Source: Botryllus schlosseri
Lineage: Eukaryota
Direction: 5' to 3'
Assembly (NCBI GenBank): GCA_051294905.1
Contig: CM119371.1
Coordinates: forward strand, 14,696,001-14,760,000
Length of the DNA: 64,000 nt
The notes beneath the pieces were generated by a model. The model did not search any database. It saw only the letters and a list, made by a program, of their open reading frames with translations, and had not been told where the DNA came from. A program made the translations under genes and the position numbers. Shown one piece after another: positions 1 to 64,000 of the stretch; positions within the stretch are counted from its first letter, which is position 1, and the number at the start of each line of letters is the position of its first letter.

Positions 1-349
1 ATATGTGAATGCATCTATTTAATACGTTATTGTAATGCATTAGCCTGTTTCTAGGCCACGGTTGGAGTTGGGCGGGGTTTTAGGATGGTACTTGACTATA
101 CACCATGTCGTTTCGATTACCTCCATTCTTGTACCTGTATCACATTTTTAATGGAATTTCGGATCTACAAAAATCTTTTAACGGAATGATGAGTTGGTGT
201 CATTTAAATTTTGAAATCCGTCAATAAAGATGCGTGAATTTTGAAGCACTACTTGACCGTTCTTGTTGTTGTTGGATGCAATTCGTTCAGCGATTTTAAC
301 TCAATGTTTTTGTTCGCTAGGCTGTAATATATATCCATTGTATTTGGCT

Positions 350-1966
350 ATGACAAGATCTATTTATTTCGATCCGAGACAGCATGCAACATCGCAGCAG
401 ATGAAACAAGACGGTGTTTGTCATGATTTCATAATTCAAGTCGAGAATGATGAATATCACACTCATCAAAAGACATTGTCTGATGCTTCGGATTATTTCA
501 GAGCGATGTTCAGGCACGATACAAAAGAGAGTCGGGAAAGGCGGGTGATTTTGAAAGGTGTGGATTCTGAATGTGTACAAAACTGCATCAAATTCATATA
601 TGACGGGGAATATGAGATTCCGAAAGGGAAGATGTACGACTTTCTCCACGTCGCAGTCATGATGCTGCTAGATGACGTTAAAAAGTCACTGTGTGACGTT
701 ATGACTGAGTCATTGACTGTCAGTAATTACGTCTCCACGAAGCATGTAGCCGACATGTATGGGCTTGATGACCTGTCAGCAAAATGCAGATCTTACTTCC
801 GACGAAATGTCTCGGAAATCTTCAACCAACCGGGATTTGAAAACACCGAGATGTCCGACCTTCGTGACCTTTTGAAGGCGAAAGAATCAGGAATATGTGA
901 GGAGGACAAGTTGACCTTCACGCTCATGTGGATTGAGAATAATCCACGAATGAAATATATGCTGCGTCAATGTATTGATATGGTCAATTTGGATCATGTC
1001 TCTACGGCATTTCTGCAAAATCTATTAAATACCCATCCGATCATCAGCAACGACATTGAGTTATACAAGCTGATTAATGGCCATCTTATGTCCCATCACA
1101 TGACGATGGTACGCAGAAATGAGTACTTTAACAATACCAAAAGAATGATACTGTTTGACTATGACGCGAATTGCATCCGATCCTTGCATTCGATAACAGG
1201 AAAAATCTCAAAGTTCCATGCTGCTAAATTTCGGCATTTGGGATATTTTTCCGCAATATTACTTGAGTCCCACATTTACATTGTGTGTAAGGATAAATCC
1301 GTACGCCGAATCAATTTTCGAGACAATGATTCAAAATGGGAGAGAATGAAAGATATGATATCCGGACATGGGATATGGCCCCCCTCTGTTGCTTTGCTGG
1401 GGTCGATATTTGTTATTGGAGGTAGCATGTCAGGATCGTCTAATATTGTTGATGGATTCAACCCGTCTTCAAACCGATGGTTTCAACTAAAGAACAAACC
1501 CACAGCGGTTTCCGATCCGAGTCTCGTATCACTGAATGGCTCAGTGTATTGTGTCGGAGGTAAAGGACCAGATTGCGTCGCAACTTCCTCATTCTGCAAA
1601 TTTACTCCGTCCTCGTCAGAGTGGGTTGACCTCAAGCCAATGAGATATCCGAAGTGGGGCAGTGGTGTTGTCGCGTTTGGTCAGAAGATATTCGCGATCG
1701 GTGGCTGCACGTTGCGGAAGAAATTGACAAATGTAGAGTGTTATGATGTCACGTCGTCTCAGTGGACTTCACTGTCGCATATGAATAATTGTCATGGTTG
1801 GAATAGTGCCTTGCGCGTTGGCAGTTGGATATTTTCCGTACCAGTGTTTAAGTCTATGTCTTCTGATCCAATTGAGAAGTATGATTTACTAAACGACATA
1901 TGGCAGAGTAACGAATCACGTGTAGATCAATGTAGAGCTTACGCAGCCATTCTCGTATCGCAGTAG
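350..1966 (+). CDS. Kelch-like protein (BTB-BACK-Kelch), single coding exon, paralogue 1 (most divergent)
   Basis: BTB motifs (DFIIQVE..YHTHQKTLSDASDYFRAMF, FIYDGE), BACK region and Kelch GG..Y/W repeats. The first ATG at 350 lines up with the paralogue starts; acceptor-like tttttgttcgctAG ends at 320. The ORF-track start at 263 is a TTG. Confidence 0.93.
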   Translation: MTRSIYFDPRQHATSQQMKQDGVCHDFIIQVENDEYHTHQKTLSDASDYFRAMFRHDTKESRERRVILKGVDSECVQNCIKFIYDGEYEIPKGKMYDFLHVAVMMLLDDVKKSLCDVMTESLTVSNYVSTKHVADMYGLDDLSAKCRSYFRRNVSEIFNQPGFENTEMSDLRDLLKAKESGICEEDKLTFTLMWIENNPRMKYMLRQCIDMVNLDHVSTAFLQNLLNTHPIISNDIELYKLINGHLMSHHMTMVRRNEYFNNTKRMILFDYDANCIRSLHSITGKISKFHAAKFRHLGYFSAILLESHIYIVCKDKSVRRINFRDNDSKWERMKDMISGHGIWPPSVALLGSIFVIGGSMSGSSNIVDGFNPSSNRWFQLKNKPTAVSDPSLVSLNGSVYCVGGKGPDCVATSSFCKFTPSSSEWVDLKPMRYPKWGSGVVAFGQKIFAIGGCTLRKKLTNVECYDVTSSQWTSLSHMNNCHGWNSALRVGSWIFSVPVFKSMSSDPIEKYDLLNDIWQSNESRVDQCRAYAAILVSQ

Positions 1967-2760
1967 ACTTTGCAGTTCTTTAATAACATCAACAAATATT
2001 GATGATGCATTTTAGTTCTTTCTTGTTATTTTGTGAGGTTAACAGTCTATGATCATGATCACCATACCCGTATACTAGTGCTTAGTGTTACTAGCCTTCG
2101 GTAAATCGTACCTGTCTGCTGTCTGTGTATTCAATTATAGCCTCCCTAACCAATTTTTAAGGAAATTATGACTTTGTTATCACGTTCATTATTTCATACC
2201 ATTGTATGCATAATTTTTAATCGTAATCCTGCTATTGGTCTTATTGTTTCTCTGGTTGATTATACTACCATATCTATGCCTGCTACTGCAAGACAAAGAT
2301 GGCTTTCGTTCTGATTCTCCATTCCGGTATGTTAACTGGTATTAATAAAGCGACAATAGCTACGCAAACATTCAATGTCGTGATAACGGAATATATTGCC
2401 GGGTAGATAGGTGATTAAATTAAACACCAAAAGTGGCTTCGAACCCAGGTTCTGTCTTATCTTCTATACGTCGAAGGTTTATTATTGGAGCTTCTCATCA
2501 CTGACCTTCGTGCTAATGCGGTGTATATACAAAAGCCGAGAGTGGAGGTGAACCGCGCCAAAATATTCGACAGCAAAAATGAAGTTATTTACCCGTGCAT
2601 CCGAGAGAGCTGAGACCTTTAGTGCAGTACTTCCCAACCTTCTTCAGTTCGCGGCCCACTTTTCATCCAAATTTCATAGTGCGACCCACCCACCCACCTT
2701 TTATATTCTCTGCTTTAATTTCCATTCAGTGTGCATGCCTCTTCTCTACTTCGCCTAGGC

Positions 2761-2860
2761 CAGGGACGGGCAACATACGGCCCGCGGGCCGGATCTGGCC
2801 CGCGGACAGTTTTCCGTCTTAGATGATAATGTGGCTTGCGGCCCCAGTATTCCGAGATTC
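2761..2860. mobile_element. hAT/Charlie-type element end abutting the truncated G-alpha-q copy (a second hAT-like end starts at 2625)
   Basis: CAGGGACGGGCAAC followed by CGGCCCGCGGGCCGGATCTGGCCCGCG, the same terminal motif as the 37720 element. Confidence 0.7.
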
Positions 2861-2864
2861 CCCA

Positions 2865-3436
2865 CTACTTGATTACATGTATTCCCGTAGTCGGTACTCT
2901 GACACGTAAGATATCTTGCAGCGTCGGTATATAATCAACTGTCCTTATCCTATCAAGATCGTTGAGGTAATATGCGGCTGAGTCTGGCAGTTGATATTCA
3001 CTTCTTCGACCATAGCATTTCTGTATTCCTTGATCATTCCACAACGACTGTATCGCTTCTATGTGGTGAGCGAACTGATCATGTGTTCGCACAGCACGTG
3101 TATCCAGAGCTACCAATACACTTGCATGTGAGATATTGTCTGGGTTCGCGTATCTAATCTCTAGAGTGGACATAGCCTGTATCAATTTTTAATGGCAGTG
3201 TAAATGTCGACATGAACCAAATGTGTAAAGTCACCGCGCTCGGAATCACTGTATCCTTTCCCGTGAATGATGCGCATTTGTTTGACAAAGGTACTTTTCC
3301 CACTTTCTCCGGTGCCCAGCAAAAGTAGTTTGAGTTGTCTTCTGACTTCATATTTCGTCTCCTGTAATTCGTTTTCAATCCTCGAGTTTACTCCCCTACT
3401 ATTATTTTGTTCTTCCGTTAGACAGCATTTATTCAT
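2865..3436 (-). pseudogene. Intronless G-protein alpha subunit, Gq class; frameshifted and C-terminally truncated
   Basis: [10 protein letters not shown]..., [76 protein letters not shown] 1-nt deletion at ~3184 (AAT TGA T instead of AAT TTG ATA) shifts the frame. Homology stops just after switch I. Confidence 0.92.
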
Positions 3437-3784
3437 TCTATTCCAGTAAAACAACCAAGCGTATTGATTGGTCACGTTTATATCTGCCACAAGAATGTTT
3501 TAACGATGGGTGTAGTCACTTGAATTGTTAGCCTACGCTGTCTCAACTGCACGATATAACCATTATATGTTGTGATATTGCATCAGGCAACCTTTAATCG
3601 CCAAAGGCGCTAGTCAGAACCTAATAAATTAATATTTAGGCCTAACGCAGGACGCACGCATTTTGGTGACAGTTTATGTTGTCTGACATTCTGCGGTAGC
3701 CTTGTGCTCAATAGTTAGAGTGTTTGTTTCTTTAAGAGTAAAGTCTCAATCATGAATCTCATGATATTTGACTTTGTATTGTAT

Positions 3785-5123
3785 TTAGTTGCAATTATAA
3801 AAATTTGAAATACCAAAACTATTCCACTCACAGGCAGGCGTAACTTTAGATGATTTTAAATCTGAGCTGTACGCAATTTCTCTATGGACGACAATACGGC
3901 AGAAAACGGCTGGGTTGAGCAAAGCGGAAATCAGGAAATTCTCAAATCGGCACAGTATCATTGATAAATAATCTTCATCAAATCCTGTGTGATGTGTTAA
4001 TCGTAACAGTGCAAGATTCAAAATAACGTTTAAGCAATCCCAGCCATTTATTTATTTAGTGAGATATCGCATTATTTTCATTGCCGTCATTTAATATTGC
4101 AGGATCACAATGTAATACGGACTGTAGTACGCGCACGAGAGTATATAACTGCTGTGATACAGTTAACTACAGAATACACTATATACACTAAATTTCTATC
4201 CTATCATTTCTATACCTTGTATATTTGTCGGATTACAATAATTTGTTAAAAAATTGAACACAACTTTTCAGACAGACGGTTAATTCGGCAACACCCTCAT
4301 CAGCATTACTTTTAATCAAGACAAGCACAGCATAGATACGACAGTAAGCTGTCCATGTCCACGTTATGCCTTTCTTTTAGCTTTCTTCGCCATTTGGCTA
4401 TTATATCGATTTCAGCTGTTCTAACCTGAAAGCCAACTCGCTATCGACAGACAGTATACAGATATCGCTTGGAAACAGAACGAGTAATTAATCATCGGCA
4501 CAACAGAAGGTTGATTTCATCTAATGGTAAATAAAGACATAAAGAATATCTGTCTTCAGAAGCACGATAAACGATCTCAGGGCGTAACGCCTGAGTAAAT
4601 ATTCAAGAAATGTAGTGGAAAAAATAAAGTCTCAACTTATCCCGATTCCCGGTTTCTTAAATGTTGACATCGACAAAACACACATTGTTGGTGTTCAATG
4701 ACATGACATTATACATTGGCATTCAAAAGCGCGGACTGTTATTGGATTGTCAATTTCCATAGTTTAAAATAGAAGAGTTCTATTATTCCTTGGCCATGGT
4801 ATATGTAGAACTGTTCCTTGTGTGAAGTCAACTCTCTGTCAACTTACGTCGGAATGCCAGTCTTGGCATGATGGAAATATCTCGCAGCAATGTTCAATAG
4901 ATTGAAACCAAATGAATACAAGATGTCCGTATAACGGATTTTTAGATATATCGACATATCTAAGTGTAACACCATTGCTTATTGAAGTAAGCGAATTGAT
5001 TATATTTAAGTTGCCATACTGAATTGGTTGCAATACCCAGGTTGCAAAGACAGGGCCATCCCGCGCGATCTTCGACCAAGGTTCTATTGCCGGCGATGTT
5101 TCTAAGATAGCACTTAGTGTTTG
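3785..5123 (-). pseudogene. Possible decayed rhodopsin-class 7TM receptor (TM3-TM7 remnants)
   Basis: Ordered motifs in broken frames: NSLTSIS..LRYVDISKNPLY (TM3/ICL2-like), VFIWFQS..P..W (TM4), AYCRIYAV (TM5), SCAYYSPYYIV (TM6), ISALLNPAVF (TM7). An exon from 5123 to ~4848 has tttag/gtaagt ends. Confidence 0.38.
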
Positions 5124-5867
5124 CTAAACAATAAACATATCTGCCTCAGTGTCTTTTTGGCGCCGAAAAGCTGTTCCTATAGTTTCGCAATCGCAGCCAG
5201 CACACACGCATACAGTTAGATTCGGTACATTCTGTACATACAATTCTGTACATCAGGCGTATTTTTACGTCCAGGACTACCGTTCTGGGGGGTGCCTGAT
5301 GAAGTGCTGTTTCGACCCTGACTACACTGGAATATGAAAAAGATAAAAATAATAACACCACTAGGGATTCTTGCGAGAAACTACTTTGTGATCTCTATCA
5401 TAAATATGCCATGTCATCACACATGGGGTAATCGCGTTTAGTAATCGTAATCCATTACGACGATTACAGCATTTTGAAGTAATCGTAATCGCAATAGCTT
5501 ACATTTGAAAAAAAATACGAAGTAATCGTAATCGTAATCGACTGCTTCCCATATCTAATCGATTTATTTGTGAAAGAACAATTACTTTTTATTTGTACAA
5601 GGACCATGACATCTACTGAACATTCGTGAACAAGGAAGAGATATTATGTCATGTTAGTGATATCACAAACGTCTGATTTTCCAACGCCACTGCTCATTAT
5701 TACATCAGAAGTATTAGCTTTGCTCGTCATTGCGTAAGAAGTAACCACACAGTAAAAAGATATTCGATGTACACTGTACATGGTAGTTTGATTATAAGAA
5801 CACCCACCGTGGATGGTGTATATCAGATTATCAATACACTCCAGCCGCCACTGCCTCGCAGCACTAT

Positions 5868-5935
5868 CGGCCTGATGTAAATGAACATAGTAGTCGACAA
5901 ACACCATGAAAACCACAAAAACAAACAAACAATCA
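5868..5935 (+). mobile_element. 3' tail of tRNA-derived SINE family (AAAC tail)
   Basis: ATCGGCCTGATGTAAATGAACATAGTAGTCGACAAACACCATGAA..(AAAC)n; matches copies at 16715, 17777 and 26326. Confidence 0.7.
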
Positions 5936-6520
5936 AACCTCGCAGCAGAAATATGGTCGTCACTTGGTCTATAGTTTCTAATAGTAACTTATGCATAGAT
6001 GTTTGGTTATGCTTAGTTAAACGCAGTTAGTCCGTTGCTGTCTGGCGAGCAGTAGGCTTATGTCGAACGTATACTTACGTACTTACACCGGACAAAGATT
6101 TGAAACTTTGTACTCGTCAGATATAACATTACGGTTTCCACAACGAAGCTTAAAAAATCAACAGCAGCTGATATATATCATAATCGAGCCGTTCTTTCCC
6201 GTTTCTCGTAACGGCAGCTTGCAGTATCTGTATAAAGTTGAAGGCAGAACTTTATGTTCACTTCATCTTATTCTCATATGAATCGACTTGGAACGGGTGC
6301 CAATCGTTATTTCACAATTCTATACTCAACATTTGGACCAGCCACCGTAGCCCTTTGCTTATATACCATGTTAACGTGGGACGTAGCTAGAATCACAACC
6401 AGAGTAGCAATTCGTGCCCCACTCCAAACGTTTGTCTTGGGCCCTAATAGGGTGGTCAATTCTCAAGTTGAAGACTGAATTCCGTCAATAATACAGCCAT
6501 AGGTAATTGCATTATATTAC

Positions 6521-7177
6521 CATAGTGTCCTACAATGGTGTGGACACAAGCAAATCTCACGGCTCACTGCCATTGCTCTGCGTCACACTTTCCATTTGCT
6601 AAAGACAGTTTGACGGTAATTTTTGACCGGCTTGCCGAGCGCGAAATTTGATAAAACGGGTATCAAGCGAAACCTGCCACGGTACTGATTACGACAATAT
6701 AATTTATTTTCTGCTCGTGGCCTTGGAACCCCACAATCAGCCTCGAATGTTGCATTGTAACGGAGTTTGGTATTGTGACGGCACCGTGCCGTCTGGGAGC
6801 AGGTGAGAAGCAGCGCAAACTGCAAGCGTATTGTCCATTGTTGCGCAACCGATTGAGCAATCACACTCTCACTCTCGTGCGCACTTGCTCCTGAGCTGTT
6901 CGTGCCACATGGTTCCGTCACAATACTAAACTCCTTTACAATGCAACATTCTATGTTGATTTTTGGGGGTTCCAGGGCCACGACCAGAATAAAATTTATA
7001 TTTTCGCAATCAGTACCGCGGTAGCTTTCGATTGAAAGAAGTGTAATCAAATTTAATGCTCGGCAAGTCGGTCAAAAATTACCGTCGAATTGCCTTTGAC
7101 CCAATGGAAAGTGTGACGTAGACCAATTTCACTGAGCCGTGAGATGTGCCCGTGTCCACACCATATAGGACACTGTG
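6521..7177. mobile_element. P-superfamily-like MITE (CAYAG termini, 7-bp TSD), nested in the hAT element
   Basis: CATAGTGTCCTA...TAGGACACTGTG with ~200-bp imperfect TIRs; TSD ATATTAC at 6514-6520 and 7178-7184; related to 48807-50914. Confidence 0.85.
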
Positions 7178-9669
7178 ATATTACTATTCATTTTTGATCC
7201 TCTCTCAGCCCTCGATTGTCAGATTTACCTGTAGAGCTGGGGGAAACTAATTCAAAATTATAACATCTGGTATGTTGTTATAATTCATTTATTGTATGTT
7301 GTTAGTTCGTGAGCTCCGGTCTGTTATATAATAAAAAGATATTGTAGTCGCCCAAACGTAGCAGACTAAATGAAAAAATTTCGTGAGACGCACACACGCA
7401 AATTGCCATGCCTTTATTCATATGTGGGTGCCACGGGTGGCATTTGCATTGTGGGCTCAGTTTGGGAGGACAGGACTATGAGTCCCGCCCACCCAGCTCG
7501 GCTATTGACAGGACAAATACACCAAGTTTCAACCAAGTGCTTTCTTTAGTAGCACACTCCGTGGAGTCGCATGTTAGCCAAACTGCATATGTCTTTTGGT
7601 GTGTCGTGACACGTTAATGACTGGCACCGAATTGCGTATTCCCAAAAATTATGCATGTTTTTTTCTTGAGGAGGAGGGTCATGCATTTCCAAATCAAGCT
7701 ATCTAGTGACGAATAAATCGCAAAGCTCAAAGAAAATTTTCAAGTTAATTAAATTTCTCGGAAATACTGTAAAATTTATGATGGTTTACGAAATACTTTT
7801 GAGTCCCCTTCAAGCTCGCTCCCCACCCTATTGTGGAGTTTGGCCGGGCAAGAATGCAAATCGTTATGTGTGATAGATCGTCCCCTATAATGTTTGTCAA
7901 GGAGTTCATTATGACGTAACAAGCAAATGGCGCATCATTTATAACGAAAGTTGTTACCTCATTAGGCCATTTCATCGTAATCCTTATATTGTCTTCCTCT
8001 AAGAGTAGTTCTAGGAAGCAAAATAAATGTAATCGTGAGTAATCGTGATTACTTTTCCGATGCGATCGTAATCGTAATCGACTAGTTCAGGATTTTGCTG
8101 TATTCGTAATCGTAATCGCGTGATTCAGAAGTAATCGTAATCGCAATCTATTACATTCATGAAGTAATCACCCCATGTCTGCATGTCATTGAAATAAATA
8201 TTCACATGAAACTATGTCATAAGTACGACGATTGTTTTTGACTTGTCGAGTCAACATTGCATCGTTAGCTCAAAAATTTGTCCAAATTGTTTGCAAAGCA
8301 AAATATAGCCCGTTGTCAACATAGTAGGAACTAAAAAGTTTACTTGGAATAACTATAGGCCGTGATATAAGCTCATATCTCCAGACATCAGTAAATCTGT
8401 TTTCATTATTTGAGGCCTTCTATTCAATCTAAGAAAATCGACGATAGGGCACAGAAAGTTAAACAAAAGATGTGAGCCATGAATATTAAATTGGGCTTCA
8501 CTCAACTATGATTTTCGTTGTAGAGAAGTCATACTTATTAAAGGATATATAGTGCTTCTTCATTTCATTCACGAGATACAAACATCATATTCTGCATGAA
8601 ATCTAATGATCATAGCGACGATTTGAATGATATTGTAGTGATTATGTGGATGGTTAGTAATTATGCATTTACGCTACGGCGTACAACAAGGAAATATTTA
8701 AAATTAATTAATTAATATTTTACCGACTTTCATGCAGTCGTGAGTAAACTATGCAGTACGGGTTTGCAACGTTATACCAGCATATAGGTGTTTCTACAGT
8801 ATTACGGAGCGTTGATTTTAAGACACGTTTTATATTGGGTCACAACTATGGTGACATATTTTGATAGATAGGCGTTATAGACCTACACTGTTGCGGCTTG
8901 TAGGTTATGGAAATGGCTAAATAGCTTTTGGAAATGAGCATAGTATGATAGACTGATGTAAAGCGCTCATAATGCTTCGCGATAACGCGATTCAGATTAA
9001 TAGATCGATTCTAGTTTTGACGAGTAATGTTTGATAATGCTCTTTCCGAACGACGAAGCGATCTGTCGCGTGCTTCAGATGTTTGGAACTTGCGTGGCAA
9101 TATATGTCGAAGCGAGATACCTCAATTTCCATTCCGTGGTGTGCTTCGCAGATTTGAAGAACTCATATACACTATTTACATTCCTCTTTATTCTCATGCA
9201 ACGGCATTGTGTCCGCCATATGTTCTTGACCGATATTCGAAACACGCGGTTCAAAGGCTTGCCTGGCGGATGTAAATTTGGGTCGCACCTTATCCAAGAC
9301 GCACATTCTAAAATACCATTGTATTTAGGGCTGCATAACAAATGGTTGATCAAAGCACTTCGTTTAAACATGTTCTAACCAAAGGCCTTTAAAAAAATGT
9401 TTTTTTTTCAAGTTGTATAATTATGCCATAATTGTGTAAATACTTCAAAAACATGTTGTATTAGCCTACGGACGACTACCAACTTATATAGCCGACGTAT
9501 ACGATATGGGATGGTTGGAAACCTCAAAATAGTCAGTTGAACAGCTATAGTACGTATATATTTCGTAAAAGGAGCTATATTTACCCTGTATTTTCAATTG
9601 GGTATGTTAATCCACTATGACGTCAGTAGTTATTAGGATCGCTCGTGATGTGCCTGGGGCGCTTATGGC

Positions 9670-10200
9670 CCGCTCGCACGCGGCTGGGAAAGCGGGGGTG
9701 GCGAGCGGCTTTTCAGACCCCCCCTTCCGCTCGCACGCGGCTATTGTGTCTTATGGTCCCTCTCGCACGGTAACTCTTTTCAGTATAGGGATCGCTCGCA
9801 CGCGGCTGGGAAACTCGTGTTGGCATGCGGCTCTTATGTCTTATGGGTGCGTTGGCATGCGGCTATTGTGTCTTGTGGTCGAACGGTAACCCTTTTCAGT
9901 ATAGGGATCGGTCGCAAGCGGCTTCGTTGTTGGCATGTCGTACTTTCGCGCATAGGCGGTGGCGATGATTCGCCTGTCGTGTATTCTTACGGGATCTGTG
10001 GTGACTCGCCATGTGTTCTTATGGGTGCGGGCGCATGCGGCTATTGCGTCTTATGGTGGGGGTGACGAGCGGCTCTTATTTCTTACGACGGGGGTCGTGA
10101 GCGGCTGGGAAACCCGGGGTGGCAAGCGGCTTTTATGTCTTATGGCGGGGGTGGTGAGCGGCTATTGTGTCTTATGGATGTGGTCGTGATTCGTACTTTC
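9670..10200. repeat. GC-rich degenerate tandem repeat, core GCGGCTATTGTGTCTTATGG
   Basis: About ten degenerate copies, interleaved with CGCTCGCACGCGGCT and TTTTCAGTATAGGGATCG blocks. Confidence 0.85.
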
Positions 10201-10236
10201 GGTATAGACTGCGGGTGGTATGTCGTACTTTCAACA

Positions 10237-11050
10237 AAAAAGGTGCGAAATAGTTTGCATAACCCCGCAATCGCTGACAAGGAATCACTTCCAAGGTAAT
10301 ATTTTGGTAATTAGTTTACCGCAGAGCCGGCGTAGACGGTGATTCGAATATCAACAATAACCGCGTTCACAAACTAACACTTCAAAAATGTGTGAAATAG
10401 TTTGCAAAACCCCGCGATCGCTGACAAGATAATGTCTCGGACATAACCATCTTTCGCGACTTGGTGTTACAGGCATATCGATCGCTCACGCGGTGAAATA
10501 TTCGTAAGCATCACTCGCAGAATTATATTTTGGTAATTATTTTGTCACAGAGCCGACGTAGACGGCGATTCCAACACCAACAATAACCGTGCACACAAAC
10601 TAACACTTCAAAAAAGGTGTGAAATATTTGTAAAATGCTACGATCACTCACAAGATAATGTCCCAGACATAGCCATCATTCGTGACTTGATGTTACATAC
10701 ATACCAATCGCTCACAAGGTAATATTTTGATAGTTTGGCACGGAACTTGATTTCACTCGTAAGATTTAACAAGTAACGAATAACAGACCGCCAGTGTCGG
10801 TAACTTGAATAGCGACAAATTGTCACTTATTTCCGCTCTAACCCTAATCCTCTGTGAAGTGAACGCTTATTCAAAAGGGTGTGATATAATTTTAAAATCC
10901 GACGACCACTCACCGGATAATGCTAGCAATCCCTCATGCCCGCTCACAAGGTAATATTTCGGTAATTAGTTTGTCCCAGAACCGTCGCAGGCGGTGATTC
11001 GAAAACCAACAATTTGTCACTCGCCCAAGATCGCTATATGTTTCACACCT
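10237..11050. repeat. Degenerate long-unit repeats
   Basis: AAAAAGGTG(C/T)GAAATAGTTTG..CGCTGACAAG recurs near 10237, 10385, 10612 and 10872; GGTAATATTTTGGTAATTAGTTT..GGCGATTC..CAACAATAACCG also recurs. Confidence 0.75.
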
Positions 11051-14000
11051 CCAGAATAGTGGCTGACTTTAGTTGCGTGATAAGATCCATGAAAATATTC
11101 AATCAATGTGTTAGTTTATCAACTTGAAATGAAACCCACTACACAAATCAAGTCGATTCGTATCTGAATGTTCTAAATCGGTACAACTCTAATCCTTTGA
11201 CAAATCCCTTAACACGTTTTTGTTGAATCGAACGTAACCCGAATATTACTGACGCCGACTTTCAGCCACATCGAATTATTCGCACACCCGCGCCGCTGTT
11301 TTCACACTTATAGAATCAATACCAACTATAATTCTACAAGAATCAAGAATCACAAGTATGTGCATTACACAGTTATTGTCTTTATTAACTTGAAATCAAA
11401 CACTTAACAAAAACACGCAACTAATCATTTGGCAACTCTAGCATTACCAAAAAAATTCCAGTATTGTTGATTGAAAATCCTTGAGTCATTATTATCAAAA
11501 ATGTTATAGTACCGCATCGGGATCCATTCGCGGGATGTACTAAAGGTAAATCCAGATAATCCAAAATGAAATATTTGGACTTTGACAAACATGACTACCA
11601 ACTTTGATCCAGTCACATTTCAAGATCATACTTTGAAACAATCCTTGAAACTTACAACTCTATTCACGACTGAGTTTTCCGTTTATCAGTTTCAGTAAAT
11701 ACTATCGCGATATTTTAATGTGTTACTACACACAATAGAATCAATCAATGAAATAGCACATGTTGTAAATATTTCTAACTTGACAACCACTTGTGCATAC
11801 CGCGATCGACTTGTGACGCGATGAGTTAAATCGTAAATCGGAATATTTCAATCTATTTGTCGAAACCTTGAACAAACTATCAGGTTATTTTTTTTGTTGT
11901 AATCGAGCGAACGGAAATTACCGCCGCTTGATTAATACCTAATCCATTCGCACCATTTCACATACTTTGATCATTACAAAAGTAAATTGGAATATGTTTG
12001 CTAGATGCATTCAATTCAGTTACAAATGTCTGTTACACAACAATCGTAATATCGAGGAAGTACTTGCTACACTGTAATTCACTTAACGTGTTTTGTATTG
12101 TTGTTCATTTGTAGTATTGATTGTTTTGAACCCCCAAATAATAATTTCCGACATGAAACCAAATCGCTGAAAGTCGTTACCATCACAACGAAACAATTTG
12201 TACGATGTTTGCCAAATGTATCCTATAGTTAGATGTGCTAGAATTATTTGTCTAACACATACACCGACAATGCAATCGAAAATTTCTCCGTTGTCATTCG
12301 CTAAAGTAAATGTCATCACAATACTCTGTCACTAAAAGACGTTACTTGTATGTGATTGAATCCCTAACAATTATCTCACTAAACCGAACTCGACGGATAT
12401 GAAACAGCGTCGCTTAATCGGTCTATATCGTTTTCCTAAAGGTAAATCATATCCATCCAATAGAAAACAATTTTCACTAGCTTGGTAATGAAACCGAAGT
12501 CTTCGTTCGATATTTTGTTTGTGTCAAATACTTTGCAATAAACACACTGGAGTGGTTGATCTTTACATCATCAGACTGTAATCTGTAAATCAAGCTTACA
12601 TCCGATTTGTAACTGTATTGTTTATCTAACCGAGTTGTATGCACAGTTTGATATTTTTGTCATTTAGTGATTGCAGAACATACACTTCGAATCACTCCAT
12701 TGATCGTAATTTCCATCATCGTGATAATCGAAGTACATTTGTTTCGAGTTCATAACAACCGGTTTTTCTATGACATGATAAATTATTGACAAGTTCTGCT
12801 TAGAAGATTGGTTGCATATCTCGAAAAATAATATACCGCTCATATTGATACTGTTACTCGATATTTTTCCCGTTGTCGATTTTCAAACGAGTAAAATTTA
12901 TTACTTGAGTTTCTCCACTTACTATATGTAAATGCAAACTCAGCCGTCTTTTAACATCACAAAGACATTGATAAAAAGTAGGCAATCAAACGCTACAAGT
13001 TTAACTTTTGTAGGTTGTGTATGATTACCCCACACAACTCATTTCTTACCAAAAGTATATGAAATATATTCATGTCACACGAAAATATTCGCTCGATATT
13101 CCCATGCTACGAACCTGTACAAGGATTGGTGGTGCTTTCAAACTGTTTCGATACCTCAAGAACTTTATTGTCTGAATGGATGTTCATGTATCTTAATAAC
13201 CAAATAGTTCAACACAGAACTAGCACGAACAGAAACATCAGAGTTGTTTACACAAAAGTTTGTATATGTGCACAGTATGCGAATACCATGTGTAAGTCCA
13301 GCACAATTGTGGCATCTATCCGAGTGTAGTTAACACAAATCTATTACAACGAACCACGTAAACTTTCGTGAAAGAAAAGCATACTCACGTCCGAGGGTTC
13401 TGTCAATGTCATAGCAATAAATCAGTTACTCCAACAACAGAGTACATATGTTTCTAGTTACGGTGTTTACATATTACACACAAAACAATTTACTTTGTAA
13501 CGAAAAGTGCTGAGTCATCATATGATTGTCCTCACAACAATACAACTAAGTCATACTATCATACAAAATGGTCGTTATAGTTTGCTCACCGACGGTACAT
13601 CGTAAAAGTAACAAGTTTCGAGGATCGAGTTATTGAAAAAAAAAAACGTTAAAGTGTTTCTACGCCAAATCGTTATGTTGACGAAAGTGTATATTGTAAT
13701 ATCATGATCGATTTGCATTCGTTGGTCACAAACTGTCACTATACTCTAAATAACTATTTTCACTCAAAAGCATACTTGTCACCATTCGTTTTCATCAAGT
13801 ACGAGTTCAAGAAACTTACTACGACATGAATTGTTATTTTTATGTTGTGTAAATAGGTAATCGTTATTTTTAGTAACACTTTATCAATGTCATCGAGTTG
13901 TGCGAAAAGATTTACACGTGGTCTTGCGGTTTTAATCGAAGTACACATCATGGTCTAATGTAGAGTCGTCTCTATTGTACAACAACTCGGTAATCGAAAT

Positions 14001-14174
14001 GCATGCATTAACATTTGAACAACGATCTTGTTTCGTCGCACCAAAAACATGTTCACTGTCACAATACTCTGCACAAGACGTGGAAATCCTTTTCACCCTC
14101 ATAATAGTATACCAACGACCACCGACGACAACGTTTAACAATACCAACGACACTGGAAATACTGAACCCACGAC

Positions 14175-14945
14175 ACTTACCCGAGTAAAAACACATTTTC
14201 CTTTGGCTACATGGCGCTTACCAGAGTAAAAAATATCATTATCACCTGGAGATCCACCGTTACCCGAGCAACAAAACCATTTTCCTTTGGAGATCTATAG
14301 TTTACCCAGTGTAACAATACATTTTCACATGGCGGTCCATCGTTTACCCAGAGTAACAAAACCATTTTCACTTGCAAATATATTTTTCCCTGGGTTACAA
14401 ACCATTTTCACTTGCAAATATATTTTTTCCCTGGGTAACAAACCTTTTTCACTTGTAAATATATTTTTTCTCTTGGTAACAAACCTTTTTCACTTGGAAA
14501 TATATTTTTTCTCTTGGTAACAAACCTTTTTCACTTGGAAATCTATTTTTCCCAGGGTAACAAACCTTTTTCACTTGCAAATATATTTTTCCCCCTGGGT
14601 AACAAACCTTTTTCACTTGGAAATATATTTTTTCCTTGAGCAACAGACCATTTTTACTTGGAAATATATTTTCCCCCCCGGGTAACAAACCTTTTTCACT
14701 TGGAAATATATTTTTTCCTTGAGCAACAGACCATTTTTACTTGGAAATATATTTTTTCGCTGAGCAACAAACCATTTTCTCTCGGCGGGTCGTCGTTTAC
14801 CTGAGTAAAAATATCATTTTCCTTTGGAGATCTGGCATTTACCCATTGTAACAATACATTTTCACTTGGAAATCTGTCGTTTACCTGAGTAGCAATACCG
14901 TTTTCACTTGGAAATCTATCTTTTCCCTGGGTAACAATACCATTT
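14175..14945. repeat. ~39-40 bp minisatellite
   Basis: Unit GGGTAACAAACCTTTTTCACTTGGAAATATATTTTTTCCC; homogeneous in the centre, degenerate at both edges. Confidence 0.92.
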
Positions 14946-16313
14946 TCGTTTTGAAAACTGACCACCACACCGGTCAATTTGATATTTTTGTATATTGTTA
15001 CAACGAACAGTGACAAAATATACACCAACAACGACTCCGATACATTTGTGTAATCGCATACTCACTTGTTCTGGTGCATCCCATCAAAATTGACGGTTAG
15101 CCACACACACACACACACACAATAACAACGCGCTATTTCGATATGACGGCGGTGTCCGGGTTCGTGCTTTAGATTTTCCAGAATCAATCCGTCTGAAGTT
15201 GTAATCCCGCGACTTTGTTAACTGGTTGATACACGCATAACAATCTTCGGAAAATGTGGGAATGCATGCTACCCATTGTGCGCACGATTCCAGGTTACTT
15301 GTGATTAATTTCCTTGCTCACACTATACAGATTATACGTACAGTGATATGTAGCGGTAATCGGTTTGGTCAATACATATCGCCCCATTTAGTATGGAATT
15401 ATAAACCCAACACAGGTCAGTCCATAACCGGATCCGGATATTCAATGCAAAGCGATAAAGCAGAACCAATGACCAAATGTAATTAAACATGTAGATTCAC
15501 AACCCTTGGTTTTTTTTTTCGTGAAAAATGACAATACATATCGAATATATTTCACGAGAGTTCAACCCTACCAAGTATTCACGTAAATGTGGTTTATGAC
15601 ATTACATACAATGTGTCGGTGTACAAATGTTGGGTGTTTATGCACACATCGGTATGACCTATAGACAACATCATCATACCCTCCAGGACTTCGTTATTGC
15701 ATCGCGAGTTCAATAAAATCAATTTTGTATATTCAATCGGTGGCATAGACGACGGAAGGCTTGGAGATCCAATGTAAAATTCAGACAAACAAACGGGTAT
15801 ATTTGTCCGTCTTGGTTATGCACTCAACTACCATTGGTGCTCTCGATACAGCGAACGGTACAGTATGCAACGCATATCATTATCAATATTTCGTCAATAT
15901 TCCGACTAGCCCACAACCTTTGCAATTGATGATCAAAGTCTACCGTTGGAAGAATCGGACGTGACATTATCTCTGATGTGTTCGCCGGAGCACATAGCCT
16001 ACATCCATTGGAGCCCAATTGGTTATTGCTTTGATGAAGTCCGCCAATTGCGTAATTCTATTTTGATATCTGTAGAGTTGAATCACGGGATTCGGCTTTG
16101 GTATGGCTGTGTGTAATCCTGTAAGTGGGCGCTAACATCGATCATTAGCTTTATTGTCGTACCAAAACAATTCAGAATAGCTGGTGCGTTTGAGAGAAGT
16201 GTATGCGTTCGCGCATTGAAAACGTGGCTATAAGGCAGTCGTTTGCTAATATTCCGTGTCCCGTAGAGATAATCAAATACTTATTAACTTACGTGCAACC
16301 TTAACATTTGTAG

Positions 16314-16438
16314 TGTGTATGAAAATTATGAATTTTACGAAACAAGGAGTATGGTGGTCGTGGTCGCATTGGGTAATGTGCAGAGGTGGCCAACGTACTC
16401 GGCGTTGCTACTCATTGGAAGTCGAAATAACGCCATAA
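16314..16438 (+). other. TSP1-repeat-like exon remnant
   Basis: After acceptor tttgtAG the frame reads GVWWSWSHWVMCRGGQRTRRC (WxxWxxW...C.GG.R.RRC), then stops at 16436. Confidence 0.4.
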
Positions 16439-16714
16439 ATTTCTACTCCATTGCAATGGAAAGTACCAATTTCAAGGATATGTTAAAACAACTTCAAGTA
16501 AAAGTACAGAATGGAGGTCTCATAAGTCACAAGTACCAAAATTGATAGTTCTATAAAGTAGATGCAATCGAGAAGTGGCATAATTTAGCAATTAATCGTG
16601 GGTGTCTACTTCTGGCATTGCCAAATGCGTTTTAGCGACGAACCCAAAATGAAAAATGATACTAGAAATAGGTGCACTTTCCGAAAATAAATTCAGTTAC
16701 CGTGATACATGGGC

Positions 16715-16870
16715 TGTTGTTTGTGGTGGGCATGGCATTTGTCGACTACTATGTTCATTTACAGCAGGCCCATATATTCTTTATTATAATTCCGTATCTG
16801 ACGACTTGTAGCACGACCCTTGCAGCGTCTTTTCAAGAGACCGCGTACGCGGATTAGGTGGCGAGGAGGA
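16715..16870 (-). mobile_element. SINE 3' fragment
   Basis: Reverse complement of the family tail (TTGTTTGTGG..TTTGTCGACTACTATGTTCATTTACA..GGCC..GCGAGGAG). Confidence 0.65.
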
Positions 16871-17632
16871 GTTTCGTCTAAATACTCGTTACTGAAAGAC
16901 ATGTAACTGACCTAAAGCACACGTTTCACACATACAAACAACGCACTTTACCCTTGACATATGTCACCGTGTTTAGGAGTGTATGTGACTTATTGATGTC
17001 CGGGCTACGCCCATATTCGAGTTTGCTTCATGCTCAGGCCGCGTAGTTCCGTCTCTTCATCGCGGGGATCGGATTCGCAATTTAGAACAATCACGATCAA
17101 GCTACACACTATAGAAATGATCCCTAAAAATATGATCTTAGTTTGTCGAGTCCAGTCGCGCGGTGATACTCGAAAAATGATATATAGCTTTAATGGTGAG
17201 CAGAGCATCGTATTTCTCTCTCTCTCCATCCCTCTACCTTTCTTCGCTGCCCACATGCGGATCGCTGATTTCATTCTCTAATCTGGGAGAGTTGAGACTG
17301 CTCTTGCATACGGATGGTAAAGTGAATTTTATCGCCCAACAAGAATTTCTGCTAAGCGTGTGATTATAAGTCTGAATGATAGACGAACGGGGCTACCGAC
17401 GGGATGACACATGTATGTATGTATATACATGGGCTATTTCGCCCGGTCGTTATGACGATTTCACAAATAAAGGTGATGTAAACGTACCCCAAAACTATTT
17501 CCTATTTCACAAAACTGAAAGTGTGAAAAATATGTAGTTTTGCTTAACAACTGAAACTGTAACCATTTGAGTATACTTATATACTTATACCACTTGAGTA
17601 CCGATACTGAATAGCTTACATCACGTTTCCAG

Positions 17633-17767
17633 ACCAACGAGGGTGCTTCGCTCCGAACGAATTGGGCAATTGTGAAACGCTGTCCAAGTATTTCTGCAGC
17701 AACACTAACGCATTCCACTGCTGTAATGGGGATAATTGCAATAGCCAAGATCCGCTGCTGAACTGGG
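17633..17767 (+). CDS. Exon: C-terminal half of Ly6/uPAR (three-finger) domain 1
   Basis: QRGCFAPNELGNCETLSKYFCSNTNAFHCCNGDNCNSQ (RGC...CCxxDxCN); bounded by tttccAG / GTGAG. Confidence 0.85.
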
Positions 17768-20700
17768 GTGAGATATTGTTTGTTTGTTTGTTTCGTGGTA
17801 TTCATGGTGTTTGTCGACTACTAAGGTCATTTACATCAGGCCGATATTCTTCATTTTCCGTAACTGCCGACTTATAGCACGGCCCACTTCTAGGGTTTTT
17901 GTAAGACACTGCTTACGCGGATGAGGCGGTGTCTTACAAAAAGGGGTGAGATATTGCGGATGGCACCGATTTAGATAAAACTATAGCGCATGTGTGCATG
18001 TAGCGTGGCGCGCACCATTTGCGGTTCAAGTTCGCATAATCACCAAATTTCCAAAAACTTCTGGTGTGAAAAAACACTGAAGCACTGTGACTGATACAAA
18101 TGCGAATTTTTGATATTTTCAATGACCCTCACTATGATTGCCTCCTCTACATAGATAGAAGGTTAATTTAACGATAAATCACCCCAGATGCAGTGATATG
18201 ACAAGCAGCGATGTAGGATGATACTAAAGAGCTAATTGGAGGTGCAGAACTCCAATATACAATTCAATATTATATTCATAATGAAATTAACCCGTGATGC
18301 GCTCGGAGAAAAGCTCACCCTTGATTCATCCCCTGAAACCTGATTCAGAACAGACAAAGGTCATGAATTCTTCCATTGGTAAGCATTTGTTAGATAATCT
18401 TGTTTGTGTGAAAGCTTATCGAGACGATCGATTTCGCATCGCCAGGAGAAGCCGTTCGCACCTTCATTTGTGTGCCTTGGAGTCGACTTTTTTAAAAATA
18501 CGCCAGCCAAGTCTGTACCAACAAAAGGAGTTCGTGTACAATCTAAAAATAGTGCATTCAGATTAAGCACTCTCATTGCTATGATTGTTTGAAATGTCAT
18601 GTTGGCGACGTAATACTTTGTGATACGATTGTCGCCATACAATGTTCCTTCCACTTCTCTCTATTAGTTGCTGACTATTACCCTGACGAGTACCAGCCAA
18701 ATATATTCGTATTCATTTCAATATGAATACACTATTCATTAGGAGGTGCTCTTGTTAAATGCTTTTTAATCTAAAAATGACGCTCGAAAACGTATGTGAG
18801 TATAAAAGATTTTGCAGCTCGAAGACGTGATACTGGAAGCAGGCTATGCTATTTTCAGCAATTGCGTCATTCCGTTAGTCCGACGTATGAATTACCGACC
18901 GGGACGCTTAAATTTCACCAAGACTATCGCACTATCGGCACGAATATTACTATTATAAATATAAAGCATTTGACGGGGCTATCCTGATGCATTCATCTCT
19001 TGCTTGTCTTTTGTGATCATGGGCTAGGCATATAGATCCAGGCCGATGAGGATATGTTAAGTTGGAAGTGAGTAAAACTGGTTGAATTCACCCGCACTGT
19101 AAAGACGTTGATCGATATATTGTCCTGTAATATACAATGTTGTTCAGCATCGTCTGTTCTAATACATATTCGTGATAACGTCATGACAGTTTTGTTCGTC
19201 GTGCCCCAACCGCCAATCGTCCCCCCATCTACCCGCAGATTCAATTGCAACATTTGCAATGGGTCTAAGAAAATCGAATAAAACGTAATCCCGAGTGAAG
19301 TTATGCTTGATACCAACTCTAAGTCACTCAGTACACCGACTATAATGTACGTACGTACACTCGATCTAGCCCAACAAGCACTTCATAACTAACGCTCACT
19401 AACGAAATCTCAACTTCTGTGCCGAATTGAAACATCACTATTATCAGGGCCGTAACTGCCGCACCCCAAACCCCCCAATTGGGGAGGCCGAGCTCGAAGG
19501 GGGCCCAAAATTATTTCGTGAATTAGCATAAATTATAGAGTACTTTTGGAAAATTTAAGCAACTTTATCAGAAATTTTTCGCGCTGCGCGCGATTTCAAG
19601 CTGCCAAATATCTTGAATATTGGGTACTCTTCCCACAATAAAAAATACCCAAGATTTATAGAAATGGGCATATCAGCGTCGGCCATTACCTGGCCACGGC
19701 GCACCAAGACGTATAAAGTTTTAGGCCATGCAACATGCGACTGCAAGAAGTGTGCCAGAACGATCGGCAGCGAGAAAACCTTGGCCGAAAAGGACTGCCC
19801 GTATGCTGACCGAAAACTTCGTTATATATACAAAATACATGTGGGTTTAATAGTCCATAGACGCCTAAATGACTGGCACCTAAATGTTCCTGTCTGGACA
19901 ATCTGAACCTCACAAGACAAATACCACCCCGCAGGGAAAAATTATATGCCAGTGCAGAAATACCAATTTGAAATCGTGAGATCTTCTAGTTTAGTACGTT
20001 TCGGCGATTGTATATTTTTGATATAGCAGACGAAATAACATCATGTAACGAAATCATACCAACGGGTCCACCTGCCCGAAGATGTTTAATTATTATTTAC
20101 GGGCTCTAAATTTCCAAGACAACACCTGACTCAGCTCTACCGGTAAATCTGATTACGTAAGCAACTGAGTGTAGAGGACAAGGAATTGATAGCAATATAT
20201 ATGCAATTCCCGATCTTATTGGCCGATTTTATCTTGAACTATCGAAAATTTTCGCGCTTCGCGCTGGCTTACTACGCAATACATCTATACTTTCGTGGCA
20301 AAGTGAACAACGTGGTGGCGGCCTGGAGGGTCGGTTTGTCACCCTATGGGAGCCCAAGACTCCAGTTTTTTGGGGCCTGACGAAGTGCTGTTTCGTTCCT
20401 GCCAACGGGTATACAATACATCCGGTCCTACCCTTTCAAGCACAACTCACTCTGCTCTACCGGTAAATCTTATTACGTGAGCAGAGAAAGGATAAAAATT
20501 GATAGCAATATATATGCAATTCCTGATCATATCGCTCGATTCAGTCATGAATTATAGAAATTTTTCGCGCTTCGCGCGTTTAGACGGTAAAAACTGACTC
20601 AGTAAACGGCCCCCCGATATAGATGATACGCAGCGGTGAACAACGTACAGCCTGAGGGGAGTCTGGGGGGCTTCGCCCCCCATAAGTTAGGTTTATCACC

Positions 20701-23700
20701 CTATGGGGGCCCAGGACCAACGTTTTGGGGGGGGGAGGCTGACGAAGTGCTGTTACGGCCCTGACTATTATGTACTCATCGTTTTAAAAGCTCCGAAGAT
20801 ACCAACAAACTTGGTGAGTTACGTGACTGATTCATCGGTTGAGCTGTCGTGGGATCCCATTTGCATCGGAGATTATCGTTATGACGTAGAATATGCAAAA
20901 TTGCTTGGCGGAACAACTGCAGGTCAAGACCACACAACAGTCGCGGTATACACGAATGCGGTGAGTACTGAGTAGGCATATATGTGGATTTGCTACTACG
21001 CAGTTGCGAGATAGTCATAATCACTAAAAAAAACTAGGTGGAATGGGTCCTACAGCTTTGTAACAGAAGCTGGGCGCGACCGTTCGAATAGTCGAATGGA
21101 GTAGCTGGAGTTGATATTTTCTATTGCCGAAGTTATGACCCTTCCGTCTAGGAATTGTGTTTGCTGTAACGACGCTTATATCGCACCGTGAGACTATATC
21201 TAAGCCATTTTGATTCCATTGTTAGTGAATGGTTGTTACTCCGACTCTCTGATGTAATCGCATAATGATATACTTACTTAAATACAATTTTCTGGTCTTC
21301 TTTCACTGCGTGTGACATCTTAGTTACTTGTATTAGACTGTTCAGCTCGATACTAAAACTGGACTCAAAAAGAAGGAAGGCATGTCAAAATATATTAGCT
21401 ACCATCTTTCACCATCTGCATCGCCCAGTTGTCATGGCAATTTTTCATGCGAAAGCGATACAAATCTCCCCACGTACTACGCTCTACTATTGACAAAACT
21501 TGAAATATATAAATGAATTATGTTTGCTGCGGAAACTGTCGTTGAAGTAGAAGTGGCAGTGATCTAACACGAAACCGCTTGAGTAAGCTAAGTAGCAAAA
21601 TTGCACAAAACTTACTTGAGTATTTCGCAAATAGGATTAGGCTACTTCGTAACTGACCAAGTGACCATTCCTGACTGTTGTGGCTAGTTTCGATCCACTA
21701 AAGTCAAATATTCGTACGGGACAGAAACATTTCTTTGCTGATACAATGCATCTATTTACCAGATCGAGGTTGGTTCGCTGGAATCCGGAAGTTCGTACCT
21801 TTTCCGGGTGAGATCATATCACGGCGGAGTTTTCAGTGCGGCCCAGGCTGTCGAGGCCTCAACACTCGCGACATCAACAACAACAGGTCTGTGAAATGTG
21901 ATAGGGTGAAGACATCGTACGAGAAATCATGGTGCAGATGTTGACTGTTGTGGTGGTAGGTCGTGTGCAGTAGCGCACTCGGGAAAGGTTGGTTTTCGAA
22001 ACCGAAACCGCGACCTTCTGAAACGCCAATTACATCTCCAATATGTAGAAGCAATGTGTTTAAGCGACTGGTATTACGCTGTTGCGTATCGGTCGAACAA
22101 TTCGATGACACTTTCCAAGGTGTAGCGGTGAAGCCTCCCATTTGTGAACTGATGTCTGAATGGAAACAGTAGAAGTCATAGTGATTTTCGATAAATATTC
22201 ATTATAATGTTCTATTTAGTAAAATGTTTTCGTTCTTTTAACACTCTGTTGATTAACCTGATGTACAGTTCATTTTATACACCAGTAATCTATGGTGATG
22301 TATTAGATGTCTAGTTAGATGTGGATTGCGGTAGATTTTTGTTCTTATGACTCGTCGAAAATTTCGGGTCTACGAAGGCTTGCAGTTTAGAGTAACTGTT
22401 CCGCGGGTTGGTAAAGATTAAGAACCACTGATCTATAAACAGAGGGAGTGCAAGTGCTCGGCGATGGTAATCAAATAGAAGTAGAATCAACGCCTGATTT
22501 TTCAACTCCATTACAAGTTGCCATTTCCAAGGCATGTTAACACTACTTCAAGTGGGAGTACAATATGATTGGTATTAAAATCACTAGGGTTTACCTTACA
22601 CAAGTTAGAATTACGGAAAGTTTTTGTTGCAGTTAAATACGTGGAAAGTTGCACTTATTATTCACAAAAGTTGCATTTATGGACAGGTTCCCTGAAATTT
22701 TTAGGGTATGAGCAGAGGTGGTCCGTAACGAAGTACTTCTACTTTTTCGAAGTACTCAAGTAGTTTTCCTCTACTTCTGGTACTTACTCAAGTAGATCTT
22801 TTTCCCGATACTTCTACTTTGTAATATTTTGTGAACTATAATTACTTACTTTACGCTATTTTCATTTTGTCAAGTAGAAGTAGTTTAATCCCCCAAGAAG
22901 ATAGCCAAAGGAATTTCTGGGCTGTTTTCACGTAGTACCAACATTTAATTTTCAAGTCATGTAATACCAAGCATTTTCGTTGTGCTTCGCGCCAATGTTC
23001 CCTCTAAGCTGCGCACGTGCGCAAATGCGCAGTGCTGAAACGGTCTCTGCGCACAGAAAATCAACGCTACGCACAAAAAATCAGAAATGATGTTTTTTTT
23101 ATAGTTGTTGCGCACTGTTGTCCAATGGACCGCGCAGACGCGCAGATTCGTGAAAATTAAGATGGAACATTGCCAGGGCCAAATAGTGTTATCACTGAAG
23201 TCTGAAACCGAAGTACATAAGTGCGCCCTGCAAAGGTAACTATTTGCGCTCCGTGAAGAAATGAGAGTTCACAATCACCTGCGCCTCAAGGCAGATATTT
23301 TTTTTAGTATGGCCTCGTACACGTGAGCGATACTGATATCATTTCATTAGCGCATTATTTGCTGGGAATGGGGAAATAGCATGGTTTAACAAAGTTATAA
23401 ATAACAACGGGCTAGCTCGAAGTTAATCTGCGAGAAACTAACGAATGATAGTCTTCTCCGCGTGGCATGGACATTGCGTAAGATTTACTCAGGACCGTAA
23501 CTTTCGCACCCCAAACCCCCCAATTGGAGGGGCCGAGCTCGAAAGGGGTCCAAAATTATTTCGAGAATTAACACAAATCATGGTGTATTTTTTGAAATTT
23601 TTCAGGAATTTTTTTTTCGCGCTACGCGCATTTTATTATTCTAAGATATCTGATTATTGGGCACCCTTTCCCAACAAAAATTAGGCATGATTAATAGAAA

Positions 23701-26700
23701 TGGGCAGTTGGGCGTCGGCCATTATCGCACCATGACGCGCCAAGACATATGAAGTTGAAGGCTATGTAACATGCGATTTCAAGGAGTGCGCCAGAACGAT
23801 CAGCAGCGAGAAAACCTTGGGCGAAAAAGACTGCCCTGGTGCTGACCGAAAACTTCGATATATACAAATATATGTGTAATTGTCAGGGCTGTGGAGTCGG
23901 AGTCGGTGGAGTCGGAGTCGGGTCGATTTTCGCTTGATGGAGTCGGAATCGGAGTCGTGAAAACTATAATAGCTGGAGTCGGAGTCGGTGGGAAAATACT
24001 GACTGACAGTTTGTGAGAATGACTATGACTTCGACTCCGACTCGAACTTCTCTATCATGAAAACATTTGCTTTCAAAGAATTTTCAATATAATTTTTATG
24101 TACCACCAATCACTTTTAAAATTAACCATACAGATCAGGCGCGGCCAGCCTGTGGCACGCAGGCCAAATTTGGCACACGAGAAAATTAGGTGTGGCCTGC
24201 GAGGTAATTCTCGAAATTATTTACGACATCAGGTACAATTGCAAGGCCAACCAAAATTTGATTAGCATGACCGCGAAATTTGATGATGACTAAAACAACA
24301 GTTCTGACGCATTGACGTATCCAGGGGTCAGCCACATTTATCCCATATCTTCGTATATGACCATGAAGTAGAATATTTCATAGCAGATTTATTTGACTTG
24401 AAATTTTTCTCGGTACTTCGCATGATTCATTGTCGCTAGATTTCTTGCATTCAGTATTTGAGCCCCTTCTGAAAATTATAAATACATATAATTCACAGAA
24501 TTGAGTCTATTTATATTCTCAATTAGGAGATACGGCTTCGCTTGTGCACTCGCAGCGAGATCGTCGACAAAACATTTGCACAAAATGATAGAGGCATGTT
24601 CACTGACACCGTCGATTTTGCTGTCTAAACGTCGAGACGGGGTGTCCGAGAAAACAAAGAATTAGTATCGCATTATTTCCATCTCAATGCTATTATTTAC
24701 ATCCCATGATGTGGACGACTGCTTATTTTGTCAAAAATTGACACCTCCTGAGATGTATCAATATGAATCAAGCTCTCTACCCCTTCCTAATAGCTTCATT
24801 TGCAGCTTTTGACAGTCCATGCGAACGAATTACGATCGTTTTCACAATTACTTACTTACTTGAGTAGATTTAAAGTCAGTCAATTCTACTTCAAGTAGTT
24901 TTAGGTTGCTTATTAAAGAAGTACTTCTACTCGTACTTGAGTAGATTTTTCTTCAATACTTCTACTTCTACTTGAGTAGCTTTCTTGACTACTTTGACCA
25001 CCTCTGGGTATGAGATACCGGAATGGTTCCGTATCGAAGTCACTCCGGCAAAAAACCAAATGTTGGCGACACCAACATAATCAAAATCCTGAAAAAAGTG
25101 ATCCAGTGAAAATATAATTTCTGGCGGACTGGCCTGAATGTACGTCTAATCAAAAAAGACCTCAAATTTAAACGACGGTGAAATAATCAAGCGATCTATT
25201 TACATAGAGTGCCAACTATTTTCCAGTTGCATGAAAAATAGAAGAAAAAAAACTTGCAAAATATTGCATGAAAATTGAAAAATGTTGCAAGATTCCTTCA
25301 AGCAGTTTGAAACACAATACTACACAACTTCTGAGTATTTAGGAAGCTGCCAGAAGTTGTAAAAAAAGTTGCAAAAGTTGCCAAGATTGCCATTAATAAC
25401 ATAATGCATTTTGCAGTTAATCGGAGATGGGTACCTTCGAAATTGCAGGTTGCGTCTGCTGTCTGCACGGCTAACGCAAAATCACTAATGACGATGCAAA
25501 TAGGTAGAATCCTCGAAAATATGTTCTGTTAACGTGATACAAAGGTATTTCACGCGATTCTTAAAAATGATGAAAACCTTTCCCAAAAGTACCATCTGCT
25601 TTTAAAATCAAAATTATAATAAATTATCAGTTTTAGCAGAGTGGAATTTGTAAATGCTACCGGGCGAGTCATGTGATTGCTTGTTAATATGGACTTTGTA
25701 TTATGGGCCCTTGATTCATGGTGCGAAATGACTTGGTAGTCGGTGCACCAATTTCCCCTTATTCAACCAACCAACCACCACTTCATGTATGAAGGATTCC
25801 GATCTGGCAACCTGCATACATACGGTTAAGTCAGTAATTCCTACAATCCCATTCCAGGGGCAAAGTGCTGGGTGACCGACAGGTATTTCGAAGCTGAAAA
25901 CTACTTGAAGACATGTCCTAATTCCGGTGACTGGTGCTTCACGCAAGCCGAATACTTCGCGAATACTTCGGAACGGTATTATATATATGGTTCGTCGTGT
26001 CAGTACACGATTGGCGCAAATATTTTGACGAGTTGTTCGGCTGTGTTTTGATTTTTTCAAGTCGAAGTAGAAGTAGCACCATAAATTTCTACTCAATGAC
26101 AAGTAGCAATAAAATTAGCAATTTCGAAGACACGCCAAACTAGAAGTAGAAGTAGAAAATGATGATCTGAAATGTACTCGAGCACGTATGTCTTAAAAGT
26201 AGATTTGGTAGTTGGTTGCATACTTTTGACAGTTAATCGGAAATAAAAAATATTTTTTTTTATCAAATTAATGCACCACGATATGGTGATATGAGGAGAA
26301 GATAAAAAAGTGGTGCCGAAACCCCTTGTTTGTTTGTGGTATTCATTGTGTTTGTCGACTACTGTGATTTTTCACACCAGGCCGATATCGGTAAGGCTTT
26401 TCTAGACACCGCTTACTCGGATGAGCTGGCGAGGAGCGTAGGTAAACTTCCAATATTGAGGTATCGGAATTCTGAAGTAGGCCTCGGGCGGACTCGAACC
26501 CGCACCCATTGGTGTTGCAGTCGCGAATTATACCACTGCGCTATATTGCCAGTCTCTGAAGCGACTTGCAGCAGTCTATTATTCAGACACCCCCTTTGGT
26601 CTACAGCGTGTATAAATAAGAGGCAAGCACAGTGTATTTGAAAAAGGATAACATAAAAAGAATCAAGATGATCAGACACGCTACGAAATTTATACTGTGT

Positions 26701-29700
26701 TACCTAGACACGGCGGTGATGACGCCGAGTTGTCATGAAAATTCCGTTTGGTAAAAATGATGCAAACTTATCCCAAAACTAATTTCTACTTTATAAAATG
26801 CAAAGTGTCGATAGTAAGTAGTTTTGCCAAAAAAATCTACTCGAACAGAAGTGTTAGTAGTCTCAAAGCATAACCACTCGAGTATCGAATAAATTAGAAG
26901 TACTTCGTTATTGGTCACCTTTGAGTGGGTTAACCATTCTCATCGGCCATGAAATTAAAACAAAACACTAATGACCTTCAAGTTAAAACGTCAATACACT
27001 GACCACGAGAGAAACTCTACTAGCTATCAGCAATACCGGGTGGTGAGCTATGGCGTAATTTGTTCAACCTATTCAGGCTTCATTCGAGAGGTTGCATGAG
27101 CGAATCTGATTGTCAGAAATACGTGGCATCCAATGATAAGGCTTGTAAGCCTGGAGAGATCGGGGCGGTGTGCCACTTTTGCTGCAAAGGGCAATACTGT
27201 AACACAGTAGAGTGGACCTACTCTGGTAACTACCCTCTTTCTGTCCATTGATACCATGAAAAGTATCAGTTGCCACAGCTAATATGCGTTTACCGACAAT
27301 ATACATGTTTCCCGGTAGGATTAACCTGCGAAAATATACCCGTCGAGGAACGTATACATTGCGGATGGAGCGGTATGCCAATAGCGGCTTGTCTTCAACG
27401 TGGGTGTTGCTACGTGCCGTCCAATGATACAACGGCGTGGTGTCATCACGGAAAATGTAAGATATCGTCACGTGCACTTCGTTGTAGCCAAGTAGTTTGC
27501 CAAAGTATGTACGGCCGATTTGAATAGGAACGCAATCAGAGGTGATCAGTAACAAAGTACGCCATTTGGGGGGGGGGGTACTGGAGTAGATTTAGCCTAT
27601 ACAGTACACCTGATACTTAATGCTTGAATAACTGCTTCGTGGTACAAAATTAAAGATTGCTTTCATCAGAATATCCATGGTCATAGTAGGGCCTACATTA
27701 ATTATCACTTGAAGAATTATCGGGTGGATCTGTTCAAGAGTTATCGCCACAGTAAAGGGATTCAAACAGATTCAAGGGTAAACCCAATATGGTACAGTAT
27801 GACGTAACCCAGCGGTCTCGAACACGCGGCCCGCGAGACCATTTTGTACGGCCCGCGACGGCATTTTGGATTTCGACGTACTCGACAATATTCAATAAAC
27901 ATTTTTTTTAATTCGAGAACTTAAATTTCGCTCTAAAACTACTCCAGAAGCCAGAAACTACTCATCAAACTTCACTATTACATCACTTTCAAAATTTAAG
28001 ACGCAGCGGAAGCTTATATATAACGTGACACCACTTGTTTAAGATGGTTAAACGTGACCCGTTAATAATTCGTACTGAAAACTCTGATTTGGACTTCGGT
28101 GCTATCTTTTGTAGAATTACTCGAACTCAATGGGTGATAAAATAAAAATGACTTGAGTTGAGTCGCGTCAAAAGATACAATGACAGAAGTACTTTTGTGA
28201 CGTGGAACGCCGTGACTTGGTACAACCACGGACGAAACAAACTATCAAGCAGATATTGAAAATAGTAAAATATCAAAAGGTCGTGGCTTGCGTTTCGTCG
28301 CTATTTAGATATCTAAGCAGGTCGGTATGGTAACCATGTATAGTTGTTTACATCCTGCGTCATTTTGGGTATCTTTATCCATGTTATTTTCGCCAATTAA
28401 ATGTGGCGAGTATAAAGTAGTCGTAGCCTACGCTTCAAATCTGTAACACAAATGGATTCTTCGGCGATTAGACATTTTTATTGCTATATGGCACAGTAGT
28501 CGACATATTCAAGTTGTCATTGATCTGTTCAAATATTCGAAGATAAACCTAACGCTGATTTAATTTGATTTTGGTAATGACATGATCAATAGCCTAGTTA
28601 TCAGGAGTATACCCGGGACCCGGATTAGGCTGTACTGCTCCAATGCTCTGATATCAAATCAATCTTTGTAAAATTATAAAATTCTACCTCTCTAATTGCA
28701 GCACGTCAAATGTCCGCTGAGCTGCAAAATTATAACGCGACAGCTTTTACGATGTCCTGATGCATTTGTTCTCTCGCGTCTACAACTAATTATTTTGACA
28801 AATTATGCAAAGTAGGCCTACAGCAGCAATTTTATTGAAATGTCTAAAAATGTTATTTTTTCGTGCCAAGCGTGAATTCACGATAGTAAATCACATTTTT
28901 ACGATGCGTGTGGAATGTCAGTCTGAAAGGTCCCATCAAATAAGACCTACTTGGAAATACATTGAATTCCCCTACTATTGGTGCTGCGGCCCGCGGTGCC
29001 AGCAAAAAAGAAGGAAATTGACCCGCGAGCACATTTGAGTTTGAAACCTCTGATGTAACCAATAAACTTACAAAACATGAAATTCGCATTGTGCAATACT
29101 AGCAACGACAATTGTTGAAACGACAACGGCACATACAAAACAAAGAAAACTAATGGGGCATTTGTAAATTACACAGAAACACGTTTCAATCTTGATGACA
29201 AACTTCAGTCATTGCCTACGTTAAATGGATACGAGTTTCAGCCGAAAATATTCGAGTATATTTCACTATACATGTATTATTATATTTGTAACACCCGCGA
29301 TTCGGCGTAGGTGCCGACTGTTACAATCAATTACCAGGGTGTCACAAATTAAATTTTATCGACAACAGGGCCCTAGATAGCCTACTCGGCGTCTTCATGA
29401 CATTTTCGGATCCATGCTATCACTTTAGAGACGGAAACAGTATCCGAATTGGATCAGGATTTTATCTTATCGAACATGATTTCATCCGAACCGCGTAAAT
29501 CTTGACGCGTTCCTTCCTATTGACCACATGATGTCAAACTTATTGTTTCATTGCAGTTCCTGCTGCACCGGCGATCGCTCAGGCACAGTCTCTCAGCGCG
29601 TGGGTGATTGTGCTGATAGTGCTATTTATCCTATTTCTGATCATTGTCGTCGCCATTATCGTATGCTGTTGCCGGAAAAGACTAAGGGTGGATTGCACAG

Positions 29701-32700
29701 ATGTCGATTAATCCCTAATCGCCGATTAAACGTCAGTAATCGGCTGGCTTCCGTGGCACAGATGCCGATCTGCAACTAATCGGTGAATTTTAATCGGCCA
29801 AATGTTATCCGCCGAGAGAGGTGTCTAGAAAGTTAATCGGCTGTGTGCTTCGCGTTGACTGCGGTCCGGGCAGGCTATAGGTACACTAGTATTTGGTATT
29901 GAGATGGTGTTAACTGGATGCTCTGACGTGCAGTTGCGGTATTACTTGAAAATATTGTACTCAGACACTACTACAACTGTTGGCGCATATTATGGGCGTG
30001 GGCCTACCACAGCCGATAGTACCTTATGCTATGATTACCGGTATGACATTTTTTACAGACTGTACACTGTACAGAATTCGATAGTATACTTTGGTAATAA
30101 AATACGAGGACGGAAAATTGCAACAGACAAGAAGAGTTTAGAATAATTGAATTGATAGAAGAATATATTGAAACCAAGGAAGACAAAAAGACTGATGGCA
30201 AAACAAAAGATGCGGCCTGAGATGTAATGAGTAAGAAATATGCAGCTATGAATACTAGTCCTGCGCGTGCAGCCGTACAACTGGCCAAATCCAGAATGTA
30301 TTGAAAAATTTGAAACGAAAAGCAAAAAAGACATATGCATCACAACGCGTCGAACGGGCCAAAACTGGCCCACCTCCAGTTGACGAACTCCTTGGAAAAG
30401 GTTTTTGATAGGAAATTTTACTGGCAATTCTTTAAAATTCGCAGTAGGAGATGTATTGTTTCCATCCGTGTGTATCGTGACTCTCTGCGTGCTTCATACT
30501 CACGTTTTAACGCTCGTTTTGAACTGAATAGACAAATTTTGATGATCATGAAAACATGGATTTATTGTATTTTTGTAATTCCCAACAAACTAACCATAGC
30601 CAGAGACTGCTGCACGTCATCAGCTATACGAAAACGACACATGGGGAACACTGCTCGGCAAATTCCTAATCTGAAATTGATTTTTATAGCACTGGTATAT
30701 TTATTATCACTTTTCAGACCTTCTTCCATCTCAAATTGAATGTTTGAAACATCGGTATGACTACGATTGCGTATTCGATAGTCACATGATGGTGAGTGCA
30801 TTTAGGACATCAACTTTTTTAATATGTTACAACCAACGGCAGAGGAACTTGCATCCAATTTTAACTTGCAACAGTCTGGCTTTGTTACTGTGCGTGTGCA
30901 GGTGCCTGAGCAGTATCGTTGGCCATTATTATTGTTAGGCTTGCAACTTGACTTGAAGATTTGACTTCGAGTCAGGATTTCTCATACCGTATGTCATATT
31001 GAAGCAGTGACTCGAGTCAAATCCATTCATCCTATTACAACTCGAGTCAAGTCATGATTTTAGTCCTCCATGCTTCCTATGTTTCGCGGGGTTAAGATAA
31101 ACCGTGAAAAAATCATTTGAAAGTAACTTATCTAATGTATTTCTAACTAACATTTTTAAATAAAATGTTTATTCAGATGCATATTCCGAAGATTCAGTTT
31201 GCACCTTCATCATCGACGAGGATGTGAACACAGAGGCTGGTTCTTTATGTCACAACAGCGATGGTAAGTTGAGGTACTAATTTGAAATCCATATGAATAG
31301 TGTTGGTACTAACATAGCCACACGAATACTTCAAATAGAACATTGCGGGTTGTTTTGATTGACATTAACATTGCTCTATTGAATTTGAACTCTATTGAAT
31401 CAATACAACTGTTGTTAACCATAGTTTTCTTGCAGCAAATGAAATTGCTGCCTTTTCGTTGCTGATGGCGATGTGACGCTTCCTTCAGTTCCCTCGACAG
31501 ACTTCAGGATGGAACACCAGACCGGTAAGTGTTAGCATACAAAGATGGTGATGCAACCCACAGTTTATTCATTACTACATTCAGATATGCAAGATGAAAC
31601 AGAGAACACAAAAAGCTCAACGGCAATTGTCTTGAAAAAGAGAGCCAGGTGTGTTGCTGAAAAATCATATTTTAACTATAATGTTGGTGATCAAAATGTG
31701 GTGTTCAGAAATGAGCGTCCTGGAAATGGCAAAGAAGCAGCATGATATCAGAATGAAATATTTTGAATTACAGATGCATATCAAGTACCAGAAACTGGAA
31801 ATGGAAAAAGAACTGCAAAATTGAGAAAATACAGCAACAAATCGAAATAGCACAAAAACCAGACTTGGACAACTAGTTAATTGGCTGTATAATTAGAATA
31901 GTAAGTGCAAAATGCCAGTAATATATTTCTAACTTAATTTATGGTTTTGCTGAAAATTCTACAGTAGAACTCTACAATACTTAGTAGAGTTGTGCAGATT
32001 TCCAAATTTTCACATATTCAGTAATCCCTATTTTGATTTAATTGAAAAATGACTACTGTGTCTATAATTATATTCTAATTTGGAAAAATATGCAGCCATA
32101 ATTATCATCATAGTCTAATAATTTTGAAAATCTGATTTTCTAGTTGTCCAATTCTGACTACAGCATAGGTTACTGGATCTCGTAATAAAAATAATTGAAG
32201 AGGAATTGAATGTGTGGTTATTGGTGTTCAAACACGAGATGAAATACTCAAGACATTGTAGAGAAGTGATTTTGAACAATCTATCTGCGCTGAAGTCGTG
32301 CTCGGTTGTGCCTTCACGTTATCGTGTCGCTAACCTCCAGGGTATATTCCGATGGATTTGCTCGGTCTTTGACCAATCTTCTTGGCACTCTCTCTTCTGC
32401 TAGGCTCTCTAACATCTGGAGGGTAGCAAGAACATTGAGGTATGGATCCATTGCTATTCTCAGTCGATATTGCACTATATTAATGTAGCTCTCTATAAAA
32501 CAGGTTGTATTGAATTTTATGGTTGACCAAATTCTTGATAAACTGAAGTGGGGTTTGGCTGTCAACAAACAAGATTACTCAACTGGGTAACAGCAGATAA
32601 CTTTGCATTGCAAAATTGTAACATAAATGCATTACTGTTGGTACAGCACTTGAACACATGTATGCATATGACTTATTATATGATAACATCGTCACATTGC

Positions 32701-33969
32701 ACAACAGTTAGATCCTTGCAATGGCTGAAATTTACTTCTACACTCCCGCAGAGCCAATTGTCATTGGTATGGAGAAATCAAAATGGTACGGTATGCAAAT
32801 GTGTGTGTATGAGCTCAATTTGTATATCTTCACATTGGTAAAGCGGCTATCATGACTAATGCACCAATAAACGGAAAATATAGTTCTATCTGAAAAGTAT
32901 CTATCTAGATCTAGATCCCTGAGTAATGAGATAAATGTCCTGCAATATACGAAATTTGTAGTAGAGTTTCTGGCACAGCAATACCGGTATAAGACGAAGA
33001 TTTCGGTACGCTATTCCTACAATACCTCTTTTCATAACCTCAAAACGTTTGTTCTGACGGGTTCTGACGTTCATAACCTTACACTGTGCAGTAGCAACAG
33101 CTTAGTTAGCTGCTATACGCACATGACATCAACTAAACATACATATCTATGAAGAGCTCATCTCTCCGTTATGACGACACAGTTCATATCGCCACCGAAC
33201 GAAAACAGCTGATTGCTAACGTACGTCATTTGCGTCGATTTGCGTCAGTAATCCGCGATAAGATAACTCACAGGCGAATCCGTATCTGTACCACAGAGTC
33301 GCCAGGTGACCTTGCTCGCTGATTAAATTATCGCCGATTAAGGCAATCGGTGATTACTTTTCAATCGGCATCTGTGCAATCCACCCTAAGAGAGAAACAG
33401 AAAGGGTCGTATGACGTTTACGCGGTTAGTATAACGATGTTAGTATTTCCTTAGGTTCGTGTGGCGGTATAGCGTAGTGGCATGTTCCACTGCTGCGACA
33501 CCAATGTGTTGCGGGTTCGAGTCCGACCGATGTCGACTCCAGAATCCCTATATCCGACTCCCAACTGGCCATTGCGGGCTGAACTAATGTTTGCACGGGA
33601 TCGTATGCCATGATAATCTATTTTGTGAACTGCGCGCACAGCCGGAATCAGTGGAACATTTCTTGCTGAAATATCCGAGATTCAGCAACTACTCACTTAA
33701 GTTCTTTTAATACGATTCACCTCTACTTCCAATTGATGTTGCTTAAACATTAAACATTTAAAAATTGCTACTTTTATTTCTACTTCAGTAGCAAGACTGA
33801 AAACTTTGACTTTTTCTGATTATTACACTAGGGTTGCGTATACTGAATTGTAAGTGCAGGGTTGCTAACGATTTACCTTCAATACCAGATCCCAAAATCT
33901 CGATGCGAAAGAGGACAGAACATTTCAACTGTATCGAGAGAATCTTACGACAACATGGTCATCGATTGA
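17633..33969 (+). CDS. Multi-exon type I membrane protein: Ly6/uPAR - FN3 - Ly6/uPAR - trefoil - TM - cytoplasmic tail; 5' end not found; TM exon disrupted by Harbinger
   Basis: Exons 17633-17767, 20791-20960, 21763-21886, 25858-25975, 27077-27225, 27319-27456, 29557-29685 + 33390-33424, and 33889-33969. All are AG/GT bounded; intron phases 1,0,1,2,1,1,0 join into one stop-free frame. Confidence 0.88.
17777..17932 (-). mobile_element. SINE 3' fragment in intron
   Basis: (GTTT)n followed by the reverse complement of the family tail. Confidence 0.7.
18340..18700 (+). mobile_element. Penelope-like retroelement remnant (GIY-YIG endonuclease C-terminus)
   Basis: SSIGKHLLDN..C..AY..DRFRI...HLCALESTFLKIRQPSLYQQKEFVYNLKI, resembling the typical PLE ORF end. 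Confidence 0.75.
19445..20763 (+). mobile_element. Non-autonomous hAT element with internal direct duplication
   Basis: TIR CAGGGCCGTAAC / GTTACGGCCCTG; TSD ACTATTAT at 19437-19444 and 20764-20771; other copies at ~23489, 58790-59971 and 63370-64000. Confidence 0.9.
20791..21886 (+). CDS. Two exons (20791-20960, 21763-21886) encoding an FN3 domain plus Thr-rich linker
   Basis: APKIPTNLVSYVTDSSVELSWDP..YRYDVEY.. | IEVGSLESGSSYLFRVRSYHGGVFS..STLATSTTT; phase-0 junction. Confidence 0.88.
22713..25006. mobile_element. hAT element with AGTAG/CTACT subterminal repeats carrying nested insertions
   Basis: TIR CAGAGGTGGTC / GACCACCTCTG; TSD GGTATGAG at 22705-22712 and 25007-25014. Nested: MITE 22993-23172, hAT fragment from ~23489, (GGAGTC)n element from 23883, hAT end at ~24137. 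Confidence 0.9.
25858..27225 (+). CDS. Two exons (25858-25975, 27077-27225) encoding Ly6/uPAR domain 2
   Basis: GAKCWVTDRYFEAENYLKTCPNSGDWCFTQAEYFANTSER|LHSRGCMSESDCQKYVASNDKACKPGEIGAVCHFCCKGQYCNT; phase-2 junction. Confidence 0.88.
26326..26550 (-). mobile_element. tRNA-derived SINE, near full length
   Basis: GGCAATATAGCGCAGTGG (A box) ... GGTTCGAGTCC (B box), then body and (AAAC) tail shared with the other fragments. Confidence 0.8.
27319..27456 (+). CDS. Exon: trefoil (P-type) domain
   Basis: CENIPVEERIHCGWSGMPIAACLQRGCCYVPSNDTTAWCHH shows the six-Cys trefoil pattern (R..CG, C...GCC, WC); phase 1-1 exon. Confidence 0.92.
27810..29052. mobile_element. hAT/Charlie-type non-autonomous element in intron
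   Basis: CAGCGGTCTCGAAC..CGGCCCGCG / GTTTGAAACCTCTG; TSD ACGTAACC vs ATGTAACC. Confidence 0.82.
29557..29685 (+). CDS. Transmembrane exon, 5' part (continues at 33390-33424)
   Basis: PAAPAIAQAQSLSAWVIVLIVLFILFLIIVVAIIVCCCRKRL after the acceptor tttcattgcAG. Confidence 0.9.
30127..30380 (+). pseudogene. Harbinger Myb/SANT-like DNA-binding gene remnant
   Basis: QEEFRIIELIEEYIETKEDKKTDGKTKDAA*DVMSKKYAAMN..RAAVQL..LKNLKRKAKK..RAKTG; the conserved Trp codon is TGA and there is a frameshift. Confidence 0.75.
32248..32451 (-). pseudogene. Internally deleted Harbinger transposase (N-terminus fused to C-terminus)
   Basis: MDPYLNVLA..RVPRRLVKDRANPSEY is joined directly to ..RARLQRR*IVQNHF; the DDE core is absent. 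Confidence 0.6.
33463..33560 (+). mobile_element. tRNA-derived SINE head
   Basis: GGCGGTATAGCGTAGTGG..CACCAATG..GCGGGTTCGAGTCCG; homologous to the copy ending at 26550. Confidence 0.75.
33889..33969 (+). CDS. Probable last coding exon of the membrane protein (cytoplasmic tail)
   Basis: Branch-like GCTAAC and acceptor taccAG; phase 0; reads IPKSRCERGQNISTVSRESYDNMVID*. Confidence 0.65.
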   Translation: MPKSRCERGQNISTVSRESYDNMVID

Positions 33970-35792
33970 CTCCGTCGCTGGAACTAACCAACACGTGTTG
34001 TGTTGCTAAATTTATGCAGTTAAGCTTCGCAGAATATGTACCAATTTTCCCGTGCCTATGTTTTTGTATAAACAACTTGAGATGGCGAGTGCTATGCGCT
34101 ATCACCCGGCTTCTACAGTTCTATTCGTTTCAAACTGTTTTAATGCCCATATTTACACAGAGGTTGTCAGTGACCACGTGCTTCTACTTTTCCGAGTATA
34201 CTCACTCAAGTATCTTTTGTACACTTGATCTGCTTACTCAATTTGATATAGCTTTAACCAGGGGTTCCTCAAACTGGGGGGCGCGGGAGGCTCTCAGGGG
34301 GGGGGGCGAGAAATTTTTGTCAACTTTGTCAATGTCTGTATAAATTGTGACTAAATATGTGTTTCACAACCATTCTGAAGAGACGATTATTGAAGATTAA
34401 ACTTAATTCGTATTCTAGACAACTTGCCAAACTCAAACTCCAGCAGTCGCGCTCAACGGAGTATAGGCTGACTTCAATTTCATTTGAGCAAAGTTTTGAT
34501 ATTCTTTGAAGATTCAGAGAAATTCCTACGTGCAAGTCATTCATTACTTTATAGCTTTGGCAGTAGCCTAAGGGTGGGTTTCAAATAGTCGACTTAGGCC
34601 CGTCGTCGGGCTTAAGCTACACCCCTCAGGCTGAAGTCGGTTTCAAAACTGTGACTTGAGGGGATTTCCCCTCCAGCGTGCGCTTTGTTAAGACAGATAT
34701 CCAAGCCAGCTAGGGGGTAGGCTGAAGTCAACAGTGCTGATAACTGTTGTGCTGTTTGTTGAAGGATACTGGCCGTTCTTCTGATGTATAGCTTGGCAAA
34801 TCAGATTAGATCATTTTATATTGATGTCAGGCAGTTTGGAACAATGTTTATATCACAAACGTGACAAGTTGGTATCATATACCGTTATAGTGGGATTTAC
34901 AGTGGAATGCTGCAGGGGTCTTCGTATACTGAATGGATTTCAATTCAAATGGATAGCCAGAGCCCTGAGGCACACAGGACACATCAGCACTTCTTCCATA
35001 ACCGCACCATATAGTATCAAGCAATGTTCCCCATGACCACCGTAACCCGCGTTCGCTGGCTCCAATCGATTCGGTTACGAATATGATATGACTATGGTTA
35101 CGAGACACGGGAAGTGATATTTGGGGTAAGGCGTAAAGGTGCCTAGCGTTGGACTTGCGAATCCTGCCCATTTTGGCAAAGAAAGGTCAGCGATAAGAAT
35201 CCGCTACGGGTAATGATGCTGATCAGTGGTCATGGGGAACATCAGTTAATATAGTGCATGTATCGAAGAAGCCCCAAGATGAGATTTTAGGTTGCGGCAG
35301 ATCAACAGATCCTTTATTGATAGCCTACATGCTACGTCAACTCATCATTATAGTTTTCTCGACTGGTTACGTCTTTTAACTTAGGCACGTTGACGTTTTG
35401 ACAGTTTGGCTTTGCTGTGGTTATAGCCAAAAAGTGAACACATGACGCATCACCAGAAAATGGAAAATATGTATCATGCTCATTTTGTTGAGCCTAATCA
35501 ATGTTGCACCACTTGCACGCAACTGTGATTGATTGCAGGGTTCCCCTCAATATCCATTTTCGCTCCACCCCTATGAGCATTGTCATAAATATGTTTAACT
35601 GCTACTTTCTAGAATAGTGCCGACTACATGGAACTTTGATCAATATGTGTCTATTCAACCAGCATTGTATTGATATTCCGTTCACTGCACGCGTACCGAA
35701 TTTCAGCATACTGGATAAAGATCCAGAAGTTTCGGAAAGAAAAATGACATGACTTTGCATGAAGTTGTTAGTGAATTGCTATAGATGTGAAG

Positions 35793-35967
35793 CAATGTTC
35801 CCTCTAATTTTTGACGAGTCTGTGCGTACACTCAAGAACTCACTACGCAGACCCTCGGAAAACAGTGCGTAACGACTAAAAAAGGGTCATGACTTCAGAT
35901 TTTCTGTGTTCATAAACCGTGTCAGCACTGCGCATTTGCGCATGTATGCAGCTTAAAGGGGCCATTG
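35793..35967. mobile_element. hAT MITE (175 bp)
   Basis: CAATGTTCCCTCTAA / TTAAAGGGGCCATTG; TSD ATGTGAAG on both sides; inverted sibling at 22993-23172. Confidence 0.85.
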
Positions 35968-36574
35968 ATGTGAAGTGATATATGCCAATAATATTCAAAG
36001 TGCAGTACATGCTAACGCTTCAGTAATCCAAATGTTTTCAGATATATGTCAATTCAACATTGATTTTCACAGATTTGCTACCCAGTCATAGTATCGACAT
36101 AGCAGCATAATCAGTCCATGTAAAAATTATTATATAGCTGTGCAATGTGCCACCAGAGTGAGCTGCAGGCTGTGAAACAAATGATAGCACCATTCTTTTG
36201 GAACACAGAGAAAATCAAACGAGCAGTGATGTGCCAAGCCATCAAATAGGTATTTATCTATCTATCCGTATATGTGAGTGTGAATGCGCATACCAATATC
36301 CAGTTCCTTTTATATTAAGGTTTTTCTGGAAGCACTTTGCTCGAGCTTTATCCAGTTCCTCGCACCATGATACCAACACTGGGCTGTAAGTATGTCATTT
36401 CCATTCATATTTATACCATGCTTGATAAGTTGTTTTGTGATAGATGCTGACCCATCTGATGTGCCAACTTATGGAGTAGCAGTTGGGAGCTGCATCTGCT
36501 AGTTGTTTGGGCAACATTTCCAACCAGATCAAGGTAAGTTTGCATTCATTACTAGGCCATCAATTGTCTGTTTG

Positions 36575-36652
36575 TTATCTCATTATTATTGCTATTAATT
36601 ATTATCTCATTATTATTGCTATTAATTATTATCTCATTATTATTGCTATTAA
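36575..36652. repeat. 27-bp tandem repeat, about 3 copies
   Basis: TTATCTCATTATTATTGCTATTAATTA repeated. Confidence 0.9.
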
Positions 36653-37173
36653 CATTCGTATAGTTTGCTGATGCTATGTATTACAATAGACTATCGAGTT
36701 TTGTATGGATAGCAACAGTATAAAATTTAAAAAATTCGTTCGAAATTTATCAGTTATATCTCTACCAACAGCTCACCAAAGTCCAGGCCCGAAGTCAACT
36801 ATGAAGCAGCAAAGATTTGAAAATCAGTGATAAAGCAGAAGAGAATGAAACAAGTTGAGCATGGTCTCAACGTTAATAATTATAGAAGATGCTGAACAAC
36901 ATTAATTTGACGCTAGCCGAATCTAGAGTCAAAACATGTCTTTTGTACATTTGATTCAATTTTGTTCAGCCATTCATGTTCGCCTGCTCCAGTTTTCCAA
37001 GCCCCTTGCAATAACTTCGCTATCTTGTGTCCAAATTTATGAACTTGAACTTACTTAAAGCCATAATGCACATTTTACCTCATTTTAACGTGTACCTCAT
37101 TTTAACGTGTCACAAGAAATAAAGCACGAGTATGTTTTGGAATGTAATCAAATGTATTGCAAAAATCTCTAGA

Positions 37174-37654
37174 TCATGCGTTGTCGTGCAGATTTCTCTG
37201 TAGGAGTCGATACTGTGGGAGTGCGGTCAACGCTTCCAGTTGCAGTATGTCATCAAATTCAGCTCCATCTGCCTTGTCAGCATTGCTATGATTGTAAAGG
37301 CAGAAGCAGGCTATTGTCATATCGATATTCTGAGGTTCTTCCTTGAATATAGCCAATGCGCGAGATATTTTCTTCAACACAAAGCACTGCGCTCTGCCAG
37401 AGGGTAACGATATGCATGAAAACAATAGTGACTTTTTTCGGTCAAAGTTCTTGGGCATAATAGTGGCGTGAGTAATAAGTCCTCAGTGGATATTCAGCAT
37501 CTCCAAGAGCATAATCTTCATCAATTAATATGCCAAAATGCTGGGCAGTTGTGTCTTCAAAAATCGGTATCACAGCCGCACTATTTCTTCGAATACTTTG
37601 CGATAACGTGCTGATCATTTGCCAGATACTTCCTCGGGGTTCCGTTCTGATCAT
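37174..37654 (-). pseudogene. Harbinger DDE transposase remnant
   Basis: IRRNS..F, YALGDAEYPLRTY, F.LKK, TIACFCLYN motifs spread across frameshifts. Confidence 0.75.
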
Positions 37655-37719
37655 CCGTCCGTAAATTTCAACAGCTCAAGCAATTCCGTATTCCTTCACT
37701 GCATCGCTATACTATACGA

Positions 37720-39310
37720 CAAGGGTCGGCAACCTACGGCCCGCGGGCCGGATCCGGCCCGCCAAGCGAAATCATCCGGCCCGCGACATGATAATTAGTT
37801 ATCACAAGAATACGGCCCGCCGTTTCATAATGAGTTTCAAGCTGCAGTGTAGCACTGCATGAAAATAATGCGACATTGCTACGATATAATAGTAGCCTAT
37901 ATCGTATTAGTCCATTGCTACGTCAGAAAACGAAGGTGGTTGAAGTAGGAGATGGAGATAGACTAGACTGGATCAGTGCTTATCAATCGAGTGTGTCTCG
38001 CAACCGAAGGTGTTCCATACTTTTTTAAAGGGTTTACCACTCTAATGGGGTGTGACAATAAAGGTGTCCTCCCTTTGCTTCAAAAACTCTTGGAACATCT
38101 CAGACGCAATGACAGAATATCAAACTGTTCAATTATAGATAACTGGCCTCCGTATGTTAGTTAGCCTATCTATAGTTTAATTCTCCAGAAGGCATTGTGT
38201 GCCAAGACAAAAAAACCTGAATAGTGTTTTGGCCACAATGGTGAAAACTGTTGATATGATTTTTGTCTCATTAACTGAATCAGTTACGCCAGATATTACT
38301 AAAAGCAGAGAATCAATACGGCGATGTCCTGTAGGCCTATATCTGTCATGTTCGCGCATTAAGTCAAGCAGCTATGCTTACACGAGTGTATGAGCTGAGA
38401 AATGAAGTAGCAACTTTCCTCGAAAACACAAATATCGTCGACTCATAATCTTGTAATCGAAAATGGGTATCTCATCTTGCTTTCCTGGTACATTTAACGT
38501 CACATCTGAACAAATTGAATTTGCAACTTCAGGGGGAAAACAACTAATTACATGAGATGTTGAGGCGCATTCAAAACGAATCTGTGACTCTGCAAATGTC
38601 AACAGTAGCCTACAAAGAAAATTATGCTCACTTTCCTATACTGGAGGAGAGAAAACCTAGTACCAACACTACATTTGTAACTGTGATACGAAATTTAACT
38701 ACTCAATATTCACCCGCTTTTCCGACATTCCTTCTCTGCAAAATGAATTCTGACTTTTCAGTACTCCGTTTAATGTGGACGCCAAAACCATTGGCTGAAA
38801 ATGTCAAATGGGCCTTTCTGAAATGCGATGCAGGTGAATTGAATGACAAATTTCATACTAAGAGCATATCGCTGCATGACTTTGGCAAAGAGTACGTTCT
38901 TGAAATTGGTCTTCGTCCCAGCTTGACCAACAATGCAAAAGAAATTGCATCGATTTTTGGAAGCACGTACGCTTGTGAACAATAGTTTCGAACAATGAAA
39001 TTCACGAAGAGCAAGCTAAGATCACGTATTTCGGACGTCCATTTTGAATGGGGTCTGATTCTTGTTTCATCTTACTCGTTACCAGAAGTTGAAAACCTTT
39101 CACCAAGCAAGCTGCGGCAATTGTCACATATATTCTGTGTTGTTGAAGAGTAAATACATGTCTTTTCTGATTGCTATGATTGAGATTGCAGCAATGTAGG
39201 ATAATATACCGAAGTGAGCGTAAAATATAGTATCAAGAAAAATTCCGGCCCGCCAAAACGTTGTACACCCGAAATTTGGCCCGCGACTAGCAAAAGGTTG
39301 CCTACCCCTG
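37720..39310 (+). mobile_element. Charlie/GTF2IRD2-type hAT element with decayed transposase, nested in Harbinger
   Basis: TIR CAAGGGTCGGCAACC / GGTTGCCTACCCCTG; TSD CTATACGA; dimerisation motif IFGSTYACEQ*FRTMKFTKSKLRSRISDVH. Confidence 0.92.
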
Positions 39311-39621
39311 CTATACGACATCAGCAAGCAACTCAAAACAATAACAACTGGCCTCGGTTCCGTGTTGAACTCGCTACAGCGACGAAGTAGACAGTAATTA
39401 CTCGCAACTAACGGACTTGGCCGAGCGCGGCGCCAAATTGACATTTGAAACCGAATTAAGACCGCCGACGTCTGGCGTCTTGAGCAAGTCAATCACTGGC
39501 CTTAAGCCAGGTCTAAATTAAGACAACTTTTTGAAACCCACCCTAAATCTCTGTGCGTTAGGTAGCTGCTGTTGATAGCTGGCGAACTGCACTGCCTAAG
39601 ACAGACTTAGATGCAATATAG

Positions 39622-40077
39622 TAGGGTTACCATACGTCCTCTTTTAAGAGGAATTGTCCTCTTTTTTGACTTTTTTGAAAGTGTCCTCGGAGGACGGCCT
39701 TTTGTCCTCTTTTTTGAGATTTTGTCCTCTTTTTTGAAAATTTAGGTCAAATTTAGAGCAAATTGGGAGTGATATGCCGCAAATTAGCACAGAAGTGACG
39801 CTCCGGTGGGTATTTCGGAGTGAAAAACGGTGATTTTAGCTCTGAGTGAAAAGATGACCTTTTTTTCATATTTTTTTTAGTCATCCACCTGGCAATGTGG
39901 AGAGAAAAAGAGTATTTTGAGATCTGAGCGGAAAGATGACGTTTTTTTGTTTGTTTAGTCAACCAATCACAAAGTGGGAAAAATTCACTGGTTTTTGAGA
40001 ATTCTTATCCGGTTTTGCTAGTCTGAAATTTCTGAAAAGGTGTCCTCTCTTTAGATTTCCAAAATATGGTAAGCCTA
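39622..40077. mobile_element. hAT (Blackjack-like) MITE with TGTCCTC repeats
   Basis: TAGGGTTACCATA / TATGGTAAGCCTA; TSD CAATATAG on both sides. Confidence 0.88.
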
Positions 40078-40373
40078 CAATATAGGTTGCCCGGTTTCGC
40101 CCTCAATTTGTCTATAAATCAACACAATATTATTCATTTCCAAAACTGATCAAATTTAGCATGGCAAGACAGAACGACGCCGTGCTCTCTGTAGTCACTA
40201 CCAGCATCAGGATTAGTCTCAGTGCAACCTACCTTGAAATTAATTGATGTCCTTTTCAATGTTTTTTTGTTATTTTCAAACAAGTTTGGGGAAGTTTGTC
40301 AGCAATGTAAAATACTAAACAACTGGAATGTGGATTCAAAATTGGCGTAAGATATAACTTATGTATATCAGAT

Positions 40374-40918
40374 CAGGGGTAGGCAGCCTGTACGGACGCA
40401 TGCGGCCGTAGAAGGGAATTTGTGCGGCCGGCGACGCCTAATGCAATTAGTATGTGTTGGCAGCCGTAGACATGCAGATTGCAATTACGAATTCACTTCC
40501 GAATTTTCGTGAGATTTTATTTAATCTTGAAATTTTCTTCGCGCTCCGCGCAATTCAACAAGACTTCCCTTTTCGATTTTAATGCAGTAGCGCCCTTCGT
40601 AATTGGAGCAGGAATGGGAATCCTCAAGAAATAACAATTCATTTGCGGCTCTGACAAATTTTCGTGCTACGCTCGACATTATGCACTCCCAGCAACTATT
40701 CATAACATTGCCACTCGCGATTTCGGTGCGTACAATAGGCCGTTGTGAAAAGTAGAATAGTTCGGAGTTCACCGGGAATGGATATGGACAGATTGGACAG
40801 TTTACCATAGGTATTTTGCGTCCAGATCGTTCATTGCGGCTATGCCCTGGAATGCGACCTTAGGCTACATAAGTAATCGAAATGCGGCCATGATTAGCAA
40901 GAAGGTTGCCCACCTCTG
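40374..40918. mobile_element. hAT MITE
   Basis: CAGGGGTAGGCAGCCT / AGGTTGCCCACCTCTG; TSD TATCAGAT vs TATTAGAT. Confidence 0.82.
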
Positions 40919-41184
40919 TATTAGATGATGTGCTCTTTTTGACATGATGATAAGGGTGGTCAGAGGCGCGCGATTTTTTTTGACCATCGCCAAGGGGGGC
41001 GCGTGTCAAAAAAGGTTGAGATCCGCTGCTTTAGACCAATCCTACTTCTATGCTTATTAACTTCACTTTCTGGGCACAACTACTTACTTTTACACTTTGG
41101 ATTGCGAAAAATAGAAAGTAGTTTGGAGATATGTTTGCGTCACTTTTATGATTCGAGTTATCATGGCAACTGAGCGAAAGTAAC

Positions 41185-41688
41185 CCATGTGTCAGAATCC
41201 GGCCCGCGAAGGAATTTTAAACGGCCCTGAAAGTGAAATGCTAATATGAAAGTATTGACAAATTTTATGCGTTACAGAATGAATCAAATTTGCCAACCTA
41301 AGAAAAATGATCATGAAACTACTTGCTCGCTGTTCAGGTCTACATACATTTTCAACCATGAACATTAAACGCGACAAGGCTGCGTTCCAATATAACTGAT
41401 GCTCACGTGCAGTCGTAACTAAGGGCTTCTACATGCGAGATGCAGCCAGAGTTCAAAGAACTCGTCAAAAACTCTGACTCACCACAGCTGATTGATATTT
41501 TTGATAAATTCATTGAATACTGTTTTTAGTCTCCATGCTTTAAACTTGAAGTTTATACATTAAATACGATTTATTCTTTGTATAGGTGGATAAACACGCG
41601 AATAATTTATATATTCTGTAATCCGGCCAGCCAAGTACTTCATTTTCCCATATCCGGCTCGCAGAGCGGATAATTTGCCCGCCCCTGC
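41185..41688 (+). mobile_element. Deleted hAT element retaining the transposase C-terminus
   Basis: FSTMNIK / LRSNITDAHVQS*LRAST..PEFKELV; CCGGCCCGCG motifs; ends TTGCCCGCCCCTG. Confidence 0.7.
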
Positions 41689-44636
41689 CGTAGGGTGGAG
41701 GGTTATACAGCCACTGACAAAAAGGTCCAAAGAATATAAGTGTATGTTGATTTTATTGACCTAAGGATAGTATCGAATTCAAGCATGACTAAATAAATGA
41801 CCAAAATTCTATTGGCGTAGCAAGAAGTATGCGATTCTGAACTCTGAATAGCAGTGCAGCTGCTCCAATTTTTTGATGGTGCTACAGCGCCCCCTTGGGA
41901 ACTGCTTCTTTTGCGTAGGCTGTGCTTTGGGTCGTCATTCGTGCAGTTTCAGTACGTCTCGCGTTTTTAACACAATATTAAAAGAAACAAGTAATGTCTC
42001 GGCTTAAGATTTTCATGAAACGCTAACTTTGATGAGTAAAAATCTTTTAGGTAAAGGCATGTTTGTCGTTTACGTAGTGGTGGCGATAAGCGTCTGCCAC
42101 CCGGCGGTCCGGGTTCATAATTGGGTATATTCGCAAACAGAGGTTATTCTGGGCTCATCTTCTTCCGTGACGAAGTTCTTACGGCAACAAAAAGCCAAGA
42201 AATAGATCGGATGAAAGAGTGCACTTACAAGGAATGGAAACAGCAAACAGTGATGCGCGGATGGAGACAAAAATCAAAGAAAGAACTGCGAGATCGGACA
42301 CTAGGCCGAGGTTGTTGTTGTTGTTTTTATTAACTCATATAATTGGCGCTTGCAACTCGTGGTTATTTGCGCCCACACAGTAAATTTCATACATTTCATA
42401 ATGGCATGTCTTCTTGAACTTGAGTCTTTTTTCGGCTCATTGGCTGCCTCCTTTCAAGAGTTCGGCTCTCTCTTCTTCTGAGCTTTTCAACGCGCTGTAT
42501 TTACAGCGGGTTCGGCGATGAGGAGCCCAGATAAACCTCCGACACATAGAAACATGGCAGAGCCGAGACTCGAACCACCAACTAGGCCGAGGTGGATGCC
42601 CGTTTAAGAGACCGCAACTGCAACAGCATTTGGTCGTTCGGCATCCTCCAATCTGTTCATTACGTCGCATTATGCCTTATCGATTTGATATTGAGTGAAC
42701 ATATAGCCTACTCCGATACCTGAGTTGTCGCTGATTGCATCGTTTTGTATCTGTTCATTTGTAACTAGCACTGGCCCACGAACCCCACTTTACGCTCATC
42801 AAGTGCTTATTTACAGCTTTGTATTGTTATGTTGATGTTCGAAATTGTTTGCTCGAATATGAACGTAGACCCAGACCCGAACAGTCTTAGCTTCGCCCTG
42901 AATGCCTTTACTGTTGAGAAGATTTCGTGAGCAAAAGTACTCTTCCCTCGAAATCTGGTGTTCATTGTTCAATTCAATAATGTGTTCAAAGACATCAACT
43001 AAGAACCAAGAAAAAAGAAACTATAAGAACAAAAATAAAACAAAGAACTAAATATTTACCTAGAAGAGTCACTCTTTGTTTGATGTAGCAAGAGAGTAAT
43101 GTGGAATTGCGGCAGAGTGTGGCCGCGGGCCGCTCGAAATGCAGTCGGGGGCCGGATCCGGCCCGCGGGATGTATGTTCCCCGCCCATGTACTGAAGTAT
43201 CAGCAATTAGTATCATTTAGTTTGCCTTTTTTCTAGACTCTAAATTTCAAACACTTCTTCCATATATTTTCGATTACGGAATTTCAAATGGCCAGCCGGA
43301 GCCGGATGGATTCGGAAATGAGACCATTTCTGCTCTCCGGTAGTTCGGCCGTTAATAACTGCTGTATCGGCTTAGCCTCTTTACCAGATTTGTTATAATA
43401 TTTTCTTCCTCTGAATTACTGTAATCATAGCCAGATATGCTACAATCATGGATTTGCTCGCTGGTTGACTAATAAATTCTCTCTTTATCTCTCTCTCACT
43501 CCCGCTGGAAAATAAACAATAACATTTGAGTAGGAGAACACGCTGAGCAGACTGCTGAACATATCCAGTTGTTCAAATGTTAATATTTATATATTTGACA
43601 GCCAATCGTTGTTTATGGTGGCTTGTAGTAGTTTGTTCTTAAAGATCTAGTGGCCTTGCAGTAAATGAAGCGATAAGCGTACGGGTCGCATATCACAGGT
43701 ATAATCGGATCGTAAGCGTGAGACGGCGACAGGTCCGACAATTAACTCGCGTGACCGCGTGAGTGTGAGTCAGTAAAAAGAGAAAAATTGTGCTGGAACA
43801 AACGAGGAAGCGCAAACACACCTTCCCAGGTTCCAGTCAGTATCATTGATCTAGGAACAGGAATATCTGCATGCGAGAATGAGACAAGGATAAATACAAC
43901 CTGATGAGGTTGAACGCTGTGAATTTAGAACCCTCTCTAATGTGATAAAGAGCTAATAGAGCTCGCGGTCTACTTTTGATCTATCCTATTTCAATTTTTT
44001 TTATGTATTCTATACTAAACTGTTTGGAAGTTAGCCTGCAACTCATTTAGGACCAGTAATATGTGGGAAATCTACACAACTTCTTGAACAGACTTGACAA
44101 AATTTTTTGCTGTCAGCAATATTTGGAAGTAAGTAGATTCTAGCAAAGTCAAATTTGTTTCAAAACAGTTTCTATTGTCCAAATCAAGTTAGTGGTGCAA
44201 CTTGTCTATTAGTAGCCTACTGGTAATAGAAATTGCGACCAGAAACTGTTAAAATTGTTGAAAATTGGTATATTCTGAATGAGAGGCATTCGATAACACC
44301 AAGCAGAGTTGTAAAAAGTGAGTTTAACAAGACGTTAATTCGAAACTGAACAGTCAACACAATGACTTGGACCCGGACTCGATGGTGAATTTAAAATGAA
44401 TTGACTTGAATCTAATCAAAACTATAAAAGTGAATTGGTTGCAACCCTGCCATTAATATAGTAATACCATCGTTGGTGACCACCTCCTGCAGTTTTCCAA
44501 TGCAGGCTAATCTATCAATGTAAATCGTTTTGACAATCAACACTCCCTAATTCAATACCTGTTTATATATAATCATGTTTACTTTCAAAACAGGACTAGT
44601 CTCTATTATTGTATCCACGACGGGTGATTAGGTATC

Positions 44637-46256
44637 ATGGTACGAGTTGTACGTCCTGATGTGGAAAAGCACGCAGTTTGTATGATGGCTGAATTGCATC
44701 GAATGAAGCAAGATACCGATCATTGTGATTTTTTAATTCAAGTCGGAGATGACGTCTATCGTACCCACAAAAACGTATTGTCGGCTGGCTCCGCTTATTT
44801 TAGAGCTATGCTTAAACACGACACGAAAGAGAGTCGCGAAGGAAGGGTCGTTTTCAAAGACGTTGATTCAGAGTGTGTAAAAAATTGCATCGATTTCATA
44901 TATTCCGGTGAATTTGAGATTCCTGATGGAAGTATCGTTGAACTTCTTCACGTCGCAATTATGATGCAGCTGGAAGATGTAAAGCAAGCCGTGTCCAATA
45001 TTTTGGCGGATTCACTTACTATTGAAAATTATTTCTCTACCAGAAATGTGGGTGATATTTATGGACTGGCTGATGTTTCTTCGAGATGCAAAATATTTTT
45101 GCTCGAAAATATCTTGGATATCTCAAACCAACCTGGATTTGAAAGCATTGAAAAAGATGATCTGCTCACTCTCTTTAAATCGGAAGGATCGAAATTATGC
45201 GAAGAAGAAAAAATTGCGTTATCGCTCAAGTGGATCGACAAATGTCAAAGTAAAAGTGAATTTTTGCACGAATTTCTCAATGTAATCAAGTTTCATCTAA
45301 TATCCCTGACATATTTGCAACAGATTTTAGAAACTCACCCCCGTATAAGCAACAACTTGGAGTTGTACAAGTTATTCACTGGACATATTCTGAAAGCTTC
45401 CGTCAATGTCAAAGAGGATAATGACGCTGATAAATTGTTGATTTTTTTTGACTATCGTGAACAAGGCCTCCGATCCTTTAATCCGAGAACAGAGGAAATA
45501 GAAAAGTTTCATGATGCGAAGTGTGATTTCCGTGCATTTTTCACAGCGATATCACATGACTTATATATTTATGTCTTTTGTGAAACTAAATCAGTTCATC
45601 GGCTCAACTTTCGTGACAAAAATTCAAGATGGGAGAAGATGAATGATATGATTTGCGACCACGGTATTACTCCAAGCTCAGTTTGTTCAACCGGATCCAT
45701 AATCGTTATTGGAGGAAGTGGTTTTACAGAGAGAGCTGATGTTGAAAGATTTGACCCATCTGTGAATCAATGGTTTCTACTGCGAAACAAACCGTCAGCC
45801 ATTTCTAATGCAACTCTCGTGTCATTGGATGGTTCCATTTACTGTGTCGGAGGTTGGTGAGATGATGTCGAAGTTCCTTCGTTCTGCAGATTCACTCCAT
45901 CCACATCAGAGTGGGTTGATCTCGAGCCAATGAGATATCCTGCTCATAGCTGTGGTGTTGTTGCAGTTGATAAAAAGGTATTTGTGACGGGTGGGTATAG
46001 TCGAGAACAGACTGTCAACAAGGTAGAATGTTACGATGTCACTATAGCTCAATGGACTTCATTGCCATCTATGAATTCATATCATGGCATCAATACTGCT
46101 TATCGCATCGGTAATTGGATTTTTGTAGTGGATGTATATAGCGATTCTGATGTGATTGAGAAGTACGATTTATTGAGCAGAAAATGGTATTGTATGAAAA
46201 AACGTGATGAACTACTTTATCCCCGCGGATCTGTCATGGTGATGGAATATGGTTGA
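44637..46256 (+). pseudogene. BTB-BACK-Kelch paralogue 2 with an in-frame TGA at 45858-45860
   Basis: ORFs 44637-45860 and 45930-46256 share a frame. The sequence reads GGT TGG TGA GAT where paralogues have GGT TGG CGA GAT; otherwise it is full length. Confidence 0.9.
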
Positions 46257-48806
46257 AGGAGGACGCGGTATATTGTAAAGTGAACTAAACACGTCTGTGA
46301 GTAGATTGATGTTTAAACATGCTTTGCTGAACATGGAATAAGTCTCAGTTGTGCTGAAGCTTCAAAATGATGGTTGATTGTGTTGAAACGCCGTTTTGTT
46401 GCAGTATAGTCTGGTTGTACATCTACTTGGAGACTTATTCTTAGAGTTAGAAAATTAATATTTGTTTATTGGATAATGACCATTCGTCGTTGCAGCCGAT
46501 TGGTCTAGCAAGCATCTCTGATTATAGCGCAAGTTTTTGCAACTTTCTTACAGCTTCCGGTTGCTTCCTAAATTCTCAGAATTTATGTTGTATGATGTTT
46601 TGAGCAGTTGAAGGAATTTTACATTGCCGCTTTTTGTATTTTTCCATGCTACTTTTTACTCCAACTTTTATCAAGTATTGATAACGTAAAAGGATGATTT
46701 TAAAAACATGCGATAAAACTATTTCTAGTATGGATCTCTCTTTGATCTATGTGATTGATTAGCTGCATCTCAATGTTGTCTATGACACAATGGCTTGTGA
46801 ACTAGAAGTTCAACAACCCGTGCTAGGCACGACAGTGTCTGAACTATATGTAAATATCTTGCTTGATTGATTCACCCTCGTTTGAATTTGAGGCCCTTCC
46901 CCATTTGACAGACGCCCATGCGAGACCGCCGAAAATCACATAATCACTGGGCCACCTTTTCAAGCTGTTGATTTTGTTAAAGTCGCGAACACTGAGTTTC
47001 ACTGCAATGCCTTGGGTTAGGTTATCTCAGCTAGGGGGATTGGGATGTGGTATTTGACTTGTTGTATGGGTTATCGATTTGCTTTTTGCGGAAAGGTATT
47101 CACGTTATTTTCTTGCTGCTTCACCCGGCTGTAGCTGACAGCGAAAAGCTGTCATATAGGTTACAAACTGAAAGAACATAAAAGTGTATGCATGATCAAT
47201 TGAAAGTCAACACAACAGGATTTCTCGTACAAATCTTAGAATATAAGAAGATTTCTAGTCCAGTAATGTAACTTGTGTTCTGTAGAAAGTGTCCTCCTTT
47301 CCGAATTCCAAAATATGGTTCGGTAACCCTAAAATAAAAGTAATGCAGCAAATTTGTACTCAACGCGTCATGATCTCCCGCTAAAATGTGTATTCATTTT
47401 TACTGCAAATGGAACGATGATTTGTAATTTGAAATGCTTGCATATCGCTGGTGATCTGATGTGCAAATAATATGGCTTCTTTTTGTCTCTTCGAGTTGCT
47501 ATAGTATGTGCATGAAAGTGGAGCTTATACTGGCATTATATACATCAAATACGCGAGTTCATCAAAACGGTGAAGCTTGTATGATCCATGTATGATAGGG
47601 GTTTCCGCATCCTACTTAACTCTAATAAATGGATGCTACCATGGTAAATTTGGAGTGGTATTACACCTGTTTCATTAATCCCCGTTCTTCTCGCCTGGGT
47701 AAACTGTTATCGTAATTTTGTCACCATATATAAGCGACTAGGTTATTGGTTATATTGAAAACTTGCAAATCGGTGTAAAGGTAATTATTTAGCATTTACA
47801 TCACTTATTTGTGAATTCCGCCGCAGTATGATGTCACCTGTTTTTGATGTCATCGATCCCACATTCCTATGGAAAATTAGCGTTCGACGCTTATGTAAGA
47901 TGGTGATAAATTTTGAAATCGCAATATGTATCCGCACGACTAACGCAAAATGACCAATGACCAGGCATGTTTATTTTTGACATAAGCAAAAAATCCAACA
48001 TAGCTTATTTTCCAGATTTTATTTTTGGCAATTTTGGCGTCGCCCTGAAATCATGTTTGTAGGCTTCAATTAATCATGTAAAACGCTTTTGTTTAGGTTT
48101 TCTTATCTTTGCCATCACTCAGCAAGACTAAAAACCGAAGAAATGACGATATTTGAGAGCAAATTCATCTGATAGAAAACCGACTACTTCTGCCATATCT
48201 GATCTCAATAGTTGACTTGCTAGTTGCTACGCATGCAAAATTACGGCATTCAGACAATACACTATACCACTTGTGATAGTAACTCGAGAGGGTTTTTGGC
48301 ACGTTTGGATCACAGCATCCACTGCCAAATGAATAGTTAGAAACCACGGGTGTCTTCAATACTCAGTGTATTATTTAAACTTAGTCTATTATTTAAAAAA
48401 TTCCACCGGGCAAAGTAAAATCAATCAATGAACTTGCCTCCATCATTGTTGTTGCTTATTGTACAGCTAACTAAATGCAGGCTAAATATTTGGTATTTTC
48501 CGTATTCCTGTCCTCATTCAGTCAGATGTTTTGTATCACCAATATGTTGATCAGGGATATCCCTGATGTTGGTGATTATGTTCGATCCTTATATTCAACT
48601 GGTTTCCTTCAGAAACTTTCATTGAATGTCTCTGCAATTTTCGAAAAATGTATGATTGTGTTCCACTGTAGAGTTATCATTCAATATATATTAACGTGGT
48701 TGGTTACCAGCAGTTATCGATATAGGTTATTTTGGCGATGTGAATGATTTGTGTGTACTTTGACTCTAATCATGTGTATTTCAAAAACAGCGCGATAGTC
48801 TTCAAT

Positions 48807-50914
48807 CATAGTGTCCTATATGGTGTCGACACAAGCAAATCGCACGGCTCAATGAAATTGTATCACGTCACAGTTTCCATTTGGCCACAGGCAATTTGAC
48901 GGTGATTTTTAACCGACTTGCCGAGCATTAAATTTGATGAATCGGGTATCGATCGAAAGCTGACGCTGTACTGCTTGCGAAAATATAAATTTTATTCCAC
49001 TCATGGCCCTGGAACCCCCACAATCTGCCCCAAATTATTCATTGTCCAGTAGATTGGCAGTGTGACGCAACAATGCTGTCTGGCGAAACGAGAGACTAGC
49101 TCAAGAGCAAGGATGCGGCCGAGCGGCGAGAGTGGGATCAGCTGACGTCGCGGCAATAGCAATGTGCAACCGCGCCACAGAGAAACGCAGCGCTGTTGAT
49201 ACTTTTTCTATGCGTTTCGGTACAAGCGAGCACACACCAGCCTTTCCTTGACTTGTAAGGGTAGAACTGGGTCCACAGAATGTATTGGGGCCCTACCAAT
49301 TTTCGCGCAATATCCTTCAGCTGATAGAGATATGTAGGCTACGTCTAAGTAGTCTACATTGGATATGTCAGATTATTATGATATCGATTGCCTTAGCCCT
49401 GCTTGTTGCGTAGGGCTCCAGAGACACGTCGCGCTGTTGATGGCGGGTGTCGATACTTTCTATAGTCGCTTTTATGGTTAAGTGTGAGCAAGGAGCATTG
49501 AGCATGAGCATACATTACAAGCTTTTATTTGATCCGTATGGGTAGGACTTGGTCCGCGAATGCAGCAGGTAAAATGTTGATTGTTGAATAAAGTTTAACA
49601 GCAGGAGTGTCGAATTAAACTGGTATCGCTGTCCGGATTCAATCCGTTACTAGAAAGCTTGCGGGCCATACCTGCCAAATGATTCCAAAATGTTACCACC
49701 AAATTCATACCTTTGTTTTTCACTGGAATATATCTGATATCACTATAAACGTTGACGTTGGAATTTGGTTTAGCATTTTTCAATCACCAAACAGTTTTTT
49801 TGAATGCCGGGGACCTTTTGCGTCAAAAGTAATACAGTGGTATCACATCACAGATATTTGAATTATATTCATTCTGTAGCCTGTATATATATTCCTAATG
49901 TAACTTACGTAAAACGGATTTGCAGTATTTTTTTGCATCTGTGAATAACTGAATGTCCATTCGGCCCAACAGAGTTTGCACTTTTTCGCCTTCTCGGAAT
50001 TTGGCAAGGTCACCGACGTGGTGCTTATGGGGAGTAGAGTGAAAACTCAACACTGTAGTTGTATTAGTACAATATGATATTTTTACATTATCTAAATTTG
50101 CTGTCTTGAGGGAATCTTATTACTTGAAAGTATATTTTTCTTACTAGAAATATCTCTAACAGCTGAAGGATTGCGCGAAAATTGGTAGGGACCAAATAAA
50201 TTCTGTGGACCCAGTTCTACCCTTACAAGTCAAGGAAAGGCTGGTGTGTGCTCGCTTTTAGCGAAGCGCATAGAAAAAGTATCAACAGCGTCACGCATCT
50301 CTGGTGCCCTACGCAACAAGCGGGCTAAGGCAATCGATATCATAATAATCTGACATATCCAATGTAGACTACTTAGACGTAGCCTACATATCTCTATCAG
50401 CTGAAGGATATTGCGCGAAAATTGGTAGGGCCCTAATACATTCTGTGGACCCAGTTCTACCCTTACAAGTCAAGGAAAGGCTGGTGTGTGCTCGCTTGTA
50501 CCGAAACGCATAGAAAAAGTATCAACAGCGCAGCGTTTCTCTGTGGCGCGGTTGCACATTGCTATTGCCGCGACGTCAGCTGATCCCACTCTCGCCGCTC
50601 GGCCGCATCCTTACTCTTGAGCTAGTCTCTCGTTTCGCCAGACATCATTGTTGCGTCACACTGCCAATCTACTGGACAATGAATAATTTGGGGCAGATTG
50701 TGGGGGTTCCAGGGCCATGAGTGGAATAAAATTTATATTTTCGCAAGCAGTACAGCGTCAGCTTTCGATTGATACCCGATTCATCAAATTTAATGCTCGG
50801 CAAGTCGGTCAAAAATCACCGTCAAATTGCCCGTAGCCAAATGGAAACTGTGACGTGATACAATTTCATTGAACCGTGCGATTTGCTTGTGTCGACACCA
50901 TATAGGACACTATG
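48807..50914. mobile_element. P/Galileo-like foldback element, ~630-bp TIRs, 7-bp TSD
   Basis: CATAGTGTCCTATATGGTGTCGACAC..; arms 48807-~49440 and ~50281-50914 are nearly identical in inverted orientation; TSD CTTCAAT at 48800-48806 and 50915-50921; extra repeat unit at ~50150-50290. Confidence 0.93.
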
Positions 50915-50953
50915 CTTCAATATAGAAATATTCTTGACAAGTGATTGGTGTCC

Positions 50954-52576
50954 ATGATGCAGGTTGTTTGTCGAAATGTGGCAAGGCATGCTGTGAGGAT
51001 GCTCGAGGAATTACATCGAATGAAGCAAGATGATGATCATTGTGATTTCATAATCCAAGTCGGAGATGACGTCTATCGTACACACAAAAATGTGTTGTCG
51101 GCTGGTTCCGCTTATTTTAGAGCCATGTTGAAGTATGACACGAAAGAGAGTCGCGACAGAAAAGTTGTCTTGAAAGATGTGGATTCTCAGTGTGTGAAAA
51201 AGTGCATCGATTTCATATATTCGGGTAAATTGGAGATTCCTGATGGAAGTATCATTGAACTTCTTCACGTCGCAATGATGATGCAGCTGGATGACGTAAA
51301 GCAAGCCGTATCCAATATTTTGGAGGAATCTATCACCATTGAAAATTACTTTTCTACCAGAAATGTTGGTGATATTTACGGACTGACGGATGTTTCTTTG
51401 AGATGCAGAATATTTTTACAAGAAAACATCATGGAAATCTCAGATCAAGCTGGATTTGAAAGCATTGACAAAGATCACCTTCTCGGTCTTCTGAAGTCGG
51501 GAGAATTGAAATTATGGGAGGAAGAAAAGCTTGCATTATCGCTCAAGTGGATCGACAAATGTCAAAGTAAAAACGAATATTTGCACGAATTTCTCAAAGT
51601 AATCAAGCTTGATCTAATATTCCCGGCATATTTGCAACAGATGTTAGAAACTCACCCCCGCATAAGTAATGACTCCGAGCTGTACATGTTATTCTCTGGT
51701 CATATTCTGAAAGCTTCCGTTAAGGCAAAAGAAGACAATGACGCTGATAAATTGATAATTCTTTTTGATGGTGACACAAAATGCCTCCGATCCTTTAATC
51801 CAATTACCGAGGAAATAGAAAAGTTTCATGGTGCAAAGTTTGATTTCCCAATGGGTTTCACAGCGATTTCTCTGGACTCATATATTTATGTCTTTTGTAA
51901 AGCTAAATCCGTCCATCGACTCAATTTTCAGAGAAAAAATTCAAAATGGGAAAGAATGAATGATATGATTTGCGACCATGGTATTGCTCCAAGCTCAGTT
52001 TGTTCAACAGGGTCCATAATCGTTATCGGAGGAACCGGTGATACAGAAAAAGCTGATGTCGAAAGATTTGACCCATCTGTAAATCAATGGTTTCTACTGC
52101 GACACAAACCGTCAGCAATTTCCAATGCAAGTCTTGTGTCATTGGATGATTCCATCTATTGTATCGGAGGTTGGCGAGATGGAATCGAAGTTTCTTCGTT
52201 CTGCAGACTCACTCCATCCTCAGCAGAGTGGGTTGATCTCGAGCCCATGAGATGTCCTGCTGATAGATGTGGTGTTGTTGCAGTCGATCAAGAGATATTT
52301 GTGACGGGTGGGTATGGGTATAGTGAAGATGATATCTTCCACAATGTAGAATGTTACAATGTTACTTCAGCTCAATGGACTTCGTTGTCATCTATGAATT
52401 TACCTCATTGCATCAATAGTGCTTATCGCATCGGTAATTGGATTTTTGTAGTCAATGAGTTTTGGGAATCTCATCACATTGAGAAATACGATTTATTAAA
52501 CAAAAAATGGTGTAACATGAAAAAAAAACCAAGTCATTTGTTCGATGTTTGCGCATCTGTAATGGTGAAGCTATAG
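50954..52576 (+). CDS. BTB-BACK-Kelch paralogue 3, single coding exon
   Basis: Intact ORF with the same domain motifs; first ATG at 50954 (the track start is a TTG). Confidence 0.93.
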   Translation: MMQVVCRNVARHAVRMLEELHRMKQDDDHCDFIIQVGDDVYRTHKNVLSAGSAYFRAMLKYDTKESRDRKVVLKDVDSQCVKKCIDFIYSGKLEIPDGSIIELLHVAMMMQLDDVKQAVSNILEESITIENYFSTRNVGDIYGLTDVSLRCRIFLQENIMEISDQAGFESIDKDHLLGLLKSGELKLWEEEKLALSLKWIDKCQSKNEYLHEFLKVIKLDLIFPAYLQQMLETHPRISNDSELYMLFSGHILKASVKAKEDNDADKLIILFDGDTKCLRSFNPITEEIEKFHGAKFDFPMGFTAISLDSYIYVFCKAKSVHRLNFQRKNSKWERMNDMICDHGIAPSSVCSTGSIIVIGGTGDTEKADVERFDPSVNQWFLLRHKPSAISNASLVSLDDSIYCIGGWRDGIEVSSFCRLTPSSAEWVDLEPMRCPADRCGVVAVDQEIFVTGGYGYSEDDIFHNVECYNVTSAQWTSLSSMNLPHCINSAYRIGNWIFVVNEFWESHHIEKYDLLNKKWCNMKKKPSHLFDVCASVMVKL

Positions 52577-53399
52577 ATCACTGGTTTTTAAACTGTATGA
52601 TACACCAATCTTAGGTGGTTGTGGCGTATTCTATCGTGGTCTAGAAATTTATGTGTATTATGTTTAAACATTCATTCTTGAAATCGGAATAAGTTAACGT
52701 TGTGTTGAAACTTCAACGTTTTTGGCAATCTGATTTGAAGCTACTTTGTTGCATCAGCAAAAATGGTTGTATGCATTATACTGAGTGATACGGTAGCTTA
52801 ATTCATTCAGAAAATTGTGAGTTTTGAGTTAACCCGCAATATATGCAAGAGATAATATTAGTGACGGAATTTGTTCGTTAACTTTGAAAAATTTTCGCGG
52901 TTAATACCTTCGTTACTACATATAGAAGTCGAAATATTGCCATAACTTTCCAAGACATGGCAAAGCTATTTCAAGCGAAACAAGAAAATGATTGCTCTAG
53001 AACAGTGAAGTCAGTGCATTTTCAAGGGGTCAGTGAAACCTCCAAATTTGCAAAATGGTTGATGACAGAATCTGTATTATTTTTAATCAGAGAAATCACG
53101 AGGCGGTTTTGCATCGTTACCGCAAAAACTATAAGACTCGCATAAACATAATTGCAGTCTGAGATAGAATATTCAACTCTACAAACTCATTTTAATTGCC
53201 AATAGCTGATTGGTACAAACATATTGCTGTTTAGAGTTGTTCTGTTAGGATTTTGGTAGAAATCTGTTAACAGAAATTCATTTTCTTTTGTTTATACGTG
53301 CTGAACAGAATGACTTCTAGATGAGCTGTTGAATAAAAATGACTAGGGTGGACGGTATATGTTCACTAAGAATCTGTTTCTCAATCTTGGTGCCATGTA

Positions 53400-54222
53400 C
53401 CGTAATTTTCCGAATATAGTGCGCCCCCATGTATAATACGCACCCTTAAAATGACGTGTATATTCTGGGGAAAAGCCTGTGCCCATGTATAGTACGCACC
53501 CTGCATTCGCAGTACATGAATAGTTGCGGTTTAGTATTCGATGTTGTTCTGTTTTGCGATGTCACTGTCGCACAATCATGACATAATGATCGCTAATCAT
53601 AATACAATTACCAGCATTGTCTCTTAACGAGAGTAGATAGTAGGGATGGTGTGAGGTCGGCGACGCGATAGCTCAAGCTAGTGACACATATGACATCTTG
53701 CGCACTAGGTTTATTACAATTACAGATGCGATTGCTCAGACCAACGGTTATGTCGGGCGCAGCAGCCCTGTCGGAGATGCGACTGATTACGCAAGCGATT
53801 ATATCTTGCGCACATGGCCTCTTGTGTATGCGATTGTTAAGGCCTGTCGTTAACGCGATGAATCAGCAAGGATTGCCGCGCACACTTGTAGCAATCAGCG
53901 ACCTAATTTCGCTAGAGAACAAACGGCAAACCAACTCAGCAAGAGATCGAGTGCTCTGCAGACGACTCTCGTTAATTGGAAACACGCTTTTCGTTAATTG
54001 GCAACAGGCATCTCTATTTGGCAGTGCGTCACACTCTATAATACGAATTACGGGGCCCAATGGCTAAAGGTGATGCGCGATTTAAACAAACATGAAGAAA
54101 GGTGTGATTTCAAGTTTTTCGATATTTCTTTCAAGGCTTGCTGTATCCATGTATAATACGCACCCCCCTAATTTAGGGCAAAAATCGGTACAATTTTGCG
54201 CATTATACATGGAAAATTACGG
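53400..54222. mobile_element. pogo/Tigger-like (Tc1/mariner) non-autonomous element
   Basis: TA|CCGTAATTTTCC...GGAAAATTACGG|TA, with CATGTATAATACGCACCC subterminal motifs. Confidence 0.88.
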
Positions 54223-55575
54223 TAAGTTGTGATCATACCCAAAGGTGTCGTCGGAAGCGTTACTGGTTTATTACACTCGCCACCACCACCATCTTTCAGC
54301 ACTCGTTCATATCCAATCGATGGCGCAAATTTTAAAGACACGACCGCCTATTTCAAGAAATGCAACCACAGAATTCGCTTTGAAATGAAAAAATTTCTAC
54401 ATAGATAGTATTATGTTATTTTCAAGAAAAGTCGTTTTGATGCTGTTTATCACAGTGTCTACAGTTGAAGGGGCAATGCACTCTAAAAATGATGTGGTCT
54501 TAAATTGAAGGACAAAACAAATGAAAATTTTTGGCCGCAGCCATTTATTTCAGAACGCCACCGTAATGGAGCTGCAATTTATTGAAATCTCCACTGGGGT
54601 CTCACGCTCCAGCAGTCACGCAGAGATCGAACTTTATATAGTTGTCAGCCGATGTCATGAAGGAAATATGTCATAGACGCCAAGGTGGTTTAGATACTCC
54701 GTTCAACGGAAGATGTCCAGTCAGGAGATTTATGTCAAAATCGGGCCTAGTGTCTTCTATTTCTTTAGGACAGAAATAGAACATGTCCTATTCTTATGTA
54801 TAAAACATTGTTTATGTAGAAACACATTTGAGTATGCTAAAAAAGGAGCAGTAGCCTACTTTGTTACAGCTGATATCTGCTAACGTCATTCTAAGAATGC
54901 CTCCGTCAATATGAGAAATCTTTGAAATATTACTGGATTGCATTAGGCAGAGAGCGGATGAGATTTTCTCCATCCACTGTTGACACTATCATATCATAGA
55001 ATCTTGGATGTTGTCGCTTTTTATGGTTTCATGCTTTACTGTTCTATATGTTGACTGCCTAATAATTTCCTTCACTTATCATTCATCTCTGTCAGCTAAT
55101 TATTGCTGTCGATCATAGTCGCGATAATGTTGAACCACCGTTCTTTTTCGTACACTTGCTTCAAATTAGTGGTATAAGTCTGTTAACGTCACTCTTCTTA
55201 TATTTGCAACTGCAATTTTATGTCTTATATGTTTTTGTTTCCGCAGGAATAAAATTAGTGATAGTCTATTGCTGGATTGCGTCCTAGTTCAGCTGTTTGG
55301 GTGGGATTATTCAAAATGGTTATTCAAAACAAATTTTTGGGATTGTTGGACAAGATTCTCCTGATCCAAATGGATTGTCCTTCGGATACTGAGCTGTCGG
55401 ACAAATTCAGATTCTTGAAAATGAAATTTTGCTCAACACACGGACAAGAGCCAGTTTCATACAGAGCATGAGGTTGGTTTTTGCTAGAACTCTGGTCATT
55501 ATGATTTGGCGACTGTGGTGGAGGGATCATCCAAATGTCAGATTTGACCGTTTTCTTGTCATTTGTGATGTCAAT

Positions 55576-58314
55576 AGGCCTTTTGCAGGACTTCGATCAC
55601 GTGACTAGATACGCATAGCAACAACAAATTGGTTAGCAAGCTACTTTCTCGCGCACCTGCTTCAGTGCTAAATATCGCAAAGTGTACTGTTCATTTCTGG
55701 TTGTGAACGTTTCGGAAATTTGTTGTAGAAGTCATCTGAGATTTACCTATGCTAGATGTCAATCCTGTACAAAGCACATAGAATGATATCGTCAGAATTA
55801 CGTAGAAATCCGTCGTTAACGTAGCCGTATTTCGGATACAGAATATAATCGTTTTCGGGCTGTAAACGTTCGCAAGTGTCATGGAGATGCGCAAGGATTC
55901 AAATATGTTGGGTGTCTTTGATTCATGAACTATGTGAACTCCTTGCGTCAAAATGATCGACATTGTAGCCGTTATTTGGTAGTCAACTATGATTTTATGA
56001 CACAAAATTCGACATTGCAGGATATTCACTGCGTGATATTTATTGCAGCATTAAGTTAGGTGTGGATAGTATACTATAGTTGTATTGTAGCGGTAGTTGG
56101 TAATCATTGCAGCATTTTGATGATTGATATCGATTGCAATATATATAGGATACTGCTATTTTTAAGCCTAAGAGACAATGACTGCCAGTGCCAGTACGTT
56201 GATGTGTTATGAAGTCATGCAATGTGCTACATACCATATATACATTAAATATCCTAAGCTATTGTATGACTTCTCAGTTAAACAATTCAAAATATTTAGA
56301 CCTCTACACCTATATTACAAGTTATTGATCATTCTGTCATGCTGCCAAGTGCCACTACCCGAAGGAAAATGATCATGAGCTCCAATTGAGGGTGAAACAA
56401 ACTGTCCCGGGGCCTGGATTACTTGATTGATTGCCTGGATTGGATTACTTCACTCTATGGCACAGTGCAAATATCTTGAGTTTCAAGACATATGGCTATA
56501 CCACATGCATACGAATTAATGATCTGATGGATTATCCCAAGAGAGCCGAACATAGGCAACTAAGAAATTGATGATGCCCTCGTCAAGAATTCAGCCTGGA
56601 TCCAATTATTATCACCACATAAAATTTGGTCATGCGGTGGAAGGCAGCGTGGTTTCATGCCAACAGAAAATGTCAGCAGATGATCTGACCACTGACTAAC
56701 TGTCCTGAACTTCTTTCCCGATGTTGATGTCTGCTTTGAAAATGATATTTCATTTGTGTACAGCAAGACAGGCGCTCTTCCGTGGATGCTATGAATATGT
56801 CAAGACAAGTGGCTATGGAGGTAGAGGAAAATACATTGGCATAACAGTCTCGGTAGTTATTGAACTTGATAAGGTTAACATCCATTTTTCTTCAACTATT
56901 TCGTGTGCTCTGGGTATCGAATGCACAAAAATTAATAAATCGATCTTCTTTGCAAGTTTATTTGTAAATTCAATGAATCAAAGAATATCATAAGTTCAGA
57001 ATATTACGGAGTCAATGCGAAAGAAACAATGTTAGTCGTCTTTAGAGGATGTTTCTGAGTTGGTTGAGCCAATACATAGAGGGGGTCAGCAACGAAGTAC
57101 TATTTTACCTGAATACTAGCGTCATTATGAGTTTAGGCTACTTCCACTTCTACTTGACACTTTTTAGGTAGTACTTTTTTGTCAACTAGAAAGTAGCTTT
57201 GGCGCATGATTGCATCCCCTTCAAGCGTGAGGTTGTCATAGCAACTGGGCAAAATAGCCCCAGTACCACGGTAACTAAATTAATTTTTGAACATTGCACT
57301 TATTTGTGGTGTCATCACCCTTTTGCGTTGATCAAGAAGATGCAACATGCAATGTTTACAGTTGTCACATGGCATCAATTTCTAAAACTAAGTGACCCTC
57401 AACCAAATCTAATTCATGTAACGAATTTCTTGACCGCTTTTCAGAAATTCATTTCTACTTCCACTTGAAGTACTTTGGACATGTCCTGGAAGTAATTAGT
57501 GCTACTTGTACTGGAGTATAAATTAGGGCATTACTTCTACTCGGTTCCCAACAATGACCACGTTGACCACGTCTGGGTATAGGATGACCGATCTTGTCAC
57601 TGCGTTTGAGCTGCTCTAAGAGTTATATGATAGTTACTTCCCTTAGTTGGCTAAATATCGCACATATGTGACATCAACTATTTATCAAAATCGAGTGTGA
57701 TTTGCCAAATCCACTTCAATCGCAGTTGCGAAGTAGTGGTAATAAAATTGGCATTGTATAAGGCAACAGTAAAGTGCACTGATTTGCTTAGTCTTGACGG
57801 CAGGTTCTCCCAAAAGATACTTCCGATGTGTTCAGCGACATTTGTTTTATAGCAGCACGCCAGCACCCAAACCAGCAGACAGTATATCCTGATCCTTGCG
57901 GGTCCCGGCTGCTTCAGCCATATCTTCCATCCAAAATCAGGCTCCACAACAGACAAATAGTACTGCTTGAACTAACAAATACTCTTACCAGAATATAAGC
58001 CAATTGCTTTACTTCAAATGCATAAATTTAAGTACATATGATCAGAGTTGAGTACCGTAATACGACTAAGTTACCGATGGATATCTGCGTAATTCTGACG
58101 ATATCATTCTAAATGCTTTGTACAGGATTGACATCTAGCATAGGTGAATCTCTGATGACTTCTACAACAAATTTCCGAAACGTTTACAACCAGAAATCAA
58201 CAGTACACTATGCGATATTTAGCACTGAAGCAGGTGCGCGAGAAAGTAGCTTGCTAACCAATTTGTTGTTGCTATGCGTATCTAGTCACGTGATCGAAGT
58301 CCTGCAAAAGGCCT
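55576..58314. mobile_element. ISL2EU-like DNA transposon remnant, ~240-bp TIRs
   Basis: AT|AGGCCTTTTGCAGGAC...GTCCTGCAAAAGGCCT|AT in a CAATTG site. Weak internal remnants: TC..WIIPR and EVEENTLA*QS on +, YCC..C..LKWI on -. Nested hAT fragment at ~57077-57575. The element itself is certain; the superfamily call is tentative. Confidence 0.75.
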
Positions 58315-58789
58315 ATTGTTGGCCATAAGTTGTGTGCACTGTTGACTCGAATATTCGAGTGAAGTTGAATCAGTCAAATTTCGCCCAGTCTGTCTCAATT
58401 TATTTGATTATTCATGTTTACTGTCAAAACATATTTTATGCCTGTTATTCTATTTCATCTAGCAAACACCTAATCAGTCAGTAGTGATCATGGTTTGAAT
58501 GGTGTGCTTGGATGCTGAAAATCACGCAGTGGCTTCCATATGACCAAATGAAAAGCAGAAAATACATTAACGGACCAAGTCAAAAAGTTTGGCGGCATCC
58601 TGCAGCGTATTAATTTTATTTCTTAATTGAAAGCAGTGAATAACAGTGTTAATACATGCTGCTCGTTCCCTCCCGAGCTGTGTGCATCTTGGTGAAAAAG
58701 CCTTGTTGTCGAGCAAAGCTAACAGTTCTCCAAAATTCGCCGCCCTTAATCGAGTGTCTGTCTTTGTGTTTTTGTCACAAGACCAGTGA

Positions 58790-59971
58790 CCGGACTTCTG
58801 GGGGCCTTGCCCCCAATCCTCCCCTCAGCTTATAAGTTTTTTACCTCTACTTATCATCTATAGGTTATTGGGTGTCCATTTAATGAGTAAGCTTTTCTCG
58901 GCTAACCGCGCGAAGCGCGAATTTTTTTTATAATTCATGATTGAATCGGTCAATAACATCGAAAATTTCATATATATATTGGTATGAATTTTTATCCTTT
59001 CTCTGCTCACGTAATCAGATTTACCGGTAGAGCGGATTGAGGTGTGTTTTAAAAGTTAGGACCACTGTTGGCAGGAACGAAGCAGCACTTCGTCAGGTCC
59101 CTAAAAAAACGAGGGTCTTGGGCTCCCATAGGGTGATAAACCGACCATCCCCCGATCATGTTGTTCGCTTTTACCACGAAATTAGTTGTACTATATAGTG
59201 AGCACGCGCCAAGCGCGAAAATGTTCAATAATTCATAATAAAATCGGTCAGTAAGATCGGAACTTGCATATGCATTGCTATCAATTTCTTGTCCTCTCTG
59301 CTCGCGTTATCAGATTTACCGGTAGAGCTGAGTGAGGAGTCTTGGAAACTGTAAGGCTCGTAAATAATAGGCTAATTAAACATCTTCAGGCGGACGGACC
59401 TGTTGGTATGACTTCGTTACATGATGTTATTTCGTGTCCTCCGCTATATCAAAAAATATATAATCGCATAAATGTACTAAACTAAAAGACGCACTCAATT
59501 TCAAATTGGTATTTCTTCACTGGCATATAATATTTCCCTGCGGGATGGTATTTGTGAAGATTGTGAGGTTCAGATTGCTAAGACAGGAACATTCGGCGTC
59601 AGTCATTTAGGCGCCTATGGACAATTAAACCTATACGTATCAGCATAAGCGTAGTTCTTTTCGGCCAAGGTTTTCTCGCTACAGATCATTCTGGCACATT
59701 TTTTGGAGTTGCATGTTACATGACCTAAAACTTTATATCTTGGTACGTCGTGGCGCGGTAATGGCCAACGCCGATATGCCCATTTCTATAAATCTTGCGT
59801 ATTCTTTCTTGGGTGAAGAGTACCTAATAATTAAGATATTCGACAACTTGAAATCTGCATAAATTTTCAAGAAATACTTTATAATTTATGCTAATTCACG
59901 AAATAATTTTGGGCCCCCTTCGAGCTCGCCCCCCCCAATTAGGGGGTTTGGGGTGCGGCAGTTACAGTCCT
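58790..59971 (-). mobile_element. Inverted copy of the 19445-20763 hAT family
   Basis: Reverse-complement homology along its length, ending GGGGTTTGGGGTGCGGCAGTTAC. Confidence 0.85.
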
Positions 59972-61130
59972 TCCCAGAGTATAGATCACTAACCTATGGA
60001 TAGATGGGCAACTTAGTAGCCTAGTCAGTGTTGTCACACTTGAATTCCCAGACAAGCCTCCTGCTGAGACAGCTAAAAGCAGCATAATTGGTCATGGCCA
60101 TGGCCATCCTATAGTTGGCCAGGCCGCTCGAGCGCTCAAATTTAACAATACTGATCTTAATCGAAAGCTATTGTTGCCCTGATTCCGAAAATACAATTTA
60201 AATGCTGGTCAGAAAATCGGCATTGTTCCGAATAATCGCTCGACATAATTTCCATTATCATGTTCAATTGGTCATCGTGTTGCGGCACTCCGATTGTTAG
60301 GAACAATTGGCCTTGACGGCTATTTTGGAGTGGTTCCATTGGCATGTTAACATATTCGGAATCAGCGCGACACTATCTTTCGATTGAGACCAGTTTGATT
60401 AAATTTTAGCTCACGGGACGCCAGCTATAGGACTACCAATTACGCTGCTGTTAGCTGGCTGTGTACTGTACACTGTGCACTGTGTGCAGCTGCAGCCTCA
60501 TTTTGCCGCCCCCTTGGAGCCTGCCGCCCCTGGCGCAGAGCCAGAACCGCCAAGTGGCTGCTACGCCACTGGTATGATCTAGTTGTACATGTGGTATTTG
60601 ACTTGTTGTATGTGTTATCGCTTTGCTATTTTGCTTTTTGCGGAAAACTATTCACATTATTTTCTTGCTGCTTCACGCAGCCGTACGTGAAAAGGGAATG
60701 CACCAAATTCCTTAGGTCCACTGGAGCTGACATTGAAAAGTTGTCATGTAGGTAAAGTAGGTTACAAACCGTAAGAACATAAAAGTGTATGGATGATCAA
60801 CTTATACTTAGCTTATACTGCATGCATAGCATGATTAGCTTATGCTGGCATTATATACAGCAAATGCCCGAGTTCATCAAAACAGTGAAGCTTCTCTGAT
60901 CGATATATGAAAGGGATTTCCGCATGTACTAATAAATGGATGCTACCATGGTAAATTTGAAGTGTTTTTAAACCTCAATATTAACAAGATGGTTACTGGC
61001 AGTTATCAATGCAAGTTATTCTGTCAATACGAATGATTTGTGTGTACTTTGACTCTAATCATGTGTATTTTAAAAACAGCACTATAGTCTTTAATATAGA
61101 AATATCCTTGACAAGTGATTGGTGCCCATT

Positions 61131-62747
61131 ATGCTGGTTGTTTGTCACGATGTGGCGAGGCATGCTGTGAGGATCCTCGAGGAATTACATCGAATGAAGC
61201 AAGATGATGATCATTGTGATTTCATCATCCAAGTCGGAGATGATGTCTATCGTACACACAAAAATGTATTGTCGGCTGGGTCCGCTTATTTTAGAGCCAT
61301 GTTTAAGTATGACACGAAAGAGAGTCGCGACAGAAAAGTTGTTTTGAAAGATGTGGATTCTCAGTGTGTGAAAAAGTGCATCGATTTCATATATTCGGGT
61401 AAATTGGAGATTCCCGATGGAAGTATCATCGATCTTCTTCACGTCGCAATGATGATGCAGCTGGATGATGTAAAGCAAGCCGTATCCAATATTTTGGAGG
61501 AATCAATCACCATTGAAAATTACTTCTCTACCAGAAATGTTGGTGATATTTATGGACTGGCTGATGTTTCCTCGAGATCCAGAATATTTTTACTAGAAAA
61601 TATCATGGAAATCTCAGACCAAGCTGGATTTGAAAGCATTGACAAAAATGACATTCTCGGTCTTCTGAAGTCGGGAGAATTGAAATTATGGGAAGACGAA
61701 AAACTTGCATTATCGCTCAAATGCATCGACAAATGTCAGAATAAAATCGAATATTTGCACGAGTTTCTCAAAGTAATCAAGTTTGATCAAATCTCCCCAG
61801 CATATTTGCAACTGATTTTAGATACCCACTCCCGTATAAGTAACGACTTCGAGCTGTACAAGTTATTCAGTGATCATGTTATGAAAGCTTCCGTTAAGGC
61901 AAAAGAAGAAAATGACGCCGACAAACTGATAATTCTTTTTGATGATGTGGCAGAATGCCTCCGATCCTTAAACCCAACAACCGATGAAATAGAAAAGTTC
62001 CATGATGCGATGTTGGATTTCCCGGAGGAATTCACAGCTATTTCCCTGCACTCATATATTTATGTGTTTTGTGAAGCTAAATCTGTTCATCGGCTCAATT
62101 TTCGGAGAAAAAATTCAAAATGGGAAAAGATGGATGATATGATTTGCGACCATGGTTTGTCTCCAAGCTCAGTTTGTTTAACTGGATCCATAATCGTTAT
62201 CGGAGGAAGTAGTTTTACAGAAAAAGCTGACGTCGAAAAATTTGACCCATCTGTTAATCAATGGTTTCTACTGCCAAATAAACCGTCGGCCATTTCTAAT
62301 GCAAGTCTCGTGTCATTGGATGGTTCCATCTATTGTATCGGAGGTTGGCGAGATGAAGTCGAAGTTTCTTCATTTTGCAGATTCACTCCATCATCATCAG
62401 AGTGGATTGATCTCGAGCCCATGAGATATCCTGTATGTGAGAGTGGTGTTGTTGCAGTTGATCAAAAGATATTTGTGACCGGTGGGTGGAGTGAAGATGA
62501 GTCCCTCAACAATGTAGAATGTTACGATGTCACTTCAGCTCAATGGACTTCATTACCATCTATGAATTCATGTCATGGCAAGAATACTGTTTATCGCATC
62601 GGTGATTGGATTTTTGTAGTGGATGCATTTGACAGTTCTCATGTGATTGAGAAGTACGATTCAATGAACAAAAAATGGCATAGAGTGAAAGAAGCTGATA
62701 AACCTCTCTATCTCTGCGGATCTGTCATGGTGAAGGAATATGGTTGA
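61131..62747 (+). CDS. BTB-BACK-Kelch paralogue 4, single coding exon
   Basis: Intact ORF; first ATG at 61131; branch-like CTCTAAT and acceptor AAAACAG at 61079. Confidence 0.93.
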   Translation: MLVVCHDVARHAVRILEELHRMKQDDDHCDFIIQVGDDVYRTHKNVLSAGSAYFRAMFKYDTKESRDRKVVLKDVDSQCVKKCIDFIYSGKLEIPDGSIIDLLHVAMMMQLDDVKQAVSNILEESITIENYFSTRNVGDIYGLADVSSRSRIFLLENIMEISDQAGFESIDKNDILGLLKSGELKLWEDEKLALSLKCIDKCQNKIEYLHEFLKVIKFDQISPAYLQLILDTHSRISNDFELYKLFSDHVMKASVKAKEENDADKLIILFDDVAECLRSLNPTTDEIEKFHDAMLDFPEEFTAISLHSYIYVFCEAKSVHRLNFRRKNSKWEKMDDMICDHGLSPSSVCLTGSIIVIGGSSFTEKADVEKFDPSVNQWFLLPNKPSAISNASLVSLDGSIYCIGGWRDEVEVSSFCRFTPSSSEWIDLEPMRYPVCESGVVAVDQKIFVTGGWSEDESLNNVECYDVTSAQWTSLPSMNSCHGKNTVYRIGDWIFVVDAFDSSHVIEKYDSMNKKWHRVKEADKPLYLCGSVMVKEYG

Positions 62748-63369
62748 CGGATGACGCAGTATATTGTAAAGTGAACTAACTACCTCTGTGAGTAGACTAA
62801 TGTTTAAACATGCATTGTTGAGCTTGGAATAAGTCTCAGTTGTGCTGAAGCTTCAAAGTGATGTTTGACTGTGTTTGAAACACTGTTTTATTGTAGTATG
62901 ATCTGGTTGTACATCTATTTGGAGACGGCTTTTTAAGTAAGAAAATTATTATTTGGTAATTAGCTAATGACCATTCGTCGTTGCAGCTGATGGGTCTGGC
63001 GCAGTGGTTCCCTACCTTTTTCGGTGTCAGGGCCAAATTTAGAATTTCAGAGTACAGTCGGGGCCGCACGAATACCAGGGCAATGAAACGGACCCAAAAT
63101 AGTCATCAAAATATGAAAATTGGCATTGTTCCGATCAATCGTTTGACGCCATTGGCCATTGTTATAGTCATTGGGTTGCTGCGCTTCAATTGTTCAGAAC
63201 AATCGACCTTTGGTGGCTATTTCGGAGTAGTTATATTGCCCTGGCGAGATTTCAATTAGTTTTTCGTAACAGTGTGACACTAGCTTTTGATAAAGACCGG
63301 ACCCATCAAACTATTCGGAAGCTTCGGTCGTGAGCTATAAGACTATACCAATTATGCTGCTTTCGGGTT

Positions 63370-64000
63370 GGTTTAGTAAGTTAGCTTTTATCGCCTATAG
63401 ACACGCGAAGCGCGAAGATTTTCTTTAATTCATGATTGAATCGGTCAATATGATCGGGAATTGCTGCCATCAATTTTTATCCTCTCTCTGCTCGCGTAAT
63501 CAGTTTTACAGGTCGAGCCGAGGGAGGTGTGTTTGAAAAGGTAGGCCCCCTCAATAATAATTAAACATCTTCGGGCGTATACCCGTTGGCAGGAACGAAA
63601 CAGCACTTCGTCAGCCCCCCTAAAAATATAAAAATAAAAATAAACTTGGGCCTTGGGCTCCCGTAGGGTGATAAACATACCCCTATCACCTTGTTCGCTT
63701 TTGCCACGAAACTAGCTGTACCGTTCAGTGAGCCAGCGCGAAGCGCGAAAATTTTCGATAATTCGCGATAAAATCGGTCAATATGATCGGGAATTGCATA
63801 TATATTGCTATCAATTTCTTGTCTTGGCTGCTCACGTAATCAGATTTACCGGTAGAGCTGGGTGAGGTGTCTTGGAAACTGTAAGGCCCGTTAGTATGAT
63901 TCCGTAACATGTTATTTCGTGACCTACTGTCTGCTATATCAAAAAATATAGAATCGCCCAAACGTAGGCTTCTAAACTAATAGACGCGCACGATTTCAAG
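63370..64000 (-). mobile_element. Further inverted copy of the 19445 hAT family, running off the window
   Basis: CGCGAAGCGCGAAAATTTTC, CAGATTTACCGGTAGAGCTG and CAGCACTTCGTCAG blocks. Confidence 0.8.

Follow-up and report, generated by a model that had tools for sequence, protein, structure and literature searches.

Are the open pieces at positions 17633–33969 of this 64-kb stretch of Botryllus schlosseri DNA (the window, to which all coordinates refer) the exons of one gene, and does that gene still work? A sequence-only reading had joined eight AG/GT exons here into a single open frame for a receptor-like protein. On inspection, the canonical AG/GT borders and compatible phases hold, but nine pieces have to be joined, all on the + strand (17633–17767, 20791–20960, 21763–21886, 25858–25975, 27077–27225, 27319–27456, 29557–29687, 33395–33424 and 33889–33969, with the stop codon). 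They represent eight ancestral exons, one of them split by a transposon. This locus, called copy A below, has 359 open codons, canonical sites at every splice border and 8 of 8 ancestral exons open. Its introns, described earlier as filled with transposons, do contain multicopy repeats, but a Pfam domain search found no protein domain of transposons in them, transposases included.

The pieces were compared with a predicted protein of another ascidian, Styela clava LOC120337675 (P0001, 431 aa). In a tblastn search of P0001 against the window, the second half of the first Ly6/uPAR (LU) domain (LU1b), the first half of the FN3 domain (FN3a), LU2a, LU2b plus trefoil, the transmembrane (TM) piece and both tail pieces were recovered in order, with E-values from 2.7e-35 to 0.04; the FN3b piece gave no row in this search. 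In a full-length alignment, the conceptual product of copy A is colinear with P0001 residues 63–430 at 49% identity. The predicted exon series is far beyond chance expectation. Scanned singly with Pfam, one of the nine stretches scored above the cut-off (the trefoil), three were sub-threshold and five had no match.

The first piece (17633–17767) encodes the second half of LU domain 1, ends in CC-x4-CN, is in phase 1 at both borders and matches P0001 residues 63–106 at E 4e-10; its splice sites are conserved in the paralogues B, C and D described below. The first half of FN3 (20791–20960, donor GCG/gtgagt) matches P0001 at E 2e-11 and Pfam fn3 weakly (E 0.072), and the second half (21763–21886, acceptor tatttaccag/) aligns in the full-length P0001 comparison and in the paralogue comparison. 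LU domain 2 is also divided. Its first half (25858–25975; E 1e-8 to P0001, paralogue comparison) is joined in an X1 contig to 27077, skipping 1101 bases, and its second half (27077–27225), which carries CC-x4-CN, is placed by its splice sites, by tblastn with P0001, by the paralogues and by the X1 junction. The P-type trefoil exon (27319–27456) scores well above the Pfam cut-off (PF00088, E 3.8e-11, 43.1 bits versus 21) and is 78% identical to Styela clava LOC120337675 in a protein search (E 9.5e-18). The TM/tail exon consists of two parts: 29557–29685, which encodes the stalk, the TM helix and a basic stop-transfer stretch and closes with the TAA target site (29683–29685), and 33390–33424, encoding the conserved KGSYDVYA tail motif, with a match to P0001 and the donor GCG/gttagt. 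These parts are contiguous in paralogues B, C and E. The final coding exon, which carries the stop (33889–33969), matches P0001 residues 400–430 (E 0.011) and is retained in B, C and E. Bases specific to copy A include T at 17706, 17724 and 27146.

To place the protein, P0001 was searched against 1.84 billion representative sequences, which gave 123 matches in total. One other match spans nearly the full length: Ciona intestinalis LOC108949297 (P0002; XP_018667607.1, 434 aa; E 3e-65, query 10–412). A 307-aa form from Clavelina lepadiformis (P0003) matched query positions 12–294, and its cluster contains the 434-aa CAK8697929.1; shorter LU-FN3-TM relatives were also found, and the rest of the matches are single-domain. 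Identity to the copy A product is 33% for the Ciona and 30% for the Clavelina full-length protein. All three predicted proteins have the domain order given by the sequence-only reading, namely, behind a signal peptide, LU, FN3, LU, trefoil, TM helix and tyrosine tail. Since they are full-length predicted proteins from three ascidians, the architecture is, at the level of sequence, real and apparently ascidian-specific. The claim that it is uncharacterized stands in part: a literature search found no paper characterising an LU-FN3-LU-trefoil-TM protein, but the family is already catalogued, as 'uncharacterized protein' in Styela clava and Ciona intestinalis and as 'unnamed protein product' in Clavelina lepadiformis.

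The individual domains were assigned with differing clarity. In P0001, Pfam scored Trefoil (1.6e-10) and fn3 (1.6e-07) above and CD59 (6.3e-05) below the cut-off, and the family profile matched CD59 in the PDB (8b0f_G, E 7.3e-05, profile positions 6–102). LU2 has no Pfam match in the copy A exons, P0001 or the relatives; it aligns with LU1 by hhalign over 62 columns (probability 56%, E 1.1e-4). Confidence is low in both structure models used for fold comparison (mean pLDDT 58.9 and 56.6). With this in mind, the FN3 of the P0001 model matches 7y8h_B (Z 14.8, rmsd 2.0 Å, 91 residues aligned), and the top match of the LU2 model is Lynx2 (Z 4.2; Foldseek probability 0.97, E 0.06); behind it come further LU proteins, ectodomains of TGF-beta receptors and three-finger toxins.

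Copy A also has relatives in its own genome. Paralogue B lies at +147 kb and C at +961 kb from it on the same chromosome; in both, all nine exon pieces are present with lengths and splice sites conserved (C has 3 additional bases, in frame), and both are 50–51% identical to P0001 residues 23–430. Over the exons that were checked, B and C are intact, whereas D, E, F and G are broken or fragmentary. With copy A included, the genome has two copies that are intact to this extent and about five that are broken or partial. On these comparisons copy A is a member of a small, tandemly scattered gene family, and the earlier assignment of its exons to one gene family is upheld by the colinearity with P0001 and the exon borders of B and C.

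The signal peptide and first half of LU1, which had been expected to emerge from 5' RACE, are absent from the locus and from the 64-kb window. The homology of B, C and D to copy A begins exactly at 15886, with 87–90% identity onward, and nothing upstream aligns; on this homology, 15886–17632 (+ strand) is a remnant of the LU1a–LU1b intron. Adjoining the 5' end of the gene homology is a multicopy repeat (15300–15882, no strand assigned) with 519 candidate copies in the genome. Forty copies scored besides the window's own are 96–99% identical and all end at query position 581–583 (window 15880–15882); copies often form inverted pairs ~1 kb apart. Within the entire window, tblastn gave no match to the LU1a part of P0001, and no LU1a-like or signal-like exon was found for copy A. 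A genome-wide search placed LU1a exons at B, C, D and the orphan fragment G alone (4 of 4 candidates), and the candidate first exon at the same four loci, where its signal peptide would have just ~11 residues. Fragment G overlaps copy A by ~750 bp at only 88.8% identity and is thus not its lost half. As the homology of copy A starts inside the intron after LU1a, the locus as assembled is missing its start codon, its signal peptide and the front half of LU1, the part that matches P0001 residues 1–62.

A 3,701-bp non-autonomous DNA transposon (29686–33386, no strand assigned) lies inside the TM/tail coding exon. Its terminal inverted repeat begins GGGTGGATTGCACAGATG, the inverted arms span 29682–29727 and 33345–33390, and the TAA target duplication is found at 29683–29685 and 33387–33389. 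A genome search yielded 135 candidates, among them 39 full-length matches elsewhere, on many contigs, at 96–100% identity, which makes at least 40 nearly identical copies in all; at least six of the others match the end of this transposon at 100% identity. By the similarity of its copies, the element is young. Its ORFs have no Pfam domain. The insertion site is empty in B, C and E, and Styela likewise has one exon here; paralogue D reads straight across the site, and its frame breaks a few codons later. The gap 29688–33394, counted as an intron in the sequence-only reading, is ruled out as an ancestral one, the transposon splitting what is a single exon in B, C, E and Styela. Read-through from the first part of the exon into the transposon meets a stop after eight more codons. 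A GT at 29688, in the inverted repeat, and an AG at 33393–33394, just past the target duplication, would permit in-frame removal with the loss of one codon.

Transcript data cover the locus thinly. Junction 25975 to 27077 is present in contigs of X1, which was taken as RNA-like by guess, and junction 27456 to 29557 in X1 contigs and in one X9 read (27456 to 29557/8). Two of the eight junctions needed are thus among the 15 of 41 joints listed, but the X1 contigs have a non-A base at all six diagnostic positions listed and therefore derive from other copies or alleles. X1 depth is zero across 21170–22503, including the FN3b exon (21763–21886), and the RNA depth over copy A exons reaches at most ~1x in X5, X7 and X9 (sampled at 6–13%). 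On the A branch, 21 changes fell in 1074 exon columns (13 synonymous, 8 not) versus 84 in 2240 intron columns (Fisher's test, P 0.006), and pN/pS was 0.18 (binomial P 1e-4). The damage therefore looks recent; given this purifying selection, copy A was functional through most of its past and may even work now.

The most probable reading of copy A is a paralogue that was disabled recently. Two lesions would account for this: loss of the signal-peptide and LU1a exons, with a break adjoining the multicopy repeat, and the landing of the young transposon in the TM/tail exon. With its first two exons lost and a transposon in a coding exon, copy A is probably disabled; 17633–33969 would then hold its last eight exons, with the intact B and C further along the chromosome. 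The full explanation, a damaged, probably disabled member of an ascidian family with a putative receptor-type function, we regard as likely.

That copy A still works is improbable in our judgement. An unrecognised upstream exon would have to supply the start codon and signal peptide, and the transposon would have to be spliced as a new intron (GT 29688, AG 33393–33394), leaving the tail one residue shorter. The open 359-codon frame, the canonical splice sites, the low pN/pS of the A branch and the removal of the transposon that is possible on paper fit this. However, the window has no LU1a-like or signal-like exon, half an LU1 domain lacking LU1a would leave cysteines unpaired, the implied donor AGG/gtggat and the acceptor context look weak by eye, no joint from 29687 to 33395 is among the 15 of 41 listed, and the RNA variants listed are of the non-A type. 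Slightly less probable still is an assembly error or a rare allele behind either lesion or both, with copy A complete on the real or common chromosome: past constraint on the A branch accords with this, and both lesions adjoin repeats that are very young and high in copy number, a setting in which assemblies often go wrong, but the clean TAA duplication, perfect transposon ends and a site that is in frame in the paralogues form the pattern of a true insertion, and the assembly has no spare LU1a exon assignable to A, its overlap with A excluding fragment G. Chance open frames or parts of separate genes, a reading to which the poor single-stretch Pfam results could appeal, are refuted in practice and have a negligible probability, given the colinearity with one Styela protein, matched also by the Ciona and Clavelina proteins, the identical exon set and borders of B and C, and the two junctions present in contigs.

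Seen as a probably disabled copy, A can be compared with known proteins. The Styela, Ciona and Clavelina relatives share with it the domain order, cysteine patterns, a single trefoil just above the membrane, cysteines beside the TM helix and a tail motif with two tyrosines; they differ in that copy A lacks the part matching residues 1–62 and has a transposon-split TM/tail exon, and beside them the Botryllus genome holds several copies. Likeness to LU proteins (CD59, Lynx2/LYPD1, PSCA) is seen in the C-x-x-C start, CC-x4-CN end and CD59-like spacing of the paralogues' LU1, in UPAR_LY6 above the cut-off in the short-form relative P0006 and in the predicted fold of LU2, whose best matches are LU proteins. 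Unlike these, the family protein is predicted to be TM-anchored, neither GPI-linked nor secreted, combines LU with FN3 and trefoil, and has an eleventh cysteine in LU1 and an LU2 that lacks the C-x-x-C start. Its trefoil retains the P-type signature, all six cysteines together with the conserved Arg and Trp, as in TFF1–3, acid alpha-glucosidase (GAA) and maltase-glucoamylase (fold matches: GAA, Z 4.0, 32% identity; TFF1/TFF3, Foldseek probability 0.91), but TFFs are small secreted peptides, whereas this is a single membrane-proximal module of a TM protein. With TGF-beta/BMP/activin receptors the family shares a three-finger module with a CC-x4-CN end on a type-I TM protein, and their ectodomains turn up repeatedly, with weak scores, when the LU2 model is compared by fold; it differs in having no kinase domain, a tail of ~45 residues and the additional FN3 and trefoil, and Pfam Activin_recp has no match in P0001 or the relatives. 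Among trefoil proteins specific to tunicates, Ciona Epi-1 is the only one known to have its function published; according to the available text of its report (bioRxiv 10.1101/2024.09.30.615758), it lacks a TM domain and acts like a cytosolic protein of the epidermis. As described there, Epi-1 shares tunicate restriction, a signal peptide and the P-type trefoil with the family, but has several trefoils and no LU or FN3 mentioned, and belongs to a different gene family.

The tail defines the family further. Two tyrosines, the second within (I/V)-Y-x-x-P, are conserved in 9 of 12 aligned sequences, namely those reaching the tail. Of the tail motifs pointed out earlier, KGSYDV lies within the conserved KGSYDVYA, but SYDNM is unconserved beyond this lineage, and the juxtamembrane CCC pointed out with them is a change private to copy A (YCC in the paralogues and Styela). 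SH2 domains of Crk, Nck and Abl read pYxxP, as known from the literature on SH2 and kinase specificity. Copy A adds a probably disabled new member to a family known from databases yet unstudied. For the family protein we propose a type-I membrane protein that crosses the membrane once, through a TM helix preceded by a short stalk, with palmitoylation likely at the juxtamembrane cysteines. Its trefoil would bind glycan at the cell surface and/or its LU and FN3 domains would bind a protein partner there, and phosphorylation of the tail tyrosines may recruit SH2 adaptors of the pYxxP-reading kind.

Coding pieces of copy A, the copy of the receptor-like gene in the window, were located from the stop-to-stop frames of the + strand and then joined by splice-site and phase bookkeeping. 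Nine pieces with AG/GT borders were obtained on the + strand (17633–17767, 20791–20960, 21763–21886, 25858–25975, 27077–27225, 27319–27456, 29557–29687, 33395–33424 and 33889–33969). Their phases are compatible, and the joined open frame spans 358–359 codons. When the 431-aa product of Styela clava LOC120337675 (P0001) was compared with the window by tblastn, the exons for the second half of the first Ly6/uPAR three-finger (LU) domain (LU1b), the first half of the FN3 domain (FN3a), the first half of the second LU domain (LU2a), LU2b plus trefoil, the transmembrane (TM) segment, and both tail pieces were recovered colinearly, with E values from 2.7e-35 to 0.04; the FN3b piece had no row in this search. 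The conceptual product of copy A is 49% identical to residues 63–430 of the Styela protein, with junction residues that fit it, and the trefoil exon reaches 78% identity. The LU2a exon found no match in a word-based protein search that included longer targets. Residues 1–62 of P0001 have no counterpart in the window, so copy A falls short of colinearity with the full protein; two paralogues on the same contig (C1), B and C, each align over residues 23–430. Judged by its sequence, copy A is a member of the family by descent, and an incomplete one. The sequence-only reading, which had proposed a hidden receptor-like gene at 17633..33969 with the order LU-FN3-LU-trefoil-TM-tyrosine tail, was right to place Cys-rich, FN3-like, trefoil, TM and tail pieces on the + strand, as the frames, splice borders, phases and colinear match to P0001 all attest. 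Its observation was thus largely correct and the architecture is real, but the architecture is already catalogued among uncharacterised proteins and the locus is both incomplete and hit by a transposon.

The relatives of the receptor-like gene that are closest are ascidian proteins throughout. A HMMER search with P0001 against 1.84 billion representatives returned 123 hits at E <= 0.001, in which Ciona intestinalis LOC108949297 (P0002; E 3e-65) was the sole further near-full-length match. A 307-aa form from Clavelina lepadiformis (P0003) matched query residues 12–294 (E 1.7e-34), and its cluster also contains the 434-aa CAK8697929.1. Three unnamed clusters of 248–275 aa consist of LU-FN3-TM-tail only, and the other matches cover FN3 alone or trefoil alone. 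In the word-based protein search, P0001 retrieved only itself. LU-FN3-TM proteins with the same two-tyrosine tail motif are also encoded by unnamed contigs of ~1–1.8 kb (P0005, P0006, P0013 and P0126–P0130). The existence of these short relatives suggests that the LU-FN3 pair and the tail form the older unit, to which LU2 and the trefoil domain were added in the long form. The short form P0006 had no match in the Botryllus genome, a result that is uninformative either way. Since such proteins are already catalogued, as uncharacterised entries, the suggestion that the architecture was undescribed does not stand; the searchable literature yielded no paper on the LU-FN3-LU-trefoil-TM family and no function for it. 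In the searchable literature, the only characterised tunicate-specific trefoil protein encountered was Ciona Epi-1, which is reported to lack a TM domain and does not belong to this family (bioRxiv 10.1101/2024.09.30.615758).

The Pfam comparison proposed in the sequence-only reading was run exon by exon on copy A, and the trefoil piece alone passed its cut-off (PF00088, 43.1 bits against a cut-off of 21, E 3.8e-11, profile positions 1–42 of 43, six cysteines). The FN3a exon, which is half a domain only, stayed below threshold (PF00041, 13.7 bits against 25, E 0.072), and the LU halves scored nothing. In the family proteins, both Trefoil and fn3 exceed the cut-off; the FN3 domain of P0001 scores 31.9 bits in PF00041, and in the AlphaFold model of this protein (pLDDT 58.9) the FN3 part matches solved FN3 domains (Z 14.8, rmsd 2.0 Å, 91 residues aligned). 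Fold searches with the whole model gave lists filled by FN3 matches alone.

LU domain 1 of copy A consists of its C-terminal half only (17633–17767) and not of the full module running from C-x-x-C to CC-x4-CN. Elsewhere in the family this domain scores near the Pfam cut-off for UPAR_LY6 (PF00021) or CD59 (PF25152): UPAR_LY6 gives 25.7 bits against 24.8 in P0006, the score in P0003 is 20.9 bits, CD59 reaches 23.1 bits in P0001 against a cut-off of 33.9, and the family profile matches CD59 in the PDB (E 7.3e-05). LU2 has ten cysteines and a CC-x4-CN ending, gave no Pfam hit in copy A, P0001 or the relatives, and aligns to LU1 by hhalign with a probability of 56% (E 1.1e-4). The best match of an LU2+trefoil model (pLDDT 56.6) was Lynx2 in both aligners (Z 4.2, rmsd 4.5 Å, 70 residues aligned; Foldseek E 0.06, probability 0.97), followed by other LU proteins, TGF-beta-receptor ectodomains and three-finger toxins, and by TFF1, TFF3 and GAA for the trefoil part; nothing in these searches reached Z 5 or a Foldseek E of 0.001. 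Weak one by one, these matches to a predicted structure are mutually consistent.

Members of the Ly6/uPAR family are usually GPI-anchored or small secreted proteins, whereas copy A encodes, in place of a GPI signal, a hydrophobic stretch of ~23 residues, basic residues and a cytoplasmic tail. Fragment rows in alignment A1 were misaligned and were set aside. In an alignment of 12 family sequences, the FN3 cysteine is nearly invariant, and all nine sequences that reach the tail carry the motif Y-[DEV]-x, a spacer of 1–4 residues and [IV]-Y-x-x-P. In copy A the two-tyrosine (I/V)-Y-x-x-P motif is present as KGSYDVYA at 33390–33424 followed by IP from the last exon. Two further motifs singled out earlier are less general: conservation of SYDNM does not extend to Ciona or Clavelina, and the CCC juxtamembrane site, although seen in copy A, owes its form to a Y-to-C change peculiar to this copy.

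The 5' end of copy A is missing. In B, C and a third paralogue, D, the exon for the first half of LU1 (LU1a) lies 4.4–9.1 kb upstream of LU1b; it begins with C-x-x-C and ends in a phase-1 donor that completes the split codon with which LU1b begins. No LU1a match was found in the 64-kb window, and inspection by eye of the interval 3.5–17.6 kb revealed nothing convincing as a signal peptide or LU1a. Across the whole assembly LU1a occurs only in B, C, D and an orphan 5' fragment, G (C1:15036226), and a conserved candidate first exon is likewise confined to these four. This candidate shows a TATA-like box, an ATG followed by eight hydrophobic codons, and a phase-1 GT. The homology of B, C and D to the window starts exactly at 15886. 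The 583 bases before it (15300–15882) form a multicopy repeat with at least 519 candidate copies that ends at 15882, and 40 copies scored besides the window's own are 96–99% identical. Elsewhere this repeat often occurs as foldback-like inverted pairs ~1 kb apart; at copy A only one arm is present, at the point where the gene is cut off. Fragment G (C1:15034236–15043775; loci L023, L024 and L026) comprises the candidate first exon, LU1a and part of the next intron, contains a 5-kb insertion and has no downstream exons. It was ruled out as the lost 5' half of copy A, because the two overlap over ~750 bp at only 88.8% identity, and G is at least as similar to B, C and D.

The second lesion lies in the exon for the TM helix and tail motif. 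In B, C and a further copy, E, the TM helix and KGSYDVYA are encoded by a single uninterrupted exon ending GCG|gtaagt, and the Styela protein is continuous there too; in copy A the two halves are 3.7 kb apart. They are separated by a 3,701-bp transposon (29686–33386) with terminal inverted repeats and a TAA duplication at 29683–29685 and 33387–33389, the TAA target having been created by an A-specific A-to-T change at 29683. The interval 29688–33394, originally read as an intron, is therefore a transposon inside an exon that B, C and E have in one piece. Each arm of the inverted repeat measures 46 nt; the two are 83% complementary, with a perfect outer core. The transposon family numbers 135 candidates, with at least 40 copies on many chromosomes, and 39 full-length matches elsewhere are 96–100% identical. 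None of the 31 transposon ORFs of at least 45 aa had a Pfam match passing the cut-off (two chance-level hits, E 0.05–0.08, were to unrelated families), and the introns of copy A gave no transposase or other transposon domain beyond a few chance-level hits. Since this transposon copy has no Pfam-passing ORF, we consider it non-autonomous and its superfamily assignment tentative. It is tentatively PIF/Harbinger-like by its terminal repeats, TAA/TTA duplication and copy number, with no DDE transposase detected, an assignment that relies on the 3-bp TWA target rule of this superfamily.

RNA was mapped from one run of Logan contigs (X1, presumed to be RNA) and three raw RNA-seq runs, with 15 of 41 joints displayed. 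In one X1 contig 1101 bases are missing between 25973 and 27075, as many as the canonical intron 25976–27076 contains, and a skip 27456 -> 29558 is present in another X1 contig and in one X9 read. Variant bases at the junctions account for offsets of one or two bases at these joints; at 29557, for example, all paralogues have A instead of T. Exon depth in the raw runs was ~1x or lower, and X1 had zero depth across 21170–22503. At six diagnostic positions the X1 contigs carry the non-A base, and an X1 contig lacks any change private to B, C, D or E; the transcripts seen thus cannot be assigned to copy A. The transposon interior at 31175–32508 had the highest RNA depth of the whole stretch (7–15x in X5 and X9), in both orientations and with variant bases, presumably from other copies of the element.

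Copy A has 21 private changes in 1074 exon columns, 13 of them synonymous and 8 nonsynonymous, versus 84 in 2240 intron columns. Bases specific to copy A lie, for example, at 17706, 17724, 20867, 25901, 25964, 27146, 27209, 29557, 29665 and 33904. On the A branch pN/pS is 0.18 (P 1e-4), and exons have changed at half the rate of introns (P 0.006); copy A was therefore under constraint during most of the time since it separated. Comparison with Styela polarises four of the eight replacements, all four being derived in A. This past constraint, together with the involvement of very young repeats in both lesions, points to a recent disabling event, and we consider copy A to be probably disabled. 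We think it unlikely that it still works by using a different 5' exon and splicing out the transposon. The GT of the intron first proposed lies inside the inverted repeat and its AG is host sequence just past the TAA duplication, and removal between them would be in frame, minus one codon, such that use of this pair could represent an accidental new intron; read-through into the transposon meets a stop 8 codons in. The junction reads suggested as a check do skip the introns 25976–27076 and 27456 -> 29558, but none among the joints displayed removes the transposon. Of the few X5 reads, 2 of 2 at 17706 and 2 of 4 at 27395 have the window's base, a mixed picture in which no read is A-type throughout the positions it covers. 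It appears very unlikely that the lesions are an assembly error or a rare allele.

The intact members of the cluster are B and C, whose LU1b exons start at C1:14860252 and C1:15674458, respectively. Both keep all pieces, lengths and splice sites in an open frame, and they are 50–51% identical to P0001 over residues 23–430. D carries a deletion of 5 bases in its trefoil exon and its tail is broken, and F is a fragment. In E an in-frame Kelch open frame replaces the start of LU1b, and no alignment was obtained for the 5' part of the trefoil exon. At this locus (L010, C1:15343534–15344316, − strand) a 261-codon Kelch-repeat-like frame runs in frame into the last ~20 codons of LU1b; E is a Kelch/receptor chimera produced by rearrangement.

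The assembly around the window is eukaryotic and 495.5 Mb in size, and the GC content of the window is ~40% throughout. Four intronless BTB-BACK-Kelch open frames on the + strand (257–1963, 44628–46253, 50945–52573 and 61119–62744) form an array around the receptor-like locus; the second is broken by one in-frame stop at 45858–45860. None of the three complete Kelch ORFs was found by exact look-up in a collection of 15 billion proteins. Two adjacent open frames on the − strand at 2868–3499 are exons of a G-alpha gene (PF00503, E 2e-27 and 7e-19). One short repeat, recurring with similar translated strings, lies near or just behind several exons (16653–16850, 17770–17900 and 26300–26560); the contig word depth at these places runs into the thousands, hence the label SINE-like.

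From its sequence, the family protein would be a type-I surface protein in which a lectin-like trefoil domain lies close to the membrane and FN3 separates two three-finger modules. An interdomain bond may link the odd eleventh LU1 cysteine to the nearly invariant cysteine of FN3. The (I/V)-Y-x-x-P tail resembles the site favoured by Abl-type kinases and the pYxxP motif recognised by the SH2 domains of Crk, Nck and Abl. This likeness favours ligand-dependent tyrosine phosphorylation and adaptor recruitment, which palmitoylation of the juxtamembrane cysteines may accompany. The family might then represent a tunicate-specific class of surface signalling receptors, in which the trefoil lectin and the two three-finger modules sense a glycan or protein ligand and signal via (I/V)-Y-x-x-P phosphotyrosine docking, within a family in rapid birth-and-death turnover where copy A even captures a transposon turning into a new intron; we regard this proposal as possible but doubtful.

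For annotation, locus A is a partial, transposon-disrupted paralogue and not a novel complete gene, and the intact genes to study are B and C. The cluster illustrates how fast young DNA transposons and breaks associated with repeats disable copies in this genome. Tunicate-specific domain shuffling is clearly exemplified by the family, in which LU, FN3 and trefoil modules were brought together on a single TM protein, and it is conserved across three ascidian orders, the tyrosine tail strongly so. Ciona being genetically tractable, a knockout and localisation study is straightforward, and the family itself would repay functional study there.

Follow-up and report, generated by a model that had tools for sequence, protein, structure and literature searches.

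Transposable elements have created decoy receptors in primates. In the available text of the two papers, IFNAR2-S (PMC10515820) and IL-13Ra1-LOR1a (PMC7617988) are expressed and tested isoforms, conserved across primates, that coexist with the full-length form and come from alternative splicing into an exonised element. The locus described here resembles what that text describes in that the transmembrane (TM) helix is intact and the cytoplasmic tail behind it has given way to sequence from the element. It differs in that the insertion lies within an exon, is evolutionarily days old and affects a copy without a signal peptide, and in that it is known from genome sequence. An earlier note had proposed either a null allele or a membrane-anchored, tail-less decoy. 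As the main reading, the decoy was not borne out, because the exon with the ATG and the signal peptide and the first half of LU-like domain 1 are absent in the assembly. As in a decoy, the TM helix is kept and the signalling tail is replaced, but the signal peptide and a complete ectodomain are lacking.

Birth-and-death gene clusters contain duplicated pseudogenes. With these, the gene copy found in the 64,000 nucleotides of Botryllus schlosseri DNA analysed here (the window) shares the tandem arrangement of copies, a mosaic ancestry and the gathering of deletions and transposons by dead copies, and we see no essential difference. We consider it probable that the window copy is a recently dead duplicate that gives no surface protein and that was struck by an active transposon. 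As such it is an unsurprising view of a gene dying in a duplicated cluster, and its insertion marks a Harbinger family that is mobile at present and whose partner element can be identified. A true decoy would extend transposon-made decoys from the cited primate receptors to a tunicate and to direct insertion within an exon, and it would pair full-length and tail-less copies in one genome.

The host gene and its relatives

One chromosome arm carries six copies of the host gene, which encodes a type I membrane protein in ten exons. The protein has, in order, a signal peptide, an LU-like domain, an FN3 domain, a second LU-like domain, a trefoil domain, a TM helix and a tyrosine-containing tail. 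Two of the six copies, the paralogues P2 and P4, have complete frames (425 and 426 amino acids), which is of use for annotation. The Styela clava protein LOC120337675 (P0001), the sole such relative among the matches listed, has the same domain order and is 51 to 52% identical to P2, P4 and the window copy; unlike the latter, it is a complete protein, in another species. Pfam found trefoil and fn3 domains above the cut-off in the S. clava protein, and the match to the CD59 profile was weak (E 6e-5) and under the cut-off. The cysteine spacing of the LU-like domains agrees with the LU (Ly6/uPAR, three-finger) pattern. A single-sequence fold prediction of the host protein (pLDDT 42) was too poor for use, and the best score of an Atlas search (0.82) is a lead only. 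No match was obtained in a PDB sequence search at E<0.05 or in homologue searches with exon 7 and with exon 4 as queries. The literature searched held no relevant description of the receptor architecture, and the gene family is undescribed there.

By comparison with the paralogues and the S. clava protein, the first exon left in the window copy is exon 3 (17633..17767; this and all following exons are on the forward strand), encoding the second half of LU-like domain 1. The FN3 domain is divided between exon 4 (20791..20960, also identified by profile matches) and exon 5 (21763..21886), LU-like domain 2 between exon 6 (25858..25975) and exon 7 (27077..27225), and the trefoil domain is encoded by exon 8 (27319..27456; PF00088, E 4e-12). 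Exon 9 is split by the insertion. Its 5' part (29557..29685, acceptor 29556/29557) encodes the stalk, the TM helix and basic stop-transfer residues, and its 3' part (33390..33424, followed by the donor) 12 tail codons with the first tyrosine motif, invariant in S. clava. Exon 10 (33889..33969) holds the remaining tail, the second tyrosine and the stop. The earlier note had seen no decay in the other exons. This is correct for exons 3 to 10, which have no stop or frameshift and have AG/GT ends, but exons 1 and 2 are absent and the exon-9 donor has changed, being GTTAGT in the window copy and GTAAGT in four of four paralogues. A candidate nonsense codon near 19280 was ruled out, as that stretch is intronic.

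A Harbinger element in exon 9

Described non-autonomous PIF/Harbinger derivatives have a 3-bp TWA duplication and terminal inverted repeats, descend from full elements with Myb/MADF and DDE genes on opposite strands, far outnumber their autonomous relatives and may insert into coding exons. The 3,701-bp element in exon 9 (29686..33386, forward strand) shares these features. With its TWA duplication, inverted repeats, lost transposase and termini held in common with a related element, it is a non-autonomous PIF/Harbinger element. Unlike the cases compared, its Myb remnant is broken too, the derivative is near full length at 3.7 kb, and there is another lesion in the gene copy that it entered. 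The terminal inverted repeats start with G and match at 23 of the first 24 positions. The target TAA (29683..29685), in a CTAAG context, is CAA in the paralogues, and its duplicate follows the element (33387..33389). In the occupied exon, the frame ends at a premature stop within the 5' end of the element (29709..29711) after eight element-derived residues, where the earlier note had placed it. That removal of 29686-33386 and one TAA restores the frame and the GTTAGT donor also agrees with the coordinates: the emptied exon runs 35 nt further to the donor at 33425, and the empty site is seen in four paralogues, whose alignments stop at the duplication. On paper the element could be spliced out as an intron (GT two bases inside, in-frame CAG at 33397-33399), but the sites are weak.

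Inside the element there is a Myb/SANT gene remnant with a stop and a frameshift (30107..30412, forward strand; tblastn to the autonomous Myb ORF, E 6e-17 and 9e-19). On the reverse strand lies a transposase gene remnant (32260..32460; the intact ORF is PF13359, DDE_Tnp_4) in which the N- and C-terminal ends are joined over an internal deletion of ~830 bp, and residues ~41-317, the catalytic core, are missing. This junction was present in 14 of the 16 loci fetched. A partner element of 4.65 kb in the same genome has open Myb (PF13873) and DDE (PF13359) frames on opposite strands; it is ~79% identical to the window element, and the first 26 and last 30 bases are identical. By this comparison the window element is a deletion derivative of the 4.65-kb Myb and DDE Harbinger. 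Among the 55 matches listed, 24 cover positions 1-3701 of the element with 87-100% identity, and the nearest copy, on another contig, has 1 mismatch in 3,701 (~0.03%). Because the termini are common to the partner and near-identical copies are dispersed, we infer that the partner mobilised the element in trans. The single mismatch, the broken remnants and the intact partner support the earlier view of a recent non-autonomous Harbinger whose own genes are dead. Pfam matched none of the element's six frames (stops read as X), tblastn matched none of ten unrelated Harbinger transposase loci to the element, and no description of an ascidian Harbinger exon insertion was found in the literature searched.

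Fifteen other copies were compared, one fetched locus being left out because it failed the terminal pattern, and 12 have a perfect target duplication, 11 being TWA and one TAG. CTWAG flanks five of the 15 versus 2.5% of 2,436 TWA sites. The window gene has 11 CTWAG sites, of which only the insertion site is exonic, and the P2 and P4 coding sequences have none; the CTAAG itself was created by an A-to-T change private to the window copy. The seemingly clean place of the insertion behind the TM helix would thus be due to target preference, as this was the sole exonic site, and not to selection for a decoy.

We consider it very improbable that a mis-join of the assembly has given rise to the element, to the 5' deletion or to both. 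A mis-join would not be expected to leave a perfect target duplication where the paralogues have an empty site. In addition, three contigs (191-257 bp) from run X1, possibly made from the source sample, are identical to the window copy. In favour of an artefact, neither junction was spanned among the rows listed. Over the 19.3 kb covered, the read pieces were swamped by repeats; the listing gave 15 joints out of 1,433 and 16 pieces out of 112,492, with none at the element junctions or between exons, and these weigh neither for nor against an empty allele or a transcript. Long palindromes are also hard to assemble, and one arm of such a palindrome lies at the deletion; against this, P3 has lost its 5' end in a comparable but independent event. 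Depth over the exon bins was close to zero in 3-6% of two RNA runs, whose animals are of unknown genotype. For 27000-29685 no RNA was listed, to which we attach no weight.

The missing 5' exons and the probable order of events

Exons 1 and 2, with the ATG and signal peptide, are absent from the window and from 30 kb upstream, and genome-wide they occur at just four further loci, all outside the window and its vicinity. Nothing in the window matches residues 1-62 of the S. clava protein. An in-frame stop lies seven codons before exon 3, and the first in-frame Met is not reached until exon 7. Where the paralogues have 8,952 bp with a BTB-Kelch gene and exons 1 and 2, the window has one arm of a large foldback (palindromic) element (9626..15882, no strand assigned), whose outer and inner ends are the borders of the deletion. 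Parts of this arm are at best 94-97% identical to other copies, compared to the 1 mismatch in 3,701 for the Harbinger element. The loss of the 5' exons is probably a second lethal lesion, earlier than the insertion. A loose scan of 9626-17600 for a replacement first exon turned up four ATGs that have hydrophobic runs, but none of them is conserved or has a consensus donor. Any replacement there would still leave exon 2 missing. P6 was ruled out as the displaced 5' half of the window copy, because the same intron-2 segment is present in both.

The private changes of the window copy are 11 synonymous and 3 non-synonymous (private dN/dS 0.08-0.2), and its death must therefore be recent. Three private amino-acid changes fall in exons 9-10; the tail has only 1 synonymous and 2-3 non-synonymous changes, too few for a comparison of ectodomain and tail. 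By its sequence the window copy is a duplicated pseudogene in having lesions beside an intact paralogue, but its coding evolution has not been neutral.

The earlier note had also suggested a null allele. The premature stop agrees with this, but the term is too strong for one of six copies, two of them complete, that had a second and probably earlier lethal lesion. Had the Harbinger insertion been the first hit and the 5' deletion later, read-through into the same-strand Myb remnant and its introns would likely have led to nonsense-mediated decay. The strong purifying signal up to the present and the redundancy with P2 and P4, which would let a null drift, agree with this order. We nevertheless find it unlikely, because an element at ~0.03% from its nearest copy would hardly give a 9-kb deletion time to follow, and the window copy already has a weakened exon-9 donor and three private amino-acid changes in exons 9-10.

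For a recently dead duplicate, the events may have come in the following order. The gene was duplicated, two copies staying complete, and purifying selection acted on the window copy over most of its branch. The 9-kb block with exons 1 and 2 is missing beside the foldback arm; the palindrome may have caused this deletion, and the deletion may have been the lethal hit. A private A-to-T change made CTAAG, the preferred target of the family and the only one in exons. The element that entered it is a deletion derivative with the same termini as a related element whose Myb and DDE frames are open, and it would have moved in trans, very recently. This insertion would have been neutral because the window copy was already silent or redundant.

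Other broken copies and the decoy reading

A decoy would require a haplotype with exons 1 and 2, giving an anchored ectodomain without both tyrosine motifs that is polyadenylated in the element and binds ligand in competition with P2 and P4; P5 would then represent an earlier case of independent origin. The tail motif KGSYDVYA is invariant between the Botryllus copies and S. clava, whose proteins are 51% identical overall, and the tail therefore matters. An AATAAA lies at 30096, 385 nt past the stop, with no known junction between. The absence of exons 1 and 2 from the window copy speaks against a decoy, which we regard as improbable. P5 has an independent LTR insertion, 21 nt from the Harbinger site in the same tail-coding stretch of exon 9, a coincidence with a chance of ~4%, computed post hoc, and a caveat to the reading as a dead duplicate. 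Its LTR pair differs at 10 of 228 positions (2.2% per branch, 95% range 1.1-4.0%), and its private changes are 2 non-synonymous versus 5 synonymous, where 8-16 would be expected had it been dead since the insertion. It is tempting to conclude that transposons have twice independently clipped a conserved tyrosine tail in one exon, the older case keeping its ectodomain under selection for a while, as recurrent short-lived decoys in an invertebrate chordate, but we give this little credence. P5 has ATG changed to ATA and, besides the LTR element, a 5-nt deletion and a 4-nt insertion in exon 10; its exon 8 is frameshifted. Its introns are mosaic, with 37 sites common to P3 in intron 3 and 16 common to the window copy in intron 8, so that sequence received from live copies, by conversion or unequal crossover, can look like constraint. 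The remaining broken copies have lesions of their own: P3 is without exons 1 and 2 and part of exon 3; in P6, both exon 1 and exon 2 contain insertions, and exons 3-10 are absent within 60 kb.

The host gene and its family

Comparison with the paralogous regions gave a type I membrane protein gene of ten exons with consistent phases, encoding a signal peptide, an LU-like domain (two exons), an FN3 domain (two), a further LU-like domain (two), a trefoil domain, the TM segment with the start of the tail and, last, the tail end. The copies P2 (C1, the window's chromosome, 14.85-14.87 Mb; L019-L021) and P4 (15.66-15.69 Mb; L023-L025) each keep a complete frame, of 425 residues in P2 and 426 in P4. 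The closest protein relative, which is from Styela clava and was retrieved independently with the trefoil exon as query, aligns end to end at 51-52% identity with KGSYDVYA unchanged; in Pfam, its trefoil and fn3 domains score above the cut-off and CD59 below. We found nothing relevant to this LU-like/FN3/trefoil/TM architecture in the literature searched; the type I protein encoded by P2 and P4 is so far undescribed among ascidians, and its orthologue in S. clava is conserved. Exon 7 is present at five loci, a sixth has exons 1-2 only, and no further, more distant copies appeared in a genome search. The P2/P4 tail holds two tyrosines, the second reading YDNM (YDRT in S. clava), which we take to resemble the YxxM PI3K-binding pattern. 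Intron-less BTB-Kelch genes (window 257-1966, 44628-46256, with an internal stop, 50945-52576 and 61119-62747) were duplicated along with the receptor gene.

The Harbinger insertion and its target

The Harbinger element (29686-33386; 3,701 bp) interrupts exon 9 of the window copy, with TAA on either side and terminal inverted repeats matching at 23/24 positions. Translation stops at 29709-29711, after eight element residues; without the element, exon 9 continues for 35 bases to a GTTAGT donor. In four paralogues the exon aligns as far as the target duplication and carries no element there. The insertion is real and recent. The earlier description of a recent non-autonomous insertion holds, as the transposase core is lost and the nearest copy among the matches listed differs by one base (the second closest by two bases and a gap). 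Scoring of 36 out of 834 candidates listed 55 matches, and at least 24 of these extend over all 3,701 bp, with identities of 87-100%.

The element is non-autonomous because about 830 bp (transposase residues about 41-317) are deleted and its Myb frame is broken by a stop and a frameshift; the deletion junction is common to 14 of 16 fetched loci. Searching the genome with the Myb-like remnant revealed an open frame at three loci, all within 4.65-kb elements that share the window element's first 26 and last 30 bases and are about 79% identical overall. In one of them a DDE_Tnp_4 frame of 352 aa is accompanied by a Myb_DNA-bind_5 frame on the other strand. Such elements with open DDE and Myb frames (L078:1338-5987; also L077 and L079) are the probable partner of the non-autonomous family, and we infer that the window element would have moved in trans. 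The L077 element has a non-autonomous copy 780 bp away, and copies in tandem are present at C7 and C9. RNA reads at window 31100-32400, with molecule ends clustered at 31908, suggest that some family member is transcribed; these reads in the element's interior are attributable to the family only.

A perfect 3-bp duplication flanks 12 of 15 other copies examined, TWA in 11 of these 12. CTWAG occurs at 5 of the 15, compared with 2.5% of window TWA sites. The host gene has 11 CTWAG sites, the insertion site being the only exonic one, and the motif is absent from the coding sequences of P2 and P4; where the window copy has the target's T, all four paralogues have CAA. Thus the position of the insertion requires no selective explanation. 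It is an ordinary event for a non-autonomous Harbinger in a coding exon, comparable to Cin-dpy-11 (bioRxiv 10.64898/2026.05.26.728016), and was most likely neutral.

The missing 5' end

Exons 1 and 2, sought genome-wide, matched four loci, all of them outside the window and the 30 kb upstream of it. Relative to P4, a block of 8,952 bp that includes a BTB-Kelch gene and exons 1-2 is substituted by window 9626-15885. This stretch is a single arm of a large palindromic element, which when complete comprises two arms of 6.7 kb with a spacer. The arm's outer end is kept and the sequence ends at its inner end, for which a deletion running from the palindrome into the flank would be the simplest reading. 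This deletion likelier preceded the Harbinger insertion: the arm is at best 94-97% identical, in parts, to other copies, whereas the Harbinger differs by about 0.03% from its nearest listed copy. An in-frame stop lies seven codons upstream of exon 3 and the first in-frame Met only in exon 7; therefore, the window copy encodes no protein with a signal peptide. The earlier proposal of a tail-less, membrane-anchored decoy is unlikely here, since exons 1-2 are absent. IFNAR2-S (PMC10515820) and IL-13Ra1-LOR1a (PMC7617988) have a similar anatomy, but the window copy lacks the signal peptide and any truncated transcript from it is putative.

The other exons had been said to show no decay, and few private non-synonymous changes are indeed present in exons 3-9 (3 versus 11 synonymous; five copies counted, P3 excluded for exons 3 and 8). 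Against P2 and P4, exons 3-10 show 16 synonymous versus 11 non-synonymous private changes. Decay is not visible because the window copy worked until recently. For ectodomain versus tail, dN/dS was 0.22 versus 0.55 and 0.16 versus 0.83, with just three or four tail changes behind these values.

The family of very large foldback elements to which this arm (window 9626-15882) belongs has arms of about 6.7 kb with internal 41-bp tandem repeats and many near-identical copies; in a complete copy near C14:24028344-24044400 no long ORF of its own was seen. Other long inverted arms lie at window 48801-50920 and 55572-58318 (599 bp at 98%, 264 bp at 95%). An intron-less Gq-like G-protein alpha sequence split by a stop (2865-3499, minus strand) is likely a retrocopy.

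Other broken copies and sequencing reads

Exon 9 of P5 is interrupted by an LTR element of 13,476 bp, flanked by a 5-bp duplication and located 21 nt beyond the window Harbinger site. This retroelement (L032:9587 downwards into L080) is antisense, and a 1.3-kb insertion interrupts its 3' LTR. The LTR pair differs at 10 of 228 aligned bases. If P5 had been dead since that insertion, 8-16 non-synonymous changes would be expected; 2 were observed, versus 5 synonymous (p 0.007 against neutrality). The low count speaks against the plain neutral reading and could mean that a tail-less form was formerly maintained. However, the ATG has since been lost and exons 8 and 10 are frameshifted, and exchange with live copies can produce an equal signal of constraint, because P3-like and window-like tracts are mixed in the P5 introns. 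The insertions found in both exon 1 and exon 2 of P6 show that the exons of dead copies are also struck away from exon 9. In P6 (L038-L039; C1:15033263 and 15036337), exon 1 contains an 881-bp hAT-like element with an 8-bp duplication, exon 2 is split by a 5-kb insertion, and exons 3-10 were not found within 60 kb. In P3 (L028, about C1:15343750) a deletion has fused the end of exon 3 with a BTB-Kelch gene in a single open frame; the fusion is probably dead, given a frameshift upstream and damage to exon 8.

RNA depth on the exon bins was near zero, with 3-6% of two runs read. Run X1, possibly the source sample, includes three contigs that match the window copy exactly. At 20 positions private to the window copy versus all aligned paralogues (from 23 of the best 40 of 1,559 rows, selected for strong support), run X5 has solely the other base at all 20, while X1 has some depth without the other base at 16. 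This no more than hints that another animal lacks the entire window copy or has a divergent one. Lancelets are reported to show presence-absence variation of defence and signalling genes (PMC12373286).

Follow-up and report, generated by a model that had tools for sequence, protein, structure and literature searches.

A tandem cluster of BTB-BACK-Kelch genes

The window, a 64-kb stretch of Botryllus schlosseri DNA, contains four BTB-BACK-Kelch coding regions, which we label K1-K4:

350-1966, + strand: K1, intact 538-aa BTB-BACK-Kelch paralogue of an older branch
44637-46256, + strand: K2, BTB-BACK-Kelch paralogue with an open frame of 407 aa, a stop and 131 further in-frame codons
50954-52576, + strand: K3, intact 540-aa protein with BTB (residues 22-126), BACK (127-235) and a six-bladed Kelch propeller (266-539)
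61131-62747, + strand: K4, intact 538-aa BTB-BACK-Kelch paralogue

Both the BTB (PF00651, E values of 1e-17 to 1e-21) and BACK (PF07707) domains score above the Pfam cut-off in 4/4 copies, and just two to three Kelch repeats per intact protein are detected by Pfam. A first-pass annotation had described three of these paralogues, K2-K4, and each is indeed one uninterrupted frame (apart from the K2 stop) with Pfam BTB, BACK and Kelch matches; the peptide segments that it quoted are all present in the K2-K4 translations (18/18). K1, which is ~49% identical to K2-K4, lies outside its coordinates. The genes neighboring the cluster are cellular, and the presence of four copies in 64 kb represents a lineage-specific tandem expansion. 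The BTB domains of K2-K4 had been called nearly identical, which is correct for K3 and K4 (98%), but K2 is only 85% and 83% identical to the other two. Similarly, the description of the genes as intronless applies to their uninterrupted coding regions but is limited to that part, as a conserved AG upstream may be a 5′-UTR acceptor.

This AG ends a motif that normally lies 40-50 nt upstream of the ATG; counterparts of the K3 motif end at 44593 (K2) and 61079 (K4). At K3, the motif and the gene are separated by a transposon:

48765-48790, + strand: conserved upstream motif ending in AG, cut off from K3 by the insertion at 48807-50914
48807-50914, strand unassigned: 2.1-kb non-coding element with terminal inverted repeats of ~640 bp (97%), flanked by a target-site duplication of 7 bp

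The element sits 39 bp ahead of the K3 ATG, and in run X1 its copy depth is very high. A contig joint in X1 linking 50914 to 53634, which resembled a deletion of K3, was discarded because it begins exactly at the end of this high-copy element and its short side is only 21 letters. Among the joints listed from read mapping, no spliced reads were found at the putative acceptor motif.

A broken copy and mosaic ancestry

The reading frame of K2 is interrupted within the propeller:

45858-45860, + strand: in-frame TGA as codon 408 of K2 (K3: CGA, Arg), located in the blade 4 BC loop

The change from CGA to TGA is consistent with a CpG transition; it does not appear among the 40 variants listed, of 225, from read mapping. 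Because of this stop, three of the quoted K2 segments (PAHSC, YSREQTVNK and DVYSDSDV) lie beyond the end of the open frame, and the six-bladed propeller is incomplete. Downstream of the stop, the K2 scaffold has accumulated eight non-synonymous and no synonymous changes (p 0.01-0.03), as under relaxed constraint, and K2 is probably a decaying copy. A 1-base insertion at 62107 is also present in a K4-like copy on one contig of run X5.

K2-K4 are mosaics (p = 0.0005; p = 0.01 with synonymous sites alone). The 5′ end of K4 resembles K3, while its C terminus, together with ~250 bp of 3′ flank, resembles K2. On Kelch-coding bins, contig depth adds up to 4.6-10.5x the single-copy level in X1 and 12-40x in X5 (kind unrecorded). 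Although not a measure of copy number, this is a hint that more near-identical copies may exist. The suggestion of a birth-and-death family is supported by the K2 nonsense codon and relaxed scaffold, the mosaic copies, the transposon near the K3 start and the many divergent relatives in Styela clava (below). In such a process, copies would arise via local duplication, segments would be swapped by conversion or unequal crossover, which would also help the K3 and K4 BTB domains stay alike, and copies would die through nonsense mutation.

Differences among paralogues on a predicted propeller

In an AlphaFold model of K3 (pLDDT 91), the Kelch domain forms a six-bladed propeller on which the Kelch domain of KLHL12 superposes with an rmsd of 2.7 Å, and the whole-chain fold is closest to those of KBTBD2 and KLHL22 in their CUL3 complexes. 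Six short segments in which K2-K4 differ had been proposed to be substrate-side loops. In the model, 6/6 fall in BC or DA loops of the substrate-binding (top) face:

51767-51784, + strand: BC loop of blade 1, top face (K3 residues 272-277)
51845-51859, + strand: pocket end of the DA loop before blade 2, top face (298-302)
52034-52051, + strand: BC loop of blade 3, top face (361-366)
52256-52270, + strand: pocket end of the DA loop before blade 5, top face (435-439)
52313-52345, + strand: BC loop of blade 5, top face (454-464), with a 2-residue insertion and ambiguous alignment
52454-52477, + strand: BC loop of blade 6, top face (501-508)

Among K2-K4, variable positions make up 18/105 of the BTB, 37/109 of BACK, 26/125 of the propeller strands, 57/111 of the top-face BC and DA loops and 17/38 of the bottom-face AB and CD loops. 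The share is higher in top loops than in strands (p = 1e-6), and since conservation of the strands matches that of the BTB (p = 0.51), we rejected the idea that the whole propeller is hypervariable. Also rejected, on a simple count of variable positions, was a higher frequency of variation in top than in bottom loops (p = 0.57). The first-pass observation mostly holds, but with a correction here: the variable share does not differ between the two faces, although three-way differences among K2-K4 are specific to the top, occurring at 20/111 top positions versus 1/38 bottom positions (p = 0.016), 4/125 strand positions and 1/214 positions of BTB plus BACK. The net charge of the top face is +8, -5, -5 and -16 in K1-K4, respectively. 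The most variable stretch, residues 521-532 ahead of the closing strand, was absent from the first-pass list.

If the family is as described, could the loop variation reflect relaxed constraint only? Under this explanation, near-neutral drift would alter the loops, conversion would homogenize the rest, and the copies would be largely redundant or decaying. The similar variability of the bottom loops fits such drift, as do the broken K2, the transposon in the K3 leader, the X5 insertion at 62107 and near-zero RNA depth. Against it are the excess of three-way differences on the top face and the distribution of K3-K4 codons with two to three changes, which account for 20/44 non-synonymous differences on the top face but 1/26 in BTB-BACK-IVR (p = 1e-4). 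Synonymous divergence also argues against drift, being equal in top loops (0.29) and strands (0.28), and purifying selection persists on the BTB and the strands. We consider an explanation by relaxed constraint somewhat unlikely.

Selection tests

The selection tests rest on three to four coding sequences, of which one, K2, is broken. dN/dS is lowest in the BTB (0.16) and rises through strands (0.25), BACK (0.41) and bottom loops (0.57) to top loops (0.91), with p = 0.06 for the difference between top and bottom loops. The top-face mean does not exceed 1 (p = 0.58), nor does that of a pocket subset chosen after the data were seen (1.16, p = 0.45); that these values do not differ from 1 is what relaxed constraint would produce.

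Site models applied to the Kelch part of K2-K4 favor a class of codons with dN/dS near 4 (p 1e-4 to 5e-3). In the comparison of M8a with M8, 2dL is 15.1 (p = 1e-4), and p is 0.005 when indel-adjacent loops are masked; the site test gives p 0.004-0.007 with K1 added and 0.01-0.03 on the intact pair K3-K4. No signal of positive selection was detected by site models in BTB-BACK. The observed statistic was reached in 0/53 plain null simulations but in 5/52 that included doublets. When the model for the Kelch part includes doublet mutations, p is 0.026 (full) or 0.10 (masked), rising to 0.17-0.23 with K2 removed; fitting site-rate variation gives 0.10-0.15, and fitting both gives 0.18. The Kelch part ahead of the K2 stop, taken alone, gives p = 0.23. 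This loss of significance with doublet or rate-variation models favors relaxed constraint. However, the doublet rate is ~0 in the N-terminal half, which counts against that explanation, and with the rate fixed at 0.04 the Kelch p values are 0.006 (full) and 0.036 (masked).

Codon site models had been put forward as a check on the family, and they return a class with dN/dS >1 in their standard form but p 0.03-0.23 in more permissive form. With a posterior above 0.8, 12/14 sites lie on the top face, although the top-face excess is not significant when only loops are compared (p 0.06-0.13). Of the proposal that the family diversifies its substrate specificity, the location of the changes on the substrate face is thus supported, and positive selection is supported moderately.

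Resemblance to Cul3 adaptors

From architecture and fold, we infer that the K1-K4 proteins are probably Cul3 adaptors. They share domain order, 3-box helices (residues 132-141 and 145-162 in the K3 model) and a six-bladed propeller with human KLHL3, KLHL11, KLHL12, KEAP1 and KBTBD2, and the pocket of human KLHL/KBTBD adaptors is built from BC and DA loops, as in the K3 model. An N-terminal helix, a feature that bears on BTB homodimer formation, is also present in the model. Unlike the human adaptors, the K genes are tandem, uninterrupted and unstable; their products are 15-22% identical to these proteins and lack a clear orthologue, and blades 1, 2 and 6 have short BC loops and, in K2-K4, no Gly-Gly motif. 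The K copies also differ at the Cul3 anchor:

51140-51148, + strand: T63-K64-E65 of K3, at the phi-x-E position of the Cul3-binding alpha3-beta4 loop; the Glu is kept and the hydrophobic anchor is Thr

Across 33 family rows, the phi position is Thr in 19, Asn in eight and Met in two, while the corresponding anchors of KLHL3 and KBTBD2 are Met and Leu. A structural study shows Phe130 of KLHL11 entering a pocket of Cul3 at this position (PMC3597819). One could therefore envision that the family kept the BTB-Kelch fold but abandoned Cul3, with the proteins acting as dimeric scaffolds or decoys and truncated K2, which would comprise BTB-BACK and approximately three blades, as a possible dominant-negative partner; the K2 stop falls within the sole coding exon. 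We regard this as quite unlikely: the motif Glu (30/33), S-x-Y-F (with Glu65, in 28-31/33 rows) and the 3-box helices are retained, and no sign of full-length K2 transcription was seen in the RNA runs read, where depth is near zero.

Relatives of the cluster

Among 30 relatives looked up, 14 carry a name, and 14/14 are divergent "kelch-like" proteins of Styela clava, six of them on one 20.3-Mb contig. They include kelch-like 3/5/8/12/20/24/26/28/30/40 (for example, XP_039264566.1, XP_077976160.1, XP_077975123.1, XP_077975124.1), which like K1-K4 are BTB-BACK-Kelch proteins (513-577 aa) and share an H-D-T/N-x-E motif with them, but those aligned are <30% identical to K3. In a midpoint-rooted tree with long branches, made with FastTree only from hits of a profile built from the K1-K4 genes, all 14 fall in one 36-row group with K1-K4, themselves on a distinct sub-branch that also includes unnamed Logan proteins (36-51% identity). 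The Styela clava names are automatic and inconsistent between versions, and such KLHL names are not evidence of orthology. Open-access full text, to which the literature search was confined, yielded no papers on these relatives and no account of KLHL expansion in ascidians. Of 19 matches in metagenome contigs, 0 were confirmed, and of 110 candidate short Kelch-only relatives, 0 scored.

Poxvirus BTB-Kelch proteins (A55, M-T8, C2) match K1-K4 in size, architecture and lack of introns. We considered whether K1-K4 originated in a large DNA virus, which would explain the absence of introns. Among viral proteins, the best fold matches are poxvirus BTB-Kelch proteins, and one cluster in the Atlas is viral. 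Yet identity to poxvirus proteins is ≤20%, no better than to human KLHLs, the named relatives are all ascidian, the neighboring genes are cellular, and 0 of 429 pattern matches in viral contigs were confirmed, in a search of low reach because it used exact short patterns. We rejected a viral origin as very improbable; K1-K4 are cellular, ascidian genes, no closer to poxvirus-type BTB-Kelch than to cellular proteins.

Discussion

Our preferred reading, to which we assign a probability of roughly 60%, is that K1-K4 belong to a styelid ascidian birth-and-death expansion of divergent BTB-BACK-Kelch proteins that most likely serve Cul3 ubiquitin ligases as dimeric substrate adaptors and whose pocket is probably diversifying. 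BTB-BACK would dimerize and bind Cul3, each propeller pocket would select a target of its own for ubiquitination, and diversifying selection would act on some pocket residues (~5-14% of propeller codons).

A fast substrate face on a fixed scaffold, together with a broken copy, is a pattern already known from worms and plants. A 2006 study by Thomas is said to have described a constrained cullin-binding end and a fast substrate-binding end in nematode and plant F-box and MATH-BTB adaptors. Chordate KLHL genes are generally regarded as stable and single-copy. A tandem, mosaic and partly dead clade with rapidly changing pockets in the sister group of vertebrates would bring the "unstable adaptor" pattern of nematodes and plants to chordate Kelch propellers. 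In a study of unstable F-box families in Caenorhabditis, which cites the work of Thomas, the same constrained cullin-binding end, fast substrate end and birth-and-death are described (PMC8665587). The nematode and plant F-box and MATH-BTB families use another cullin module or substrate domain, whereas here a Kelch propeller is used in a chordate, and the ascidian repertoire seen is tens of genes at most.

What might the targets be? In two RNA runs (X21 and X23, tissue unrecorded), the coding bins of K2-K4 that are free of repeats have a raw depth of 0-0.54. A single-cell run, of which 3% was read (tissue unrecorded), has almost no reads on these genes. RNA reads at 55572-58318 stem from a repeat and were rejected as expression of the cluster, and the small-share rows X15-X20, whose RNA label is questionable, were left out. 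We lean slightly toward a narrowly expressed role in the germline or gamete maturation, tentative as this is, over intracellular defense. In the former, retrogene-like Cul3 adaptors in maturing gonads would degrade gamete-specific substrates, and reproductive selection would drive change. The uninterrupted coding regions and the near silence in two RNA runs are compatible with this, and a precedent is Klhl10-Cul3, which is reported to act in sperm differentiation (PMC1976628, PMC8568611). In a Botryllus schlosseri study (PMC4523013), fertile colonies show 224-fold upregulation of a contig named "Kelch-like protein 10", and the genes differentially expressed at stages A1 (3/188), B1 (5/200) and B2 (2/48) are enriched for BTB-Kelch terms; the human best hits of its BTB-Kelch contigs are scattered, as expected of a divergent family. 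However, these contigs carry no sequence tie to the K1-K4 clade and could be true KLHL orthologues, and the enrichment used human homologues against a human background. The fertile-colony data are the sole functional lead found, one not linked by sequence to K1-K4.

The first-pass annotation had suggested a possible defense-type repertoire. The targets would then be foreign, with innate adaptors sending cytoplasmic viral or microbial proteins to the proteasome. The evolutionary signature has been read in this way for nematode F-box genes (PMC8665587), and the strong turnover of charge and side chains on the pocket face would fit such a role. But this signature cannot tell defense from reproduction, we found no support for defense from expression, infection, blood cells or binding, and the near absence of single-cell reads does not favor it; a defense role is somewhat unlikely. 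Another, more speculative and rather improbable possibility is that an undescribed styelid Cul3-Kelch repertoire with diversifying, reshuffled pockets carries out combinatorial intracellular recognition of non-self (a pathogen, or an allogeneic gamete or stem cell), since near-identical BTB domains would allow paralogues to heterodimerize into ligases with two different pockets. Until a substrate or expression pattern is at hand, the cluster is an evolutionary pattern of known type. For tests of specificity under the adaptor reading, we offer pocket residues 274, 300, 301, 437, 438, 484, 504, 505 and 508 of K3.

Four intron-free BTB-BACK-Kelch coding regions, one with an internal stop

The coding regions of the four BTB-BACK-Kelch paralogues, K1–K4, all lack introns, as the first-pass annotation had inferred for the family. 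Each carries Pfam BTB and BACK domains above cut-off (4/4) together with Kelch repeats, and tblastn of the 64-kb window found no further fragments.

350–1966, + strand: K1 (older branch), intron-free coding region
44637–46256, + strand: K2, intron-free coding region, broken by an in-frame TGA
45858–45860, + strand: the in-frame TGA of K2; K3 has CGA at the same place
50954–52576, + strand: K3, intron-free coding region
61131–62747, + strand: K4, intron-free coding region

In an AlphaFold model of K3 (33-row alignment; mean pLDDT 91), BTB and BACK are followed by a propeller of six blades, which the C-terminal strand closes. Foldseek's top hits for the model are CUL3-complexed structures of KBTBD2 and KLHL22, together with the Kelch domain of KLHL12 (rmsd 2.7 Å). 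By homology, the BTB-BACK half would most likely dimerise and dock on Cul3, and each propeller would most likely recruit its own substrate. In the phi-x-E motif of the Cul3-binding loop, the Glu is kept in 30 of 33 rows; at the hydrophobic anchor position this family has Thr or Asn, where KLHL3 has Met, KBTBD2 Leu and KLHL11 Phe. This is a textbook domain architecture, and other adaptor families are already known to evolve in this way.

The top face of the propeller differs in depth of change

The relevant passages of Canning et al. (2013; PMC3597819) describe the DA and BC loops of the upper face as shaping the substrate pocket. With loops assigned from the strand list of the K3 model rather than its coordinates, all six variable Kelch segments quoted by the first-pass annotation for K2–K4 are predicted to lie where it had placed them, in propeller loops: either BC loops (blades 1, 3, 5 and 6) or, ahead of blades 2 and 5, the end of the DA loop that faces the pocket. 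Three of the quoted K2 segments come from past the TGA, which that annotation had left unmentioned.

Variable positions among K2–K4, and dN/dS, by structural class
Class; variable/total positions; dN/dS
BTB; 18/105; 0.16
BACK; 37/109; 0.41
Propeller strands; 26/125; 0.25
Bottom loops (AB and CD); 17/38; 0.57
Top loops (BC and DA); 57/111; 0.91

By share of variable positions, strands resemble the BTB domain (p = 0.51) and top loops resemble bottom loops (p = 0.57), so the contrast is between loops and core and not between BTB and propeller. The near-identity reported for the BTB segments holds for K3 and K4 (98%) but not for K2 (83–85%). What distinguishes the top face is depth of change: K2, K3 and K4 all differ from one another at 20 of 111 top-loop but 1 of 38 bottom-loop positions (p = 0.016), and at 1 of 214 in BTB and BACK. 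The expected concentration on one propeller face is borne out by three-way differences and not by variable-position share.

Is this divergence selected? We used our own GY94/F3x4 codon models with naive empirical Bayes, not PAML. Mean dN/dS of the top face does not exceed 1 (p = 0.58). Comparison of M8a with M8 across the propeller gave 2ΔL = 15.1 (p = 1e-4), with a class of dN/dS near 4 and most of the signal in blades 4–6; site models gave no signal in BTB-BACK. The signal persisted with ambiguous, indel-adjacent loops masked (p = 0.005), with K1 included (p = 0.004–0.007) and in the K3–K4 pair alone (p = 0.01–0.03), and was lost in the K2–K4 pair alone (p = 0.11–0.12). Fourteen sites had posterior >0.8, 12 of them on the top face, an excess that is not significant among loops only (p = 0.12).

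The site-model signal weakens once doublet mutations or site-rate variation are fitted. Doublets raised p to 0.026 (all codons) and 0.10 (masked), rate variation to 0.15 and 0.10, both together to 0.18, and doublets with K2 left out to 0.17–0.23. None of 53 null simulations run without doublets came up to the observed value; with doublets, 5 of 52 did. The doublet rate is about 0 in the N-terminal half (upper limit near 0.05) and 0.05 when fitted on the propeller scaffold alone; fixed at 0.04, it gives p = 0.006 (all codons) and 0.036 (masked). We rate the chance that the diversifying selection is real at roughly two in three.

Mosaic ancestry among K2–K4 and probable decay of K2

Before codon column 189, informative sites favour K3 with K4 (76/15/11), and after it they favour no pair (78/77/67; p = 0.0005); synonymous sites only also give a mosaic signal (p = 0.01), with an earlier breakpoint. 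The 5′ end of K4 resembles K3, and for ~250 bp of 3′ flank past its own stop K4 is K2-like (84–88%, versus at most 62% for K3). K2-specific scaffold changes shift from 9:10 non-synonymous to synonymous before the K2 stop to 8:0 past it (p = 0.012; small counts), which suggests decay of K2. A K4-like copy on one contig of run X5 has gained a single base at 62107.

Kelch-coding bins (45562–46192) have a greater summed contig depth than BTB-BACK bins (44931–45561, 60706–61336); for K2 in run X1 it is 10.5 versus 3.0 times single-copy. Despite the raised Kelch depth, the window's own paralogues have little 95%-identical Kelch sequence in common. A protein search for Kelch-only relatives found none.

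Relatives, expression and possible substrates

A profile of K1–K4 plus one relative, searched against 1.84 billion representatives, returned full-length matches of 510–580 aa among the best 150. Thirty of these were looked up (14 named, 15 Logan-only, 1 ENA-only), and all 14 named ones are Styela clava 'kelch-like' proteins, with names spread from KLHL3 to KLHL40; six share one 20.3-Mb contig. The unnamed relative P0023, which lies in one full-length frame within a 24-kb contig, is a single hint that uninterrupted coding may extend beyond this window. In the FastTree phylogeny (86 rows), K1–K4 share a 36-row group (support 96) with every one of the 14 Styela proteins. A single origin is likely and no more, because the tree is midpoint-rooted with long branches, its rows come from a profile built on K1–K4 and the remaining 50 are mostly unnamed. 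Our searches of open-access literature turned up no account of this ascidian clade.

Raw-read depth over repeat-free coding bins of K2–K4 was 0–0.54 in RNA runs X23 (~6% read) and X21 (single-cell, ~3% read), and 0 in both over the 3′ half of K2. Since the tissues of both runs are unrecorded, these depths show low expression in those runs only. No spliced joints were among the joints listed.

What might the propellers bind? A defence reading would be purely by analogy, with nematode F-box genes, as treated in part of PMC8665587, as the analogue. The single functional lead found points to reproduction: for Botryllus schlosseri, PMC4523013 reports a Kelch-like contig up 224-fold in fertile colonies and BTB-Kelch terms enriched at three stages (human background used), with no sequence tie between those contigs and the K1–K4 clade.

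Neighbouring elements

2865–3499, − strand: G-protein alpha subunit fragment, intron-free, frameshift near 3185, ending about half-way, 0.9 kb from K1
14177–14960: tandem array, ~17 copies of a 41–42 bp unit
17611–17877, 20691–20975, 27024–27527: cysteine-rich, FN3-like and trefoil (PF00088) exons
19446–20680, 23489–23876, 58800–59971, 63371–63999: a repeat family of very high copy number, present here several times; its depth in X1 is ~3000 times that of single-copy sequence
48807–50914: non-coding 2.1-kb element, ~640-bp inverted repeats, 7-bp target duplication, 39 bp before the K3 ATG
55572–58318: 2.7-kb element, ~264-bp inverted ends (95%), no frame >119 aa

The G-protein fragment, presumably Gq-like, looks like a processed pseudogene. 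The 2.1-kb element, which we assume to be Galileo/P-like, reaches ~1000 times single-copy depth in X1 and has related arms at 6513–7183. RNA reads on the 2.7-kb element (X21, X23) show fixed differences and so probably come from another copy.

Follow-up and report, generated by a model that had tools for sequence, protein, structure and literature searches.

Known P-type and foldback elements

Transposons of the P superfamily have ends of the form CA...TG, the inverted ends of 1360 are short, and elements of the Mutator and Foldback type usually duplicate about 9 bp of their target. Simmen and Bird are said to have described a foldback element in Ciona in 2000. According to the excerpts of the literature cited here, 1360 (1360/Hoppel/ProtoP), a member of the P superfamily, has the target motif GTTNAAC and a 7-bp duplication, the duplication of hobo being 8 bp (PMC3276498); 7-bp duplications are produced by both 1360 and Galileo (PMC3698922; PMC2775673), and Galileo has the target motif GTANTAC (PMC4168063). 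The arms of Galileo are 0.3-1.2 kb long and are lengthened by inner direct repeats, its copies with the longest arms are without transposase, two-arm copies are known, and long arms are described as convergent across superfamilies (PMC3573991), with several THAP sites lying within the Galileo arms (PMC3688188). Ascidians are already among the known hosts of the P superfamily through the elements of Ciona intestinalis (Kimbacher et al. 2009, cited in PMC3698922), which can be likened to the family described below at the superfamily level only. A literature search that left most subscription papers outside found nothing on ascidian P elements with their terminal repeats and target duplications or on tunicate foldbacks, and the family may therefore be described already; the terminal consensus words are in none of the papers listed, and there was nothing relevant on Botryllus kelch genes among the matches listed.

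Structure of the element

The window, which is the whole stretch of DNA that was analysed, covers 64,000 nucleotides of the Botryllus schlosseri contig CM119371.1 (positions 14,696,001 to 14,760,000, forward strand), and all positions are counted from its first letter. The element and its parts are as follows.

48800-48806, + strand: left copy of the target duplication, CTTCAAT, 7 bp, exact
48807-50914: complete element of the non-autonomous foldback type, 2108 bp, bounded by CATAG...CTATG, the right end backed by contigs and RNA reads
48807-49441, + strand: left inverted arm, 635 bp
49442-50149, no strand assigned: spacer, 37% GC, longest stop-free frame 80 aa
50150-50303, + strand: direct duplication, 91% alike to right-arm positions 50388-50543, offset 238 bp
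50281-50914, - strand: right inverted arm, 634 bp
50915-50921, + strand: right copy of the target duplication, CTTCAAT, 7 bp, exact

The element begins CATAGTGTCC and finishes GGACACTATG. The original prediction of near-perfect arms of about 630 bp and a 7-bp target duplication is borne out, with only 9 mismatches between the arms across the outer 593 bp (7 transitions and 2 transversions), perfect identity over at most 124 bp at a stretch, and 1 gap and 5 further mismatches in the inner part of the arm up to 49441. Duplication lengths of 2-12 were checked at the focal element and a match was found at 7 only, the chance of seven identical letters being ~8e-5. Paired as a duplex, the outer 593 bp of the arms have a predicted energy of ~-1177 kcal/mol. 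The two arms may already have differed before insertion.

The right end contains a directly repeated piece of 156 bp, and the spacer has no similarity elsewhere within the window. There is no transposase frame in the element, the longest stop-free frame being that of 80 aa in the spacer; among 17 stop-free frames of at least 50 aa, two cross the ends and were left out, and the other 15 gave chance-level matches in Pfam, with a best E of 0.034, and Rfam gave 0 matches at E 1 across 46500-53200. Five AATAAA or ATTAAA hexamers lie on the sense strand of the element. Counted without a control, a 7-letter THAP motif has 7 occurrences in the element and 1 in a sister copy described below, all of them more than 100 bp away from an end.

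The element is a gene-less, non-autonomous DNA transposon with terminal inverted repeats, of the foldback type. An assembly artefact was considered as well and is ruled out by the exact 7-bp duplication, the differences between the arms, the paralogous empty site and the independent contigs that end at 50914.

Sister copy and abundance of the family

A second copy of the family is found within the window.

6521-7177, no strand assigned: sister copy, 657 bp, 77-78% alike to the arms, with its own 7-bp duplication ATATTAC

This copy is almost wholly palindromic (z -25) and has the ends CATAG...CTGTG. A 7-bp duplication is thus present in 2/2 copies within the window, and 8 bp fits neither of them.

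Four public runs, one of DNA (X1), two of raw RNA (X23 and X21) and one of unrecorded kind (X5), were aligned at 85% likeness to positions 50310-53200, a stretch which takes in the right arm, the gene and its 3' flank. In the DNA run 164 contigs run out of the arm precisely after 50914 and continue in flanks that vary (agreement 0.39), and the summed depth over the arm is 2e5-7e5 as against ~8 for exact single pieces, a depth that is not equivalent to copy number. Divided by 31 to allow for overcounting, the excess over the arm is still several hundred-fold or more (>800-fold). The element family is therefore high-copy and dispersed in the host genome. A metagenome scan with a 26-letter end of the element gave 0 matches.

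The original prediction treated the element on its own and was in this respect incomplete, as it overlooked the 156-bp direct duplication, the sister copy and the membership of a high-copy family that is likely to belong to the P superfamily. Because the element belongs to such a family, the insertion would be an ordinary event.

Classification

The ends of the element and of its sister copy both fit the CA...TG form. The flank consensus of the 164 X1 contigs begins GTTTAAC, which agrees with 6/6 specified letters of the 1360 motif at a chance of ~3e-4 per site, this consensus being a column-wise majority and not a count of paired duplications. Partial fits to the motif are seen in X21, where the consensus begins GTGGTAC, and in X5, where it begins ATGTAAC; that of X23, ATTGCAG, falls outside the motif, has an agreement of 0.82 and likely stems from one locus. 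Of the two duplications in the window, CTTCAAT at the focal element has 4/6 letters of GTTNAAC and ATATTAC at the sister copy has 5/6 letters of the Galileo motif.

Likened by description, without a comparison of sequences, the element shares with Galileo of Drosophila an arm length within the published range, an inner direct duplication, a 7-bp target duplication, a target preference of the GT-n3-AC type and copies that are made up of two arms and a spacer. It is unlike Galileo in the phylum of its host, in a target nearer to GTTNAAC than to GTANTAC, in being without a transposase remnant and in abundance, 191 copies being annotated in D. willistoni and far more being present here, judged by depth. 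With 1360/Hoppel/ProtoP it has in common the duplication length and the motif that the X1 flanks reproduce, but its 635-bp arms are unlike the short inverted ends of 1360. The family is likely to belong to the P superfamily, of the 1360/Galileo type, and the best reading of the focal element from its sequence is a two-arm, Galileo-like copy with a 1360-type target, which we would not file as Galileo proper.

Under the Repbase rule formal membership requires that an autonomous element share the ends, and Repbase includes hAT families with 7-bp duplications (the portion of PMC4455052 that bears on this). As no autonomous partner has been seen, the placement in the P superfamily rests on the ends and the target motif, and a small doubt persists because of those 7-bp hAT families. 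It would seem very improbable that the element is instead a hAT of this kind, or of the Mutator/Foldback type, with the effect on the gene remaining as set out below. Such a reading draws on the 7-bp hAT families, on the convergent nature of long arms and on the fact that a transposase is not seen in the element; however, the X1 flank consensus is the 1360 motif, 7 bp is the length that 1360 and Galileo make, and the duplications of hobo are longer, as those of Mutator/Foldback elements usually are. With the P superfamily as the likely placement, the locus adds a long-arm family with a 1360 target motif in a sea squirt.

Insertion site and Kelch paralogues

The element lies in the leader of a gene, and the features of the gene and of its empty counterpart are as follows.

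48766-48790, + strand: candidate site of cis or trans splicing, with branch point CTAAT and 3' acceptor AAAACAG, in a stretch conserved among paralogues 2, 3 and 4
50922-50953, + strand: remaining leader with possible bypass acceptors, AG 50925 and AG 50941, and no ATG between them and the start codon
50954-52576, + strand: Kelch paralogue 3, a single open frame of 540 aa, BTB-BACK-Kelch
61049-61133, + strand: leader of paralogue 4, the uninterrupted (empty) counterpart

In paralogue 4 both flanks are joined around a single copy of the 7-mer (CTTTAAT), as had been predicted; the left flank, 48701-48811, aligns to 60990-61099 at 86% and the right flank, 50915-51050, to 61089-61224 at 93%, and the empty site is that of a paralogue and not of an allele. 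The prediction also placed the 2.1-kb element between a splice acceptor and the ATG, and here the element and its place are confirmed, whilst the acceptor comes from conservation and not from RNA. The pattern TAATCATGT..TA.TT..AAAACAG is common to paralogues 2, 3 and 4, with CTAAT lying ~21 nt 5' of the AG in paralogues 3 and 4, and the AG at 48789-48790 would on this basis serve as the acceptor.

The insertion appears to be young because the arms differ by 0.015, set against a dS of 0.26 between paralogues 3 and 4 (dN 0.11). The frame of paralogue 3 is intact, in agreement with the prediction, and this is at best mild evidence for continued function: if the arm divergence dates the insertion, a neutral frame would have escaped nonsense changes with a chance of 0.43-0.66, and with a chance of 0.03-0.18 once an indel rate drawn from a single event is added. 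The Kelch array does lose members, since the frame of paralogue 2 is broken by a stop at codon 408. Depths over the ORF in X1 run from hundreds to thousands and agree with an expansion of Kelch genes. The proteins of paralogues 3 and 4 have no exact sequence match in the protein collection that was searched. A protein similarity search gave 5 matches, among them one relative at 51% and, at 21%, a KLHL26-like protein from an oyster.

Neither a filled nor an empty junction allele was seen in any run across 50310-53200. Among the 24 loose ends listed, out of 896, none is at 50915, where an allelic empty site would end, and the X1 contigs over 50973 and 50975 carry paralogue-4-type letters in 12/12 cases. 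Exact pieces of paralogue 3 are present in X1 at 51578-51765 and 52583-53062. The locus is a clean example of mobile DNA striking a member of a large Kelch array, which is the kind of event that is to be expected.

Effect on the gene

It is probable, in our estimation, that a P-type gene-less transposon was moved in trans into the leader of paralogue 3 and that the output of the gene has been lowered as a passive side effect. A THAP-DDE transposase encoded elsewhere would have cut and pasted the element, which would have entered the leader just 5' of the start codon. A transcript spliced at AG 48790 would have 31 upstream ATGs, five hexamers and the 593-bp stem ahead of the start codon, and early termination or poor translation would be expected because of these. 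The 31 ATGs lie between 48791 and the start codon, and no frame opened by them extends over the main ATG; the one at 50912, which is the last, is formed by the end of the element and opens a 10-codon frame with a stop at 50944. Folding of the first 170 nt 3' of the candidate acceptor is no stronger than that of shuffled sequence (z -1.16). What protein remains would stem from transcripts starting or spliced near the right end, at AG 50925 or 50941, and the reduced output of paralogue 3 would be tolerated; the loss is likely to be tolerable because many paralogues are present, as the stop codon of paralogue 2 suggests.

The RNA runs were read in part, 6% of X23 and 3% of X21, and their donors may lack this haplotype. 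Only 14/417 of the reads laid in X23 and 16/622 of those in X21 are at least 99% alike, and 61 and 83 reads respectively pass at 50914 from the arm to other flanks; the arm reads in these two runs derive mostly from other loci and the Kelch reads mostly from other paralogues. None of the reads listed in X23 or X21 lies over 50973 or 50975, the depth of X5 is nil there, and the bins 52541-52831 are empty in X23 and X21. At the 25 ORF places listed, letters unlike paralogue 3 make up 192/201 in X23 and 119/130 in X21, these being places that were picked for differing (40 of 505 listed). A reading of these counts as proof of silence was rejected on account of the choice of places, the 6% and 3% of the runs that were read and the possible absence of the haplotype from the donors.

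The run of unrecorded kind, X5, has an arm-to-ORF depth ratio of 3.1, which is like that of the RNA run X23 (2.6) and unlike that of the DNA run X1 (251). It contains exact paralogue-3 pieces at 51578-51794 and 52153-52375 (lengths given as 221 and 223 nt) at a depth of ~5, in segments where 29-39 letters set paralogues 2 and 4 apart from paralogue 3. The pieces suggest that paralogue 3 or a nearly identical allele, whether carrying the element or not, is transcribed at a low level, and they may also come from stray DNA.

A different outcome, which we regard as unlikely though deserving of some weight, is that transcripts bypass the element by starting in the right arm or by cis or trans splicing at AG 50925 or 50941, such that expression is near normal and the hairpin is absent from the mRNA. 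In the section of the work cited, trans-spliced genes of Ciona have 3-4 acceptors on average, and many of the minor sites are no more than 50 bp away from the major site (PMC11155486), and nearby AGs would be usable for this reason; two AGs 3' of the element have no ATG behind them, the ORF is intact and exact pieces occur in the RNA-like X5. However, the likely branch point is now 2.1 kb 5' of these AGs, no read listed in X23 or X21 and no depth in X5 covers 50973 and 50975, and the sole pile of read starts listed (50743, 6 molecules, X23) is among reads that come mostly from other copies. Lowered output as a side effect of the insertion is the reading that we continue to favour.

It had also been proposed that a transcript spliced at 48790 would carry a very long hairpin with upstream ATGs and could feed the editing of double-stranded RNA. 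The ATGs and the stem are there, the duplex is predicted to be very stable, and such a transcript is not in evidence. Changes of A>G/T>C (36/32 in X23 and 40/28 in X21) show no excess over C>T/G>A (32/34 and 37/40), and with 41/41 against 40/54 in the DNA run as a control they are not commoner in RNA; these counts are pooled over arm and ORF, come mostly from other copies and make a weak test. It would seem very improbable that the mRNA retains the giant 5' hairpin, that editing or dicing acts on it, and that it serves as a selected silencer or switch of paralogue 3. In favour of such a role are the stability of the stem, the presence of arm sequence in the RNA runs and the rice Ghd2 sMITE, which in the part of the account cited is an inverted-repeat DNA transposon in an untranslated gene part, in that case the 3' UTR, and depends on a Dicer-like protein to repress translation (PMC5338036); that element is a short one from a plant with a tested function, whereas inclusion in the mRNA is putative here. 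Against it are the few reads at or above 99% likeness, the reads that leave 50914 for other flanks, the missing A>G excess, the five polyadenylation-like hexamers inside the element and the fact that there is no sign of selection on the focal copy. Lowered output as a passive side effect is still preferred, and nothing so far points to the insertion having a role in regulation.

Finally, there is a broader version, which we would hold to be a long shot, in which an abundant Galileo-like foldback family outside insects switches members of a rapidly evolving BTB-Kelch set on and off, with a polymorphic insertion whose leader hairpin of ~600 bp silences paralogue 3 in carriers. If carriers do make a hairpin-bearing mRNA with measurable silencing, the dimorphic site together with the adjacent paralogous control would allow long 5' hairpins to be tested in nature, in a chordate that trans-splices leaders. 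Small RNAs would, in such a case, perhaps also silence other element-bearing transcripts.

Upstream regions of paralogues 3 and 4

The region upstream of paralogue 3, the Kelch gene whose start codon lies just behind the focal foldback element, is already disturbed, since two stretches 5' of the gene, one of ~0.3 kb (47200-47521) and one of ~1.0 kb (47669-48687), are missing from the corresponding region of its Kelch neighbour, paralogue 4. The longer stretch has ATTAA at either border and carries no terminal inverted repeat. Paralogue 4 may also possess a small leader exon at 60670-60760, with an acceptor-like TCACGCAG and a donor-like AG/GTAAAGT; the paralogue 3 counterpart of this interval (47120-47170) is without the GTAAAGTAG piece and without a CAG at the corresponding place.

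Kelch paralogue 2 and the letters at 50973-50975

The neighbouring Kelch paralogue 2 (44637-46255) is likely to be a young pseudogene, with an in-frame TGA at codon 408 and the remaining frame open. At 50973-50975, near the start of the paralogue 3 ORF, all 12 of the contigs from the public DNA run X1 that reach these places carry paralogue-4-type letters, exact paralogue-3 pieces nevertheless being present in the same run further downstream; the pattern may stem from gene conversion, from the presence of another allele or simply from a gap.

Other repeats in the window

Several repeats accompany the focal element:

6521-7177: sister copy of the focal family, MITE-like, 657 bp, palindromic over almost its whole length, 7-bp duplication ATATTAC
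55572-58318: second inverted-repeat element, ~2.7 kb, in the interval that separates paralogue 3 from paralogue 4, 264-bp arms (95%)
19446-20680, 23489-23876, 58800-59971 and 63371-63999: dispersed repeat family, ~1.2 kb, both orientations, 70-80% alike
14218-14947: minisatellite, 41/83-bp period, ~17 units

The second inverted-repeat element has no relation to the focal foldback family; its termini read as GGCC inside a TA duplication, and there is no long frame within it. Inner repeats are present in the dispersed family. Another common repeat begins 3' of paralogue 3, at 53016-53200, where depth is high and loose ends are shared in X21, a raw RNA run, and in X5, a run of unrecorded kind.
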